From the NCBI GenBank assembly GCA_032718475.1, contig JAUCBJ010006685.1, positions 1 to 64,000 of the forward strand: DNA of 64,000 nt. Direction: 5' to 3'. The notes below the pieces were generated by a model. That model saw only the letters and a list, made by a program, of their open reading frames with translations, searched no databases and was not told the origin of the DNA. The translations under genes and the position numbers were made by a program. This document shows, piece after piece, positions 1 to 64,000 of this stretch. Source of the stretch: Nemertoderma westbladi. Taxonomy: Eukaryota; Animalia; Xenacoelomorpha. Each line of letters opens with the position of its first letter. Within the stretch, counting starts at the first letter, position 1.

Positions 1-1252
1 ATAATACAATTCAAGCATCCGAATTCAGTCTCCCGGGTGTAGATCCATCGGGTGAATGATCGCGCATGGGCTGACTTCGGCTAATGTTTTGCGTATTAGC
101 ATAAATTATTGTCGTATGCTAAAGTGGTTTTAATTAACGAAAAGACATATAAATTTTGGCAGGTTAAACTGCATAAAAATCATTCTGCTATATACGTGTT
201 TTAGCGGACATGGTAAGACAAAAACTTGTAATGCACAAACCACCTTTCACAGTTTAGCCGTGATGATTCATATTACGACATCTAGCAGCTGGTTGCTGAC
301 ATGGAAACAGCCATTGGCAGCGTGGTTCTTTGTTTGGCTTGGGCCAATCAGGGCGGTTTTTCCTGTCGACGTGTAGCTTTCCTGGAAATCAGGGAGAGTG
401 TTACCTCTGACGGGAGAGAGAGAGAGAGTTGTCACTTTTGTTGTTATTGCTGTCTAAGCCAGAAACACCGGCATTTTTTGGATAGATACTGCTGTACCGT
501 GAACTGCAGAACGGCTTGAATTATCGAAAGTATAAACTGTTACCGCATCTTACTAACTCACTAACTTCACTAATTCATTAATCATATTGTTTGTACTGTT
601 ATTTTACCGTCAGTTATTAATTGTAAATATTTGTTGATGGAAATATTGCTATTTGGATAATACGGATAAATCACCCAATTCCCAATTTTCTTGATAACAC
701 TACAGGTTAGAGAGACCGGCTATATATAACAATTGCGATTTATATTAATGTGGTGTGTATTGAATCCAATGTTATTTAGCAGACCCTACGCGAGTCAATT
801 ACTGCTCTCTTTATGTGTGATCAAATATACTGACTGTCGACAGAATAGTGTGAATGATTGTGATTGGTAACAAAGTATTTCCTAAAGAATACGTTTTATA
901 CTTTAATCATCAGCAGTATCGTTGCGTTTAGTATAAGTCTTAGTTCTGTTTAAATAGGTAAAGCGCCACGTCCTAAAGGAACTGTTAATATTTCCCGAAA
1001 GCCAATAAAATCTGTCAGAGATTAATTATTAACGATCTATCGAATAATACATTAGGTATACACTACAACCTTACACTGTAATAATACAATTCAAGCATCC
1101 GAATTCAGTCTCCCGGGTGTAGATCCATCGGGTGAATGATCGCGCATGGGCTGACTTCGGCTAATGTTTTGCGTATTAGCATAAATTATTGTCGTATGCT
1201 AAAGTGGTTTTAATTAACGAAAAGACATATAAATTTTGGCAGGTTAAACTGC
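1..1252. repeat. Direct repeat with 1080-bp period (1-172 = 1081-1252); unclassified element or tandem unit cut by the window edge
   Basis: Bases 1-172 (ataatacaattcaagc...aggttaaactgc) recur identically at 1081-1252. The second copy ends close to where the pPolB ORF loses homology. Confidence 0.85.
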
Positions 1253-2701
1253 TAAAGGTCTTCGAAAGCGCGAACAACATCTATGTGCTGCACCTCGATA
1301 CTTTCCAGAATAGTGGCAGTGGTCAACAACTTTATCGCAATTACATTTTTCCCCCTGGCAAATCTTAACATCAAACGATTGTTTACAAAAATGACATCTG
1401 AGTTCATTTTGATAGTTGGACTTTTCTTCTACTGTTAAATTATAGGGTTTAGGATATTCTGTATACTGTGTAAATATTGAACCTATAAAATTATTATAAT
1501 AGAGAATCTTGTCTAAGAATTTCTCAACAACATCTGGTCCACTATATGTGATGTATATATCATTTAGAATCTCTTGGTATTCTGACTTTATGTAAAGTCC
1601 AAATGAATAAGGAATTTGTTTGCATAATACATCATTCTGGTTCATTGGTACATTTATGCTTTCAAAGTCTGCAACAATAACAAAAGGTAGCTTTGACTTA
1701 TACCAATACTTTTGAAATTTTAGAATATTATTTTTGTTTTTTATAGGCATGATGATTTTTGCTGATTTATTCCCATAACATAATTCTTCATGCTTTTGTA
1801 GACCTTCTGTTTCAAAGAAACCTCTCAGACAATTCCGACAGTAAAACAAGGAATTAGTAAGCGATGTGTTTTTTAGATTGAAGCCGTTTAAAAATGATGA
1901 AAATTTTGTAATCAAAGTATAATGTTGTTTCTTACAGATGGTGAGAAACAACAAGTCTATCTGCTCTCTATCTCTGAAATTACTAATACGAAGGGGAAGA
2001 AGGGCTTTCTTATCTTCAATACAAAATACATTAATAGCATAATTGTTTTGTTTTTCAAATTTGTTAATTGACTTTAGAGAGACTGGGTAATCTATACCTT
2101 TCATATTTAGAATATTTTCAAATGGTTTATACTTAGTAACTCGACATCTATCTTTTGATTGGGGTTGGATGTGTGCTAATATGCTCCATAGGAAACATTT
2201 TTCATCATCATTCTTCACATTGACAATATAGGTTGATCTAAAAGGTAGTTTTATAAAACTAGACCCACCCATATTTTTAAAAACAGATAATTTTAATTTT
2301 GCTTCAGTGATTTCCTTAAATATCAACCCTGACCCTCCACCTTCCATTTCTTGAACCCATGTAGTTGTTTTAGTTTTTTTCGATTCTATTGCTTGATCAA
2401 TGTTGTTTTCTGAAAGTATTAATTCTGGATCGTGTCTATTGTAATACAATTCAATGTCTCCATTTATAGGATGTATAAATGTTATTCCCATAACAATTTG
2501 CATTTTGATTGATGATTTTGTTAACATTCGTCTCATTTCAATCGAAACTTTGTCTCTTATTGATTCAAAGAATGTATCAACAGATTGTTTTTCAAATGCC
2601 ATAATTTCATATTCAAAAGTTACGTTTTTGAATTGCTTGCTCATGTGCAATTCAACTGAATGTTTACCTGACTGATTTTGTGTATTTGATAAACTTGCCA
2701 T
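1244..2701 (-). pseudogene. Polinton/Maverick (adintovirus-like) protein-primed DNA polymerase B, N-terminal part with endonuclease VII-like insert; 3'-truncated
   Basis: 485-aa ORF with GGSSFIKLP, NVKNDDEKCFLWSILAH, GIDYPVSLKSINKFEKQN, FYCRNCL..F....L.KH...C, exonuclease-like FVIVADFES and CHFC...KVVDHCHYSGKYRGAAH..C. The polymerase palm is missing; the ORF runs into the 1080-bp repeat at ~1275. Confidence 0.8.
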
Positions 2702-3034
2702 TTTATATATATTTTATTTCTTTAAATCAATTATTTATAGATTACATCTTACTTCTAACATTAACCTTTGATCCCAAGATTAAACTATATAGAATGCAAG
2801 TCATTATAAAAATTACTTTAATTAACTTTCAATACCTCGGAGGTTTCAATACCTTAGTTTCCAAATCAAAGCCTACTCATACATTCACAGTTTTTTTTTA
2901 TCTACAATGACCTTTGATCAGCGTGTGAGAACCTATTATTTGCTTAATATATATTGAAATAGCTCCACATGCATTATAAGGAGTCAATTTTAACCTGGGA
3001 TAGTTGGTGCGCTCATTTAGTTGTTTTCTATACT

Positions 3035-5190
3035 ACTGGCCTAGACCTACAGTGTGTATCAATATGTAAAATAGCACTTGGAGTAGGCCTAGACATACAG
3101 TGTGTGCCAATATGTAAAATAGCACTTGGAGTAGGCATAGACCTGCAGTGTAAAATTATGTAAAATAGCACTTGGAGTAGGCCTAGACATACAGTGTGTG
3201 CCAATATGTAAAATAGCACTTGGAGTAGGCATAGACCTACAGTGTGTGTCAATATGTAAAATAGCACTTGGAGTAGGCCAGGACCTACAGTGTGTGTCAA
3301 TATGTAAAATAGCACTTGGAGTAGGCCTAGATATACAGTGTGTACCAATATGTAAAATAGCACTTGGAGTAGGCCTAGACCTACAGTGTAGCAGTATGTA
3401 AAATAGCACTTGGAATAGGCCTAGACCTACAGTGTGTGCCAGTATGTAAAATAGCACTTGGAGTAGGCCTAGACCTACAGTGTGTGTCAATATGTAAAAT
3501 AGCACTTGGAGTAGGCCAGGACCTACAGTGTGTGTCAATATGTAAAATAGCACTTGGAGTAGGCCTAGATATACAGTGTGTACCAATATGTAAAATAGCA
3601 CTTGGAGTAGGCCTAGACCTACAGTGTAGCAGTATGTAAAATAGCACTTGGAATAGGCCTAGACCTACAGTGTGTGCCAGTATGTAAAATAGCACTTGGA
3701 GTAGGCCTAGACCTACAGTGTGTGTCAATATGTAAAATAGCACTTGGAGTAGGCCAGGACCTACAGTGTGTGTCAATATGTAAAATAGCACTTGGAGTAG
3801 GCCTAGATATACAGTGTGTACCAATATGTAAAATAGCACTTGGAGTAGGCCTAGACCTACAGTGTGTGTCAATATGTAAAATAGCACTTGGAGTAGGCCA
3901 GGACCTACAGTGTGTGTCAATATGTAAAATAGCACTTGGAGTAGGCCTAGATATACAGTGTGTACCAATATGTAAAATAGCACTTGGAGTAGGCCTAGAC
4001 CTACAGTGTAGCAGTATGTAAAATAGCACTTGGAATAGGCCTAGACCTACAGTGTGTGCCAGTATGTAAAATAGCACTTGGAGTAGGCCTAGACCTACAG
4101 TGTGTGTCAATATGTAAAATAGCACTTGGAGTAGGCCTAGACCTACAGTGTGTGTCAATATGTAAAATACCACTTGGAGTAGGCCTAGACCTACAGTGTG
4201 TGTCAATATGTAAAATAGCACTTGGAGTAGGCCTAGAGATACAGTGTGTGCCAGTATGTAAAATAGCACTTGGAGTAGGCCTAGACCTACAGTGTGTGCC
4301 AATATGTAAAAAAGCACTTGGAGTAGGCCTAGACCTACAGTGTGTGTCAATATGTAAAATAGCACTTGGAGTAGGCCTAGACATACAGTGTGTGCCAATA
4401 TGTAAAATAGCACTTGGAGTAGGCATAGACCTGCAGTGTACAATTATGTAAAATAGCACTTGGAGTAGGCCTAGACCTACAGTGTGTGTCAATATGTAAA
4501 ATAGCACTTGGAGTAGGCCAGGACCTACAGTGTGTGTCAATATGTAAAATAGCACTTGGAGTAGGCCTAGACCTACAGTGTGTGTCAATATGTAAAATAG
4601 CACTTGGAGTAGGCCAGGACCTACAGTGTGTGTCAATATGTAAAATAGCACTTGGAGTAGGCCTAGATATACAGTGTGTACCAATATGTAAAATAGCACT
4701 GGGAGTAGGCCTAGACCTACAGTGTAGCAGTATGTAAAATAGCACTTGGAATAGGCCTAGACCTACAGTGTGTGCCAGTATGTAAAATAGCACTTGGAGT
4801 AGGCCTAGACCTACAGTGTGTGTCAATATGTAAAATAGCACTTGGAGTAGGCCTAGACCTACAGTGTGTGTCAATATGTAAAATACCACTTGGAGTAGGC
4901 CTAGACCTACAGTGTGTGTCAATATGTAAAATAGCACTGGGAGTAGGCCTAGATATACAGTGTATGCCAGTATGTAAAATAGCACTTGGAGTACGCCTAG
5001 ACCTACAGTGTGTGTCAATATGTAAAATAGCACTTGGAGTAGGCCTAGAGATACAGTGTGTGCCAGTATGTAAAATAGCACTTGGAGTACGCCTAGACCT
5101 ACAGTGTGTGTCAATATGTAAAATACCACTTTGAGTAGGCCTAGACCTACAGTGTTTGCCAATATGTAAAATACCACAGTGTGTGCCAAT
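3035..5190. repeat. 48-bp tandem satellite with a local 238-bp higher-order unit
   Basis: Unit gtaggcctagacctacagtgtgtgtcaatatgtaaaatagcacttgga, ~45 copies. A 46-bp variant (cagtgtagcagtatg) recurs 238 bp apart near 3385 and 3623. Confidence 0.97.
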
Positions 5191-5343
5191 AGATATTTGG
5201 TCAATTTTATTCTTTATAATAATAATAATAATATTTCTGTAGCACTATGACCGGGTTATGAAATGATAAACAATTCAATGGAATGTACTTTGCTTATTTC
5301 CTATGATGTAACTGGATCCATTCGGTAATCTGTCGTAACCGGT

Positions 5344-6313
5344 CTAGCGAAGTAGGAACACTTCATCGAGGCTAGCTTGGGTGGGGAGGGTCCCCATGAT
5401 GGCGCTGGCATTCCCACGGGTGATGGCAATCGATAGCCGCTGGAACAGGAAGGAGGTGGGCCTTGGTTCCCCGGTGGCGAGGGCGATTCGGCGACCGATC
5501 TCATTGAGGAGAACGGTGCCCTCAGCACCGATTGGGCCGAGGGTTTCGGAGGCGACCGTCACAAAGTGATAGTTGTGAGCCAGGTCAGCGTATTTTGCAG
5601 CTTTGGTTGCCTCAGCCGCTGCGGCAGCACCCCCTTCAGTTATCGATGTAATCGGGAGATAGGATTGGGCTAAGGTATCCCGGCAGGTGAAGTCCCAAAC
5701 GAGGCTATGTCCTTGGTGCCAAGGGGCGACAGACATACCGTCTGGTTTCCGGCCATCCTTGCAGAGGTTGGGGGGCTCGAGGGTGGATGATATACCAGCA
5801 GATGACAGGGCGCGGTGGATCACATCGTTGGCCTCAGAGTGGCGGGAGTATTTACCGCAGTTGTGGAGGCAGCTGAGACCATGAGTCCCGCTTGTGTCGA
5901 CGACGGCATCACAGCCTTGACAAGAATGCTCGGCACAGACTGGCGCGCCGAGACGGATGGCGGTGCCAATCCGGACCTGGTCGTCGCTAAGACGGAGCCA
6001 GGGGGAAGCGATGGGGAGCACCTGGAGCCAATCACCTGAGTGTTTAGCCTTAGAGGCGATGAGTCGGGCCTTCGCTTTGGGGGTGTTGGCAGAAGCTAGG
6101 AGGGAGTCGTAGGTTTTGGAGCACAGGGGAGCATCCCAGGCCTTTTGAACAGATGGGTTGGGAGGTGTGTCGGTGCCAGGAGGAAGGAGCGATAGGGCCT
6201 TTGAGATGAGCGGGTTAGTCGAATCGGAGATAGAGGGGGGCAGAAGGGCACGAAGCAGGGGACCGCATCCGAAGACGGAGGCCAAGAAGGCCGGCAGTGA
6301 GACGTCCCTCGTG
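5344..6313 (-). CDS. C-terminal part of the CRE-type ORF: CCHC zinc knuckle plus restriction-like endonuclease
   Basis: CQGC..VDTSGTHGLSC, RHSEAND, RKPDG...W..G.SLVWDFTCRDTLA.SY, AAEATKAAKY, FLFQRLSIAITRGNA. It joins the upstream part in frame once the LTR element and one TSD copy are removed (GGLGVRS|TRDVSLPAFLAS). Confidence 0.9.
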
Positions 6314-6318
6314 CTACG

Positions 6319-6860
6319 TGTGACGGGATCCAGGAGGGATCCCGATTTATCCGGTATTTAGTTCACGCGTCCCCGCCGTGTATAAAGAGTGAATGAAAGT
6401 AAAATGAGTTCTGAAGTTCGGTGTATAATAATAAAGGTATAAGATATAGATATATTGTATAGTATATGGAAGGCGGGATACGGTAACTAAAAGTCCCGTG
6501 CTCCCCTATCTAAACTAATTAACCTATGCTAGCACTACTGCACTGAGATAACTGAATTACTGATATTGGGTTACTGGTTATATTGCACGGTTGGCCTAAT
6601 TACTACCTAATCGATGCCTTGCCCCCCTCTGATTGGTTGATACCCTTGTTGGCACCCCGTGGAGTGTTCCCGTTCACTCCATCTGTTCTCTCTGGGTTAG
6701 GGGTTTGGCCCCTGACCCTTATTGTGTGTGTCTCCTTTGGGGCCTATTGTCCCCATTTACTGGGCTGACACGAGGTTGATTGGTAATCAACCTCGTGCTC
6801 CCAATATTGCTTTATGGCTCACTCTATGGGTTTGTGTTAGCGGAATTGGATAAGCTAACA
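6319..6860 (-). repeat. 3' LTR of element A
   Basis: Matches 12922-13463 apart from one substitution I could see (ccccattt vs ccccgttt); preceded on the minus strand by the PPT. Confidence 0.95.
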
Positions 6861-7379
6861 CTCCCCCCCATGCTATCTTCCCGGTGAGAAGATAGCATCC
6901 ACCAAAAAGTGCGCTACAATTCCGCTGGATCCCGATCTGGTATCGGGTGTGGGGTGGGTTATTTTCTTTCGGAGCCGGCTTTCCGGGCCGCTCCTTATGG
7001 GTATGATATTGCTACCCTCTGGCGTTTCGTGTCGGGCCGATTGTGCGCTTCTCTCACACAATTTTTGTTTCCCCAACACTCTCACCACTCTACTCCAACT
7101 CTCGCATACTTCCGGACCTCCTCGTCCCACACTCTTCCTCTCACTTCTCCTCCCCCACACTTGAATTGCGCCCACGCTCTCTTCGCACTCCGCACTATTA
7201 CTCCATCCCTCATTGACTACCTTATCCCTTCTGACGAATCTCACCCCCCCTCCGTGCCGTCGCACTCAGGAAATGTGAAATCGTCTGGCGTCTTGTCCCT
7301 AGTGCCATAGTCACTTAGCCCCCCAGTCCCAGTCGCTAATTGAGAAAGGTTGTATGACTATAGTACTTACACCACTATC

Positions 7380-8960
7380 TCCGCACTCCGCACTATCACC
7401 TCTCCACTCTCTTGTCACTCCCTAAGGCTTTAATCTCTAATGCTACCCCTGTGCTATCATACTATCTACCTACTGCTTACTAACTCTAACTATCTAACTA
7501 ACTCTGCTAACTACTAACTCTTACTACTTCTAGCTCTAACTGAGAGCCTCTAACTTTCTACTGACTCTAACTCTCTACTAAGTCTAACTAACTCCTACTA
7601 ACTTTCTAGTTCTACTAACTCTACTTGACTCCTCTGAGTCTACCAACTCTGCTAACTAGCTCTACTAACTCTACTCCACTAGCTCTGCTAACTCTACTCC
7701 ACTGGCTCTGCTAACTCTACTAACTAGCTCTACTAACTCTACTCCACTCTTCTAACTACGTGGCGCTTGCGGTGCCCACAACCCCTTTACTACTACTTCC
7801 TTCTTCGTGGCGCTTGCGGTGCCCACAACCACTCTACTATCTGGCACCCTTTGTGCCCTTCTACTACTCAACTACCTCTCTAACACTCTAACCCTACTAC
7901 TTGGCACCCTATGTGCCCTCTCTACTACTCCACTCTCTGGCACCCTATGTGCCCTCTCTACTACCTCTAACACTCTAACTCTACTACTTGGCACCCTATG
8001 TGCCCTCCCTGCTACTCTACTCTATCTCTAACTTTCTAACTCTACTACCTGGCACCCTATGTGCCCTTCTACTATTCTACTCTCTGGCACCCTATGTGCC
8101 CTCTCTGCTACCTCTAACACTCTACTCTACTACCTGGCACCCTATGTGCCCTCTCTACTACTCTACCCTATCTCTAACTTACTTCCTTTACATCCACTCG
8201 CCTGCACGTGACGCTCTGAATGCCGGCAGAGTGGGTACGTTAATTATGTGAACTACTACTAACTCTAACTAACTCTACTAACTCTCTACGTGGCGCTAAC
8301 GGTGCCCACAACCACAACCGGTACTACGTACCCTCTTACTAACTCTACCTCTATCTACGTGGCGCTAACGGTGCCCACAACCACAACCGCTACTACTTTC
8401 TATGTGGCGCTTACGGTGCCCACAACCATTCTACTACTCTACTAACACTCCTAACTAGCGGTACTACGTACCCTCTTACTACTCTAGCTCTCTCTACTAG
8501 CTAGCGGTACTACGTACCCTCTTACTCTTACTAACTCTCTAACGGTACTACGTACCCTCTAACTCTACTAATAAGCGTACTTACGTACCCTCTAACTCTA
8601 ACTAACTAGCGTACTACGTACCCTCTAACTCTCTAACTAACTAACGGTACTACGTACCCTCTAACTCTACTCTAACTAGCGGTACTTACGTACCCTCTAA
8701 CTCTCTAACTAACTAACGGTACTTACGTACCCTCTAACTCTCTAACTCACTACTAGCGGTACTACGTACCCTCTAACTCTCTAACTAACTAGCGGTACTT
8801 ACGTACCCTCTAACTCTAACTAACTAGCGGTACTTACGTACCCTCTAACTCTCTAACTAACTAGCGGTACTTACGTACCCTCTAACTCTCTAACTAACTA
8901 GCGGTACTTACGTACCCTCTAACTAACTAATCGGTACTACGTACCACCCTTTAACTAACT
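7380..8960 (-). repeat. 3' non-coding region of element A: low-complexity spacers with arrays of three short hairpin motifs
   Basis: On the + strand: ~5x gtggcgcNNNcggtgcccac, 7x ggcaccctatgtgcc, ~15x ggtac(t)tacgtacc, within CTA/CTCT-rich spacers. Confidence 0.85.
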
Positions 8961-9029
8961 AACTACTAACTAACTCTTACTACCTAACTTCTACCTACTC
9001 TATTATTTAATTATTTTCATTAATTTTAA

Positions 9030-11051
9030 TTAAATAATTATTTTATATTTTATGCGTGGGAAGGGCGTCTCGCCCTCATTCCCACCCCCCTCAGTCCAAA
9101 ACTTTGGACGACTAAAAACTCTCACGTGCCCCTTCTTCCAGTAGGCACTCTCCTGCTGCCCTCCTATACGTCCTCTAACTCTTCGCCACACTCTCTTCGG
9201 TGCCACCTTTGCTGGCCTCCCCCTTCGTATGTGCGCTGGCATTAGAGCCCTCGACGACCCCCGCTCGTCCCTCGGTATACGCGGTGTCTGCCCGTGCAAT
9301 GCCCCCTCGCACTGTGTCCGTCCTGCGTGTGTATGCAACACGCCTCCTCCTACTTTCCCGACTCCCTTATGTTTGCTAATGGGCTTCTCTGCCCCTGGTT
9401 TAGTCCTTTCACATCCTCTCCCTTTCCAACACTCTCCGGATCTGTGTCCTTTTACCACACATCGATGACATAGTCCGTTTGCGTCTGTGTAGGCTACACG
9501 ATCTCGTTTGGGCAACGCTTGCCAGTACTTACAACTCCTGGTCTTATGGGTTCCGTCCCGATGTAATTGACATTGGAATCCTGGATTATAGCGTTTCCTG
9601 TATAGTCCTTCACGTATCGCGCTTAGGTTTATATGTACCGATTTAATGTTTTGGTTGTCTAGACTCGGCCTACTGGGTATATTGGGATTGTGTTTATTTT
9701 TGGTGTTATTTTCTTTCTGTCCCTGCCACGGTGTGGCCCTGCTACCAGCTAACTGTGGACTAGCAGTCCCCTGTACGGCCGCGTGTGGTATTGACTGTCC
9801 GCACGACCTGTTCTCGTCCAAGGGGTTCGATGTTCTCGCTCCTATTGGGGTATATTGTCGATATTGTGATGGGGGAATGTCACCCTGTCCCCCCCCGGCC
9901 GGTATGTTTGGTACTGGGGTTGATGTTAATACATTGGGGCCCATACGTCTATCTCCAATAACTCCCCCCTCCCCTGGATATATGTTATGTCCCTGTGTAT
10001 TATAGTCATGCTGCTGTACCGATATAGGCCTACCTACCTCTCGCCTACCTACCGGTATGTACTCCGCGACTTCCGGGTTTAATCCCGTCGTTCGCGCTAC
10101 CCCATCGCCTACTCTATCTCTCCCAGCATGGCCTATAATAGTATGTGCAGTAAGGCCTACAGTATGTCCTGCAGTCTGCATGTGCCCTTCCGAACCGAAG
10201 TTTATTCTTCGCGAATCTCGAATCTCCCCGCGACTACTGCACTCTCGATCGGCAGCTATATCCCGTCGGGAAGCTTCTCTTCGATCCCCTCTCCTGTTCT
10301 CGTCTTCGTATTGGTACCTCCTGTACCCCTCTCTTGGCGTGCGGTGCGTTTCTCCGGGGCGACGGCAATCTCCCGAAGTTCGACCCCACTGACTCCCCAA
10401 CTCCATCTCTACTATCGACGGTCCGTTATCCGTCCTCGTACTCCTATCGTTCGTGGCGACACTTCTTCTACTATCTCCTCTTCTTCTCTTTTCAGTGCAG
10501 TATTCCGGCTCATGAGATCTCTCGTCGACCTCCCGGTTAAACTCCACTGTTCTTCTTCCCTCTTCTGATCGGGCTCGACGCTTCGTCCTGCCCTCTCGCG
10601 ACGTCAACCTGCCTCTCTCTGCTCGATCGCACGCCGCTGGGGATACTCGCAATCCCCCTATTACTCTCCGTCGCCGGGTGTTGCGGTTTACCTGATTCGG
10701 CCCGCGCATTATCCGCTGACGGCTGTGGGACACTCTCTGCCCCCCCTCTCTCTCTACTAATCTTCTCGCGGTGGGGTGTCCGTAGCCCCCCCCCCCCCAC
10801 CCGCCACTTCTAACTTCACTACCTCTTACTACACCTCTACACCCCTCTTGTGGGGCATTCTCTGCCCCCCCTCTCTCGCCACTAACTTCTCGCGGTGGGG
10901 TGTCCGTAGCCCCCCCCCACCCGCCACTTCTAACTTCACTATCTCTTACTACACTTCTGCGTCCCTCTTGTGGGGCATTCTCTGCCCCCCCTCTCTCGCC
11001 ACTAATCTTATGTGGTGGGGCGCCGGTAGCCCCCCCCCCCACCCGCCACAT
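9030..11051 (-). CDS. Gag-like ORF of element A, C-terminal part with zinc knuckles
   Basis: FQCQLHRDGTHKTRSCKYW...DANGLCHRCVVKGHRSGEC; closely similar to 42255-44411 of element B; frame breaks fall at G runs. Confidence 0.7.
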   Translation of the reverse strand: MWRVGGGATGAPPHKISGERGGAENAPQEGRRSVVRDSEVRSGGWGGATDTPPREVSGERGGAENAPQEGCRGVVRGSEVRSGGWGGGGYGHPTARRLVEREGGQRVSHSRQRIMRGPNQVNRNTRRRRVIGGLRVSPAACDRAERGRLTSREGRTKRRARSEEGRRTVEFNREVDERSHEPEYCTEKRRRGDSRRSVATNDRSTRTDNGPSIVEMELGSQWGRTSGDCRRPGETHRTPREGYRRYQYEDENRRGDRREASRRDIAADRECSSRGEIRDSRRINFGSEGHMQTAGHTVGLTAHTIIGHAGRDRVGDGVARTTGLNPEVAEYIPVGRREVGRPISVQQHDYNTQGHNIYPGEGGVIGDRRMGPNVLTSTPVPNIPAGGGQGDIPPSQYRQYTPIGARTSNPLDENRSCGQSIPHAAVQGTASPQLAGSRATPWQGQKENNTKNKHNPNIPSRPSLDNQNIKSVHINLSAIREGLYRKRYNPGFQCQLHRDGTHKTRSCKYWQALPKRDRVAYTDANGLCHRCVVKGHRSGECWKGRGCERTKPGAEKPISKHKGVGKVGGGVLHTHAGRTQCEGALHGQTPRIPRDERGSSRALMPAHIRRGRPAKVAPKRVWRRVRGRIGGQQESAYWKKGHVRVFSRPKFWTEGGGNEGETPFPRIKYKIII

Positions 11052-11594
11052 CTAACTTCACTATCTCTTACTTCGTCTCTACACCCCTCTCTAGTCGACG
11101 CACTGTCTTTACTACGGCTGGGTCTATTCACCCCCGCCTCTCTCTCTACTACTGCGTGGCCCACCAGGCCCACTTCGGGTTGGCTCAACCCCGCTACCTC
11201 CTGCCTACCAACTACGTGGCCTACCAGGCCGCCGTCGGGTTGGCTCAACCCTGCCACTTCCTGCCTACTAACTACGTGGCCTACCAGGCCCCGTCTGCCG
11301 GGTTATGTACGTCCGACACGCTCATATTAATAGCACCATTCCCAATATTATTTGTTAAATCAATTAAATTATTAGAATTTGAAACGGGATTATTATTTAA
11401 ATTATTTAAATTACTTAGATCACTACTATTCTCTAAACTTAAATTATTATTCGAATTATTTTGCGGGTTTGAATTGAAATTATTATTTAGAATATTTCTA
11501 TTTAAATTTAAATTACTACTACCCGGTAAAATATTATTTCCTGTAATAAAGGGATTAGGATTATCTACTACGGTACTATTAATATTAACATTTC

Positions 11595-12860
11595 CTAACG
11601 TACTACTATTACCCCCCCCCCCCCGCCCGTACGGCTACACCAGTTCTGGTTCTCTCGCCCGGTGTCTGTAAGTGGGGGCTCACTCTCTGATATCTCCAAC
11701 CGCGCCAGTTCTAGTCGGCGCCGATTCAGTTTGGCTTGATATTGTGTAAGCCTCTCTAGCTGGGCACGCAAATCATCCTGCACGCGCTTACTCTCTATCT
11801 CTCTCTCTCGCATATTCTGTTCTTCCAACTCTGACCATCTCGCAGTCATCTCCAACCGCCTCGCCGACTCGCTCTCTACTCCCATCTCCCGCTCTCTACA
11901 CTCCTCGGCTGCCTCTCTACACTCCTCGGCTCCCTCTCTACACCCCTCGGCTTCCTCTCTACACTCCCTCGCCCACTCTTCTTCTCCCTCCAACAATGCG
12001 GTTTTCTCTCTCAATTGCCACTCTAACTCATTCTGCTCATTCGCCACCGTTTCTAATTCACACGTCAGACCTATCTCCCGCACCCTTCTTTCTTTTGCGG
12101 AGGATGTAGCAGACTTATCGGTTGCGACGGACTCCCGTCGCCCCTCCGTCCCACCAACTTTCCCCCGCCTCCCGGAACTTCCTCCTACCGACGAGACCGA
12201 ATCCTCGGGTTTAACCTCGGATTCGCCCTCCTCAGGTCTCTTCCAACCCACTAATTTTACTCCCCGGGCATCGACTAAGTATGGCCCTACGTACACTACG
12301 CTAGGTTCCATACCCCTACACTCCCATACTTCAATCAGTTCGTTGGCAACTCCCCTCGCCCTCTCCTCGGCTAGTTCTCTCTGCCCAAAACGCATTAGGT
12401 AATCAAAGTATCTGCTCGACTCACCTAGTCCTCTTGTTAATCTCACCTTGTCTATCTTCGCCCTTCCTCTGGCCTCTCTCAGTTGCTTCCGGGTCGCGAG
12501 GTAGGCCCGTCGAAGTCGATCAGAAACCCCGACGTCCTCGTCGCCGACCTCTCCTCCGTCTCTCCGGGCCCGACGTCGTACCGGCGGCCCCACCGTCGCC
12601 GTTCCGGTGGGTCGTCCGTCGCCCTCGGCCTGTGGCTGGCCGGCGACATCGGTACGTCGACCCTCGCTCCGCGTCGACTCGTCTTTCTTCCTTCCCGTCT
12701 CGTCCTCTCGCTGTAGACGGCCCCCCTCGTCTCGGATCGCCGGATGGCCCGTTCTCGATGGGTTCGGCGTTGTGGGTGCATACCGTCTCGTCGCGGCCTC
12801 GCGGATCGTTAGATCGCCGTCCGGGGTCCGCGGCGGTGTCGTCTTTCTTGACTGACTCAT
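11595..12860 (-). CDS. Gag-like ORF of element A, N-terminal part (charged, coiled-coil-like, EAAEECRE repeats)
   Basis: ATG ~60 nt after the 5' LTR; homologous to 40602-42050 in element B; frame lost at a long C run near 11612-11624. Confidence 0.7.
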   Translation of the reverse strand: MSQSRKTTPPRTPDGDLTIREAATRRYAPTTPNPSRTGHPAIRDEGGRLQREDETGRKKDESTRSEGRRTDVAGQPQAEGDGRPTGTATVGPPVRRRARRDGGEVGDEDVGVSDRLRRAYLATRKQLREARGRAKIDKVRLTRGLGESSRYFDYLMRFGQRELAEERARGVANELIEVWECRGMEPSVVYVGPYLVDARGVKLVGWKRPEEGESEVKPEDSVSSVGGSSGRRGKVGGTEGRRESVATDKSATSSAKERRVREIGLTCELETVANEQNELEWQLREKTALLEGEEEWARECREEAEGCREGAEECREAAEECREREMGVESESARRLEMTARWSELEEQNMREREIESKRVQDDLRAQLERLTQYQAKLNRRRLELARLEISESEPPLTDTGRENQNWCSRTGGGGGVIVVR

Positions 12861-12921
12861 CTCCTTTGGTAATTGGTGGCTGATGGTTTGGCTAGCTAGG
12901 GCAGCGGTTGGTTTTAGTTAC

Positions 12922-13463
12922 TGTGACGGGATCCAGGAGGGATCCCGATTTATCCGGTATTTAGTTCACGCGTCCCCGCCGTGTATAAAGAGTGAATGAA
13001 AGTAAAATGAGTTCTGAAGTTCGGTGTATAATAATAAAGGTATAAGATATAGATATATTGTATAGTATATGGAAGGCGGGATACGGTAACTAAAAGTCCC
13101 GTGCTCCCCTATCTAAACTAATTAACCTATGCTAGCACTACTGCACTGAGATAACTGAATTACTGATATTGGGTTACTGGTTATATTGCACGGTTGGCCT
13201 AATTACTACCTAATCGATGCCTTGCCCCCCTCTGATTGGTTGATACCCTTGTTGGCACCCCGTGGAGTGTTCCCGTTCACTCCATCTGTTCTCTCTGGGT
13301 TAGGGGTTTGGCCCCTGACCCTTATTGTGTGTGTCTCCTTTGGGGCCTATTGTCCCCGTTTACTGGGCTGACACGAGGTTGATTGGTAATCAACCTCGTG
13401 CTCCCAATATTGCTTTATGGCTCACTCTATGGGTTTGTGTTAGCGGAATTGGATAAGCTAACA
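12922..13463 (-). repeat. 5' LTR of element A
   Basis: Starts tgttagc on the minus strand and ends ...ggatcccgtcaca; followed by non-tRNA PBS-position sequence gtaactaaaa. Confidence 0.95.
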
Positions 13464-16426
13464 CTACGCACGCCAAGCCCACCTGAAGCGATGGGGAGAG
13501 AGGCTTGAGACCAGGAAGAGTCGTCGAGCCGAATATTCAGCGTTGACTCAAGTGCAGCTCTAATTGAAGAGTCGAAGTCGGATAGAGATGGGGCAAGGAA
13601 GCAAGGGGAGCAACGCAGGATATACATTAGTTTGGGGATTGCGAAACAGTGGCGGAGCAGGTATAAAGCGTCATGAGAGGAAAGGAGTTGGAGGCGATTG
13701 GTGAAAGTTGCCAGTTCGGATGCTTTGTTCTGGAGAATGGACTCCATAGCTGGTTCACCGAGCGGAGCACCCAGAAGGGAGGCATCAACGAGGTCGATAC
13801 ATTTGATTCCAGGAGTGATCGCATCGAATATGGCGGCGGTCTCAGGTTTCCGATTTGGTGGAAAGTTGGTGGAAAAAATCAACTCACATTTCGATGCTTT
13901 AATCTGGAGGCCGAGTTTAGCAGCTTTGGAGATCACAGATTCAAGGTTAGAGGCAACAACGGAGGGGGTCCCTCCAAGGGACCCATCGTCTAAGAACCAG
14001 ACGTTGAGGGGAGTTTCGACACTCTCAACAATTTCATGGGTGTCAGAGCTGAAGAAAAGGTTGCCTAGAGGGTCACCCTGTTGAATTCCAACCTCCGAAG
14101 AAATGGTTGTGTCCTCATAGAAGAGGTGGGTGGGTTGCGAGTAAGCCTGGAAAGCGATGGGGTACAGGGGTGGAAGGTTCTGCAGGATTGAATGGAGGAC
14201 AGGCCCGCGATGAACGCTGTTGAAGGCGTTTTTGAAGTCAATTTTGACCATGATGGTTGGCTCAACGGACTCCTGAAGAAATCTCCGGGATGCATGAACA
14301 GCGGCCTCGCAGCCACGGGGTATTCCATGGCCTAGTTGGTGGGGGGCAAGTTTGAGTTGGGAGTTCTTAGAAGATTGATGGCAACCAGTCTTAGCAGATA
14401 GACGTCGAAGGGTACAACCTACTGCAATGGGACGGATTCCGCCGTTGACTTTGGTAAAGGCACATAGTCGGGCCCCATACAGAAAAGGGAGGATGGTTTC
14501 TGGAACTAATCCTTTGATTAGTAGGTTGGATATGCCGGTGATGCCTTTCAGAGCTCCCATGGCGGCATCGCCGGATTGGTGGGAGCAAAAGTCCTTAAGG
14601 AATTGAGGACGAAGTTTGTCGGGGCCGGCGGCAGAACCATTCGGAAACGATCGGATAGATTTCATGATTTCTGGAAGGGAGAACTCGATGAGAGGGATAT
14701 CAAGGACATCAAGCGAGGGGAGCTCCAGAAGGCATCCTGGAACGGCTGGAGGGTGAAGTGAAAGGAGGGCCTGGAGTGTTTCGGGAGTTGCGGGTGCAAT
14801 AGAGGTGGCCGAGGAGGCCAGGCGGGCGGCAGCCTTGACATTACCTTCTTCTATTTTGGAGGATATGAGATTGCCTAAGTGCTCATCACGGATTGCTTGG
14901 GAATCCGTCTTGAGTGGGCATCGTCTAGGAGGGGTGGGGAGGGCAATGGGTGAGGGGCCAAGGGCTAGATCGAGGTAGTCAGAGATTTGGTCTTTGACCT
15001 TAGAGGTAAGTGACTTTCCGACACGGCTGGGGTGGTTGGATTTGTTACAGCGTCTTTTCCGGGTGTTGCAAGATGGGACACGGAGACAATAGGGGAAGGC
15101 GAGTAGGTTGATCCAGTTTTTTACAGAATTGTCCTGGGTCACAGAAGTGCATAGGCGGGTGTAGGCTGATGCGGCGGATGAGCGGGCGCCACGCGGGATG
15201 CGGGTCAGGGTTTTAATCTTAGAGAGAGTGATGAACAGGTTTGTCAAATGTGCAGCATAATTGAACCCGGGTGCCTCACAAGGTGTTTGCGGCAGGGCTG
15301 GGTTGGGTGGCTCGCAGGAAGGCCCTGAGACAGGGGTTTGGTTGGAGGTGGGGCTGACCACCGGCTGATTGAGTAGTGGTAGAGAACCGGAACCGGGACA
15401 ATGGGAGCCATCCAGGGCCTTGTGTTTACGGAGGCCACCGTTGATTTTGGTGAGGCACAGCCTGCTGCACGAGCCGCATAAGGAACGGGGTAGATTGGCT
15501 TGACGTGGTTCAGTTGGAGCAGATTGAGAGTCTGACTGACTGAAGATGAGGGTTTGGGGGGATTCGGGTATTTCAGATCGACTTAGGTGGCCCGAAATAT
15601 TGGGTTGAGGTAAGACATGGAAGAAGGGAGGGGAGATAGGGGTGGATGCATGGTGGGTGGGAGGGGGGGGTGATGATGGTGCACAGGGTGCTTGTTTGGG
15701 GTCGACCAGAGGGGGAAGGTCGGGTTCGGGGAGCGTGATGGTGGAAGAACTGGGGCTTACTAGGGTGGAGTGACTAGCAACAAGGTCCCGCAGGTGGACC
15801 CGGAAAGAATTGATTGGTTCATCATTGTTATAGGGGGGTACAATACCGTCGAGACTCATTTTAAGAAAGCGACAGACGAAAACCCCACATTGGAAACCAT
15901 CGAACTGGAGTTTGGGAAGGGGTAAACCGATGCTAGTTGGGGGCGTTTGGATGCCGTGACGTGATGAAGTGGCTGTAACCCAGTGTTGGAGGGCAGCTAC
16001 ACACTGTCCATCAATTCCACCGAATGAGTCATAGTAATTGATGACCCCTGATTGGGGGGAGAAGGATGCCAAAGACCAATGATAGCCCCCCACGTTTATT
16101 GGGAAAAAAAGTACGTCATAGGAAAATGTGTCTGCCTGGGACCAGCGGCGGACCCTAGAGATCCCGTTGGGTGACATGAGGGTGTTAAAAAACTGGGTGC
16201 TGAAAACCTTTGCTTTACCGGGGTATTGGAGGCAGAAGAATTCAGAGATTGCCTCGATAATATTGTCATTCAGCCAGTTTTTGCCTGAGAGGGTGCTGAT
16301 GTCGGCTTCAGAGATGGAACGGCCAGCCAGGAGGAAAGATGGTTTATCTACAGATGGAGGGTCAAAGAGGAGGACGCTATCGGATATAAAATCGGAACTG
16401 AGATTGATTGTGGTGTTTGGATCCAT
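13464..16426 (-). CDS. N-terminal part of the CRE-type ORF: Ulp1/peptidase C48, zinc finger, reverse transcriptase
   Basis: WLNDNII, FFPINVGGYHWSL, YYDS, QFDGFQCGVFVC (His-Asp-Gln-Cys protease residues); CGSC...LRKH....HCPGSG; RT motifs SAAGPDKLRP, GGIRPIAVG, KIDFKNAFNSV, GIQQGDPLG, WFLDDG. Confidence 0.92.
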
Positions 16427-16744
16427 TAAACTTTTTTGAATCTCGAAATGATAACAATATTTGCAATAATTGGTAAGAAAATGTAACCGGAGTAGCCAAA
16501 TGGTGATACAGAAGTTGGCCCTATTAGCCTAATCGGGCGGTACAGCAATAAAATATGAAACAGCAACAAATGGGACGGCAAACGATAGGCAGTTACAGGT
16601 GAGGTGAGATAAATTGATGGTAGAAGGATGCTGGCGTATAGAAGAGATTGTAATGATAACAGTTATTGATTTGTAAATAGTGATCGCATTGAAGGGTGAT
16701 GCAGTCATATGCCATATGGGTGGTATTTAAACAGACTGAGAAGA

Positions 16745-16960
16745 GGGCGGTGCCCGAACGGAGAGGAGAGCGGTGCCTGAACTGAGGAGCGCGGTGCCCG
16801 AACTGAGAAGCGCGGTGCCCGAACTGAGGAGCGCGGTCCCGAACTGAGAAGCGCGGTGCCCGAACTGAGAAGCGCGGTGCCCGAACTGAGAAGCGCGGTG
16901 CCCGAACTGAGAAGCGCGGTGCCCGAACTGAGAAGCGCGGTGGCCGTACTGAGAAGTGCG
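16745..16960. repeat. 21-bp tandem repeat in the 5' UTR of the CRE-type element
   Basis: About 9-10 copies of gaactgagaagcgcggtgccc. Confidence 0.9.
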
Positions 16961-19243
16961 ATGCCCAAACGTCGGCCCCGGGGTGGGTACCAGTAACTAG
17001 GGTCACCGGCCACCACCCACAACTGGGCCCGGAACCTCGGTAGTCGTTGCACGAACCTTGAAACACGTACGGCGGCTTGGTGGACAGTAGTCTGACATTA
17101 GAATTAGCAGAAGGAGGTGAATTTAATCACCTACTTATGATTTTATTAGTTCAATCAAGACCATAAGTGATGTTTCTTTGTGAAGAAGCTTCTTCTTTAA
17201 TATTTTTCATAGATAATTAAATAACATATGACTTAAACAAATATGATTTATATCAAATCCATATTTATTATATAATTTTTTTTTCAAAATGAATCAATGA
17301 ATCATCAAATAGAAATTAAAGCTTTTTAGCTAGTAATTAAAACAAAATTTAATCTAAAAACTTAATCTGAAAATTTAGTCACACTTCTCTTATTCAAAAT
17401 TCTAGAATGCAATTTGGTCAATTGGTTTTTGTGACCTCTATGTGTATAAAAGTACCACGCCTCTATCTTACTCACTCAGCTTCACTCTCTAAATTTGCCA
17501 GACAATAAAAACTTCCAACTTTTTAAATTTTTTCTTTTCTTTCTTTCTTTCTTTCTATAATTATTTTTAATTTAACTAGAGAAAGGAGCAGGTTACAGTG
17601 GCACGTTAGTTATTTCAACCAAAACAATAAACTAAACACAATAGAACAGCGGTTACCGTTTTATTTTTGAGAGTAATCAGCTAATATTTGCGTCGAATTT
17701 CCCCTGGAATGAATTTTTATTGCGACCAGTTCCCCCCCAGCCCCCCCAGCCCCCCCCCCCCCCCCCCCCGAAAATATCAATAGAAAGCGGAGAGTCTTGC
17801 GCATCTTTTGACACTACAATTAATTAAATTCATGATGAGGAATATTTATAAAATACTGTTTGCAGCAGTATTTCTAGCAGCAATACTGCATTCCAAGCTG
17901 TATTTATTAGGCCTACGATAAGGCCTACAGATAAGATTTAAAATAACACTAAACTTGTAATACGGGTCAGCGGTATTGTATAATAGAGTAATAATTGGCA
18001 GTACCAGTAGGCAACTTGAATATTAAAAATGTGTACTGTTCACCGGTAAACCCTACGTAAAGAAGTAAAGCTGCACTACTCAGATACTACTGTACAATAG
18101 GCTGTATGCTGTTGTATTGTATTAATACAGTACTTTATATTTTTATTTATTAAATATTGGATGTGGTTTTAGGTAGGCTTACTGTAGGTCTATGCTGTGT
18201 GCCCTACTGTATATTGTATATATGTTTTAAAGTATATACTTGTGTTGTACTGTATGTGTGCTATAGCTCAGGTGCTGCAAAAACTAACGTCTTATTCAAA
18301 ACCAAATATCGGAAATCGATAGTTGATCTACCCTGTCTGGCAATTCAGCTGTCCCCCCAGGGGAGATAGAAATATAACTGGATAATAATATATAATATAT
18401 TGAGATTGTTTGAGGCGATTTGGGGAGTAATTGTGTCCAAATTTGAAGGATTGCATATGGCTGTATACTGTAGTTGTGTACCGGTGCCATGTGCAAGCTG
18501 TCAAGATTTAATATAATATATAGGGGGTGATGGCTGACAAAGTGTCACCGAATGAAGAAAGGTGAGGCACTGCAAAACCTTAATTAAATTTCTGTTGGAA
18601 CTCTTGATTATTGGCTAAGCTAATAATAATCCCCACCTGCAGAACCAAACTCCTGGAGATCTACTGTATCCCCCTAATTCAACTTCCTCCCCACTTAGGA
18701 ATGTTGGACATGAACCACAGTTGTATTCCTTTTGAGATGATGTTTCTTTCCACAAATGTTAATGAAATAAACATATGATATGATAGACAGCACACTTTCC
18801 CTTTACGCCCTTATAGACAAAATATTCAAATTCAATCTGTACAAATTATTCCGGGTGTCATTTTTTTTGCGCAATAATTTTTATTGTCCATTTTTATCCT
18901 TTTTTTGTCAATTTTTTTTGATTTTTTATGTCATCCAAAAGTCTAATGTTAGGTTCCATGCTACCGGTTTCTCTACTGCTGTTCTCTCAGGCTATTAGTA
19001 CCGGTTAGTATATATATAGCACTATTTTGCTGTATTGTATGTACAGATGTAGGTATAAAGCAGGTATTTCTGTATTTTAGTACCGGTACCGGCACTGGTA
19101 CTGCTATAGGCCTACTGTGTAGCCTACCATTTAAATACGGTAATGGTAGGCCTACCGGTTGTGCTAATAAATTTTAAATAATTGATAGGCGAAACTGGAT
19201 TGCCCGTATATATATCCCCGTATACGAGGGAATAGAAGTAGTT

Positions 19244-20488
19244 ATGGGTTTTGTAACCCAGCATCACCTTGCCATTAATATGTTCGGCCTAGAATTACCT
19301 GAACTATATGGTCTGCTGCAATTAGCCCTTGAACGTAGCTATTTTCATTTTGACGGGTCATTTTACACCCAGAAACACGGTATGGGTATGGGTGATAGAC
19401 TCGCAGGCCCTTTTTCCATAATCTACGTCCACGTTAAGGAGACTTTATATTTAAGTAATTACCACCTATCACCAAACTGTTGGTTCCGTTTTTACGACGA
19501 CGGTTGGTCCACCTGGTCCCACGGGGAGGAAGAACTCGATAATTTTTTAGATTACTTAAACACTTGCCATTCTACCATCAAATACACTTTGGAAAAAAGT
19601 TTTCATAGCATCCCTTTCCTCGACACCCTCACAACCATAAACAACACAGGACGCATTGATTTTGAACTGTATGTAAAACCCTCTAACGCTGGAATAACAC
19701 TCAATTTCTATAGTGCCCACCCTAAAACAACCATTCTTAATACAGCTAGGACAGCACTTAAACGCGCCATACGCCTTAGTACTACCCCAGCTGGGGAAGT
19801 ACGCAGCCTTGATAAGGTAAAAACAACTCTGGCCAGTAACGACTATCCACCGGAATTAATAAACAAATTAATCTCAGAAATCAAGCACCCACGCCCACGC
19901 ACACGCACACACCCACAAGCACCCCGTAGCACCATAAACCATATTATTCAACCACTTGTACTACCTTACATAAACGAGAATATATTAAGACAAGTTAAAC
20001 AAGCTATTCATAATTCACCTTTCGCACACAACACAAGGGTGGTGTCAACTACAGGCCCAAAACTCAGAAACATCCTAATTAAATCCAGACTCAACCCACC
20101 CCGATGCCCGGCGCCCCCTAACACCACATGTTACGCATGTACACATGGGGTCACTAACTGCACCGATAAGAATACCGTGTACCATGTCAAATGTACCAAC
20201 TGTACCGACGACTATATAGGTGAAACGTCCTCTCAGACAAGGGGACGCATAATGTCACACCGTAATGCCATACGCAAAAAGAACCAAGGTTCAGGTAAGA
20301 CTTCAGTCGGAGCACACTACGCTGACAAGCACCCCACACTAACAAGCACACAACACCCTTTCACCGCCAAAATACTACGACGATGTAAAGATTGGGCCGA
20401 CAGGAAACTAACCGAACGTGTACTCATCAATCGCCTCACACCTGCCATAAACGTACAGTACGCAAATGAGTTTGATACTGGTTGGTGA
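19244..20488 (+). CDS. Penelope-like RT and GIY-YIG endonuclease (partial)
   Basis: PLE RT motifs and GIY-YIG signature (VY...YIGET). The frame is open upstream to ~19212 (IPVYEGIEVV), where homology breaks. Confidence 0.88.
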   Translation: MGFVTQHHLAINMFGLELPELYGLLQLALERSYFHFDGSFYTQKHGMGMGDRLAGPFSIIYVHVKETLYLSNYHLSPNCWFRFYDDGWSTWSHGEEELDNFLDYLNTCHSTIKYTLEKSFHSIPFLDTLTTINNTGRIDFELYVKPSNAGITLNFYSAHPKTTILNTARTALKRAIRLSTTPAGEVRSLDKVKTTLASNDYPPELINKLISEIKHPRPRTRTHPQAPRSTINHIIQPLVLPYINENILRQVKQAIHNSPFAHNTRVVSTTGPKLRNILIKSRLNPPRCPAPPNTTCYACTHGVTNCTDKNTVYHVKCTNCTDDYIGETSSQTRGRIMSHRNAIRKKNQGSGKTSVGAHYADKHPTLTSTQHPFTAKILRRCKDWADRKLTERVLINRLTPAINVQYANEFDTGW

Positions 20489-20837
20489 TAATCTACAATA
20501 TGTTGGGGGGGGGGGGGGGGGTGGTAAATTAGTTTCGGTTTCCAAATTTGCTCTCCGCCAGAATTCCATTTACCTATTTCCAAAAGTAACCATCCTTAGT
20601 TCGGTGCATTTATTTATTTTTCAATTTAACCATCTTATTATTTTCCAATTTCAACTATCTTTATCATTCCGTTAACCTTTCTTCGTAATTAATTCTTGGT
20701 GCTTAAAGTTCTTTATATCAGTAATTAGACAACAGTCAGTATGTAGTATTTCCAGTACCGGTACTTAGTAGTTAGTCGACTGTATTGTTAGCATTTAGTC
20801 TGTAGTCTAGTGCAGTGTCTGTAAATATGCAAATTTA

Positions 20838-20875
20838 ATTACCTGAAGAAGCCCTGTTGGGAGAAAGCTTGTAAT
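20838..20875 (+). ncRNA. Minimal type I hammerhead ribozyme of the Penelope pseudo-LTR
   Basis: attac-CTGAAGA-a-gccc-tgtt-ggga-GAAA-gc-TT-gtaat: stem I attac/gtaat, stem II ccc/ggg, palindromic AAGCTT minimal stem III. Confidence 0.8.
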
Positions 20876-21081
20876 AACTGTTGTTATTCATTTCATAGTC
20901 ACCTGAGGTCAACCCGCCCCACCCCATCCGTTTTCAATATGATTGTGGAAAATGTGGATATACCTTTCACATAATTTAGGCCTTACTGTATTAGTTTTAT
21001 AATCAATAATGGATCATGACTACTGTCTGAGTAGTGTTACGGATAGCGGCTCCACTACTTCCAACAGCACAGAAGGCAGAA

Positions 21082-21660
21082 GTAACCTGCCCCTTTCCCT
21101 CAATTAGTTAAATGATCGTTTATTGTTTTGGTTAGAAAATCCCGTCTCTGTAACCTGCTCCTTTCCCTCAATTAGTTAAATGATCGTTTATTGTTTTGGT
21201 TAGAAAATCCCGTCTCTGTAACCTGCTCCTTTCCCTGATTTGGTAAAGTGACTGTTTATTGTTTTGGTTAGAAAATCCCGCCTCTGTAACCTGCTCCTTT
21301 CCCTCAATTAGTTTAAGTGATCGTTTATTGTTCTGGTTAGGAAATCCCGCCTCTGTAACCTGCTCCTTTCCCTCAATTGGTAATTTTATCGTTTATTGTT
21401 TTGGTTAGAAAATCCCGCCTCTGTAATCTGCTCCTTTCTCTCAATTGGTAATGTTATCGTTTATTGTTTTGGTTAGAAAATCCCGTCTCTGTAACCTGCT
21501 CCTTTCCCTCAATTAGTTAAATGATCGTTTATTGTTTTGGTTAGAAAATCCCGTCTCTGTAACCTGCTCCTTTCCCTGATTTGGTAAAGTGACTGTTTAT
21601 TGTTTTGGTTAGAAAACTCGGCCTTAACCTGCTCCTTTCCATCAATTGGTAATTGTTTTT
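21082..21660. repeat. ~63-bp tandem repeat (~9 copies)
   Basis: Unit cgtctctgtaacctgctcctttccctcaattagttaaatgatcgtttattgttttggttagaaaatcc; related single copies at ~17575-17632 (inverted) and ~25230-25295. Confidence 0.9.
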
Positions 21661-22734
21661 GGCTATAAAATGAGTGTTTTGCTACGTCATGTGGTAATCG
21701 ATTATCGACAACAACCACAAACTATTAAATATAGAGTCTTTTTACCACAGGCGCATATGGAAATCTATCTCATAGTCTATAAATCATGGAATCATGGAAT
21801 GTTTTGGCACAGGCATAGTGAAATCAACTGTCTGACAGTCCAAAAATCAGCAGTCTGACAGTTTGAAGAAATACATACATAAAAAGTGACAATAAAAGTC
21901 ATTAAATGGACAACAAAAGTCATTATGCATAATTCGTAAAAAAAAGTGACAAAAAAAGTCAAATAAATTGACATAAAAAATCACTGCCTTTTTTTTGTAA
22001 GGCCATCTTAATTCGCCCCTTATCTATTTTAATGCAGACGAAGCTTTAGTTTAGCAATTTTTGTACATTTTGCAATTACTGTATATTGCAATATAAGAAT
22101 TTTGTCGCAAAATTGAAACAATTATAGATTTTGTCTCCATAATGACTTTGTCTAAATAGGCATTTTCACCCCCCCCCCCCCCCCCCCTTAACAGTGGAAT
22201 TAAATATACTGTAATATAACAGTAGATTACTAACGTCACTCAATATACTACACAAAATATATATGTAATAAATGCAATATTAATAAATCTGCAATGGGTG
22301 GGTCTCCATATTCTACTACTGAGCCGTAAGAGCGAACCAAATAAAACTTAATAAATAATTGACGAGGTACCTAACTAATAAACACACACTTACAACTAAG
22401 CCTAACATTCCAACGTTGCATGTTGTATTCCATAATGCCATAGATGAGTGGATTTTGTAAATTTAATTATTGATTATTTATTAAGCGCGCGAACTGCAAC
22501 TGCTGGGATAAATTCTAATTATAAACTCATTGTACTCAATGTGTATGTACTGAAGTATAGTGTTCAGCTCTGGTTAACAGAAACCATGAATGGATATGGA
22601 TGGATGAATTCTTGGAAGGAAAGATATAGTTTAAGAAAGCCTCATTACTTTATTTTTAAAATTTATTATAGGTAGGGGAGAATGAATGGTTTCATATTAT
22701 TATAACTTTTGTTGGGCACAGCTTAAAGTCGCCA

Positions 22735-22869
22735 ATGACCTCCAGATGGGATCGAACTGGTGACCGGGTTGGTTTCCAGGTCTACCTTTTACCTGAGCCG
22801 CTACCTGAATGGTTAGAGTGTCAGACTACCAACCCGAGGGTCACCAGTTCGATCCCACCTGGACGTCAT
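22735..22869. repeat. Palindromic element built from tRNA-like (SINE-head) halves
   Basis: 22735-22772 is the near reverse complement of 22828-22869. The right arm has A-box-like tacctgaatggttagag and B-box-like agttcgatccc. Confidence 0.6.
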
Positions 22870-22893
22870 AGCCGTTATTACTTACGTACATTA

Positions 22894-24318
22894 CTACTAG
22901 GATCGGCATGCTGCATTGCAGCTGCATTTTTAAGAATGCTGTGCCGGCTTGTCAACAAAGTTGCACCGCCACAACTCCCTATCACCTATGACATTTGCTA
23001 GATCATCCGCATCTTTAAGGCCAGTGTCCTTTAAGATGCGTCTCAAGAAAGTCATGGGCTGTCCACCATGCTTATTCACTCCATGAGGCTGCCAAAGTAC
23101 AAGATTATGCACTGGCTGGTCCTCACGGCGAAAGCAATGTCCTGCAAAGCGGAGGCGATTTTGTTCTAGTGTCAAGCTTGGGGGAACCAATGAGACACCT
23201 CCAATGTTATATAGTGTCTGGTTGGAGATGTGTGCATTGTACTTGACACAATGTACCCGGCGTAGCATTCTTGTGAATGTGCCATCCAGAGATTTGGTGT
23301 CCTCAGCAGTTAGAGCCCAGCATGGACTCCCGTAGAGGAGTACTGGAACTACTGCTGCTCTAAATAATCGGACCTTAAGTTTCCGATTAATTCTAGGTGA
23401 CTTCCAAATCCTGGAAAGCCTATTCAAGGCTGCCCATGCCTTTCCCTTACGTATTCGAAGGTCCTCACCTGACTTCCGGATCCATGATCCCAGGTAACAG
23501 AAGTCGTCCACATGCTCAAGCATACCATCCTTTGAGCTTATGCTCATCCGATCAGAGACTTGCTGAGGACTTTCAAAGTTAACTGTCAGAATTTTGGTCT
23601 TTCTGGAGTTAATAAAAAGACCAACACTAGAAGCAGCATGTTCTAATGAGGTGAGGAGCCGTTGGGCTCCCTCTAGTGATTCTGAGAGTACTCCTAAGTC
23701 ATCAGCAAAGTCTAAATCAGTTAGGTACTTGGCAGGATTTCCTCGACTTCTGGAGCCAGTAGGTGGAGTTATCATCACCCCATCATCATTATGATGATCT
23801 AAGGACATGCGTAGAACATAGTCAACCACAATTATGAACAAGAAGGGTGCAAGTGTGTCTCCCTGGAGGACGCCCCATAACACTTCAAATGGTTCTGTGT
23901 CACCGTCAACAGTAGACACAAATGTTGTCGAACCATCGTATACTGATCTGATTGCTGCAATAATTTCATCACGAATCCCATATAATGAAAGTATGCTGAA
24001 CATACGTGAGCGAGAGACTGAATCAAAGGCCTTGAAGAAGTCAACAAATATAACAGCCATATAGAAGATGCCTGTCTTTCTTTTTTGATAACTCTTCAAT
24101 TATCCTTCTAAGTGCCAAAATGGGCTCCATGGTCCCACGACCTTTACGGAACCCATTCTGATTTCCACGGAGCAGTCTCTCAATGGGATCCCTGATGCGA
24201 TTTAAAGGAATTCTATTGTATAGCTTTGCAGCAATCGAGATCAATGAGATTCCCCGAAAAGAACCATAGAGTGTTAGGTTGCCTTCTTGGGAACTGGCAC
24301 CAACTTATTTGTTACCAT
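22894..24318 (-). mobile_element. 5'-truncated RTE-clade LINE, copy 1 (frameshifted RT)
   Basis: RT motifs FVDFFKAFDSV, GVLQGDTLAPFLF, LDFADD, FCYLGS; short (TAG)n tail; 9-bp TSD cgtacatta (22885-22893, 24319-24327). Confidence 0.92.
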
Positions 24319-24587
24319 CGTACATTAACCTCAGTCCGACTGTTCTTATTAGAGTCTGCTGGTTGAAACAACCACCAGACGACCTAATTCTAACTACTTA
24401 TAATTATTTGAGTTATTTGAAGGCCCTATCGAATACACATGTTTCCAATTGTCGTTTGCATGAGTCCATATTTGAGCAAAGTCCTTAAACTGAGTGGGAG
24501 GCAGTTAATTACGACCCACAAAAACTCATAGATATAGTCATTTTGTGCCATTATTAATTCTTAAATAATTATTGTAATACCTTACAG

Positions 24588-24867
24588 GTTGTGTTGCGGA
24601 TTCAACAAGGCCCTCAGGTTGTTATAACCCCCCACAGACGAGCCGCTGCCATAGGTGCATACGTAGAGTTCCGTTGCCTAGCGCCAGGGTCACCGACCCC
24701 TAGGGTCTCCTGGTCCAGGATCGCCGGCCCCCTTCCGCCCGGGGCTGTTGCTACGGGCAACCTGCTCCGTATTGCCGCGGCAACCAGAGACCACTCTGGT
24801 ACCTATGTTTGTCGTGCCTGGAGGACAGCGGGTTCACAGGAAGATACTGCCATTCTATTGGTCGGAT
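24588..24867 (+). CDS. Exon of perlecan/HSPG2-like gene: immunoglobulin I-set domain
   Basis: cttacag acceptor, gtgagt donor (phase 1); VEFRCLAPGSPTPRVSWSR...LLRI......DHSGTYVCRA, resembling the last Ig repeats of perlecan. Confidence 0.85.
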
Positions 24868-25614
24868 GTGAGTTTCTTCTAGAATAATAATTATTTTCGA
24901 TTTGATCCCCAGATTAGTTCCTGTCCCAGGGTGACACCTTTCCTATTAACTTAATAAACACATCGGAAACACTTCTTGCCAACACCTTATTGTTAATATT
25001 GCACAGGGCCCTAATAACACATTCCTTCCAGACTTTTACAGATCATCATTGTCTTTCTTATTAATGTCATCCTATGTATATTGTATAGGACATATAACTC
25101 CCATACATCTTATACATATAGCAGATAACACCAATGATTGTTCATCACAATACAAATTATACCATCCTTCCATCGTGACACAGTTCTAAGCCATTCTCCC
25201 GGAGCAACCTTCGCCCTCAAAACAACCTATTTTATTGTTTTGGTTAGAAAATTCGTCTCTGTAAACTATCGTGTGTGTAACCTGCTCCTGTCCCCCAATC
25301 GGGCGAAAGTTGGACGCGGGCGAAGATTTGCCACAGGCGAAGTTTGGACGCAGGCGAAGATTGCACCCAACCCTTCGATTGTACCAATTTTCAATAACAC
25401 CTTTTATCACCTGTTTTCGCTCCTTTTACAAATTTTGACCGACATAATAAACAAACTGAAATCCTCTCAAATAGTATATAACGCCTTTAAGTTGTTAATA
25501 TTTTTAAATATAATATTGTTTTCAATAATTTTCTTTATATTTTTCTATTTGAAAGTTATTTATTTTCATGCAATAATTTATCTCATTGTATTTACTTATA
25601 TTTACATTCCGTAG

Positions 25615-25909
25615 CTTACGTTCCTTTTTTCAAACAAACACCTCGATCCTTCCTCGCTGTGCTCGTTCCCGAATCGACTTACACCGACTTCTATATTCGA
25701 CTTTCTATTCAACCAATGGAACGCGAAGGTTTAATCCTATTCTCTACTGGTCCCTCTTTGAGTTTGGCCGCTGACATGATGGCTTTGTGTCTAATAAACG
25801 GATTCGTTGTGTTTAACATCGACCTCGGGTTCACGCCGTACACCTTACGGAGTAACAAAGCGGTGCGAATCAGCCAATGGCAGACCATTACATTACAACG
25901 GAGTGGAAG
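25615..25909 (+). CDS. Exon of perlecan/HSPG2-like gene: laminin-G domain, first part
   Basis: ccgtag acceptor in phase 1 with the previous exon; YVPFFKQTPRSFL...FYIRLSIQP..REGLILF...DMMALCLINGFVVFNIDLG...WQTITLQR resembles perlecan LG1 (VPYFTQTPYSFL); gttagt donor (phase 2). Confidence 0.85.
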
Positions 25910-26461
25910 GTTAGTTTGGTATCAGCGGCCCTATAATATGATTAAAAACAATAATAAACTAACAAACAAACATTTACACCACCAATCACAGTCAGCAGAC
26001 ACAGTCACAGACTGACAATCGCGGTCAGTCATATAACTCCCAATTAATCAGCAGTATCGAGACCAGAGGGTCTTACAGCGATCGTTACAGGATGAATATC
26101 AATGGCTCGACAAAACAATAAAATATTAATAAAACAATATCAAATGAAATGTAAAATATTGGGTTTAGCGCAATTGTTTGTGCAATGTAATTGGACAACA
26201 TTTCTGATTTTTTTATTTTAACATTTAAAATATATAAGATAAATGTCCGTTAGACACACTGGTAGTTATAGCTAAAATAGTATTTATACACCATTATATA
26301 CCCCAACCATACTAGACAGCTATTTTTGCACAATAGAAATATATTTAACAAATATAATGAAAAGAACATTTACTGAATAATATACTTTGTACAGAATATA
26401 TATAGTCTAAAAAACGAGCGATGTGGATTGCAACCTGTGGTAATTTTTAAATGTAAAACCC

Positions 26462-29400
26462 TCCGTAGAAACCTACGAGAATGGAAAGGAACACTTTGCA
26501 GTGTTTGTTTCCACGGTAGAAACCTACAAGAATGGAAAGGAACACTTTGCAGTGTTTGTTTCCACGGTAGAAACCTACGAGAATGGAAAGGAACACTTTG
26601 CAGTGTTTGTTTCCACGGTAGAAACCTACGAGAATGGAAAGGAACACTTTGCAGTGTTTGTTTCCACGGTAGAAACCTACGAGAATGGAAAGGAACACTT
26701 TGCAGTGTTCGTTTCCACGGTAGAAACCTACAAGAATGGAAAGGAACACTTTGCAGTGTTCGTTTCCACGGTAGAAACCTACAAGAATGGAAAGGAACAC
26801 TTTGCAGTGTTAATTTCCACGGTAGAAACCTACGAGAATGGAAAGGAACACTTTGCAGTGTTAATTTCCACGGTAGAAACCTACGAGAATGGAAAGGAAC
26901 ACTTTGCAGTGTTAATTTCCACGGTAGAAACCTACGAGAATGGAAAGGAACACTTTGCAGTGTTAATTTCCACGGTAGAAACTTACAAGAATGGAAAGGA
27001 ACACTTTGCAGTGTTAATTTCCACGGTAGAAACCTACGAGAATGGAAAGGAACATTTTGCAGAGTTAATTTCCACGGTAGAAACCTACGAGAATGGAAAG
27101 GAACACTTTGCAGTGTTAATTTCCACGGTAGAAACCTACGAGAATGGAAAGGAACACTTTGCAGTGTTAATTTCCACGGTAGAAACCTACGAGAATGGAA
27201 AGGAACACTTTGCAGCGTTCGTTTCCACGGTAGAAACCTACGAGAATGGAAAGGAACATTTTGCAGTGTTAATTTCCACGGTAGAAACCTACGAGAATGG
27301 AAAGGAACACTTTGCAGCGTTCCTTTCCATGGTAGAAACCTACAAGAATGGAAAGGAACACTTTGCAGTGTTCGTTTCCACGGTAGAAACCTACGAGAAT
27401 GGAAGGGAACATTTTGCAGTGCTCCTTTCCACGGTAGAAACCTACGAGAATGGAAAGGAACACTTTGCAGTGTTCGTTTCCACAGTAGAAACCTACGAGA
27501 ATGGAAAGGAACACTTTGCAGTGTTAATTTCCATGGTAGAAACCTACGAGAATGGAAAGGAACACTTTGCAGTGTTAATTTCCACGGTAGAAACCTACCA
27601 GAATGGAAAGGAACACTTTGCAGTGTTAATTTCCACGGTAGAAACCTACGAGAATGGAAAGGAACAGTTTGCAGTGTTAATTTCCACGGTAGAAACCTAC
27701 GAGAATGGAAAGGAACACTTTGCAGTGTTCGTTTCCACGGTAGAAACCTATGAGAATAGAAATGGACACTTTGCAGTGTTTGTTTCCACGGTAGAAACCT
27801 ACGAGAATGGAAAGGAACACTTTGCAGTGTTCGTTTCCACGGTAGAAACCTACGAGAATGGAAAGGAACACTTTGCAGTGTTAATTTCCACGGTAGAAAC
27901 CTACGAGAATGGAAAGGAACACTTTGCAGTGTTAGTTTCCACAGTAGAAACCTACGAGAATTGCAGCGTTCCTTTCCATGGTAGAAACCTACGAGAATGG
28001 AAAGGAACATTTTGCAGTGTTAATTTCCACGGTAGAAACCTACAAGAATGGAAAGGAACATTTTGCAGTGTTAATTTCCACGGTAGAAACCTACAAGAAT
28101 GGAAAGGAACACTTTGCAGTGTTCGTTTCCACGGTAGAAACCTACGAGAATGGAAAGGAACATTTTGCAGTGTTAATTTCCATGGTAGAAACCTACGAGA
28201 ATGGAAAGGAACACTTTGCAGTGTTAGTTTCCACAGTAGAAACCTACGAGAATTGCAGCGTTCCTTTCCATGGTAGAAACCTACGAGAATGGAAAGGAAC
28301 ACTTTGCAGTGTTCGTTTCCACAGTAGAAACCTACGAGAATGAAAAGGAACACTTTGCAGCGTTCCTTTCCATGGTAGAAACCTACGAGAATGGAAAGGA
28401 ACATTTTGCAGTGTTAATTTCCACGGTAGAAACCTACGAGAATGGAAAGGAACACTTTGCAGTGTTAATTTCCACGGTAGAAACCTACAAGAATGGAAAG
28501 GAACACTTTGCAGTGTTAATTTCCACGGTAGAAACCTACGAGAATGGAAAGGAACATTTTGCAGTGTTAATTTCCACGGTAGAAACCTACGAGAATGGAA
28601 AGGAACACTTTGCAGTGTTAATTTCCACGGTAGAAACCTACGAGAATGGAAAGGAACATTTTGTAGTGTTAATTTCCACGGTAGAAACCTACGAGAATGG
28701 AAAGGAACACTTTGCAGTGTTCGTTTCCACAGTAGAAACCTACAAGAATGAAAAGGAACACTTTGCAGCGTTCCTGTCCACGGTAGAAACCTACGAGATT
28801 GGAAAGGAACACTTTGCAGCGTTCGTTTCCACGGTAGAAACCTACGAGAATGGAAAGGAACACTTTGCAGCGTTCGTTTCCACGGTAGAAACCTACGAGA
28901 ATGGAAAGGAACATTTTGCAGTGTTCGTTTTCACGATAGAAACCTACGAGAATGGAAAGGAGCACATGGAAAGGAACATTTTGCAGAGTTAATTTCCATG
29001 GTAGAAACCTACGAGAATGGAAAGGAACACTTTGCAGTGTTAATTTCCACGGTAGAAACCTACGAGAATGGAAAGGAACATTTTGCAGAGTTAATTTCCA
29101 TGGTAGAAACCTACGAGAATGGAAAGGAACACTTTGCAGTGTTAATTTCCACGGTAGAAACCTACGAGAATGGAAAGGAACATTTTGCAGTGTTAATTTC
29201 CACGGTAGAAACCTACAAGAATGGAAAGGAACACTTTGCAGTGTTCGTTTCCACGGTAGAAACCTACGAGAATGGAAAGGAACATTTTGCAGTGTTCGTT
29301 TCCACAGTAGAAACCTACGAGAATGGAAAGGAACACTTTGCAGTGTTAATTTCCACGGTAGAAACCTACGAGAATGGAAAGGAACACTTTGCAGTGTTAA

Positions 29401-32400
29401 TTTCCACGGTAGAAACCTACGAGAATGGAAAGGAACATTTTGCAGTGTTAATTTCCACGGTAGAAACCTACGAGAATGGAAAGGAACATTTTGCAGTGTT
29501 CGTTTCCACGGTAGAAACCTACAAGAATGGAAAGGAACACTTTGCAGTGTTCGTTTCCACGGTAGAAACCTACGAGAATGGAAAGGAACATTTTGCAGTG
29601 TTCGTTTCCACAGTAGAAACCTACGAGAATGGAAAGGAACACTTTGCAGTGTTAATTTCCACGGTAGAAACCTACGAGAATGGAAAGGAACACTTTGCAG
29701 TGTTAATTTCCACGGTAGAAACCTACGAGAATGGAAAGGAACATTTTGCAGTGTTAATTTCCACGGTAGAAACCTACGAGAATGGAAAGGAACATTTTGC
29801 AGTGTTTGTTTCCACAGTAGAAACCTACGAGAATGGAAAGGAACACTTTGCAGTGTTAATTTCCACGGTAGAAACCTACGAGAATGGAAAGGAACACTTT
29901 GCAGTGTTCGTTTCCACGGTAGAAACCTACGAGAATGGAAAGGAACATTTTGCAGTGTTAATTTCCACGGTAGAAACCTACAAGAATGGAAAGGAACACT
30001 TTGCAGTGTTCGTTTCCACGGTAGAAACCTACGAGAATGGAAAGGAACATTTTGCAGTGTTCGTTTCCACAGTAGAAACCTACGAGAATGGAAAGGAACA
30101 CTTTGCAGTGTTAATTTCCACGGTAGAAACCTACGAGAATGGAAAGGAACACTTTGCAGTGTTAATTTCCACGGTAGAAACTTACAAGAATGGAAAGGAA
30201 CATTTTGCAGTGTTAATTTCCACGGTAGAAACCTACGAGAATGGAAAGGAACACTTTGCAGTGTTAGTTTCCACAGTAGAAACCTACGAGAATTGCAGCG
30301 TTCCTTTCCATGGTAGAAACCTACGAGAATGGAAAGGAACATTTTGCAGTGTTAATTTCCACGGTAGAAACCTACAAGAATGGAAAGGAACACTTTGCAG
30401 TGTTTGTTTCCACAGTAGAAACCTACGAGAATGGAAAGGAACACTTTGCAGTGTTCGTTTCCACAGTAGAAACCTATGAGAATGAAAAGGAACACTTTGC
30501 AGCGTTCCTTTCCATGGTAGAAACCTACGAGAATGGAAAGGAACATTTTGCAGTGTTAATTTCCACGGTAGAAACCTATGAGAATGAAAAGGAACACTTT
30601 GCAGCGTTCCTTTCCATGGTAGAAACCTACGAGAATGGAAAGGAACATTTTGCAGTGTTAATTTCCACGGTAGAAACCTACGAGAATGGAAAGGAACATT
30701 TTGCAGTGTTTTTTCCACGGTAGAAACCTACAAGAATGGAAAGGAACACTTTGCAGTGTTAATTTCCACGGTAGAAACCTACGAGAATGGAAAGGAACAC
30801 TTTGCAGTGTTAATTTCCACGGTAGAAACCTACGAGAATGGAAAGGAACATTTTGCAGTGTTTTTTCCACGGTAGAAACCTACGAGAATGGAAAGGAACA
30901 CTTTGCAGTGTTAATTTCCACGGTAGAAACTTACAAGAATGGAAAGGAACATTTTGCAGTGTTAATTTCCACGGTAGAAACCTACGAGAATGGAAAGGAA
31001 CACTTTGCAGTGTTAGTTTCCACAGTAGAAACCTACGAGAATTGCAGCGTTCCTTTCCATGGTAGAAACCTACGAGAATGGAAAGGAACATTTTGCAGTG
31101 TTAATTTCCACGGTAGAAACCTACAAGAATGGAAAGGAACACTTTGCAGTGTTTGTTTCCACAGTAGAAACCTACGAGAATGGAAAGGAACACTTTGCAG
31201 CAGTGTTCGTTTCCACAGTAGAAACCTATGAGAATGAAAAGGAACACTTTGCAGCGTTCCTTTCCATGGTAGAAACCTACGAGAATGGAAAGGAACATTT
31301 TGCAGTGTTAATTTCCACGGTAGAAACCTATGAGAATGAAAAGGAACACTTTGCAGCGTTCCTTTCCATGGTAGAAACCTACGAGAATGGAAAGGAACAT
31401 TTTGCAGTGTTAATTTCCACGGTAGAAACCTACGAGAATGGAAAGGAACATTTTGCAGTGTTTTTTCCACGGTAGAAACCTACAAGAATGGAAAGGAACA
31501 CTTTGCAGTGTTAATTTCCACGGTAGAAACCTACGAGAATGGAAAGGAACACTTTGCAGTGTTAATTTCCACGGTAGAAACCTACGAGAATGGAAAGGAA
31601 CATTTTGCAGTGTTTTTTCCACGGTAGAAACCTACGAGAATGGAAAGGAACACTTTGCAGTGTTAATTTCCACGGTAGAAACCTACGAGAATGGAAAGGA
31701 ACATTTTGTAGTGTTAATTTCCACGGTAGAAACCTACGAGAATGGAAAGGAACACTTTGCAGTGTTAATTTCCACGGTAGAAACCTACGAGAATGGAAAG
31801 GAACATTTTGCAGTGTTAATTTCCACGGTAGAAACCTACGAGAATGGAAAGGAACACTTTGCAGTGTTAATTTCCACGGTAGAAACCTACGAGAATGGAA
31901 AGGAACATTTTGTAGTGTTAATTTCCACGGTAGAAACCTACGAGAATGGAAAGGAACACTTTGCAGTGTTCGTTTCCACAGTAGAAACCTACAAGAATGA
32001 AAAGGAACACTTTGCAGCGTTCCTTTCCACGGTAGAAACCTACGAGATTGGAAAGGAACACTTTGCAGCGTTCGTTTCCACGGTAGAAACCTACGAGAAT
32101 GGAAAGGAACACTTTGCAGTGTTCGTTTCCACGGTAGAAACCTACGAGAATGGAAAGGAACATTTTGCAGAGTTAATTTCCATGGTAGAAACCTACGAGA
32201 ATGGAAAGGAACACTTTGCAGTGTTAATTTCCACGGTAGAAACCTACGAGAATGGAAAGGAACATTTTGCAGTGTTAATTTCCACGGTAGAAACCTACGA
32301 GAATGGAAAGGAACACTTTGCAGTGTTCGTTTCCACAGTAGAAACCTACAAGAATGAAAAGGAACACTTTGCAGCGTTCCTTTAGATGGTAGAAACCTAC

Positions 32401-35400
32401 GAGAATGGAAAGGAACATTTTGCAGTGTTCCTTTCCATGGTAGAAACCTACGAGAATGGAAAGGAACACTTCGCAGTGTTCCTTTCCATGGTAGAAACCT
32501 ACGAGATTGGAAAGGAACACTTTGCAGTGTTCATTTCCATGGTAGAAACCTACGAGAATGGAAAGGAAAACTTTGCAGTGTTTGTTTCCATGGTAGAAAC
32601 CTACGAGAATGGAAAGGAACACTTTGCAGTGTTCCTTTCCATGGTAGAAACCTACGAGATTGGAAAGGAACACTTTGCAGTGTTCGTTTCCATGGTAGAA
32701 ACCTATGAGAATGGAAAGGAACATTTTGCAGTGTTCGTTTTCATGATAGAAACCTACGAGAATGGAAAGAAACACTTTGCAGTGTTCGTTTCCACGGTAG
32801 AAACCTACGAGAATGGAAAGGAACACTTTGCTGTATTCCTTTCCATGGTAGAAACCTACGAGATTGGAAAGGAACACTTTGCAGTGTTCCTTTCCATGGT
32901 AGAAACCTACGAGATTGGAAAGGAACACTTTGCAGTGTTCCTTTCCATGGTAGAAACCTACGAGATTGGAAAGGAACACTTTGCAGTGTTCCTTTCCATG
33001 GTAGAAACCTACGAGAATGGAAAGGAACACTTTGCAGTGTTCCTTTCCATGGTAGAAACCTACGAGATTGGAAAGGAACACTTTGCAGTGTTCGTTTCCA
33101 TGGTAGACACCTACGAGAATGGAAAGGAACATTTTGCAGTGTTCGTTTTCACGATAGAAACCTACGAGATTGGAAAGGAACACTTTGCAGTGTTCGTTTC
33201 CACGGTAGAAACCTATGAGAATGGAAAGGAACACTTTGCAGTGTTCGTTTCCACAGTAGAAACCTACGAGAATGAAAAGGAAAAGGAACACTTTGCAGCG
33301 TTCCTTTCCATGGTAGAAACCTACGAGAATGGAAAGGAACACTTTACAGCGTTCGTTTCCATGGTAGAAACCTACTACTACTACTACTAGGATCGGCATG
33401 CTGCATTGCAGCTGCATTTTTAAGAATGCTGTGCCGGCTTGTCAACAAAATTGCACCACCACAACTCCCTATCACCCATGACATTTGCTAGATCATCCGC
33501 ATCTTTAAGGCCAGTGTCCTTTAAGATGCGTCTCAAGAAAGTCATGAGCTGTCCACCATGCTTATTCACTCCATGAGGCTGCCAAAGTACAAGATTATGC
33601 ACTGGCTGGTCCTCACGGCGAAAGCAATGTCCTGCAAAGCGGAGGCGATTTTGTTCTAGTGTCAAGCTTGGGGGAACCAATGACACACCTCCAATGTTAT
33701 ATAGTGTCTGGTTGGAGATGTGTGCATTGTACTTGACACAATGTACCCGGCGTAGCATTCTTGTGAATGTGCCATCCAGAGATTTGGTGTCCTCAGCACT
33801 TAGAGCCCAGCATGGACTCCCGTAGAGGAGTACTGGAACTACTGCTGCTCTAAATAATCGGACCTTAAGTTTCCGATTAATTCTAGGTGACTTCCAAATC
33901 CTGGAAAGCCTATTCAAGGCTGCCCATGCCTTTCCCTTACGTATTCGAAGGTCCTCACCTGACTTCCGGATCCATGATCCCAGGTAACAGAAGTCGTCCA
34001 CATGCTCAAGCATACCATTCTTTGAGCTTATGCTCATCCGATCAGAGACTTGCTGAGGACTTTCAAAGTTAACTGTCAGAATTTTGGTCTTTCTGGAGTT
34101 AATAAAAAGACCAAAACTAGAAGCAGCATGTTCTAATGAGCTGAGGAGCCGCTGGGCTCCCTCTAATGATTCTGAGAGTACTCCTAAGTCATCAGCAAAG
34201 TCTAGATCAGTTAGGTACTTGGCAGGATTTCCTCGACTTCTGGAGCCAGTTGGTGGAGTTATCATCACCCCATCATCATTATGATGATCTAAGGACATGC
34301 GTAGAACATAGTCAACCACAATAATGAACAAGAATGGTGCAAGTGTGTCTCCTTGGAGGACGCCCCATAACACTTCAAATGGTTCTGTGTCACCGTCAAC
34401 GGTAGACACAAATGTTGTCGAACCATCATATACTGATCTGATTGCTGCAATAATTTCATCAGGAATCCCATATAATGAAAGTATGCTGAACATACGTGAG
34501 CGAGAGACTGAATCAAAGGCCTTGAAGAAGTCAACAAAGATAACAGCCAGATGCCTGTCTTTCTTTTTTGATAATTCTTCAATTATCCTTCTAAGTGCCA
34601 AAATGGGCTCCATGGTCCCACGACCTTTACGGAACCCATTCTGATTTCCACGTAGCAGTCTCTCAATGGGATTCCTGATGCGATTTAATAGAATTCTATT
34701 GTATAGTTTTGCAGCAATCGAGATCAATGAAATTCCCCGAAAAGAACCATAGAGTGTTAGGTTGCCCTTCTTGGGAACTGGCACCAACTTATTTGTTTTC
34801 ATTTCTTGTGGGACTCTTGTTGTACGGTACATGTCTACTATGATGGGATAGATGAGCTTTAAACACTCAGGTATTTTAAAGACCTCAGGGGGAACACCAT
34901 CTACTCCACTGGCACGATTGGTCTTAATGCTCTTTGCAGCAGCCTTCACTTCTGCAAAGGAGATATCGCCAATGGGAATATCTGGGAGTACAGACTCAGA
35001 CACTTTTACTTCTATAAAGTTATCAGGCAATACCCTGTCATTATTGAGGAGCTTTTCAAAGTGGGCTTTCCAACCATTGAGGCGATCGGCTGGTGATTCA
35101 GCCTTAACCTTGGTGGTTGGTTGGCTTTTCCGCCCAGTAAGCAGATTGATCGATTTCCATGCCTGGGATGATTGCCTGCTGTCGTCAGCATCATTGATGG
35201 CATCAACCTGTTGGTTTATTAGCTCCTGTAGATTAACAGAGTACTGCCTGTTCAGGGACCTAGATGCAGCTTTAACTGCATTCTTGGCCGCTGTAGTCTG
35301 TTTGAGTCGGGACTCTTTCTGCGCCTTATGAAGTTCATTTCGGCACTTCTGAATTTTGTTGTCAGTCCAGGGGGCCCTTTTCCTGTTTCGAGGGTATACA

Positions 35401-37270
35401 GGAACTGTTTCTGCAGCTGCTAACTTAACTGCTTCTGTAAAGGCAGTATAGCCCTCACAGTGATCTGCCACCTCAGAGGCAAGAGCCTCATACCTGTTGC
35501 TCAGCTGTAGTGTGAAGCTGGATCTCACACTTGGCTGTTGCAACAGAGAGGACCAGTCATGCCGTGGGAAGGCAGATTTCGTTGTTCTGCGGTAGAAACC
35601 TACGAGAATGGAAAGGAACACTTTGCAGTGTTCGTTTCCACAGTAGAAACCTACGAGAATGAAAAGGAAAAGGAACACTTTGCAGCGTTCCTTTCCATGG
35701 TAGAAACCTACGAGAATGGAAAGGAACACTTTGCAGTGTTCGTTTCCACAGTAGAAACCTACGAGAATGAAAAGGAAAAGGAACACTTTGCAGCGTTCCT
35801 TTCCATGGTAGAAACCTACGAGAATGGAAAGGAACACTTTACAGCGTTCGTTTCCATGGTAGAAACCTACGAGAATGGAAAGGAACACTTTGCAGTGTTC
35901 GTTTCCACGGTAGAAACCTACGAGAATGGAAAGCAACACTTTGCAGTGTTCGTTTCCACGGTAGAAACCTACGAGAATGGAAAGGAACACTTTGCAGTGT
36001 TCGTTTCCACGGTAGAAACCTACGAGAATGGAAAGGAACACTTTGCAGTGTTCGTTTCCATGGTAGAAACCTACGAGAATGGAAAGGAACACTTTGCAGT
36101 GTTCGTTTCCACAGTAGAAACCTACGAGAATGAAAAGGAAAAGGAACACTTTGCAGCGTTCCTTTCCATGGTAGAAACCTACGAGAATGGAAAGGAACAC
36201 TTTACAGCGTTCGTTTCCATGGTAGAAACCTACGAGAATGGAAAGGAACACTTTGCAGTGTTCGTTTCCACGGTAGAAACCTACAAGAATGGAAAGCAAC
36301 ACTTTGCAGTGTTCGTTTCCACGGTAGAAACCTACGAGAATGGAAAGGAACACTTTGCAGTGTTCGTTTCCACGGTAGAAACCTACGAGAATGGAAAGGA
36401 ACACTTTGCAGTGTTCGTTTCCACAGTAGAAACCTACGAGAATGAAAAGGAAAAGGAACACTTTGCAGCGTTCCTTTCCATGGTAGAAACCTACGAGAAT
36501 GGAAAGGAACACTTTACAGCGTTCGTTTCCATGGTAGAAACCTACGAGAATGGAAAGGAACACTTTGCAGTGTTCGTTTCCACGGTAGAAACCTACGAGA
36601 ATGGAAAGCAACACTTTGCAGTGTTCGTTTCCACGGTAGAAACCTACGAGAATGGAAAGGAACAATTTGCAGTGTTCGTTTCCACGGTAGAAACCTACGA
36701 GAATGGAAAGGAACAATTTGCAGTGTTAATTTCCATGGTAGAAACCTACGAGAATGGAAAGGAACACTTTGTAGTGTTCATTTCCACGGTAGAAACCTAC
36801 GAGAATGGAAAGGAACACTTTGCAGCGTTCGTTTCCATGGTAGAAACGTACGAGAATGGAAAGGAACACTTTGCAGCATTCGTTTCCACGGTAGAAATCT
36901 ATGAGAATGGAAAGGAACACTTTGCAGTGTTCCTTTCCATGGTAGAAACCTACAAGATTGGAAAGGAACACTTTGCAGCATTCGTTTCCATGGTAGAAAC
37001 CTACGAGATTGGAAAGGAACACTTTGCAGCATTTGTTTCCATGGTAGAAACCTACGAGAATGGAAAGGAACATTTTGCAGTGTTCATTTTCACGATAGAA
37101 ACCTACGAGAATGGAAAGGAACACTTTACAGTGTTTGTTTCCACGGTAGAAACCTATGAGAATGGAAAGGAACATTTTGCAGTGTTCGTTTTCACGGTAG
37201 AAACCTACGAGAATTGAAAGGAACATTTTGCAGTGTTCGTTTTCACGATAGAAACCTAAGAGAATGGAAA
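26462..37270. repeat. 51-bp palindromic tandem satellite (~8.6 kb of array) in the perlecan-like intron, interrupted by an RTE
   Basis: Unit gtagaaacctacgagaatggaaaggaacactttgcagtgtt(aat/cgt/cct)ttccacg; the long ORFs here are just the 17-codon unit. Confidence 0.98.
33376..35590 (-). mobile_element. 5'-truncated RTE-clade LINE, copy 2 (open RT frame 33420-35590), inserted in the 51-bp satellite
   Basis: Near-identical to copy 1; (TAG)n tail at 33376-33390; 13-bp TSD ggtagaaacctac (33363-33375, 35591-35603); complete RT motif set. Confidence 0.94.
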
Positions 37271-37285
37271 TGAGGAAATGAGGAT

Positions 37286-37527
37286 GGCCAGTGTCATTTA
37301 AGATGCATCTCAAGAAAGTCATGGGCTGTCCACCATGCTTATTCACTCCATGAGGTTGCCAAAGTACAAGATTATGCACTGGCTGGTCCTCACGGCGAAA
37401 ACAATGTCCTGCAAAGCGGAGGCGATTTTGTTCTAGGGGGAAGGAACCAATGAGACACCTCCAATGTTATATAGTGTCTGGTTGGAGATGTGTGCATTGT
37501 ACTTGACACAATGAACCCAGCGTAGTT
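37286..37527 (-). mobile_element. Short decayed fragment of the same RTE family
   Basis: Matches 23018-23268 and 33508-33758 (HNLVLWQPHGVNKHGGQP) with indels. Confidence 0.85.
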
Positions 37528-37659
37528 CAGTCCAAAATTAATTAGTACAACGATGGACAGATTGATTAGTCTTACTGCCATCTGGTCTTAGCTCAATCAG
37601 TCAATGTAATACTTGAAATATTTTTTAAAGTTTGTTCCGGGCATCTGCAGTATCAATTG

Positions 37660-37734
37660 CAGAAGCCGAACTGAACCGAAATTGCCAAACTTCGGCCCGA
37701 ACCGAACCGAAGCCGAAGCTTCTGTTGAGCCCTA
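37660..37734. mobile_element. Terminus of a hAT-like non-autonomous DNA transposon
   Basis: Reverse strand begins TAGGGCTC followed by clustered subterminal CCGAA/TTCGG repeats; partner end not identified. Confidence 0.45.
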
Positions 37735-38110
37735 CAGCCCTAGGGCCTAGAGCCCTAGTCCAGAGCAATATCTCCATTATTTAAGAATCAATCAGTCAAT
37801 CGAAACTAAATTTGGACAAGAGGTAGAAATAGGCATGACGACGGATCATACAGAAAATTTAGGTGTTGAGATGATATTTGTGCAATGCGAGCGCTATTAT
37901 TAGGGTGGTAAACAATTATTGCATTAGCATTAGACAGCAGTAAATTTGAATTTTGTAGTAGTTGTTACCGGTCCTCTGGTCAGCCGGTAGGCCAATACTA
38001 CTACTGTCCTACAATATTGCTGTACTGCAGTACTGGTGTATTGTTCTGATATAAGTAGGACCGTGAACCCGCCAGACTTGCCAGCTTGTGTATATTTTTT
38101 ATTGTTTTAG

Positions 38111-38174
38111 AGTTGTGACACTTGAGGTTGAAGGTATGCGACCAACTAATTCTACACTTGACGGTCATTTTCAG
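38111..38174 (+). CDS. Exon of perlecan/HSPG2-like gene: laminin-G continuation (64 bp, not in the ORF track)
   Basis: ttgttttag acceptor in phase 2 with the previous exon; (R)VVTLEVEGMRPTNSTLDGHFQ resembles perlecan GSLIVGDLAPVNGTSQGKFQ; cag|gtgagt donor. Confidence 0.8.
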
Positions 38175-38254
38175 GTGAGTTTATTTAGTAAACAAATACA
38201 GGTATATATGCAATATGAAATATCGAAAGTTTTAAGCATCAAGTAAAAAATTAC

Positions 38255-38574
38255 TATATGGACCACATTAATATCAGTTAATTTTAATATTTTGTTGTCG
38301 TGTATACTGTATATGGACCACATTGATATCAGTTAATTTGAATATTTTGTTGTCGTGTATACTGTATATGGACCACATTGATATCAGTTAATTTTAATAT
38401 TTTGTTGTCGTGTATACTGTATATGGACCACATTGATATCAGTTAATTTTAATATTTTGTTGTCGTGTATACTGTATATGGACCGCATTGATATCAGTTA
38501 ATTTTAATATTTTGTTGTCGTGTATACTGTATATGGACCACATTGATATCAGTTAATTTTAATATTTTGTTGTC
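38255..38574. repeat. 55-bp tandem repeat (~5.8 copies)
   Basis: tatatggaccacattgatatcagttaattttaatattttgttgtcgtgtatactg repeated. Confidence 0.95.
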
Positions 38575-38929
38575 ATTGTAATTTTAAATTATTTGACGTA
38601 CCTTAATTACTGTATGTTAAATTATTTTACTAATATTTAACTCCTGTATTTTATTTGATATTCTATTTGCGTGTTTCCTATTTTACATCACTTGCATGAC
38701 CTACTATAGTACAATATGTTCATAATCTATATGCTTTTATAATTTTTTTATAACTGATATTGTACCAGTGTTTTGTAATTTTTTTTAAAATAATTTTAGT
38801 TATTTTTTTTTAATAATGTTATAATACGGCTTTTTTTTAATAATGCATGCTATTTGTACTTAACCTTTTTATATCATCTGCCCGGAAATATACATTGAAA
38901 TTCATTATTTTTAATATTTTAAAATTTAT

Positions 38930-39720
38930 TTTTATTTATTTATTGCCATACTTAAATACAATATTGTATATAAGGCAGTTTAGAGGCAAGCCTCTTTAAC
39001 TGATAATAACTGACCTCTTAAGGAGGTCAGCTGGCACTCTATCCTAATAAGTAAGTACTAAATATAAATATAAAATGCATGCAGTAAATAATAAACCTAT
39101 GAACGAAATGGTTACACAATATTTCCATGCAGAAGAGCAATATATTTATCTAGTTAATTAATTGTACGGTACTGTACTTATATTACAGGAAACTATTACA
39201 TCATACATACAAAAAAAAATACAGTAATACACATGATTAATAATAAATATAATTAAGTAATTAATTGCCGGACATTATTTATTATTAAAAAATTTATTAA
39301 ATTACAAAAATTCGTTTCACCGTAAATAATGTGCTCAAGCACCCAGCATTGATAGAACCCGCGTCAATTTTATTTATCCCGTTCAAATCGTGAGAGGAAA
39401 TGCTTTTTTAGAGAGCCTTTAAAAGTGGAATAGTTCGTTACTAGTTGTTTTATTGTGTGCGGTAAGTCATTCCATAATTTTATGAGTTGGGTAGTTAAGC
39501 TGTAGTGCCCAAACCGGTTGTTAGTCCTTGGTAGTTTAATATTAAGGGTGCGTCTGTTAAGTAAGTCATCAGTGGTTGTATCTGGTAGGTAAGGAAGATT
39601 TAGATGTTGGAATGGGATGGATATGTTTGTTATGTACTTGGCAAAGAATAGTAACCCGAAATACTCCCGGTATGCAGAGAGTATTGGTATTCTTGTAAAA
39701 CTACTCTGCACTGACGATAT
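38930..39720 (-). mobile_element. 3' end of a CR1/L2-group LINE
   Basis: ORF 39370-39711 ends LPRTNNRFGHYSL...IKLWNDLPHTIK...STFKGSLKKHFL, typical of this group's C-terminus; 3' UTR ends in (AAAT)n near 38930-38943. Confidence 0.7.
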
Positions 39721-39947
39721 TGTACTTAAACTTAAATTTATTAAATTTTACCAGCACTTTTTGACTAGCACCTTGTGAATATCCGTCACCATCAGAATTT
39801 CGACTTAATTAAAATACTTTACTTACCTAATTTTTATTTATTAGACTTATTTTTAATTTTGCCAACCTTTTACTTTTACATAATTAGCCAATCATTGGCT
39901 ACAATTAATTGTGACATTGCATGCAATTCCAAATATTTATTTTTAAT

Positions 39948-40506
39948 TGTTAGCTTATTCAATCCCGCCAACACCCCATAAAGTTATTAGCCGATAAGCA
40001 ATATTGGGAGCCACGAGATTGGGCAATTAACCAACTCGTGCCATCCCAATAAGAGTGGGAAGGAAGCACACAATAGGGGTCAGGGGCCAAACCCCTAACC
40101 AAGAGAGAACAGCAAGGGCGAAGGGAAGCACTTCAGAGGGGGGCAAAGGGTGCCAACAGGGGTATTAGCCAATGGGGGGACAGCATCGACTAAGTACTGT
40201 AACGGCCAAACCCGTGCAATATATATTACCTGTACGGTAATCATTATAGTCAGTTTACTCAGTCAGCTATCCCAGTACAGTAAGGCAGTACGGTGACTGT
40301 TAAGACCGTCGTCGCCACCGTCACCATATTAGCAGTATTCAGCTTTATCTACTGTGCTATCTGTATCACTCATCATTTATTATCTCAACGTTATCAGAGT
40401 TCGACAACGACACTAGAACAATTATTACCTTTTCCATTCACACGGCGGGGCGGGGACGCGTACGAAACACACCGGATAAACCGGGATCCTCTCGGATCCC
40501 GTCACA
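39948..40506 (+). repeat. 5' LTR of element B
   Basis: tgttagc...ggatcccgtcaca; followed by gtcttaaca, not a TGG-type tRNA PBS. Confidence 0.95.
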
Positions 40507-40601
40507 GTCTTAACATCTGAGAATTGCCTGAACTGTAACTGCCCGTCACAGTCTTAACACTAGGCCTGCCGAGCTGTGACTGACGGCTACCAAAGACGAA
40601 G

Positions 40602-42050
40602 ATGAGTCGAGAGAGAGGAACGACACCGCCGCGGACCCCGGACGACGATCTAACGATCCGCGAGGCCACGGCGAGACGATACGGACCCACGACGCCGGTC
40701 GATGCTACGTCGACCACGTCGATAACGAGCAACCCGGCGAACCAAGATGTGGGGGGTCGTCTACAGCGAGAGAGCGAGTCGAGTAGAGGAGAGAGCGAGA
40801 CGGGGGAGGAGGAAGACGAGTCGACGTGGAGCGAGGGTCGACGTACCGATGTCACCGGTCAGCCACAGACCGAGGGCGACGGACGGCCCACCGGAACGGC
40901 AACGGTGGGGCCGCCGGTACGACGTCGGACCCGGAGAGATGGAGGAGAGGTCGGCGACGAGGATGTCGGGGTCTCTGATCGACTTCGACGAGCCTACGCC
41001 GCGACCCGGGAACAACTGAAGGAAGCTAGAGGAGGGGCTGAGATAGACCAGGTGAAGTTGAGGAGACGACTAGGTGAGTCGAACAGATACTTTGATTACC
41101 TAGTGCGTTCTGGGCAGGGAGAACTGGCCGAGGAGAGAGCGAGAGGGGTTGCCTTCGAACTGTTTGGGCTATGGGAACGTAGGGGTATGGGGCCTGGTGT
41201 AGTGTACATAGGGCCATACTTAGTCGATGCCAGGGAAGTTAAGTTAGTGGGTTGGGCGGGACCGCACGAGGGCGAATCCGAGGTTAGCTCCGAGGATTCG
41301 GCCTCGTCGGTCAGCGAGGACCCCGGAAAGCGGGGGAAAGTTGGTAGGACCGTCTCAACCGATAAGTCTGCTACATCCTCCGCAAAAGAAAGAAGGGTGC
41401 AGGAGATAAATCTGGCTGCATATAAATTAAAAATTGAAGAATTAGAGTGGCGACTGAGGGGAAGGAAGGAGCGAGAGAGTGAACGCGAAGAGCGTGAGGC
41501 AAGAGAACAGAGCGTGCGGTACACGTACAGTAGATACAGCAACCGTACGGGCGAGGGGGGTAGTAGTAGTACGTTAGGAAATGTTTGTATTGATAGTACC
41601 GTAGTAGATAACCCTAATAATCCCTTTATTACAGGAAATATTTTACCCGGTAGTAGTAATTTAAGTTTAAATTCAAATAATAATATTAATTCAAATATTC
41701 AGAATAATCAAAATAATTCAAATAATTCGAATAGCAATTTAAATTTTGAAAATAATAATAATTCTAGCTTAAATAATTTAAATAATAATCCCGTTTCAAA
41801 TTCTAATAATTTAATTGATTTAACAAATAATATTGGGAATGGTGCTATTAATATGAGCGCGTCAGACGTGTATAGCCCGGCAGACGGCGGCCTGGTAGGC
41901 CACGTAGTTAGTAGACAGGAAGTGGCGGGGTTGCGCCAACCCGACGGCGGCCTGGTAGGCCACGTAGTTGGTAGGCAGGAGGTAGCGGGGTTGAGCCAAC
42001 CCGGGGTGGGCCTGGTAGGCCTCGCAGTAGTAGGGAGAGAGGCGGGGTGA
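40602..42050 (+). CDS. Gag-like ORF of element B, N-terminal part with Asn-rich segment
   Basis: 482 aa, homologous to 11595-12860; runs through an AT-rich, Asn-rich block (~41580-41850). Confidence 0.7.
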   Translation: MSRERGTTPPRTPDDDLTIREATARRYGPTTPVDATSTTSITSNPANQDVGGRLQRESESSRGESETGEEEDESTWSEGRRTDVTGQPQTEGDGRPTGTATVGPPVRRRTRRDGGEVGDEDVGVSDRLRRAYAATREQLKEARGGAEIDQVKLRRRLGESNRYFDYLVRSGQGELAEERARGVAFELFGLWERRGMGPGVVYIGPYLVDAREVKLVGWAGPHEGESEVSSEDSASSVSEDPGKRGKVGRTVSTDKSATSSAKERRVQEINLAAYKLKIEELEWRLRGRKERESEREEREAREQSVRYTYSRYSNRTGEGGSSSTLGNVCIDSTVVDNPNNPFITGNILPGSSNLSLNSNNNINSNIQNNQNNSNNSNSNLNFENNNNSSLNNLNNNPVSNSNNLIDLTNNIGNGAINMSASDVYSPADGGLVGHVVSRQEVAGLRQPDGGLVGHVVGRQEVAGLSQPGVGLVGLAVVGREAG

Positions 42051-42254
42051 ATAGACCCGGCCGCAGTAGAGACAGTGTGTCGACTAGAGAGGGGTGTAGA
42101 GACGAAGTAAGATATATTGAAGTTAGATGTGGCGGGTGGGGGGGGCTACAGGAGCCCCACCACATGAGATTAGCGGCGAGAGAGGGGGGGCAGAGAATGC
42201 CCCACAAGAGGGGTGTAGAAGTGCAGTAAGAGATAGTGAAGTTAGAAGTAGCGG

Positions 42255-44411
42255 GTGGGGGGGGCTACGGGCATCCCACCGCGAGAGATTAGTAGCGAGA
42301 GAGGGGGGGGAGAGAGTGTCCCACAGGCGTCGGCGGATAATGCGCGGGCCGAATTAGGTAAACCGCAACACCCGGCGATGGAGAGTAATAGGGGGATTGC
42401 GAGTATCCCCAGCGGCGTGCGATCGAGCAGAGAGAGACAGGTTGACGTCGCGAGAGGGCGGGCGACGGAACGTCGAGCCCAGTCAGAAGAGAGAAGATTA
42501 GTAGAGTTTAATAGAGAGATCGAGGATAGGAGAAGATTAGTAGAGTATAATAGAGAGGTCGAAGATAGAAGAAGATTAGCAGAGTTTAACCGAGAGGTCG
42601 AAAAGAGAAGAAAGGAAGATAATAGAAGAGTCATTGCTAGGAGCAACCGGAGAGCGAGGACGGATAGCGAGCCGTCGCTAGTAGAGATGGAGTTAGGGAG
42701 TCAGTGGGGTCGAACTTCGGGAGATTGCCGTCGCCCCGGAGAAACGCACCGCACGCCAGGAGAGGGGTACAGGACGTACCGATACGAAGACGAGAGCAGG
42801 ATAGGGGATCGAAGGGAAACTTCCCGACGTGATATAGCTGCCGATCGAGAGTGTGGTAGTCGCGGGGAGATTCGAGATTTGCGAAGAATAAACTTCGGTT
42901 CGGAAGGGCACATGCAGACTGCAGGACATACTGTAGGCCTTACTGCACATACTATTATAGGCCATGCTGGGAGAGATAGAGTAGGCGATAGGGTAGCGCG
43001 GACGACGGGATTAAACCCGGAAGTCGCGGAGTACATACCGGTAGGTAGGCGAGAGGTAGGTAGGCCTATATCGGTACAGCAGCATGACTATAATACACAG
43101 GGACATAACATATATCCAGGGGAGGGGAGAGTTATTGTAGATAGATGTATGGGCCCCAATATATTAACATCAACCCCAGTACCAAACATACCGGCCGGGG
43201 GGGGACAGGGTGACATTCCCCCATCACAATATCGACAATATACCCCAATAGGAGCGAGAACATCGAACCCCTTGGACGAGAACAGGTCGTGCGGACAGTC
43301 AATACCACACGCGGCCGTACAGGGGACTGCTAGTCCACAGTTAGCTGGTAGCAGGGCCACACCGTGGCAGGGACAGAAAGAAAATAACACCATATATAAT
43401 AAACATAATCCCAATGTACCCAGTAGGCCGAATACAGACAACCAAAACACTAAATCGGTACATATAAACCTAGGCGCGATACGTGAGGGACTATACAGGG
43501 AACGCTATAATCCAGGATTCGAATGTCAATTACATCGGGACGGAACACATAAGACCAGGAGTTGTAAGCACTGGCAAGCGTTGCCCAAACAAGATCGTGT
43601 AGCCTACACAGACGCAAACGGACTATGTCATCGATGTGTGGTAGAAGGACACAGATCCGGAGAGTGTAGAGAAACAGCAGCTACAAGCACAACAGAAGAG
43701 AAGAAGAGAAAAGTACTACTCGGGGTAGTACCAGAGAAGATATCAGGAGAGGGCGGTCGTTCAGTAACGACATGTTACCATGGGTGCATGATACCAGGCA
43801 CCGAAGACGCAGAGGAAGTAGAGGAGAAACGAGAGATAGTAGAGCCAGATAGGGAGGTGTCAGTGAGAAAGTGGGCAGAGGAAAGTAGGTTTCCCAGCAA
43901 GCATCGGTATGGAGATGGAGCGGAGCGGACGGCGAGGTGTCCGGAGGACAACACTCCGGGGGAGTGTCCAGAGGAGTGTCCGGAAGAGACGCAGGTCCGG
44001 GTTGGAGGCATACCGACAAGGGGGAAGTCGAGAAGGAAGGCAGGATGGAGAGGGGTAGGACTGCTGTTGTACCTCCTGTTTTGCCTGTTCTTTCACTTTC
44101 TATTCATTCTGCCACCGGGAGATAACAAGGAGGGAGATGGCATTTTGATGCCAGGAGACGAGCTAGTTAAGAAGACGATGGAGAGACCCAACCTTGGGGT
44201 GGTGAAAGGGGGAGAGCCAACCCCTGGTCAGGTGGAATTGGCGAAGAGGGTGTGGCAAAGAGTAAGAGGACATATAGGAGGGCAGCAGGAGAGTGCCTAC
44301 CGGAAGAAGGGGCACGTGAGAGTTTTTAGTCGTCCAAAGTTTTGGACTGAGGGGGGTGGGAATGAGGGCGAGACGCCCTTCCCACGCACAAAATATAAAT
44401 TAATTATTTAA
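42255..44411 (+). CDS. Gag-like ORF of element B, C-terminal part: zinc knuckles plus protease- and integrase-tail-like relics
   Basis: CQLHRDGTHKTRSC...LCHRCVVEGHRSGEC; KVLLGVVPEKISG (resembles the BEL pre-protease motif, no catalytic D); QVELAKRVWQR (resembles the BEL integrase C-terminal LA..FW.RW); hydrophobic GLLLYLLFCLFFHFLFIL. Confidence 0.68.
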   Translation: MGGATGIPPREISSERGGGESVPQASADNARAELGKPQHPAMESNRGIASIPSGVRSSRERQVDVARGRATERRAQSEERRLVEFNREIEDRRRLVEYNREVEDRRRLAEFNREVEKRRKEDNRRVIARSNRRARTDSEPSLVEMELGSQWGRTSGDCRRPGETHRTPGEGYRTYRYEDESRIGDRRETSRRDIAADRECGSRGEIRDLRRINFGSEGHMQTAGHTVGLTAHTIIGHAGRDRVGDRVARTTGLNPEVAEYIPVGRREVGRPISVQQHDYNTQGHNIYPGEGRVIVDRCMGPNILTSTPVPNIPAGGGQGDIPPSQYRQYTPIGARTSNPLDENRSCGQSIPHAAVQGTASPQLAGSRATPWQGQKENNTIYNKHNPNVPSRPNTDNQNTKSVHINLGAIREGLYRERYNPGFECQLHRDGTHKTRSCKHWQALPKQDRVAYTDANGLCHRCVVEGHRSGECRETAATSTTEEKKRKVLLGVVPEKISGEGGRSVTTCYHGCMIPGTEDAEEVEEKREIVEPDREVSVRKWAEESRFPSKHRYGDGAERTARCPEDNTPGECPEECPEETQVRVGGIPTRGKSRRKAGWRGVGLLLYLLFCLFFHFLFILPPGDNKEGDGILMPGDELVKKTMERPNLGVVKGGEPTPGQVELAKRVWQRVRGHIGGQQESAYRKKGHVRVFSRPKFWTEGGGNEGETPFPRTKYKLII

Positions 44412-44434
44412 TTAAAAATAAATAATAAAAATAA

Positions 44435-45560
44435 TTAAATAATAGTTAGAAGAGATAGTAAGTAGTAGAACAGGAGATAAGTTAGTAGAGGGAGAGTAGA
44501 GTTAGAAGGCGGCGGGGTAAGGGAGTGTGGCATATTGTCATGCCACGAGTAGTAGTAGGGGGGCTGTGGGCACCGTAAGCGCCACGTAGAAGGAGAGTAG
44601 GTTAGAAGGCGGCGGGGTAAGGGAGTGTGGCATATTGTCATGCCACGAGTAGTAGTAGAGGGGTTGTGGGCACCGGAAGCGCCACGTAGAAAGTAGTAAG
44701 AGAGGGGTTGTGGGCACCGGAAGCGCCACGTAGAAAGTAGTAAGAGAGGGGTTGTGGGCACCGGAAGCGCCACGTAGAAAGTAGTAGTAGTGGAGTGGTT
44801 GTGGGCACCGTTAGCGCCACGTAGAAAGTAGTAAGAGAGTGGTTGTGGGCACCGGAAGCGCCACGTAGAAAGTAGTAGGAGAGAGTGGTTGTGGGCACCG
44901 GAAGCGCCACGTAGAAAGTAGTAGCAGGGAGTGGTTGTGGGCACCGCAAGCGCCACGTAGATAGAGGTATTAGTGGAGGTGGAGATGTAGATAGAGTAGA
45001 GTGGTAGAGACGGGCACATAGGGTGCCAGCTAGTAGAGTTAGAGATAGTAGAGAGTTAGTAGAGTTAGAAAGATAGTAGCAGAGTAGAAGCAGTAGTAGA
45101 GTGGTTGTGGGCACCGTTAGCGCCACGTAGATGGAGGTAGAGTTAGTAAGAGGGTACGTAGTACCGGTTGTGGTTGTGGGCACCGTTAGCGCCACGTAGA
45201 TGGAGGTAGAGTTAGTAAGAGGGTACGTAGTACCGGTTGTGGTTGTGGGCACCGTTAGCGCCACGTAGATGGAGGTAGAGTTAGTAAGAGGGTACGTAGT
45301 ACCGGTTGTGGTTGTGGGCACCGCAAGCGCCACGTAGATGGAGGTAGTAGCAGAGGGTTGTGGGCACCCTAAGCGCCACGTAGTAGAAGAGTTGGTAAGA
45401 GTTAGTAGACTTATCAGAGAGTAGAGTTAGTAGTTAGTAGAGTTAGATAGTTAGAGTTAGTAAGTTAGATAAGGTAGATAGTATGATAGCACAGGGGTAG
45501 CATTAGAGATTAGGGCCTTAGGGAGTGGCAGAGAGTAGAGAGGAGATAGTGAGAAGAGCT
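44435..45560 (+). repeat. 3' non-coding hairpin array of element B
   Basis: ~13x gtgggcaccgNNagcgccac, 3x ggtacgtagtacc, 1x ggcacatagggtgcc, 2x gtggcatattgtcatgccac, within A/G/T-only spacers. Confidence 0.85.
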
Positions 45561-45875
45561 ATTGGCGAGAAGTTAGAGTGCGATTCAGGTGTGGGGAGAG
45601 TGTAAGAGTGGGGAGAGAGCGAGTTGAGTTAGAGAGCGAAGTTAGAGTGGCGAGAGTGTTGGGGAAACAAAAATTGTGTGAGAGAAGCGCACGATCGGCC
45701 CGACACGAGACGCCAGAGGGTAGTGACATCATACCCAGAGGGAGCGGCCTGGAAAGCCGACTCCGAGAGAAAAGATTTCCACCCCACACCCGATGCTAGA
45801 TCGGGATCCAGCGGGATTGTAACGCACTTTTTGGTTGATGCTATCTTCTTACCGGGAAGATAGCATGGGGGGGAG

Positions 45876-46430
45876 TGTTAGCTTATTCAATCCCGCCAAC
45901 ACCCCATAAAGTTATTAGCCGATAAGCAATATTGGGAGCCACGAGATTGGGCAATTAACCAACTCGTGCCATCCCAATAAGAGTGGGAAGGAAGCACACA
46001 ATAGGGGTCAGGGGCCAAACCCCTAACCAAGAGAGAACAGCAAGGGCGAAGGGAAGCACTTCAGAGGGGGGCAAAGGGTGCCAACAGGGGTATTAGCCAA
46101 TGGGGGGACAGCATCGACTAAGTACTGTAACGGCCAAACCCGTGCAATATTACCTGTACGGTAATCATTATAGTCAGTTTACTCAGTCAGCTATCCCAGT
46201 ACAGTAAGGCAGTACGGTGACTGTTAAGACCGTCGTCGCCACCGTCACCATATTAGCAGTATTCAGCTTTATCTACTGTGCTATCTGTATCACTCATCAT
46301 TTATTATCTCAACGTTATCAGAGTTCGACAACGACACTAGAACAATTATTACCTTTTCCATTCACACGGCGGGGCGGGGACGCGTACGAAACACACCGGA
46401 TAAACCGGGATCCTCTCGGATCCCGTCACA
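45876..46430 (+). repeat. 3' LTR of element B
   Basis: Near-identical to 39948-40506. Confidence 0.95.
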
Positions 46431-47939
46431 TTAATGATTATTTTTAATTGATGGTGCATGAAATTAACCCTAGACCTGCCTGCTATCGTACTTGCAGTTC
46501 AATAATTTTATTTTTATAGATTCCGTAGTAAATGTTGTGAAGTTATTGTTTACATATTCGGTCCTACTTACAGTATTAACTTACATATGAACTAAAATAA
46601 AGTTTGAATTTTTATCCTATAAAAGGTAAAGCAGCCTTCAATAATGAAATCAGAGATCCATTCAGAGTCATCTATGCATGCACCTTTGATGTGGCTAAGT
46701 TTCATTATTACTTACATTGGTTTACTGTTTTGGTTATAAATATTTGCACCCAATTTCTCTCTCTCCTTTTCTAATTGAACTGCGTACTGCCTTTTACTCC
46801 AAATTGAAATCGCCATTTTTAAACAATTACCATTGCAATAGGCCTACAATACAGACAGTATAGTAATATAGAAGAACCGTGCAGTTATGTCTGACAAATC
46901 CCCATCCCCCACCTACTTCAATTTGCAGGTTGGCACTCCAAAGCAAACAAACATTTGGAATATAACCCCAGGCGACAACCCAGCCAATAATTTATTGACT
47001 TTTGTAAGCCACATGGTAGATAAGCAGAGTTTGTTTTACGACAGATAAAGTAGCTGCTGGGTCGATAAATGGCAAGGTAGTTAGGCTACTGGGTTGTACT
47101 GTACTTGCTACCGGTACCGGTAGGCTAGCCTGCTGTGTACCCCTACGATGCTATTCCTTTCATTCTAACGCACGTTCTAGATCGATAACTATTGATTGAT
47201 TTGAAGCGACTCCGTATGCTGATTCTGTTTTTGTAATGGAGTAAGTTTATGGGGCGGGGCTGGTAAATAAATTGTCATTGAGAAGTTTTAACAAGAATCT
47301 CAGCTCAGTCTATATCTAACATTTTATTTAATAATATATTTTTTCTTCGTTTTTTTTCTACATTTAGTTATAATATAGGACTATTATTATTCGATAAGAA
47401 ATGCACTAAACTGGGATAAACTCTGTTTTTTTCACTCGTTTTTCATTCAAAACACAATACGAGGGCATATAAAGAAGGTCCTACCTATTTTGTACCATTT
47501 TAATATAGGTCTATAGGCCTATTATTTGTATTTTTTTATTATATGGAGGGGGAGGGGGGGGGGATTTTAAATTTACTGTATCATGACCTACTATAATTCA
47601 TACGACACGCCAATCCGCTGCAAAACCCCTAAATTTAGTGGGCCAGTTATTTCTTTTAGATAGAACCCCTGAAACAATATGTCTAGCGCGTCGTAAGTAC
47701 TTGTCCCTAACTAAAATTATGTCCCCTTTCAGATAAGTCCAGTAGTAACTCCAGTAGTTTTCAAGATATGAGGAGTTCCTGGCACCCATACAATATCAGC
47801 ACTTTTCGGAATTCATAAAATTACACAAAATACAGTATATCACCTTTCAAGACTTTGGTAATCCATTAAACTACAGTATATTATGCATTATTGGTTAGTC
47901 GAATTAATTATTAGTTTTATTATTATTCATTATTTTATT

Positions 47940-48975
47940 TATTATTATTATTATTGATATTTCAAGTCAATATTTATAACTCTATTTGTAGGAAAACTAT
48001 AATACATTTAAACTTGGGGTTTCTCAACTCAACTATAAGGTCCATAGCAGAGCCGATTGAGGTTCAATAGAAAATCCAGTTGCCTTGGCAACCGGGCTAG
48101 ACAGATGTTAAAATTTACAAAATATTAATTTGAAGCCTAAGGAGAAGGTGTTATGTCTTGGGACCAACCCCTACCCCCACTATATGACTTATTCTGCGTC
48201 CGAATTTCATTGTTTAATTTTGCAGTTACCATGACAACCGCTGAAAACAGATGTTTTTATACAAAAATAACTCATTTGGACATAGACTTCGCGATAAAAT
48301 TTTACGAAACTGGGAATGTGTTATCTGGACCACTAGTTGGAACTTTTAGTGAAACTGAAAACATTCCAGAAATATCTTGTTACCATGGTAACTGGAGTTT
48401 ATTAAAGTCTATATCATTCAAGTCTAAATTCAATACTCTATTTGTAGCAAAATAATGTAATAAATATAAATTTGGGGTTTTGCAACTCATCTGTAAGGTC
48501 CATATACAATCCATTCGAGGTTAATTACACAATCCAATTACCATAGCAACAAGACTAAACAGATGTTAAAATTTCTAAAATGATAATTTGAAGCACAAGT
48601 TAATAGTATTATGACTTGGGACGAAGACCTACCCCCATTATATGACTTATTCTGCATCCGAATTACATTGTTCTATTTTTCAGTTTCCATAACAACCACT
48701 GCAAACAGATGCATTTTGATAGAAAATCGGTAATTTGGACATAAACTACAATAATTTCTGAAACTCGGTATATGTGTTATCTGAACCACAATCTGGACTA
48801 AATCTTTTTTCAAAGGTAAAATCAACAGTTCCAGAGAATTCTAGTTTCCATGGGAATAGAAGTTATTTATTGGCAAATGCTACTAAACTAGGCTAAGCAA
48901 CGAACCAAATTGTGACCGTTTGTTTAATTTTCCGTAGCTTCGTGGTTGCATTTCCTTTAGGAAATGCCTTTCTAG
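47940..48975 (+). mobile_element. Non-autonomous Helitron-like element with an internal ~455-bp duplication; 5' end approximate
   Basis: 3' hairpin gcatttcc-ttta-ggaaatgc (48948-48967) followed by CTAG|T at 48972-48976; diverged duplicate blocks start at ~47978 and ~48433. Confidence 0.5.
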
Positions 48976-49047
48976 TAATTTTAATGATCTTTTATCCCTT
49001 TGTAATTTTACACAGCTTGTAAATTTTCGTACTTGAAATAATAATAT

Positions 49048-49700
49048 TTTAGATCTCCTTCTTATAAATGATGATGACTCTGTTTATGATGTAACTAGTC
49101 TGCCAACTTTTGGCGCTAGTGACCATTCGTCTTTTAGTTTTCATATAAATACATTAATTAACAATAGTGAACCAAATTCCAAAGTATTTAATTTTCGTAA
49201 AATGGATGTACCTGGCATTAAGTTGCATTTACAGTCCATAAATTGGGATTAACTTTTTGGTAACTGCTCCGATGTTCACTCTTGTTTAGATAAATTCAAT
49301 TGCGAAGTTCTTGGTACTTTCAACATTTATGTTCCTATGTACGTATGGGCGGCGCTCCGGATCCGAAGGTATGCGAGTATATCGTGAGGAAAATCTGAGT
49401 TGCTCTGATTTAATTCGAAATTTCAGGAGAAAAGAAGAGCATAATAATTTTGAGCTGCTGAGACAAAAATGCGTTTTATAAATATGTGAATAAAAAAGAA
49501 GTACTTTTATTACAGTAGCGCCTCTTCTACATAATGGTAAACTAGTATATTCTGATGCTGATAAATGTGAATGCCTGATAAACCAGTACACTTCCGTTGG
49601 TAACACTGATAATGGTTTGAGCCCTGCTGTTGATAAAATAACTAATACATATGATGAAAATGATTTTGAAGATTAGATATGATGAAAAATCTTCGTCTTA
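49048..49700 (+). pseudogene. Decayed CR1-group LINE ORF2 fragment (end of the apurinic endonuclease and linker)
   Basis: LDLLLINDDDSVYDVTSLPTFGASDH matches the LDL...SDH motif at the end of the APE domain; later frames are broken. Confidence 0.6.
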
Positions 49701-49719
49701 AGTACATCCATTGCCCACA

Positions 49720-52700
49720 TACTTCCCCAATGACTATATATTTCTCACGAACTACTTGCTTTACTTCCCCAGGGACTATATATTTCTCACGAACTACTTG
49801 CTTTACTTCCCCAATGACTATATATTTCTCACTAACTACTTGCAGTACTTCCCCAATGACTAGATATTTCTCACGAACTACTTGCTTTACTTCCCCAATA
49901 ACTATATATTTCTCACGAACTACTTGCTGTACTTCCCCAATAACTATATATTTCTCACGAACTACTTGCTGTACTTCCCCAATAACTATATATTTCTCAC
50001 GAACTACTTGCTGTACTTCCCCAATAACTATATATTTCTCACGAACTACTTGCTTTACTTCCCCAATGACTATATATTTCTCACGAACTACTTGCTTTAC
50101 TTCCCCAATAACTATATATTTCTCACGAACTACTTGCTGTACTTCCCCAATAACTATATATTTCTCACGAACTACTTGCTGTACTTCCCCAATAACTATA
50201 TATTTCTCACGAACTACTTGCTTTACTTCCCCAGGGACTATATATTTCTCACGAACTACTTGCTTTACTTCCCCAATGACTATATATTTCTCACGAACTA
50301 CTTGCTTTACTTCCCCAATGACTATATATTTCTCACAAACTACTTGCTTTACTTCCCCAGGGACTATATATTTCTCACGAACTACTTGCTGTACTTCCCC
50401 AGGGACTATATATTTCTCACGAACTACTTGCTTTACTTCCCCAGGGACTATATATTTCTCACGAACTACTTGCTGTACTTCCCCAGGGACTATATATTTC
50501 TCACGAACTACTTGCTTTACTTCCCCAGGGACTATATATTTCTCACAAACTACTTGCTTTACTTCCCCAGGGACTATATATTTCTCACGAACTACTTGCT
50601 GTACTTCCCCAGGGACTATATATTTCTCACGAACTACTTGCTTTACTTCCCCAGGGACTATATATTTCTCACGAACTACTTGCTGTACTTCCCCAGGGAC
50701 TATATATTTCTCACGAACTACTTGCTTTACTTCCCCAGGGACTATATATTTCTCACGAACTACTTGCTGTACTTCCCCAGGGACTATATATTTCTCACGA
50801 ACTACTTGCTTTACTTCCCCAGGGACTATATATTTCTCACAAACTACTTGCTTTACTTCCCCAGGGACTATATATTTCTCACGAACTACTTGCTGTACTT
50901 CCCCAGGGACTATATATTTCTCACGAACTACTTGCTTTACTTCCCCAGGGACTATATATTTCTCACGAACTACTTGCTGTACTTCCCCAGGGACTATATA
51001 TTTCTCACGAACTACTTGCTTTACTTCCCCAGGGACTATATATTTCTCACGAACTACTTGCTGTACTTCCCCAGGGACTATATATTTCTCACGAACTACT
51101 TGCTTTACTTCCCCAGGGACTATATATTTCTCACAAACTACTTGCTTTACTTCCCCAGGGACTATATATTTCTCACGAACTACTTGCTGTACTTCCCCAG
51201 GGACTATATATTTCTCACGAACTACTTGCTTTACTTCCCCAGGGACTATATATTTCTCACGAACTACTTGCTGTACTTCCCCAGGGACTATATATTTCTC
51301 ACGAACTACTTGCTTTACTTCCCCAGGGACTATATATTTCTCACGAACTACTCGCTTTACTTCCCCAATAACTATATATTTCTCACGAACTACTTGCTTT
51401 ACTTCCCCAGGGACTATATATTTCTCACGAACTACTTGCTGTACTTCCCCAGGGACTATATATTTCTCACGAACTACTTGCTGTACTTCCCCAATGACTA
51501 TATATTTCTCACGAACTACTTGCTTTACTTCCCCAATAACTATATATTTCTCACGAACTACTTGCTGTACTTCCCCAATAACTATATATTTCTCACGAAC
51601 TACTTGCTGTACTTCCCCAATAACTATATATTTCTCACGAACTACTTGCTTTACTTCCCCAATGACTATATATTTCTCACGAACTACTTGCTTTACTTCC
51701 CCAATAACTATATATTTCTCACGAACTACTTGCTGTACTTCCCCAATAACTATATATTTCTCACGAACTACTTGCTGTACTTCCCCAATAACTATATATT
51801 TCTCACGAACTACTTGCTTTACTTCCCCAGGGACTATATATTTCTCACGAACTACTTGCTTTACTTCCCCAATGACTATATATTTCTCACGAACTACTTG
51901 CTTTACTTCCCCAATGACTATATATTTCTCACAAACTACTTGCTTTACTTCCCCAGGGACTATATATTTCTCACGAACTACTTGCTGTACTTCCCCAGGG
52001 ACTATATATTTCTCACGAACTACTCGCTTTACTTCCCCAATAACTATATATTTCTCACGAACTACTTGCTTTACTTCCCCAGGGACTATATATTTCTCAC
52101 GAACTACTTGCTTTACTTCCCCAATGACTATATATTTCTCACGAACTACTTGCTGTACTTCCCCAATAACTATATATTTCTCACGAACTACTTGCTTTAC
52201 TTCCCCAGGGACTATATATTTCTCACGAACTACTTGCTGTACTTCCCCAGGGACTATATATTTCTCACGAACTACTCGCTTTACTTCCCCAATAACTATA
52301 TATTTCTCACGAACTACTTGCTTTACTTCCCCAGGGACTATATATTTCTCACGAACTACTTGCTTTACTTCCCCAATGACTATATATTTCTCACGAACTA
52401 CTTGCTTTACTTCCCCAATGACTATATATTTCTCACAAACTACTTGCTTTACTTCCCCAATGACTATATATTTCTCACGAACTACTTGCTTTACTTCCCC
52501 AGGGACTATATATTTCTCACGAACTACTTGCTGTACTTCCCCAATAACTATATATTTCTCACGAACTACTTGCTTTACTTCCCCAGGGACTATATATTTC
52601 TCACGAACTACTTGCTGTACTTCCCCAATGACTATATATTTCTCACGAACTACTCGCTTTACTTCCCCAATAACTATATATTTCTCACGAACTACTTGCT

Positions 52701-55700
52701 GTACTTCCCCAGGGACTATATATTTCTCACGAACTATTGCTTTACTTCCCCAATGACTATATATTTCTCACGAACTACTTGCTTTACTTCCCCAGGGACT
52801 ATATATTTCTCACGAACTACTTGCTGTACTTCCCCAGGGACTATATATTTCTCACGAACTACTTGCTTTACTTCCCCAATGACTATATATTTCTCACGAA
52901 CTACTTGCTGTACTTCCCCAATAACTATATATTTCTCACGAACTACTTGCTTTACTTCCCCAATGACTATATATTTCTCACGAACTACTTGCTTTACTTC
53001 CCCAGGGACTATATATTTCTCACGAACTACTTGCTGTACTTCCCCAGGGACTATATATTTCTCACGAACTACTTGCTTTACTTCCCCAGGGACTATATAT
53101 TTCTCACGAACTACTTGCTTTACTTCCCCAATGACTATATATTTATCACGAACTACTTGCTTTACTTCCCCAATGACTATATATTTATCACGAACTACTT
53201 GCTTTACTTCCCCAATGACTATATATTTCTCACGAACTACTTGCTTTACTTCCCCAATGACTATATATTTATCACGAACTACTTGCTTTACTTCCCCAGG
53301 GACTATATATTTCTCACGAACTACTTGCTTTACTTCCCCAATGACTATATATTTCTCACGAACTACTTGCTTTACTTCCCCAATGACTATATATTTCTCA
53401 CGAACTACTTGCTGTACTTCCCCAGGGACTATATATTTCTCACGAACTACTTGCTTTACTTCCCCAGGGACTATATATTTCTCACGAACTACTTGCTTTA
53501 CTTCCCCAATGACTATATATTTATCACGAACTACTTGCTTTACTTCCCCAATGACTATATATTTATCACGAACTACTTGCTTTACTTCCCCAGGGACTAT
53601 ATATTTCTCACGAACTACTTGCTTTACTTCCCCAGGGACTATATATTTCTCACGAACTACTTGCTTTACTTCCCCAATGACTATATATTTATCACGAACT
53701 ACTTGCTTTACTTCCCCAGGGACTAGATATTTCTCACGAACTACTTGCTTTACTTCCCCAATGACTATATATTTATCACGAACTACTTGCTTTACTTCCC
53801 CAGGGACTAGATATTTCTCACGAACTACTTGCTTTACTTCCCCAATGACTATATATTTATCACGAACTACTTGCTTTACTTCCCCAGGGACTAGATATTT
53901 CTCACGAACTACTTGCTTTACTTCCCCAATGACTATATATTTATCACGAACTACTTGCTTTACTTCCCCAGGGACTAGATATTTCTCACGAACTACTTGC
54001 TTTACTTCCCCAGGGACTATATATTTCTCACGAACTACTTGTTGTACTTCCCCAGGGACTATATATTATAAAAGTACATAAATTAATATATAATCCACAC
54101 AAAAGGCCTGACTTTATTAACCTAATAGGTGATACAGTGTACTGCACTACACGGAAAATACTCTAGTCCCTTCACCGGTTGCTAGTTTTTCTAAAGTCTG
54201 ACAGTTACATTTTTAATAGGTGATACAGTGTACTGCACTACACGGACAAATACTCTAGTCCCTTCACCGGTCGCTAGTTTTTCTAAAGTCTGACTGTTAC
54301 ATATATTTCTCACGAACTACTTGCTGTACTTCCCCAGGGACTATATATTTCTCACGAACTACTTGCTGTACTTCCCCAATGACTATATATTTCTCACGAA
54401 CTACTTGCTTTACTTCCCCAGGGACTATATATTTCTCACGAACTACTTGCTTTACTTCCCCAGGGACTATATATTTCTCACGAACTACTTGCTGTACTTC
54501 CCCAGGGACTATATATTTCTCACGAACTACTTGTTGTACTTCCCCAGGGACTATATATTTCTCACGAACTACTTGCTTTACTTCCCCAATGACTATATAT
54601 TTATCACGAACTACTTGCTTTACTTCCCCAGGGACTAGATATTTCTCACGAACTACTTGCTTTACTTCCCCAATGACTATATATTTATCACGAACTACTT
54701 GCTTTACTTCCCCAGGGACTAGATATTTCTCACGAACTACTTGCTTTACTTCCCCAATGACTATATATTTATCACGAACTACTTGCTTTACTTCCCCAGG
54801 GACTAGATATTTCTCACGAACTACTTGCTTTACTTCCCCAATGACTATATATTTATCACGAACTACTTGCTTTACTTCCCCAGGGACTAGATATTTCTCA
54901 CGAACTACTTGCTTTACTTCCCCAATGACTATATATTTATCACGAACTACTTGCTTTACTTCCCCAATGACTATATATTTCTCACGAACTACTTGCTTTA
55001 CTTCCCCAGGGACTATATATTTCTCACGAACTACTTGCTGTACTTCCCCAGGGACTATATATTTCTCACGAACTACTTGCTGTACTTCCCCAGGGACTAT
55101 ATATTTCTCACGAACTACTTGTTGTACTTCCCCAGGGACTATATATTTCTCACGAACTACTTGCTTTACTTCCCCAATGACTATATATTTATCACGAACT
55201 ACTTGCTTTACTTCCCCAGGGACTAGATATTTCTCACGAACTACTTGCTTTACTTCCCCAATGACTATATATTTCTCACGAACTACTTGCTTTACTTCCC
55301 CAATGACTATATATTTCTCACAAACTACTTGCTTTACTTCCCCAGGGACTAGATATTTCTCACGAACTACTTGCTTTACTTCCCCAATGACTATATATTT
55401 CTCACGAACTACTTGCTTTACTTCACCAATGACTATATATTTCTCACGAACTACTTGCTCTACTTCCCCAATGACTATATATTTATCACGAACTACTTGC
55501 TTTACTTCCCCAATGACTATATATTTATCACGAACTACTTGCTTTACTTCCCCAGGGACTATATATTTCTCACGAACTACTTGCTTTACTTCCCCAATGA
55601 CTATATATTTCTCACGAACTACTTGCTTTACTTCACCAATGACTATATATTTCTCACGAACTACTTGCTCTACTTCCCCAGGGACTATATATTTCTCACG

Positions 55701-58700
55701 AACTACTTGCTCTACTTCCCCAATGACTATATATTTCTCACGAACTACTTGCTGTACTTCCCCAGGGACTATATATTTCTCACGAACTACTTGCTCTACT
55801 TCCCCAATGACTATATATTTATCACGAACTACTTGCTTTACTTCCCCAATGACTATATATTTCTCACGAACTACTTGCTCTACTTCCCCAGGGACTATAT
55901 ATTTCTCACGAACTACTTGCTCTACTTCCCCAATGACTATATATTTCTCACGAACTACTTGCTGTACTTCCCCAGGGACTATATATTTCTCACGAACTAC
56001 TTGCTCTACTTCCCCAATGACTATATATTTATCACGAACTACTTGCTTTACTTCCCCAATGACTATATATTTCTCACGAACTACTTGCTCTACTTCCCCA
56101 ATGACTATATATTTCTCACGAACTACTTGCTGTACTTCCCCAGGGACTATATATTTCTCACGAACTACTTGCTCTACTTCCCCAATGACTATATATTTAT
56201 CACGAACTACTTGCTTTACTTCCCCAATGACTATATATTTCTCACGAACTACTTGCTCTACTTCCCCAATGACTATATATTTCTCACGAACTACTTGCTG
56301 TACTTCCCCAGGGACTATATATTTCTCACGAACTACTTGCTCTACTTCCCCAATGACTATATATTTATCACGAACTACTTGCTTTACTTCCCCAATGACT
56401 ATATATTTATCACGAACTACTTGCTTTACTTCCCCAGGGACTATATATTTCTCACGAACTACTTGCTGTACTTCCCCAGGGACTATATATTTCTCACGAA
56501 CTACTTGCTTTACTTCCCCAGGGACTATATATTTCTCACGAACTACTTGCTTTACTTCCCCAATGACTATATATTTATCACGAACTACTTGCTTTACTTC
56601 CCCAATGACTATATATTTATCACGAACTACTTGCTTTACTTCCCCAATGACTATATATTTATCACGAACTACTTGCTTTACTTCCCCAGGGACTATATAT
56701 TTCTCACGAACTACTTGCTTTACTTCCCCAATGACTATATATTTCTCACGAACTACTTGCTTTACTTCACCAATGACTATATATTTCTCACGAACTACTT
56801 GCTCTACTTCCCCAATGACTATATATTTCTCACGAACTACTTGCTTTACTTCACCAATGACTATATATTTCTCACGAACTACTTGCTCTACTTCCCCAAT
56901 GACTATATATTTATCACGAACTACTTGCTTTACTTCCCCAATGACTATATATTTATCACGAACTACTTGCTTTACTTCCCCAGGGACTATATATTTCTCA
57001 CGAACTACTTGCTTTACTTCCCCAATGACTATATATTTCTCACGAACTACTTGCTTTACTTCACCAATGACTATATATTTCTCACGAACTACTTGCTCTA
57101 CTTCCCCAATGACTATATATTTATCACGAACTACTTGCTTTACTTCCCCAATGACTATATATTTATCACGAACTACTTGCTTTACTTCCCCAGGGACTAT
57201 ATATTTCTCACGAACTACTTGCTGTACTTCCCCAGGGACTATATATTTCTCACGAACTACTTGCTTTACTTCCCCAGGGACTATATATTTCTCACGAACT
57301 ACTTGCTTTACTTCCCCAATGACTATATATTTATCACGAACTACTTGCTTTACTTCCCCAGGGACTATATATTTCTCACGAACTACTTGCTTTACTTCCC
57401 CAATGACTATATATTTATCACGAACTACTTGCTTTACTTCCCCAATGACTATATATTTATCACGAACTACTTGCTGTACTTCCCCAATGACTATATATTT
57501 CTCACGAACTACTTGCTTTACTTCCCCAGGGACTATATATTTCTCACGAACTACTTGCTTTACTTCCCCAATGACTATATATTTATCACGAACTACTTGC
57601 TTTACTTCCCCAGGGACTATATATTTCTCACGAACTACTTGCTTTACTTCCCCAATGACTATATATTTATCACGAACTACTTGCTTTACTTCCCCAATGA
57701 CTATATATTTATCACGAACTACTTGCTTTACTTCCCCAATGACTATATATTTCTCACGAACTACTTGCTTTACTTCCCCAATGACAATATATTTCTCACG
57801 AACTACTTGCTTTACTTCCCCAATGACTATATATTTCTCACGAACTACTTGCTTTACTTCCCCAGGGACTATATATTTCTCACGAACTACTTGCTTTACT
57901 TCCCCAGGGACTATATATTTCTCACGAACTACTTGCTTTACTTCCCCAATGACTATATATTTATCACGAACTACTTGCTTTACTTCCCCAATGACTATAT
58001 ATTTATCACGAACTACTTGCTTTACTTCCCCAGGGACTATATATTTCTCACGAACTACTTGCTTTACTTCCCCAATGACTATATATTTATCACGAACTAC
58101 TTGCTTTACTTCCCCAATGACTATATATTTATCACGAACTACTTGCTTTACTTCCACAGGGACTATATATTTCTCACGAACTACTTGCTTTACTTCCCCA
58201 ATGACTATATATTTATCACGAACTACTTGCTTTACTTCCCCAATGACTATATATTTATCACGAACTACTTGCTTTACTTCCACAGGGACTATATATTTCT
58301 CACGAACTACTTGCTTTACTTCCCCAATGACTATATATTTCTCACGAACTCCTTGCTTTACTTCCCCAATAACTATATATTTCTCACGAACTACTTGCTT
58401 TACTTCCCCAATGACTATATATTTATCACGAACTACTTGCTTTACTTCCCCAATGACTATATATTTATCACGAACTACTTGCTTTACTTCCCCAGGGACT
58501 ATATATTTCTCACGAACTACTTGCTTTACTTCCCCAGGGACTATATATTTCTCACGAACTACTTGCTTTACTTCCCCAATGACTATATATTTCTCACGAA
58601 CTACTTGCTTTACTTCCCCAGGGACTATATATTTCTCACGAACTACTTGCTTTACTTCCCCAATGACTATATATTTCTCACGAACTCCTTGCTTTACTTC

Positions 58701-61700
58701 CCCAATAACTATATATTTCTCACGAACTACTTGCTTTACTTCCCCAATGACTATATATTTATCACGAACTACTTGCTTTACTTCCCCAATGACTATATAT
58801 TTATCACGAACTACTTGCTTTACTTCCCCAGGGACTATATATTTCTCACGAACTACTTGCTTTACTTCCCCAGGGACTATATATTTCTCACGAACTACTT
58901 GCTTTACTTCCCCAATGACTATATATTTATCACGAACTACTTGCTTTACTTCCCCAGGGACTATATATTTCTCACGAACTACTTGCTTTACTTCCCCAGG
59001 GACTATATATTTCTCACGAACTACTTGCTTTACTTCCCCAATGACTATATATTTCTCACGAACTACTTGCTTTACTTCCCCAGGGACTATATATTTCTCA
59101 CGAACTACTTGCTTTACTTCCCCAATGACTATATATTTCTCACGAACTCCTTGCTTTACTTCCCCAATAACTATATATTTCTCACGAACTACTTGCTTTA
59201 CTTCCCCAATGACTATATATTTATCACGAACTACTTGCTTTACTTCCCCAATGACTATATATTTATCACGAACTACTTGCTTTACTTCCCCAGGGACTAT
59301 ATATTTCTCACGAACTACTTGCTTTACTTCCCCAGGGACTATATATTTCTCACGAACTACTTGCTTTACTTCCCCAATGACTATATATTTCTCACGAACT
59401 ACTTGCTTTACTTCCCCAGGGACTATATATTTCTCACGAACTACTTGCTTTACTTCCCCAATGACTATATATTTCTCACGAACTCCTTGCTTTACTTCCC
59501 CAATAACTATATATTTCTCACGAACTACTTGCTTTACTTCCCCAATGACTATATATTTATCACGAACTACTTGCTTTACTTCCCCAATGACTATATATTT
59601 ATCACGAACTACTTGCTTTACTTCCCCAGGGACTATATATTTCTCACGAACTACTTGCTTTACTTCCCCAGGGACTATATATTTCTCACGAACTACTTGC
59701 TTTACTTCCCCAATGACTATATATTTATCACGAACTACTTGCTTTACTTCCCCAGGGACTATATATTTCTCACGAACTACTTGCTTTACTTCCCCAGGGA
59801 CTATATATTTCTCACGAACTACTTGCTTTACTTCCCCAATGACTATATATTTCTCACGAACTACTTGCTTTACTTCCCCAGGGACTATATATTTCTCACG
59901 AACTACTTGCTTTACTTCCCCAATGACTATATATTTCTCACGAACTCCTTGCTTTACTTCCCCAATAACTATATATTTCTCACGAACTACTTGCTTTACT
60001 TCCCCAATGACTATATATTTATCACGAACTACTTGCTTTACTTCCCCAATGACTATATATTTATCACGAACTACTTGCTTTACTTCCCCAGGGACTATAT
60101 ATTTCTCACGAACTACTTGCTTTACTTCCCCAGGGACTATATATTTCTCACGAACTACTTGCTTTACTTCCCCAATGACTATATATTTCTCACGAACTAC
60201 TTGCTTTACTTCCCCAGGGACTATATATTTCTCACGAACTACTTGCTTTACTTCCCCAATGACTATATATTTCTCACGAACTACTTGCTTTACTTCCCCA
60301 ATGACTATATATTTCTCACAAACTACTTGCTTTACTTCCCCAGGGACTAGATATTTCTCACGAACTACTTGCTTTACTTCCCCAATGACTATATATTTCT
60401 CACGAACTACTTGCTTTACTTCACCAATGACTATATATTTCTCACGAACTACTTGCTTTACTTCCCCAATGACTATATATTTCTCACGAACTACTTGCTT
60501 TACTTCCCCAATGACTATATATTTCTCACGAACTACTTGCTGTACTTCCCCAATGACTATATATTTCTCACGAACTACTTGCTTTACTTCCCCAATGACT
60601 ATATATTTCTCACGAACTACTTGCTGTACTTCAACAGGGACTATATATTTCTCACGAACTACTTGCTGTACTTCCCCAATGACTATTTATTTCTCACGAA
60701 CTACTTGCTTTACTTCCCCAATGACTATATATTTATCACGAACTACTTGCTGTACTTCCCCAATGACTATATATTTCTCACGAACTACTTGCTTTACTTC
60801 CCCAATGACTATATATTTATCACGAACTACTTGCTGTACTTCCCCAATGACTATATATTTATCACGAACTACTTGCTGTACTTCCCCAATGACTATATAT
60901 TTCTCACGAACTATTGCTTTACTTCCCCAGGGACTATATATTTATCACGAACTACTTGCTGTACTTCCCCAATGACTATATATTTCTCACGAACTACTTG
61001 CTGTACTTCCCCAATGACTATATATTTATCACGAACTACTTGCTGTACTTCCCCAATGACTATATATTTCTCACGAACTATTGCTTTACTTCCCCAGGGA
61101 CTATATATTTCTCACGAACTACTTGCTTTACTTCCCCAGGGACTATATATTTCTCACGAACTACTTGCTCTACTTCCCCAATGACTATATATTTCTCACG
61201 AACTACTTTCTCTACTTCCCCAATGACTATATATTTCTCACGAACTACTTGCTGTACTTCCCCAATGACTATATATTTCTCACGAACTACTTGCTTTACT
61301 TCCCCAATGACTATATATTTCTCACGAACTACTTTCTCTACTTCCCCAATGACTATATATTTATCACGAACTACTTGCTGTACTTCCCCAATGACTATAT
61401 ATTTCTCACGAACTACTTTCTCTACTTCCCCAATGACTATATATTTCTCACGAACTACTTGCTGTACTTCCCCAATGACTATATATTTCTCACGAACTAC
61501 TTTCTCTACTTCCCCAATGACTATATATTTCTCACGAACTACTTGCTGTACTTCCCCAATGACTATATATTTCTCACGAACTACTTGCTTTACTTCCCCA
61601 ATGACTATATATTTCTCACGAACTACTTGCTTTACTTCCCCAATGACTATATATTTCTCACGAACTACTTGCTTTACTTCCCCAATGACTATATATTTCT

Positions 61701-64000
61701 CACGAACTACTTGCTGTACTTCCCCAATAACTATATATTTCTCACGAACTACTTGCTGTACTTCAACAGGGACTAGATATTTCTCACGAACTACTTGCTT
61801 TACTTCCCCAATGACTATATATTTCTCACGAACTACTTGCTGTACTTCCCCAATGACTATATATTTCTCACGAACTACTTGCTGTACTTCCCCAATGACT
61901 ATATATTTCTCACGAACTACTTGCTTTACTTCCCCAGGGACTATATATTTCTCACGAACTACTTGCTTTACTTCCCCAATGACTATATATTTCTCACGAA
62001 CTACTTGCTGTACTTCCCCAATGACTATATATTTCTCACGAACTACTTGCTTTACTTCCCCAGGGACTATATATTTCTCACGAACTACTTGCTGTACTTC
62101 CCCAATGACTATATATTTCTCACGAACTACTTGCTTTACTTCCCCAGGGACTATATATTTCTCACGAACTACTTGCTGTACTTCCCCAGGGACTATATAT
62201 TTCTCACGAACTACTTGCTTTACTTCCCCAATGACTTTATATTTCTCACAAACTACTTGCTGTACTTCCCCAGGGACTATATATTTCTCACGAACTACTT
62301 GCTTTACTTCCCCAGGGACTATATATTTCTCACGAACTACTTGCTTTACTTCCCCAATGACTATATATTTCTCACGAACTACTTGCTTTACTTCCCTAAT
62401 GACTATATATTTCTCACGAACTACTTGCTGTACTTCAACAGGGACTAGATATTTCTCACGAACTACTTGCTTTACTTCCCCAATGACTATATATTTCTCA
62501 CGAACTACTTGCTTTACTTCCCCAATGACTATATATTTCTCACGAACTACTTGCTGTACTTCCCCAATTACTATATATTTCTCACGAACTACTTGCTTTA
62601 CTTTCCCAGGGACTATATATTTCTCACGAACTACTTGCTGTACTTCCCCAGGGACTATATATTTCTCACGAACTATTGCTTTACTTCCCCAATGACTATA
62701 TATTTCTCACGAACTATTGCTTTACTTCCCCAATGACTATATATTTCTCACGAACTACTTGCTGTACTTCCCCAGGGACTATATATTTCTCACGAACTAC
62801 TTGCTGTACTGCCCCAATGACTATATATTTCTCACGAACTACTTGCTGTACTTCTCAATGACTATATATTTCTCACAAACTAATTGCTTTACTTCCCCAT
62901 CGAGTATATATTTCTCACGAACTACTTGCTGTACTTCCCCAATGACTATATATTTCTCACGAACTACTTGCTTTACTTCCCCAATGACTATATATTTCTC
63001 ACGAACTACTTGCTGTACTTCCCCAATGACTATATATTTCTCACGAACTACTTGCTTTACTTCCCCAGGGACTATATATTTCTCACGAACTACTTGCTGT
63101 ACTTCCCCAGGGACTATATATTTCTCACGAACTACTTGCTGTACTTCCCCAGGGACTATATATTTCTCACGAACTACTTGCTTTACTTCCCCAATGACTA
63201 TATATTTCTCACGAACTACTTGCTGTACTTCAACAGGGACTAGATATTTCTCACGAACTACTTGCTTTACTTCCCCAGGGACTATATATTTCTCACGAAC
63301 TACTTGCTTTACTTCCCCAATGACTATATATTTCTCACGAACTACTTGCTGTACTTCCCCAGGGACTATATATTTCTCACGAACTACTTGCTCTACTTCA
63401 ACAGGGACTAGATATTTCTCACGAACTACTTGCTGTACTTCCCCAGGGACTATATATTTCTCACGAACTACTTGCTGTACTTCCCCAATGACTATATATT
63501 TCTCACGAACTACTTGCTGTACTTCTCCATGGACTATATATTTCTCACGAACTACTTGCTTTACTTCCCCAATGACTATATATTTCTCACGAACTACTTG
63601 CTGTACTTCCCCAGGGACTATATATTTCTCACGAACTACTTGCTGTACTTCCCCAGGGACTATATATTTCTCACGAACTACTTGCTGTACTTCCCCAGGG
63701 ACTATATATTTCTCACGAACTACTTGCTCTACTTCAACAGGGACTAGATATTTCTCACGAACTACTTGCTGTACTTCCCCAGGGACTATATATTTCTCAC
63801 GAACTACTTGCTGTACTTCCCCAGGGACTATATATTTCTCACGAACTACTTGCTCTACTTCAACAGGGACTAGATATTTCTCACGAACTACTTGCTGTAC
63901 TTCCCCAGGGACTATATATTTCTCACGAACTACTTGCTCTACTTCAACAGGGACTAGATATTTCTCACGAACTACTTGCTTTACTTCCCCAATGACTATA
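49720..64000. repeat. 42-bp tandem satellite (>14 kb, runs off the window) with variant domains and higher-order repeats
   Basis: Unit acttcccca(at/gg)gactatatattt(c/a)tcacgaactacttgct(t/g/c)t; all giant ORFs here are translations of the 14-codon unit. Confidence 0.98.
54068..54300. mobile_element. 233-bp insertion in the 42-bp satellite, with an internal 91-bp-period duplication
   Basis: Flanked by a putative TSD atatatt (54061-54067, 54301-54307); 54123-54210 repeats at 54214-54301. Confidence 0.7.

Follow-up and report, generated by a model that had tools for sequence, protein, structure and literature searches.

The window, the whole stretch of 64,000 nucleotides analysed here, contains two related LTR elements, denoted A and B, which raise the question of how a retrotransposon starts minus-strand synthesis when its 5' LTR is not followed by a tRNA-type primer binding site (PBS). 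The window is repeat-rich and, judged from its retroelements, appears to be animal-type DNA. The first-pass annotation had stated that no TGG-type PBS lies behind the 5' LTR, which holds for both A and B, and had proposed that a short LTR segment complementary to the PBS position serves as the primer in a BEL/Pao-like lineage. We conclude, with a probability of roughly 0.7, that A and B start minus-strand synthesis with their own RNA, not with a tRNA, through a variant of the Tf1 mechanism. The case for this reading is built from sequence comparison and predicted RNA folding.

Organization of the two elements and their surroundings

Element A lies on the minus strand (13463-6319) and element B on the plus strand (39948-46430). 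The 5' LTR of A (12922-13463, 542 bp), which begins with TG and ends with CA, is identical to its 3' LTR (6319-6860) at 541 of 542 positions, and the target duplication CGTAG is found at 13464-13468 and 6314-6318. In B, the 5' LTR (39948-40506, 559 bp) and the 3' LTR (45876-46430, 555 bp) are identical at all 555 aligned bases and differ by one 4-nt gap, with the target duplication TTAAT, 5 bp in length as in A. The near-identical LTR pairs and the 5-bp target duplications indicate that both elements are recent insertions, so that some primer works for each of them. The bodies of A and B are approximately 87-95% identical over the longest blocks, and the 25-nt polypurine tract of A (6861-6885, minus strand) is identical to that of B (45851-45875, plus strand). 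A 24-nt stretch of U3 that can form a small hairpin is also identical in the two elements (13308-13331 and 40079-40102), the LTRs being otherwise 82% identical.

Each element contains two gag-like ORFs in different frames followed by tandem repeats. In A, the first ORF (11595-12917, minus strand, ATG at 12860) has no Pfam match, and the second, in another frame (9030-11051), encodes two zinc knuckles (9429-9572). The counterparts in B, both on the plus strand, are an ORF at 40584-42050 (ATG at 40602) and one at 42252-44411, with two zinc knuckles at 43524-43667. No Pfam family was detected in any of the 28 sense-strand ORFs of at least 50 amino acids in A and B, and no pol was found among them, so the enzymes would have to come from an autonomous relative. 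In the place of pol, both elements carry purine-rich tandem repeats with short palindromes (7400-9000 in A and 44430-45560 in B).

The surroundings of the two elements are equally rich in mobile and repetitive DNA. Element A interrupts a non-LTR retrotransposon on the minus strand (13427-16528 and 5344-6357) that encodes a Ulp1-type protease and a reverse transcriptase (RT) and whose ORF continues past the target duplication of A. A LINE carrying an RT is present in two copies that are 97.5% identical (22892-24313 and 33382-34797). The interval 49600-63200 is taken up by a 42-bp satellite (about 325 copies), whose strand skew is strong, and further tandem arrays with units of approximately 95, 68 and 51 bp are located at 3038-5196, 21082-21654, 26465-33375 and 35500-37270; the 51-bp array flanks LINE copies, and its orientation changes near 32500. 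A plus-strand ORF at 19178-20488 contains RT-like motifs and a weak match to GIY-YIG (E = 0.04) and is, by resemblance, presumably Penelope-like. A minus-strand ORF of 489 amino acids without a Pfam match (1244-2713) shows a possible resemblance to the N-terminal part of Polinton-type polymerases.

Complementarity between the LTR and the PBS

The four short sequences on which the proposal was based are present in the two elements. In A, the 10 nt at the PBS position (12912-12921, minus strand), which do not include TGG, are exactly complementary to an LTR site at 13086-13095, the candidate 3' end of the primer; in B, the first copy of the PBS (40507-40515, plus strand) is complementary to an LTR site at 40298-40306. 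As had been claimed, both pairs stay fully complementary, over 10 nt in A and 9 nt in B, despite the differences between the elements, and the register is set by the base that follows the terminal CA: the complement reaches its full length with this anchor (offset 0), and offsets -1 to -3 yield 0-6 nt. A complement of this kind anywhere in the LTR was obtained in 14 of 20,000 dinucleotide shuffles for A and in 30 of 20,000 for B, a joint rate of approximately 1e-6. Among the 9-mers of the first 500 internal nucleotides, those with a complement in the LTR occur only at offsets 1-2 in A and at offsets 1 and 148 in B.

The two duplexes differ by three substitutions and one indel, every one of which is compensated on the other strand. 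Without gaps, the two PBSs differ at 5 of 9 positions, and the cross-pairs, the PBS of A with the LTR of B and the reverse, share only 4 nt of complementarity; this comparison involves the only two elements that have both partners on one molecule. The further claim that the two sites occupy a homologous context holds in a flank-anchored alignment with low gap extension, which matches them, but not in the MAFFT alignment. The latter fails because A has an extra duplication of about 28 nt in the leader, an imperfect copy of a leader unit that the low gap-extension alignment places at 13120-13147 (minus strand). Under a published screen for self-primers, which demands a complement of at least 10 bp located 0-5 bp from the LTR (PMC6317226), A passes and B is one base short.

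The complement might also have arisen without any function, if a template switch had copied a short stretch in inverted orientation. Local duplications are indeed abundant in both A and B, but an origin of this type would have to be assumed two times over, in differing sequence and yet at identical positions of both partners (approximately 1e-6 jointly), together with a lengthening, on both arms in B, of the helix that adjoins the site. We consider this explanation very improbable.

Predicted folds of the leader

The first-pass annotation had also pointed to a helix between CGCC and GGCGGG and to an 8-bp GGATCC hairpin in U5, and both were recovered in the predicted folds. The first base of the former, hereafter helix 2, is the one that follows the site, and its partner is the GGCGGG tract in U5. 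In A, it is predicted to join 13075-13085, directly 3' of the site, to 12971-12980 (-17.0 kcal/mol); in B, both arms are longer (40307-40322 and 40444-40460; -26.0 kcal/mol). The terminal U5 hairpin of 8 bp is predicted at 12927-12947 in A and at 40482-40501 in B, and carries no covariation information because its stem is identical in the two elements. In both elements, a GGGATCC motif resembling an arm of this hairpin (45799-45817 and 6920-6945) precedes the polypurine tract by about 70 nt and might base-pair with the end of the LTR.

A and B adopt the same arrangement in their minimum-energy folds: an outer helix joins the leader to the sequence behind the PBS, helix 2 and the terminal hairpin are formed, and the site is paired with a decoy in U5. 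The decoy of A is an imperfect copy of the PBS (12960-12969, minus strand), and in B a region (40460-40475, plus strand) acts as the decoy by pairing with both the site and the flank 5' of it. The leader upstream of the site in A (13096-13119) pairs imperfectly with 12882-12911 behind the PBS, and the corresponding leader of B (40274-40297) pairs with a spacer that follows the first of its two PBS copies (PBS1 and PBS2, see below) and, less strongly, with sequence behind PBS2. Shuffle tests of the pairing beyond the core duplex gave a clear result for the B spacer (42 and 18 of 2000), a borderline one for A (175 and 101 of 2000) and no significance for PBS2 of B (458 and 235 of 2000). For the whole leader, the folding z-score was -1.46 in A, where 21 of 200 shuffles did as well, and -3.22 in B, where 0 of 200 did.

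In sliding duplex scans, the site window was the best among all LTR windows in each of three cases, and duplexes of a leader with its own PBS were far more stable (-26.7 to -31.6 kcal/mol) than cross-pairs (-13.3 to -15.8 kcal/mol). Forcing the pairing of site and PBS costs 0.1 kcal/mol in A, 1.3 for PBS1 of B and 10.8 for PBS2 of B; in unconstrained folds, the probability of this pairing is 0.43, 0.06-0.10 and 0, respectively. When PBS1 and the spacer are blocked, B folds differently. Since the energies of the decoy and PBS forms are nearly equal, the predicted folding by itself gives the priming form no preference, and the two folds, as modelled, are consistent with a switch.

Two near-equal folds that share their outer helices, however, also resemble what is expected if the pairing of site and PBS were a structural or regulatory lock, acting in packaging, dimerisation, translation or timing, while a host RNA, for example a tRNA half, served as the primer. 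Primers consisting of half-tRNAs or internal tRNA segments, without TGG, are known in copia lineages (PMC6317226, PMC5445492). No tRNA genes were found within the 64-kb window, and Rfam gave no matches in either LTR region. The lock is disfavoured by several features of the two elements: a single host RNA cannot fit both PBSs, given the differences at 5 of 9 positions, and yet bodies that are about 90% identical suggest one source of enzymes; moreover, the complement stops exactly at the LTR boundary in both A and B, a register that only a primer needs. This explanation accordingly appears unlikely, although it is the strongest competitor of self-priming.

Predicted transcription start and primer length

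For the LTR site to act as a self-primer, transcription would have to start upstream of it, and a start downstream of the site had been named as an argument against the proposal. All candidate starts, which are defined by motifs, lie upstream in both elements. In A, a TATA-like motif (13185) is followed 29 nt downstream by an initiator-like TCAGTT with its A at 13156 (motifs at 13153-13188, minus strand), and B contains the same pair of motifs (40218-40255, plus strand; A of TCAGTT at 40252). The distance from the TATA-like motif to TCAGT is 29-32 nt in both LTRs, and the initiator consensus is given as TCAKTY in PMC3601003. Starts at these motifs would yield fragments of 71 nt (A) and 55 nt (B) up to the 3' end of the site. 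The outer helix of the modelled folds, together with the breakpoints of the duplications described below, suggests a shorter fragment of 33-34 nt with a start at 13119 (A) or 40274 (B). The start is thus likely to lie upstream of the site, with a predicted primer of 33-71 nt in which the site is located 24-61 nt inside the transcript. These predictions specify the exact nucleotides at which RNA ends are expected, namely 13086 and 40306, and 13119 or 13156 in A and 40274 or 40252 in B.

A primer produced by splicing inside the LTR would offer another route to a short RNA, and an AG preceded by pyrimidines is indeed present inside the site of A. Among 10,365 joins tested in A and 12,345 in B, the best matches to the PBS were 8 nt and 6 nt, respectively, compared to 10 and 9 nt for the unspliced sequences, which makes this the least likely of the explanations considered. 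An intron wholly upstream of the site would be compatible with these results.

Duplications of the PBS and sibling copies

Element B carries the end of the LTR and the PBS twice (40498-40515 and 40542-40559), a feature that was overlooked in the first-pass annotation. The second copy (40542-40559, plus strand) consists of a duplicated LTR end of 9 nt and PBS2, and is separated from PBS1 by a 26-nt spacer (40516-40541, plus strand) that is complementary to the leader and homologous to sequence found behind the PBS in sibling copies. Sequence of the element was found in 6 public sequencing runs from 4 studies among those listed, none of which is marked as RNA, and contigs from four of these runs were matched to the region of A (2224, 1022, 1097 and 9 contigs). 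In the run with 9 contigs (X6, whose RNA origin is a guess), no contig covers the site or the PBS, and a further run, X4, yielded no contigs. The duplication layout of B, with its 26-nt spacer, was recovered nearly or fully in one piece in three of four runs (two samples); one run carrying it may be the source of the DNA analysed here.

An additional duplication is present in a contig of another run, X3 (depth 71, which is not a copy number), which reads LTR end, PBS, a 25-nt spacer, CA and PBS. The breakpoint of each duplication lies 34-35 nt beyond the end of the LTR, and the opposite strand of either spacer starts with AGTT. The B spacer and the leader of B agree at 18 of 26 positions, a match reached by 123 of 10,000 shuffles under a scoring chosen after the match had been seen, and the X3 spacer, compared with the leader of A by eye and without gaps, matches at 15 of 25 positions, 15 of them among the first 18. 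A direct copy of the primer was considered as the origin of the B spacer and found no support: among the contigs listed (13 of 14 loose ends and 21 of 33 records), none carries the spacer as an LTR leader, and homology was found instead to internal sequence of siblings. In 5 of 9 cases, the spacer-like sequence behind the sibling PBS continues into ordinary internal sequence, so that the B spacer may be internal sequence of a sibling joined by recombination. Read-through of a 34-nt primer is a possible origin of the spacer. A motif conserved in the spacer-like sequences of siblings can pair, as judged by eye, with the leader or with the junction of LTR and PBS.

Variation among the sibling copies offers weak evidence of constraint: among the 40 of 104 variants that were listed, none falls in the site or the PBS, and neighbouring positions vary. 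Of 10 joints between LTR and internal sequence, six keep at least 9 bases of the PBS, three keep 2-3 and one keeps none. The three joints with 2-3 bases are siblings with other PBSs, in which the LTR partners are unreadable. In one X3 contig, the LTR site is one T shorter.

The duplications also bear on the possibility that the primer, while derived from the LTR, acts in trans, its source being R at the 3' end of the RNA or small RNAs processed from LTR transcripts. The site, being part of the predicted R region, would be present at both RNA ends, the DNA runs contain LTR sequence in high abundance, and the 3' end of the transcript cannot be placed because neither LTR contains AATAAA or ATTAAA. 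Against a primer of this kind, helix 2 and the outer helix suit a local fold of the 5' leader, and the breakpoints of both duplications match a point 33-34 nt upstream of the 3' end of the site. We regard a primer in trans as quite unlikely.

Proposed mechanism of self-priming

The reading that A and B prime their own reverse transcription can be formulated as a series of steps. According to the promoter motifs, transcription is predicted to start upstream of the site, so that the first 33-71 nt of the RNA end in the complementary site. When the leader folds back, the site would then exchange its partner, the U5 decoy, for the PBS, and both helix 2 and the outer leader helix would persist. By analogy with Tf1, RNase H, presumably belonging to the reverse transcriptase of an autonomous relative, would cut after the 3' C of the site, where the PBS helix meets helix 2, and the freed 3' OH would prime copying into U5. 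The RNA that provides the primer could be the one being copied or a sibling packaged together with it. In the last step, the end of the primer would be copied during plus-strand synthesis and so restored in the PBS; this copying would by itself hold site and PBS in agreement and yield covariation.

The proposal of Tf1-like self-priming made in the first-pass annotation thus survives in its principle, which is favoured by the register, the covariation, the upstream start motifs and the lack of a better spliced match, and not in its details, as the geometry of Tf1 is not reproduced. A more elaborate scenario, which we put forward as a tentative speculation, is a BEL/Pao lineage with its own form of self-priming, in which a capped 5' fragment of about 34 nt (possibly up to 71 nt) is cut at the joint between the two helices and is kept inactive by the U5 decoy until the leader refolds. 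In this scenario, copying would at times run to the 5' end of the fragment, and the resulting PBS duplications would record the length of the primer and re-template the sequence behind the PBS.

Lineage of the elements

The assignment of A and B depends largely on the second gag-like ORF, which in both elements encodes two zinc knuckles 34 residues apart, the first with a His at the second ligand position. A search of 1.84 billion representative proteins yielded two matches at E <= 0.001. One is an unnamed protein (P0002) that matched the second gag-like ORF of B in a phmmer search with E = 2.2e-4 (pairwise 5e-14); it contains three knuckles that fit a triple Cys-His box, with the same 34-residue spacing as the pair in A and B. 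The other (P0001) is a Tudor-repeat protein and was dismissed. A zinc knuckle of Ty3 Gag, the best match in PDB, was too weak (E = 0.057), and four metagenome matches in pattern scans, from sequences with 67-74% GC and no similarity beyond the pattern, were attributed to chance. Pattern scans of viral and prokaryote collections gave no matches, and further protein searches for related loci found none.

The triple Cys-His box is described as characteristic of BEL/Pao (PMC554778), and elements of this group are reported to have an 18-nt PBS for tRNA-Arg or tRNA-Gly (ICTV profile, PMC8742986). In A and B, the third knuckle of the box, a PR-RT-RH-IN pol with a BEL-type RT and an 18-nt PBS for tRNA-Arg or tRNA-Gly are all absent; likewise, the Pfam search of the 28 ORFs found no Gypsy-type pol with a chromodomain integrase, as in Tf1/sushi. 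The LTR ends fit the Sushi and rGmr1 motifs at the 3' end in both cases and at 6 of 7 positions at the 5' end; the source of these motifs (PMC3601003, Table 3) has no BEL/Pao motif to compare with. Of the original label, the knuckle spacing shared with the triple-knuckle protein P0002 speaks in favour, whereas the missing third knuckle, pol and tRNA-type PBS speak against it. On the basis of the two zinc knuckles, A and B are probably BEL/Pao-like, and we do not file them as members of that group.

Comparison with known self-priming systems

The closest parallels are found in the Tf1/sushi group of Ty3/gypsy chromoviruses. In Tf1 of yeast, the RNA's first 11 bases pair with the PBS, and RNase H cuts between bases 11 and 12 (PMC7175516); the cDNA has a PBS tail on the plus strand (PMC11042837), and a pretzel of three duplexes forms in which both sequences adjacent to the PBS pair with the LTR downstream of the primer (PMC10085805). 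Like Tf1/Tf2, Tj1 and Tosmo/Tcry1 of this group, A and B lack a tRNA PBS (PMC7175516, PMC4600332, PMC10085805) and have, directly behind the LTR, a PBS that is complementary to an LTR segment, with helices beside the duplex. The differences are substantial. Whereas the Tf1 primer comprises the first 11 bases, the site of A and B is predicted to lie 24-61 nt inside the RNA and to form a duplex of 9-10 bp. The pretzel does not appear in the forced folds or the duplex scan of A and B, in which the partner of the sequence behind the PBS lies upstream of the site; unlike in Tf1, helix 2 pairs with the middle of U5 and a decoy competes for the site; and, unlike in Tf1/sushi, Gag has two knuckles of BEL-like spacing and pol is absent.

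Self-priming has been predicted, from a complement of at least 10 bp in the 5' LTR, for TAR, Houba and Osr-1, which are Ty1/copia elements of plants, and for Tcn1 (PMC6317226). These elements belong to other superfamilies and hosts than A and B; nevertheless, they show that self-priming has already been proposed outside Tf1/sushi. The fungal GalEa, with a conserved hairpin site, and Skipper of Dictyostelium, with a polypyrimidine PBS, are also without a tRNA PBS (PMC5445492, PMC5006619). No LTR complement was found in these two studies, in contrast to the exact and co-varying complement of A and B.

With BEL/Pao (Belpaoviridae), A and B share animal-type host DNA, LTRs of the TG...CA type, a polypurine tract and tandem zinc knuckles. 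Replication of this group is described as tRNA-primed and poorly understood (ICTV profile, PMC8742986). The literature searched, which lies outside subscription journals and Repbase entries, contained no report of self-priming in BEL/Pao, and PMC554778 and PMC3118150, searched for PBS or tRNA, gave no hits. If the reading proposed here is correct, self-priming would occur in all three major superfamilies of LTR elements. Its geometry in A and B, with an internal site, a longer primer and a decoy switch, would differ from that of Tf1. Self-priming would also explain why PBS finders would miss such elements, and would show what an element that lacks pol must keep for its mobilisation.
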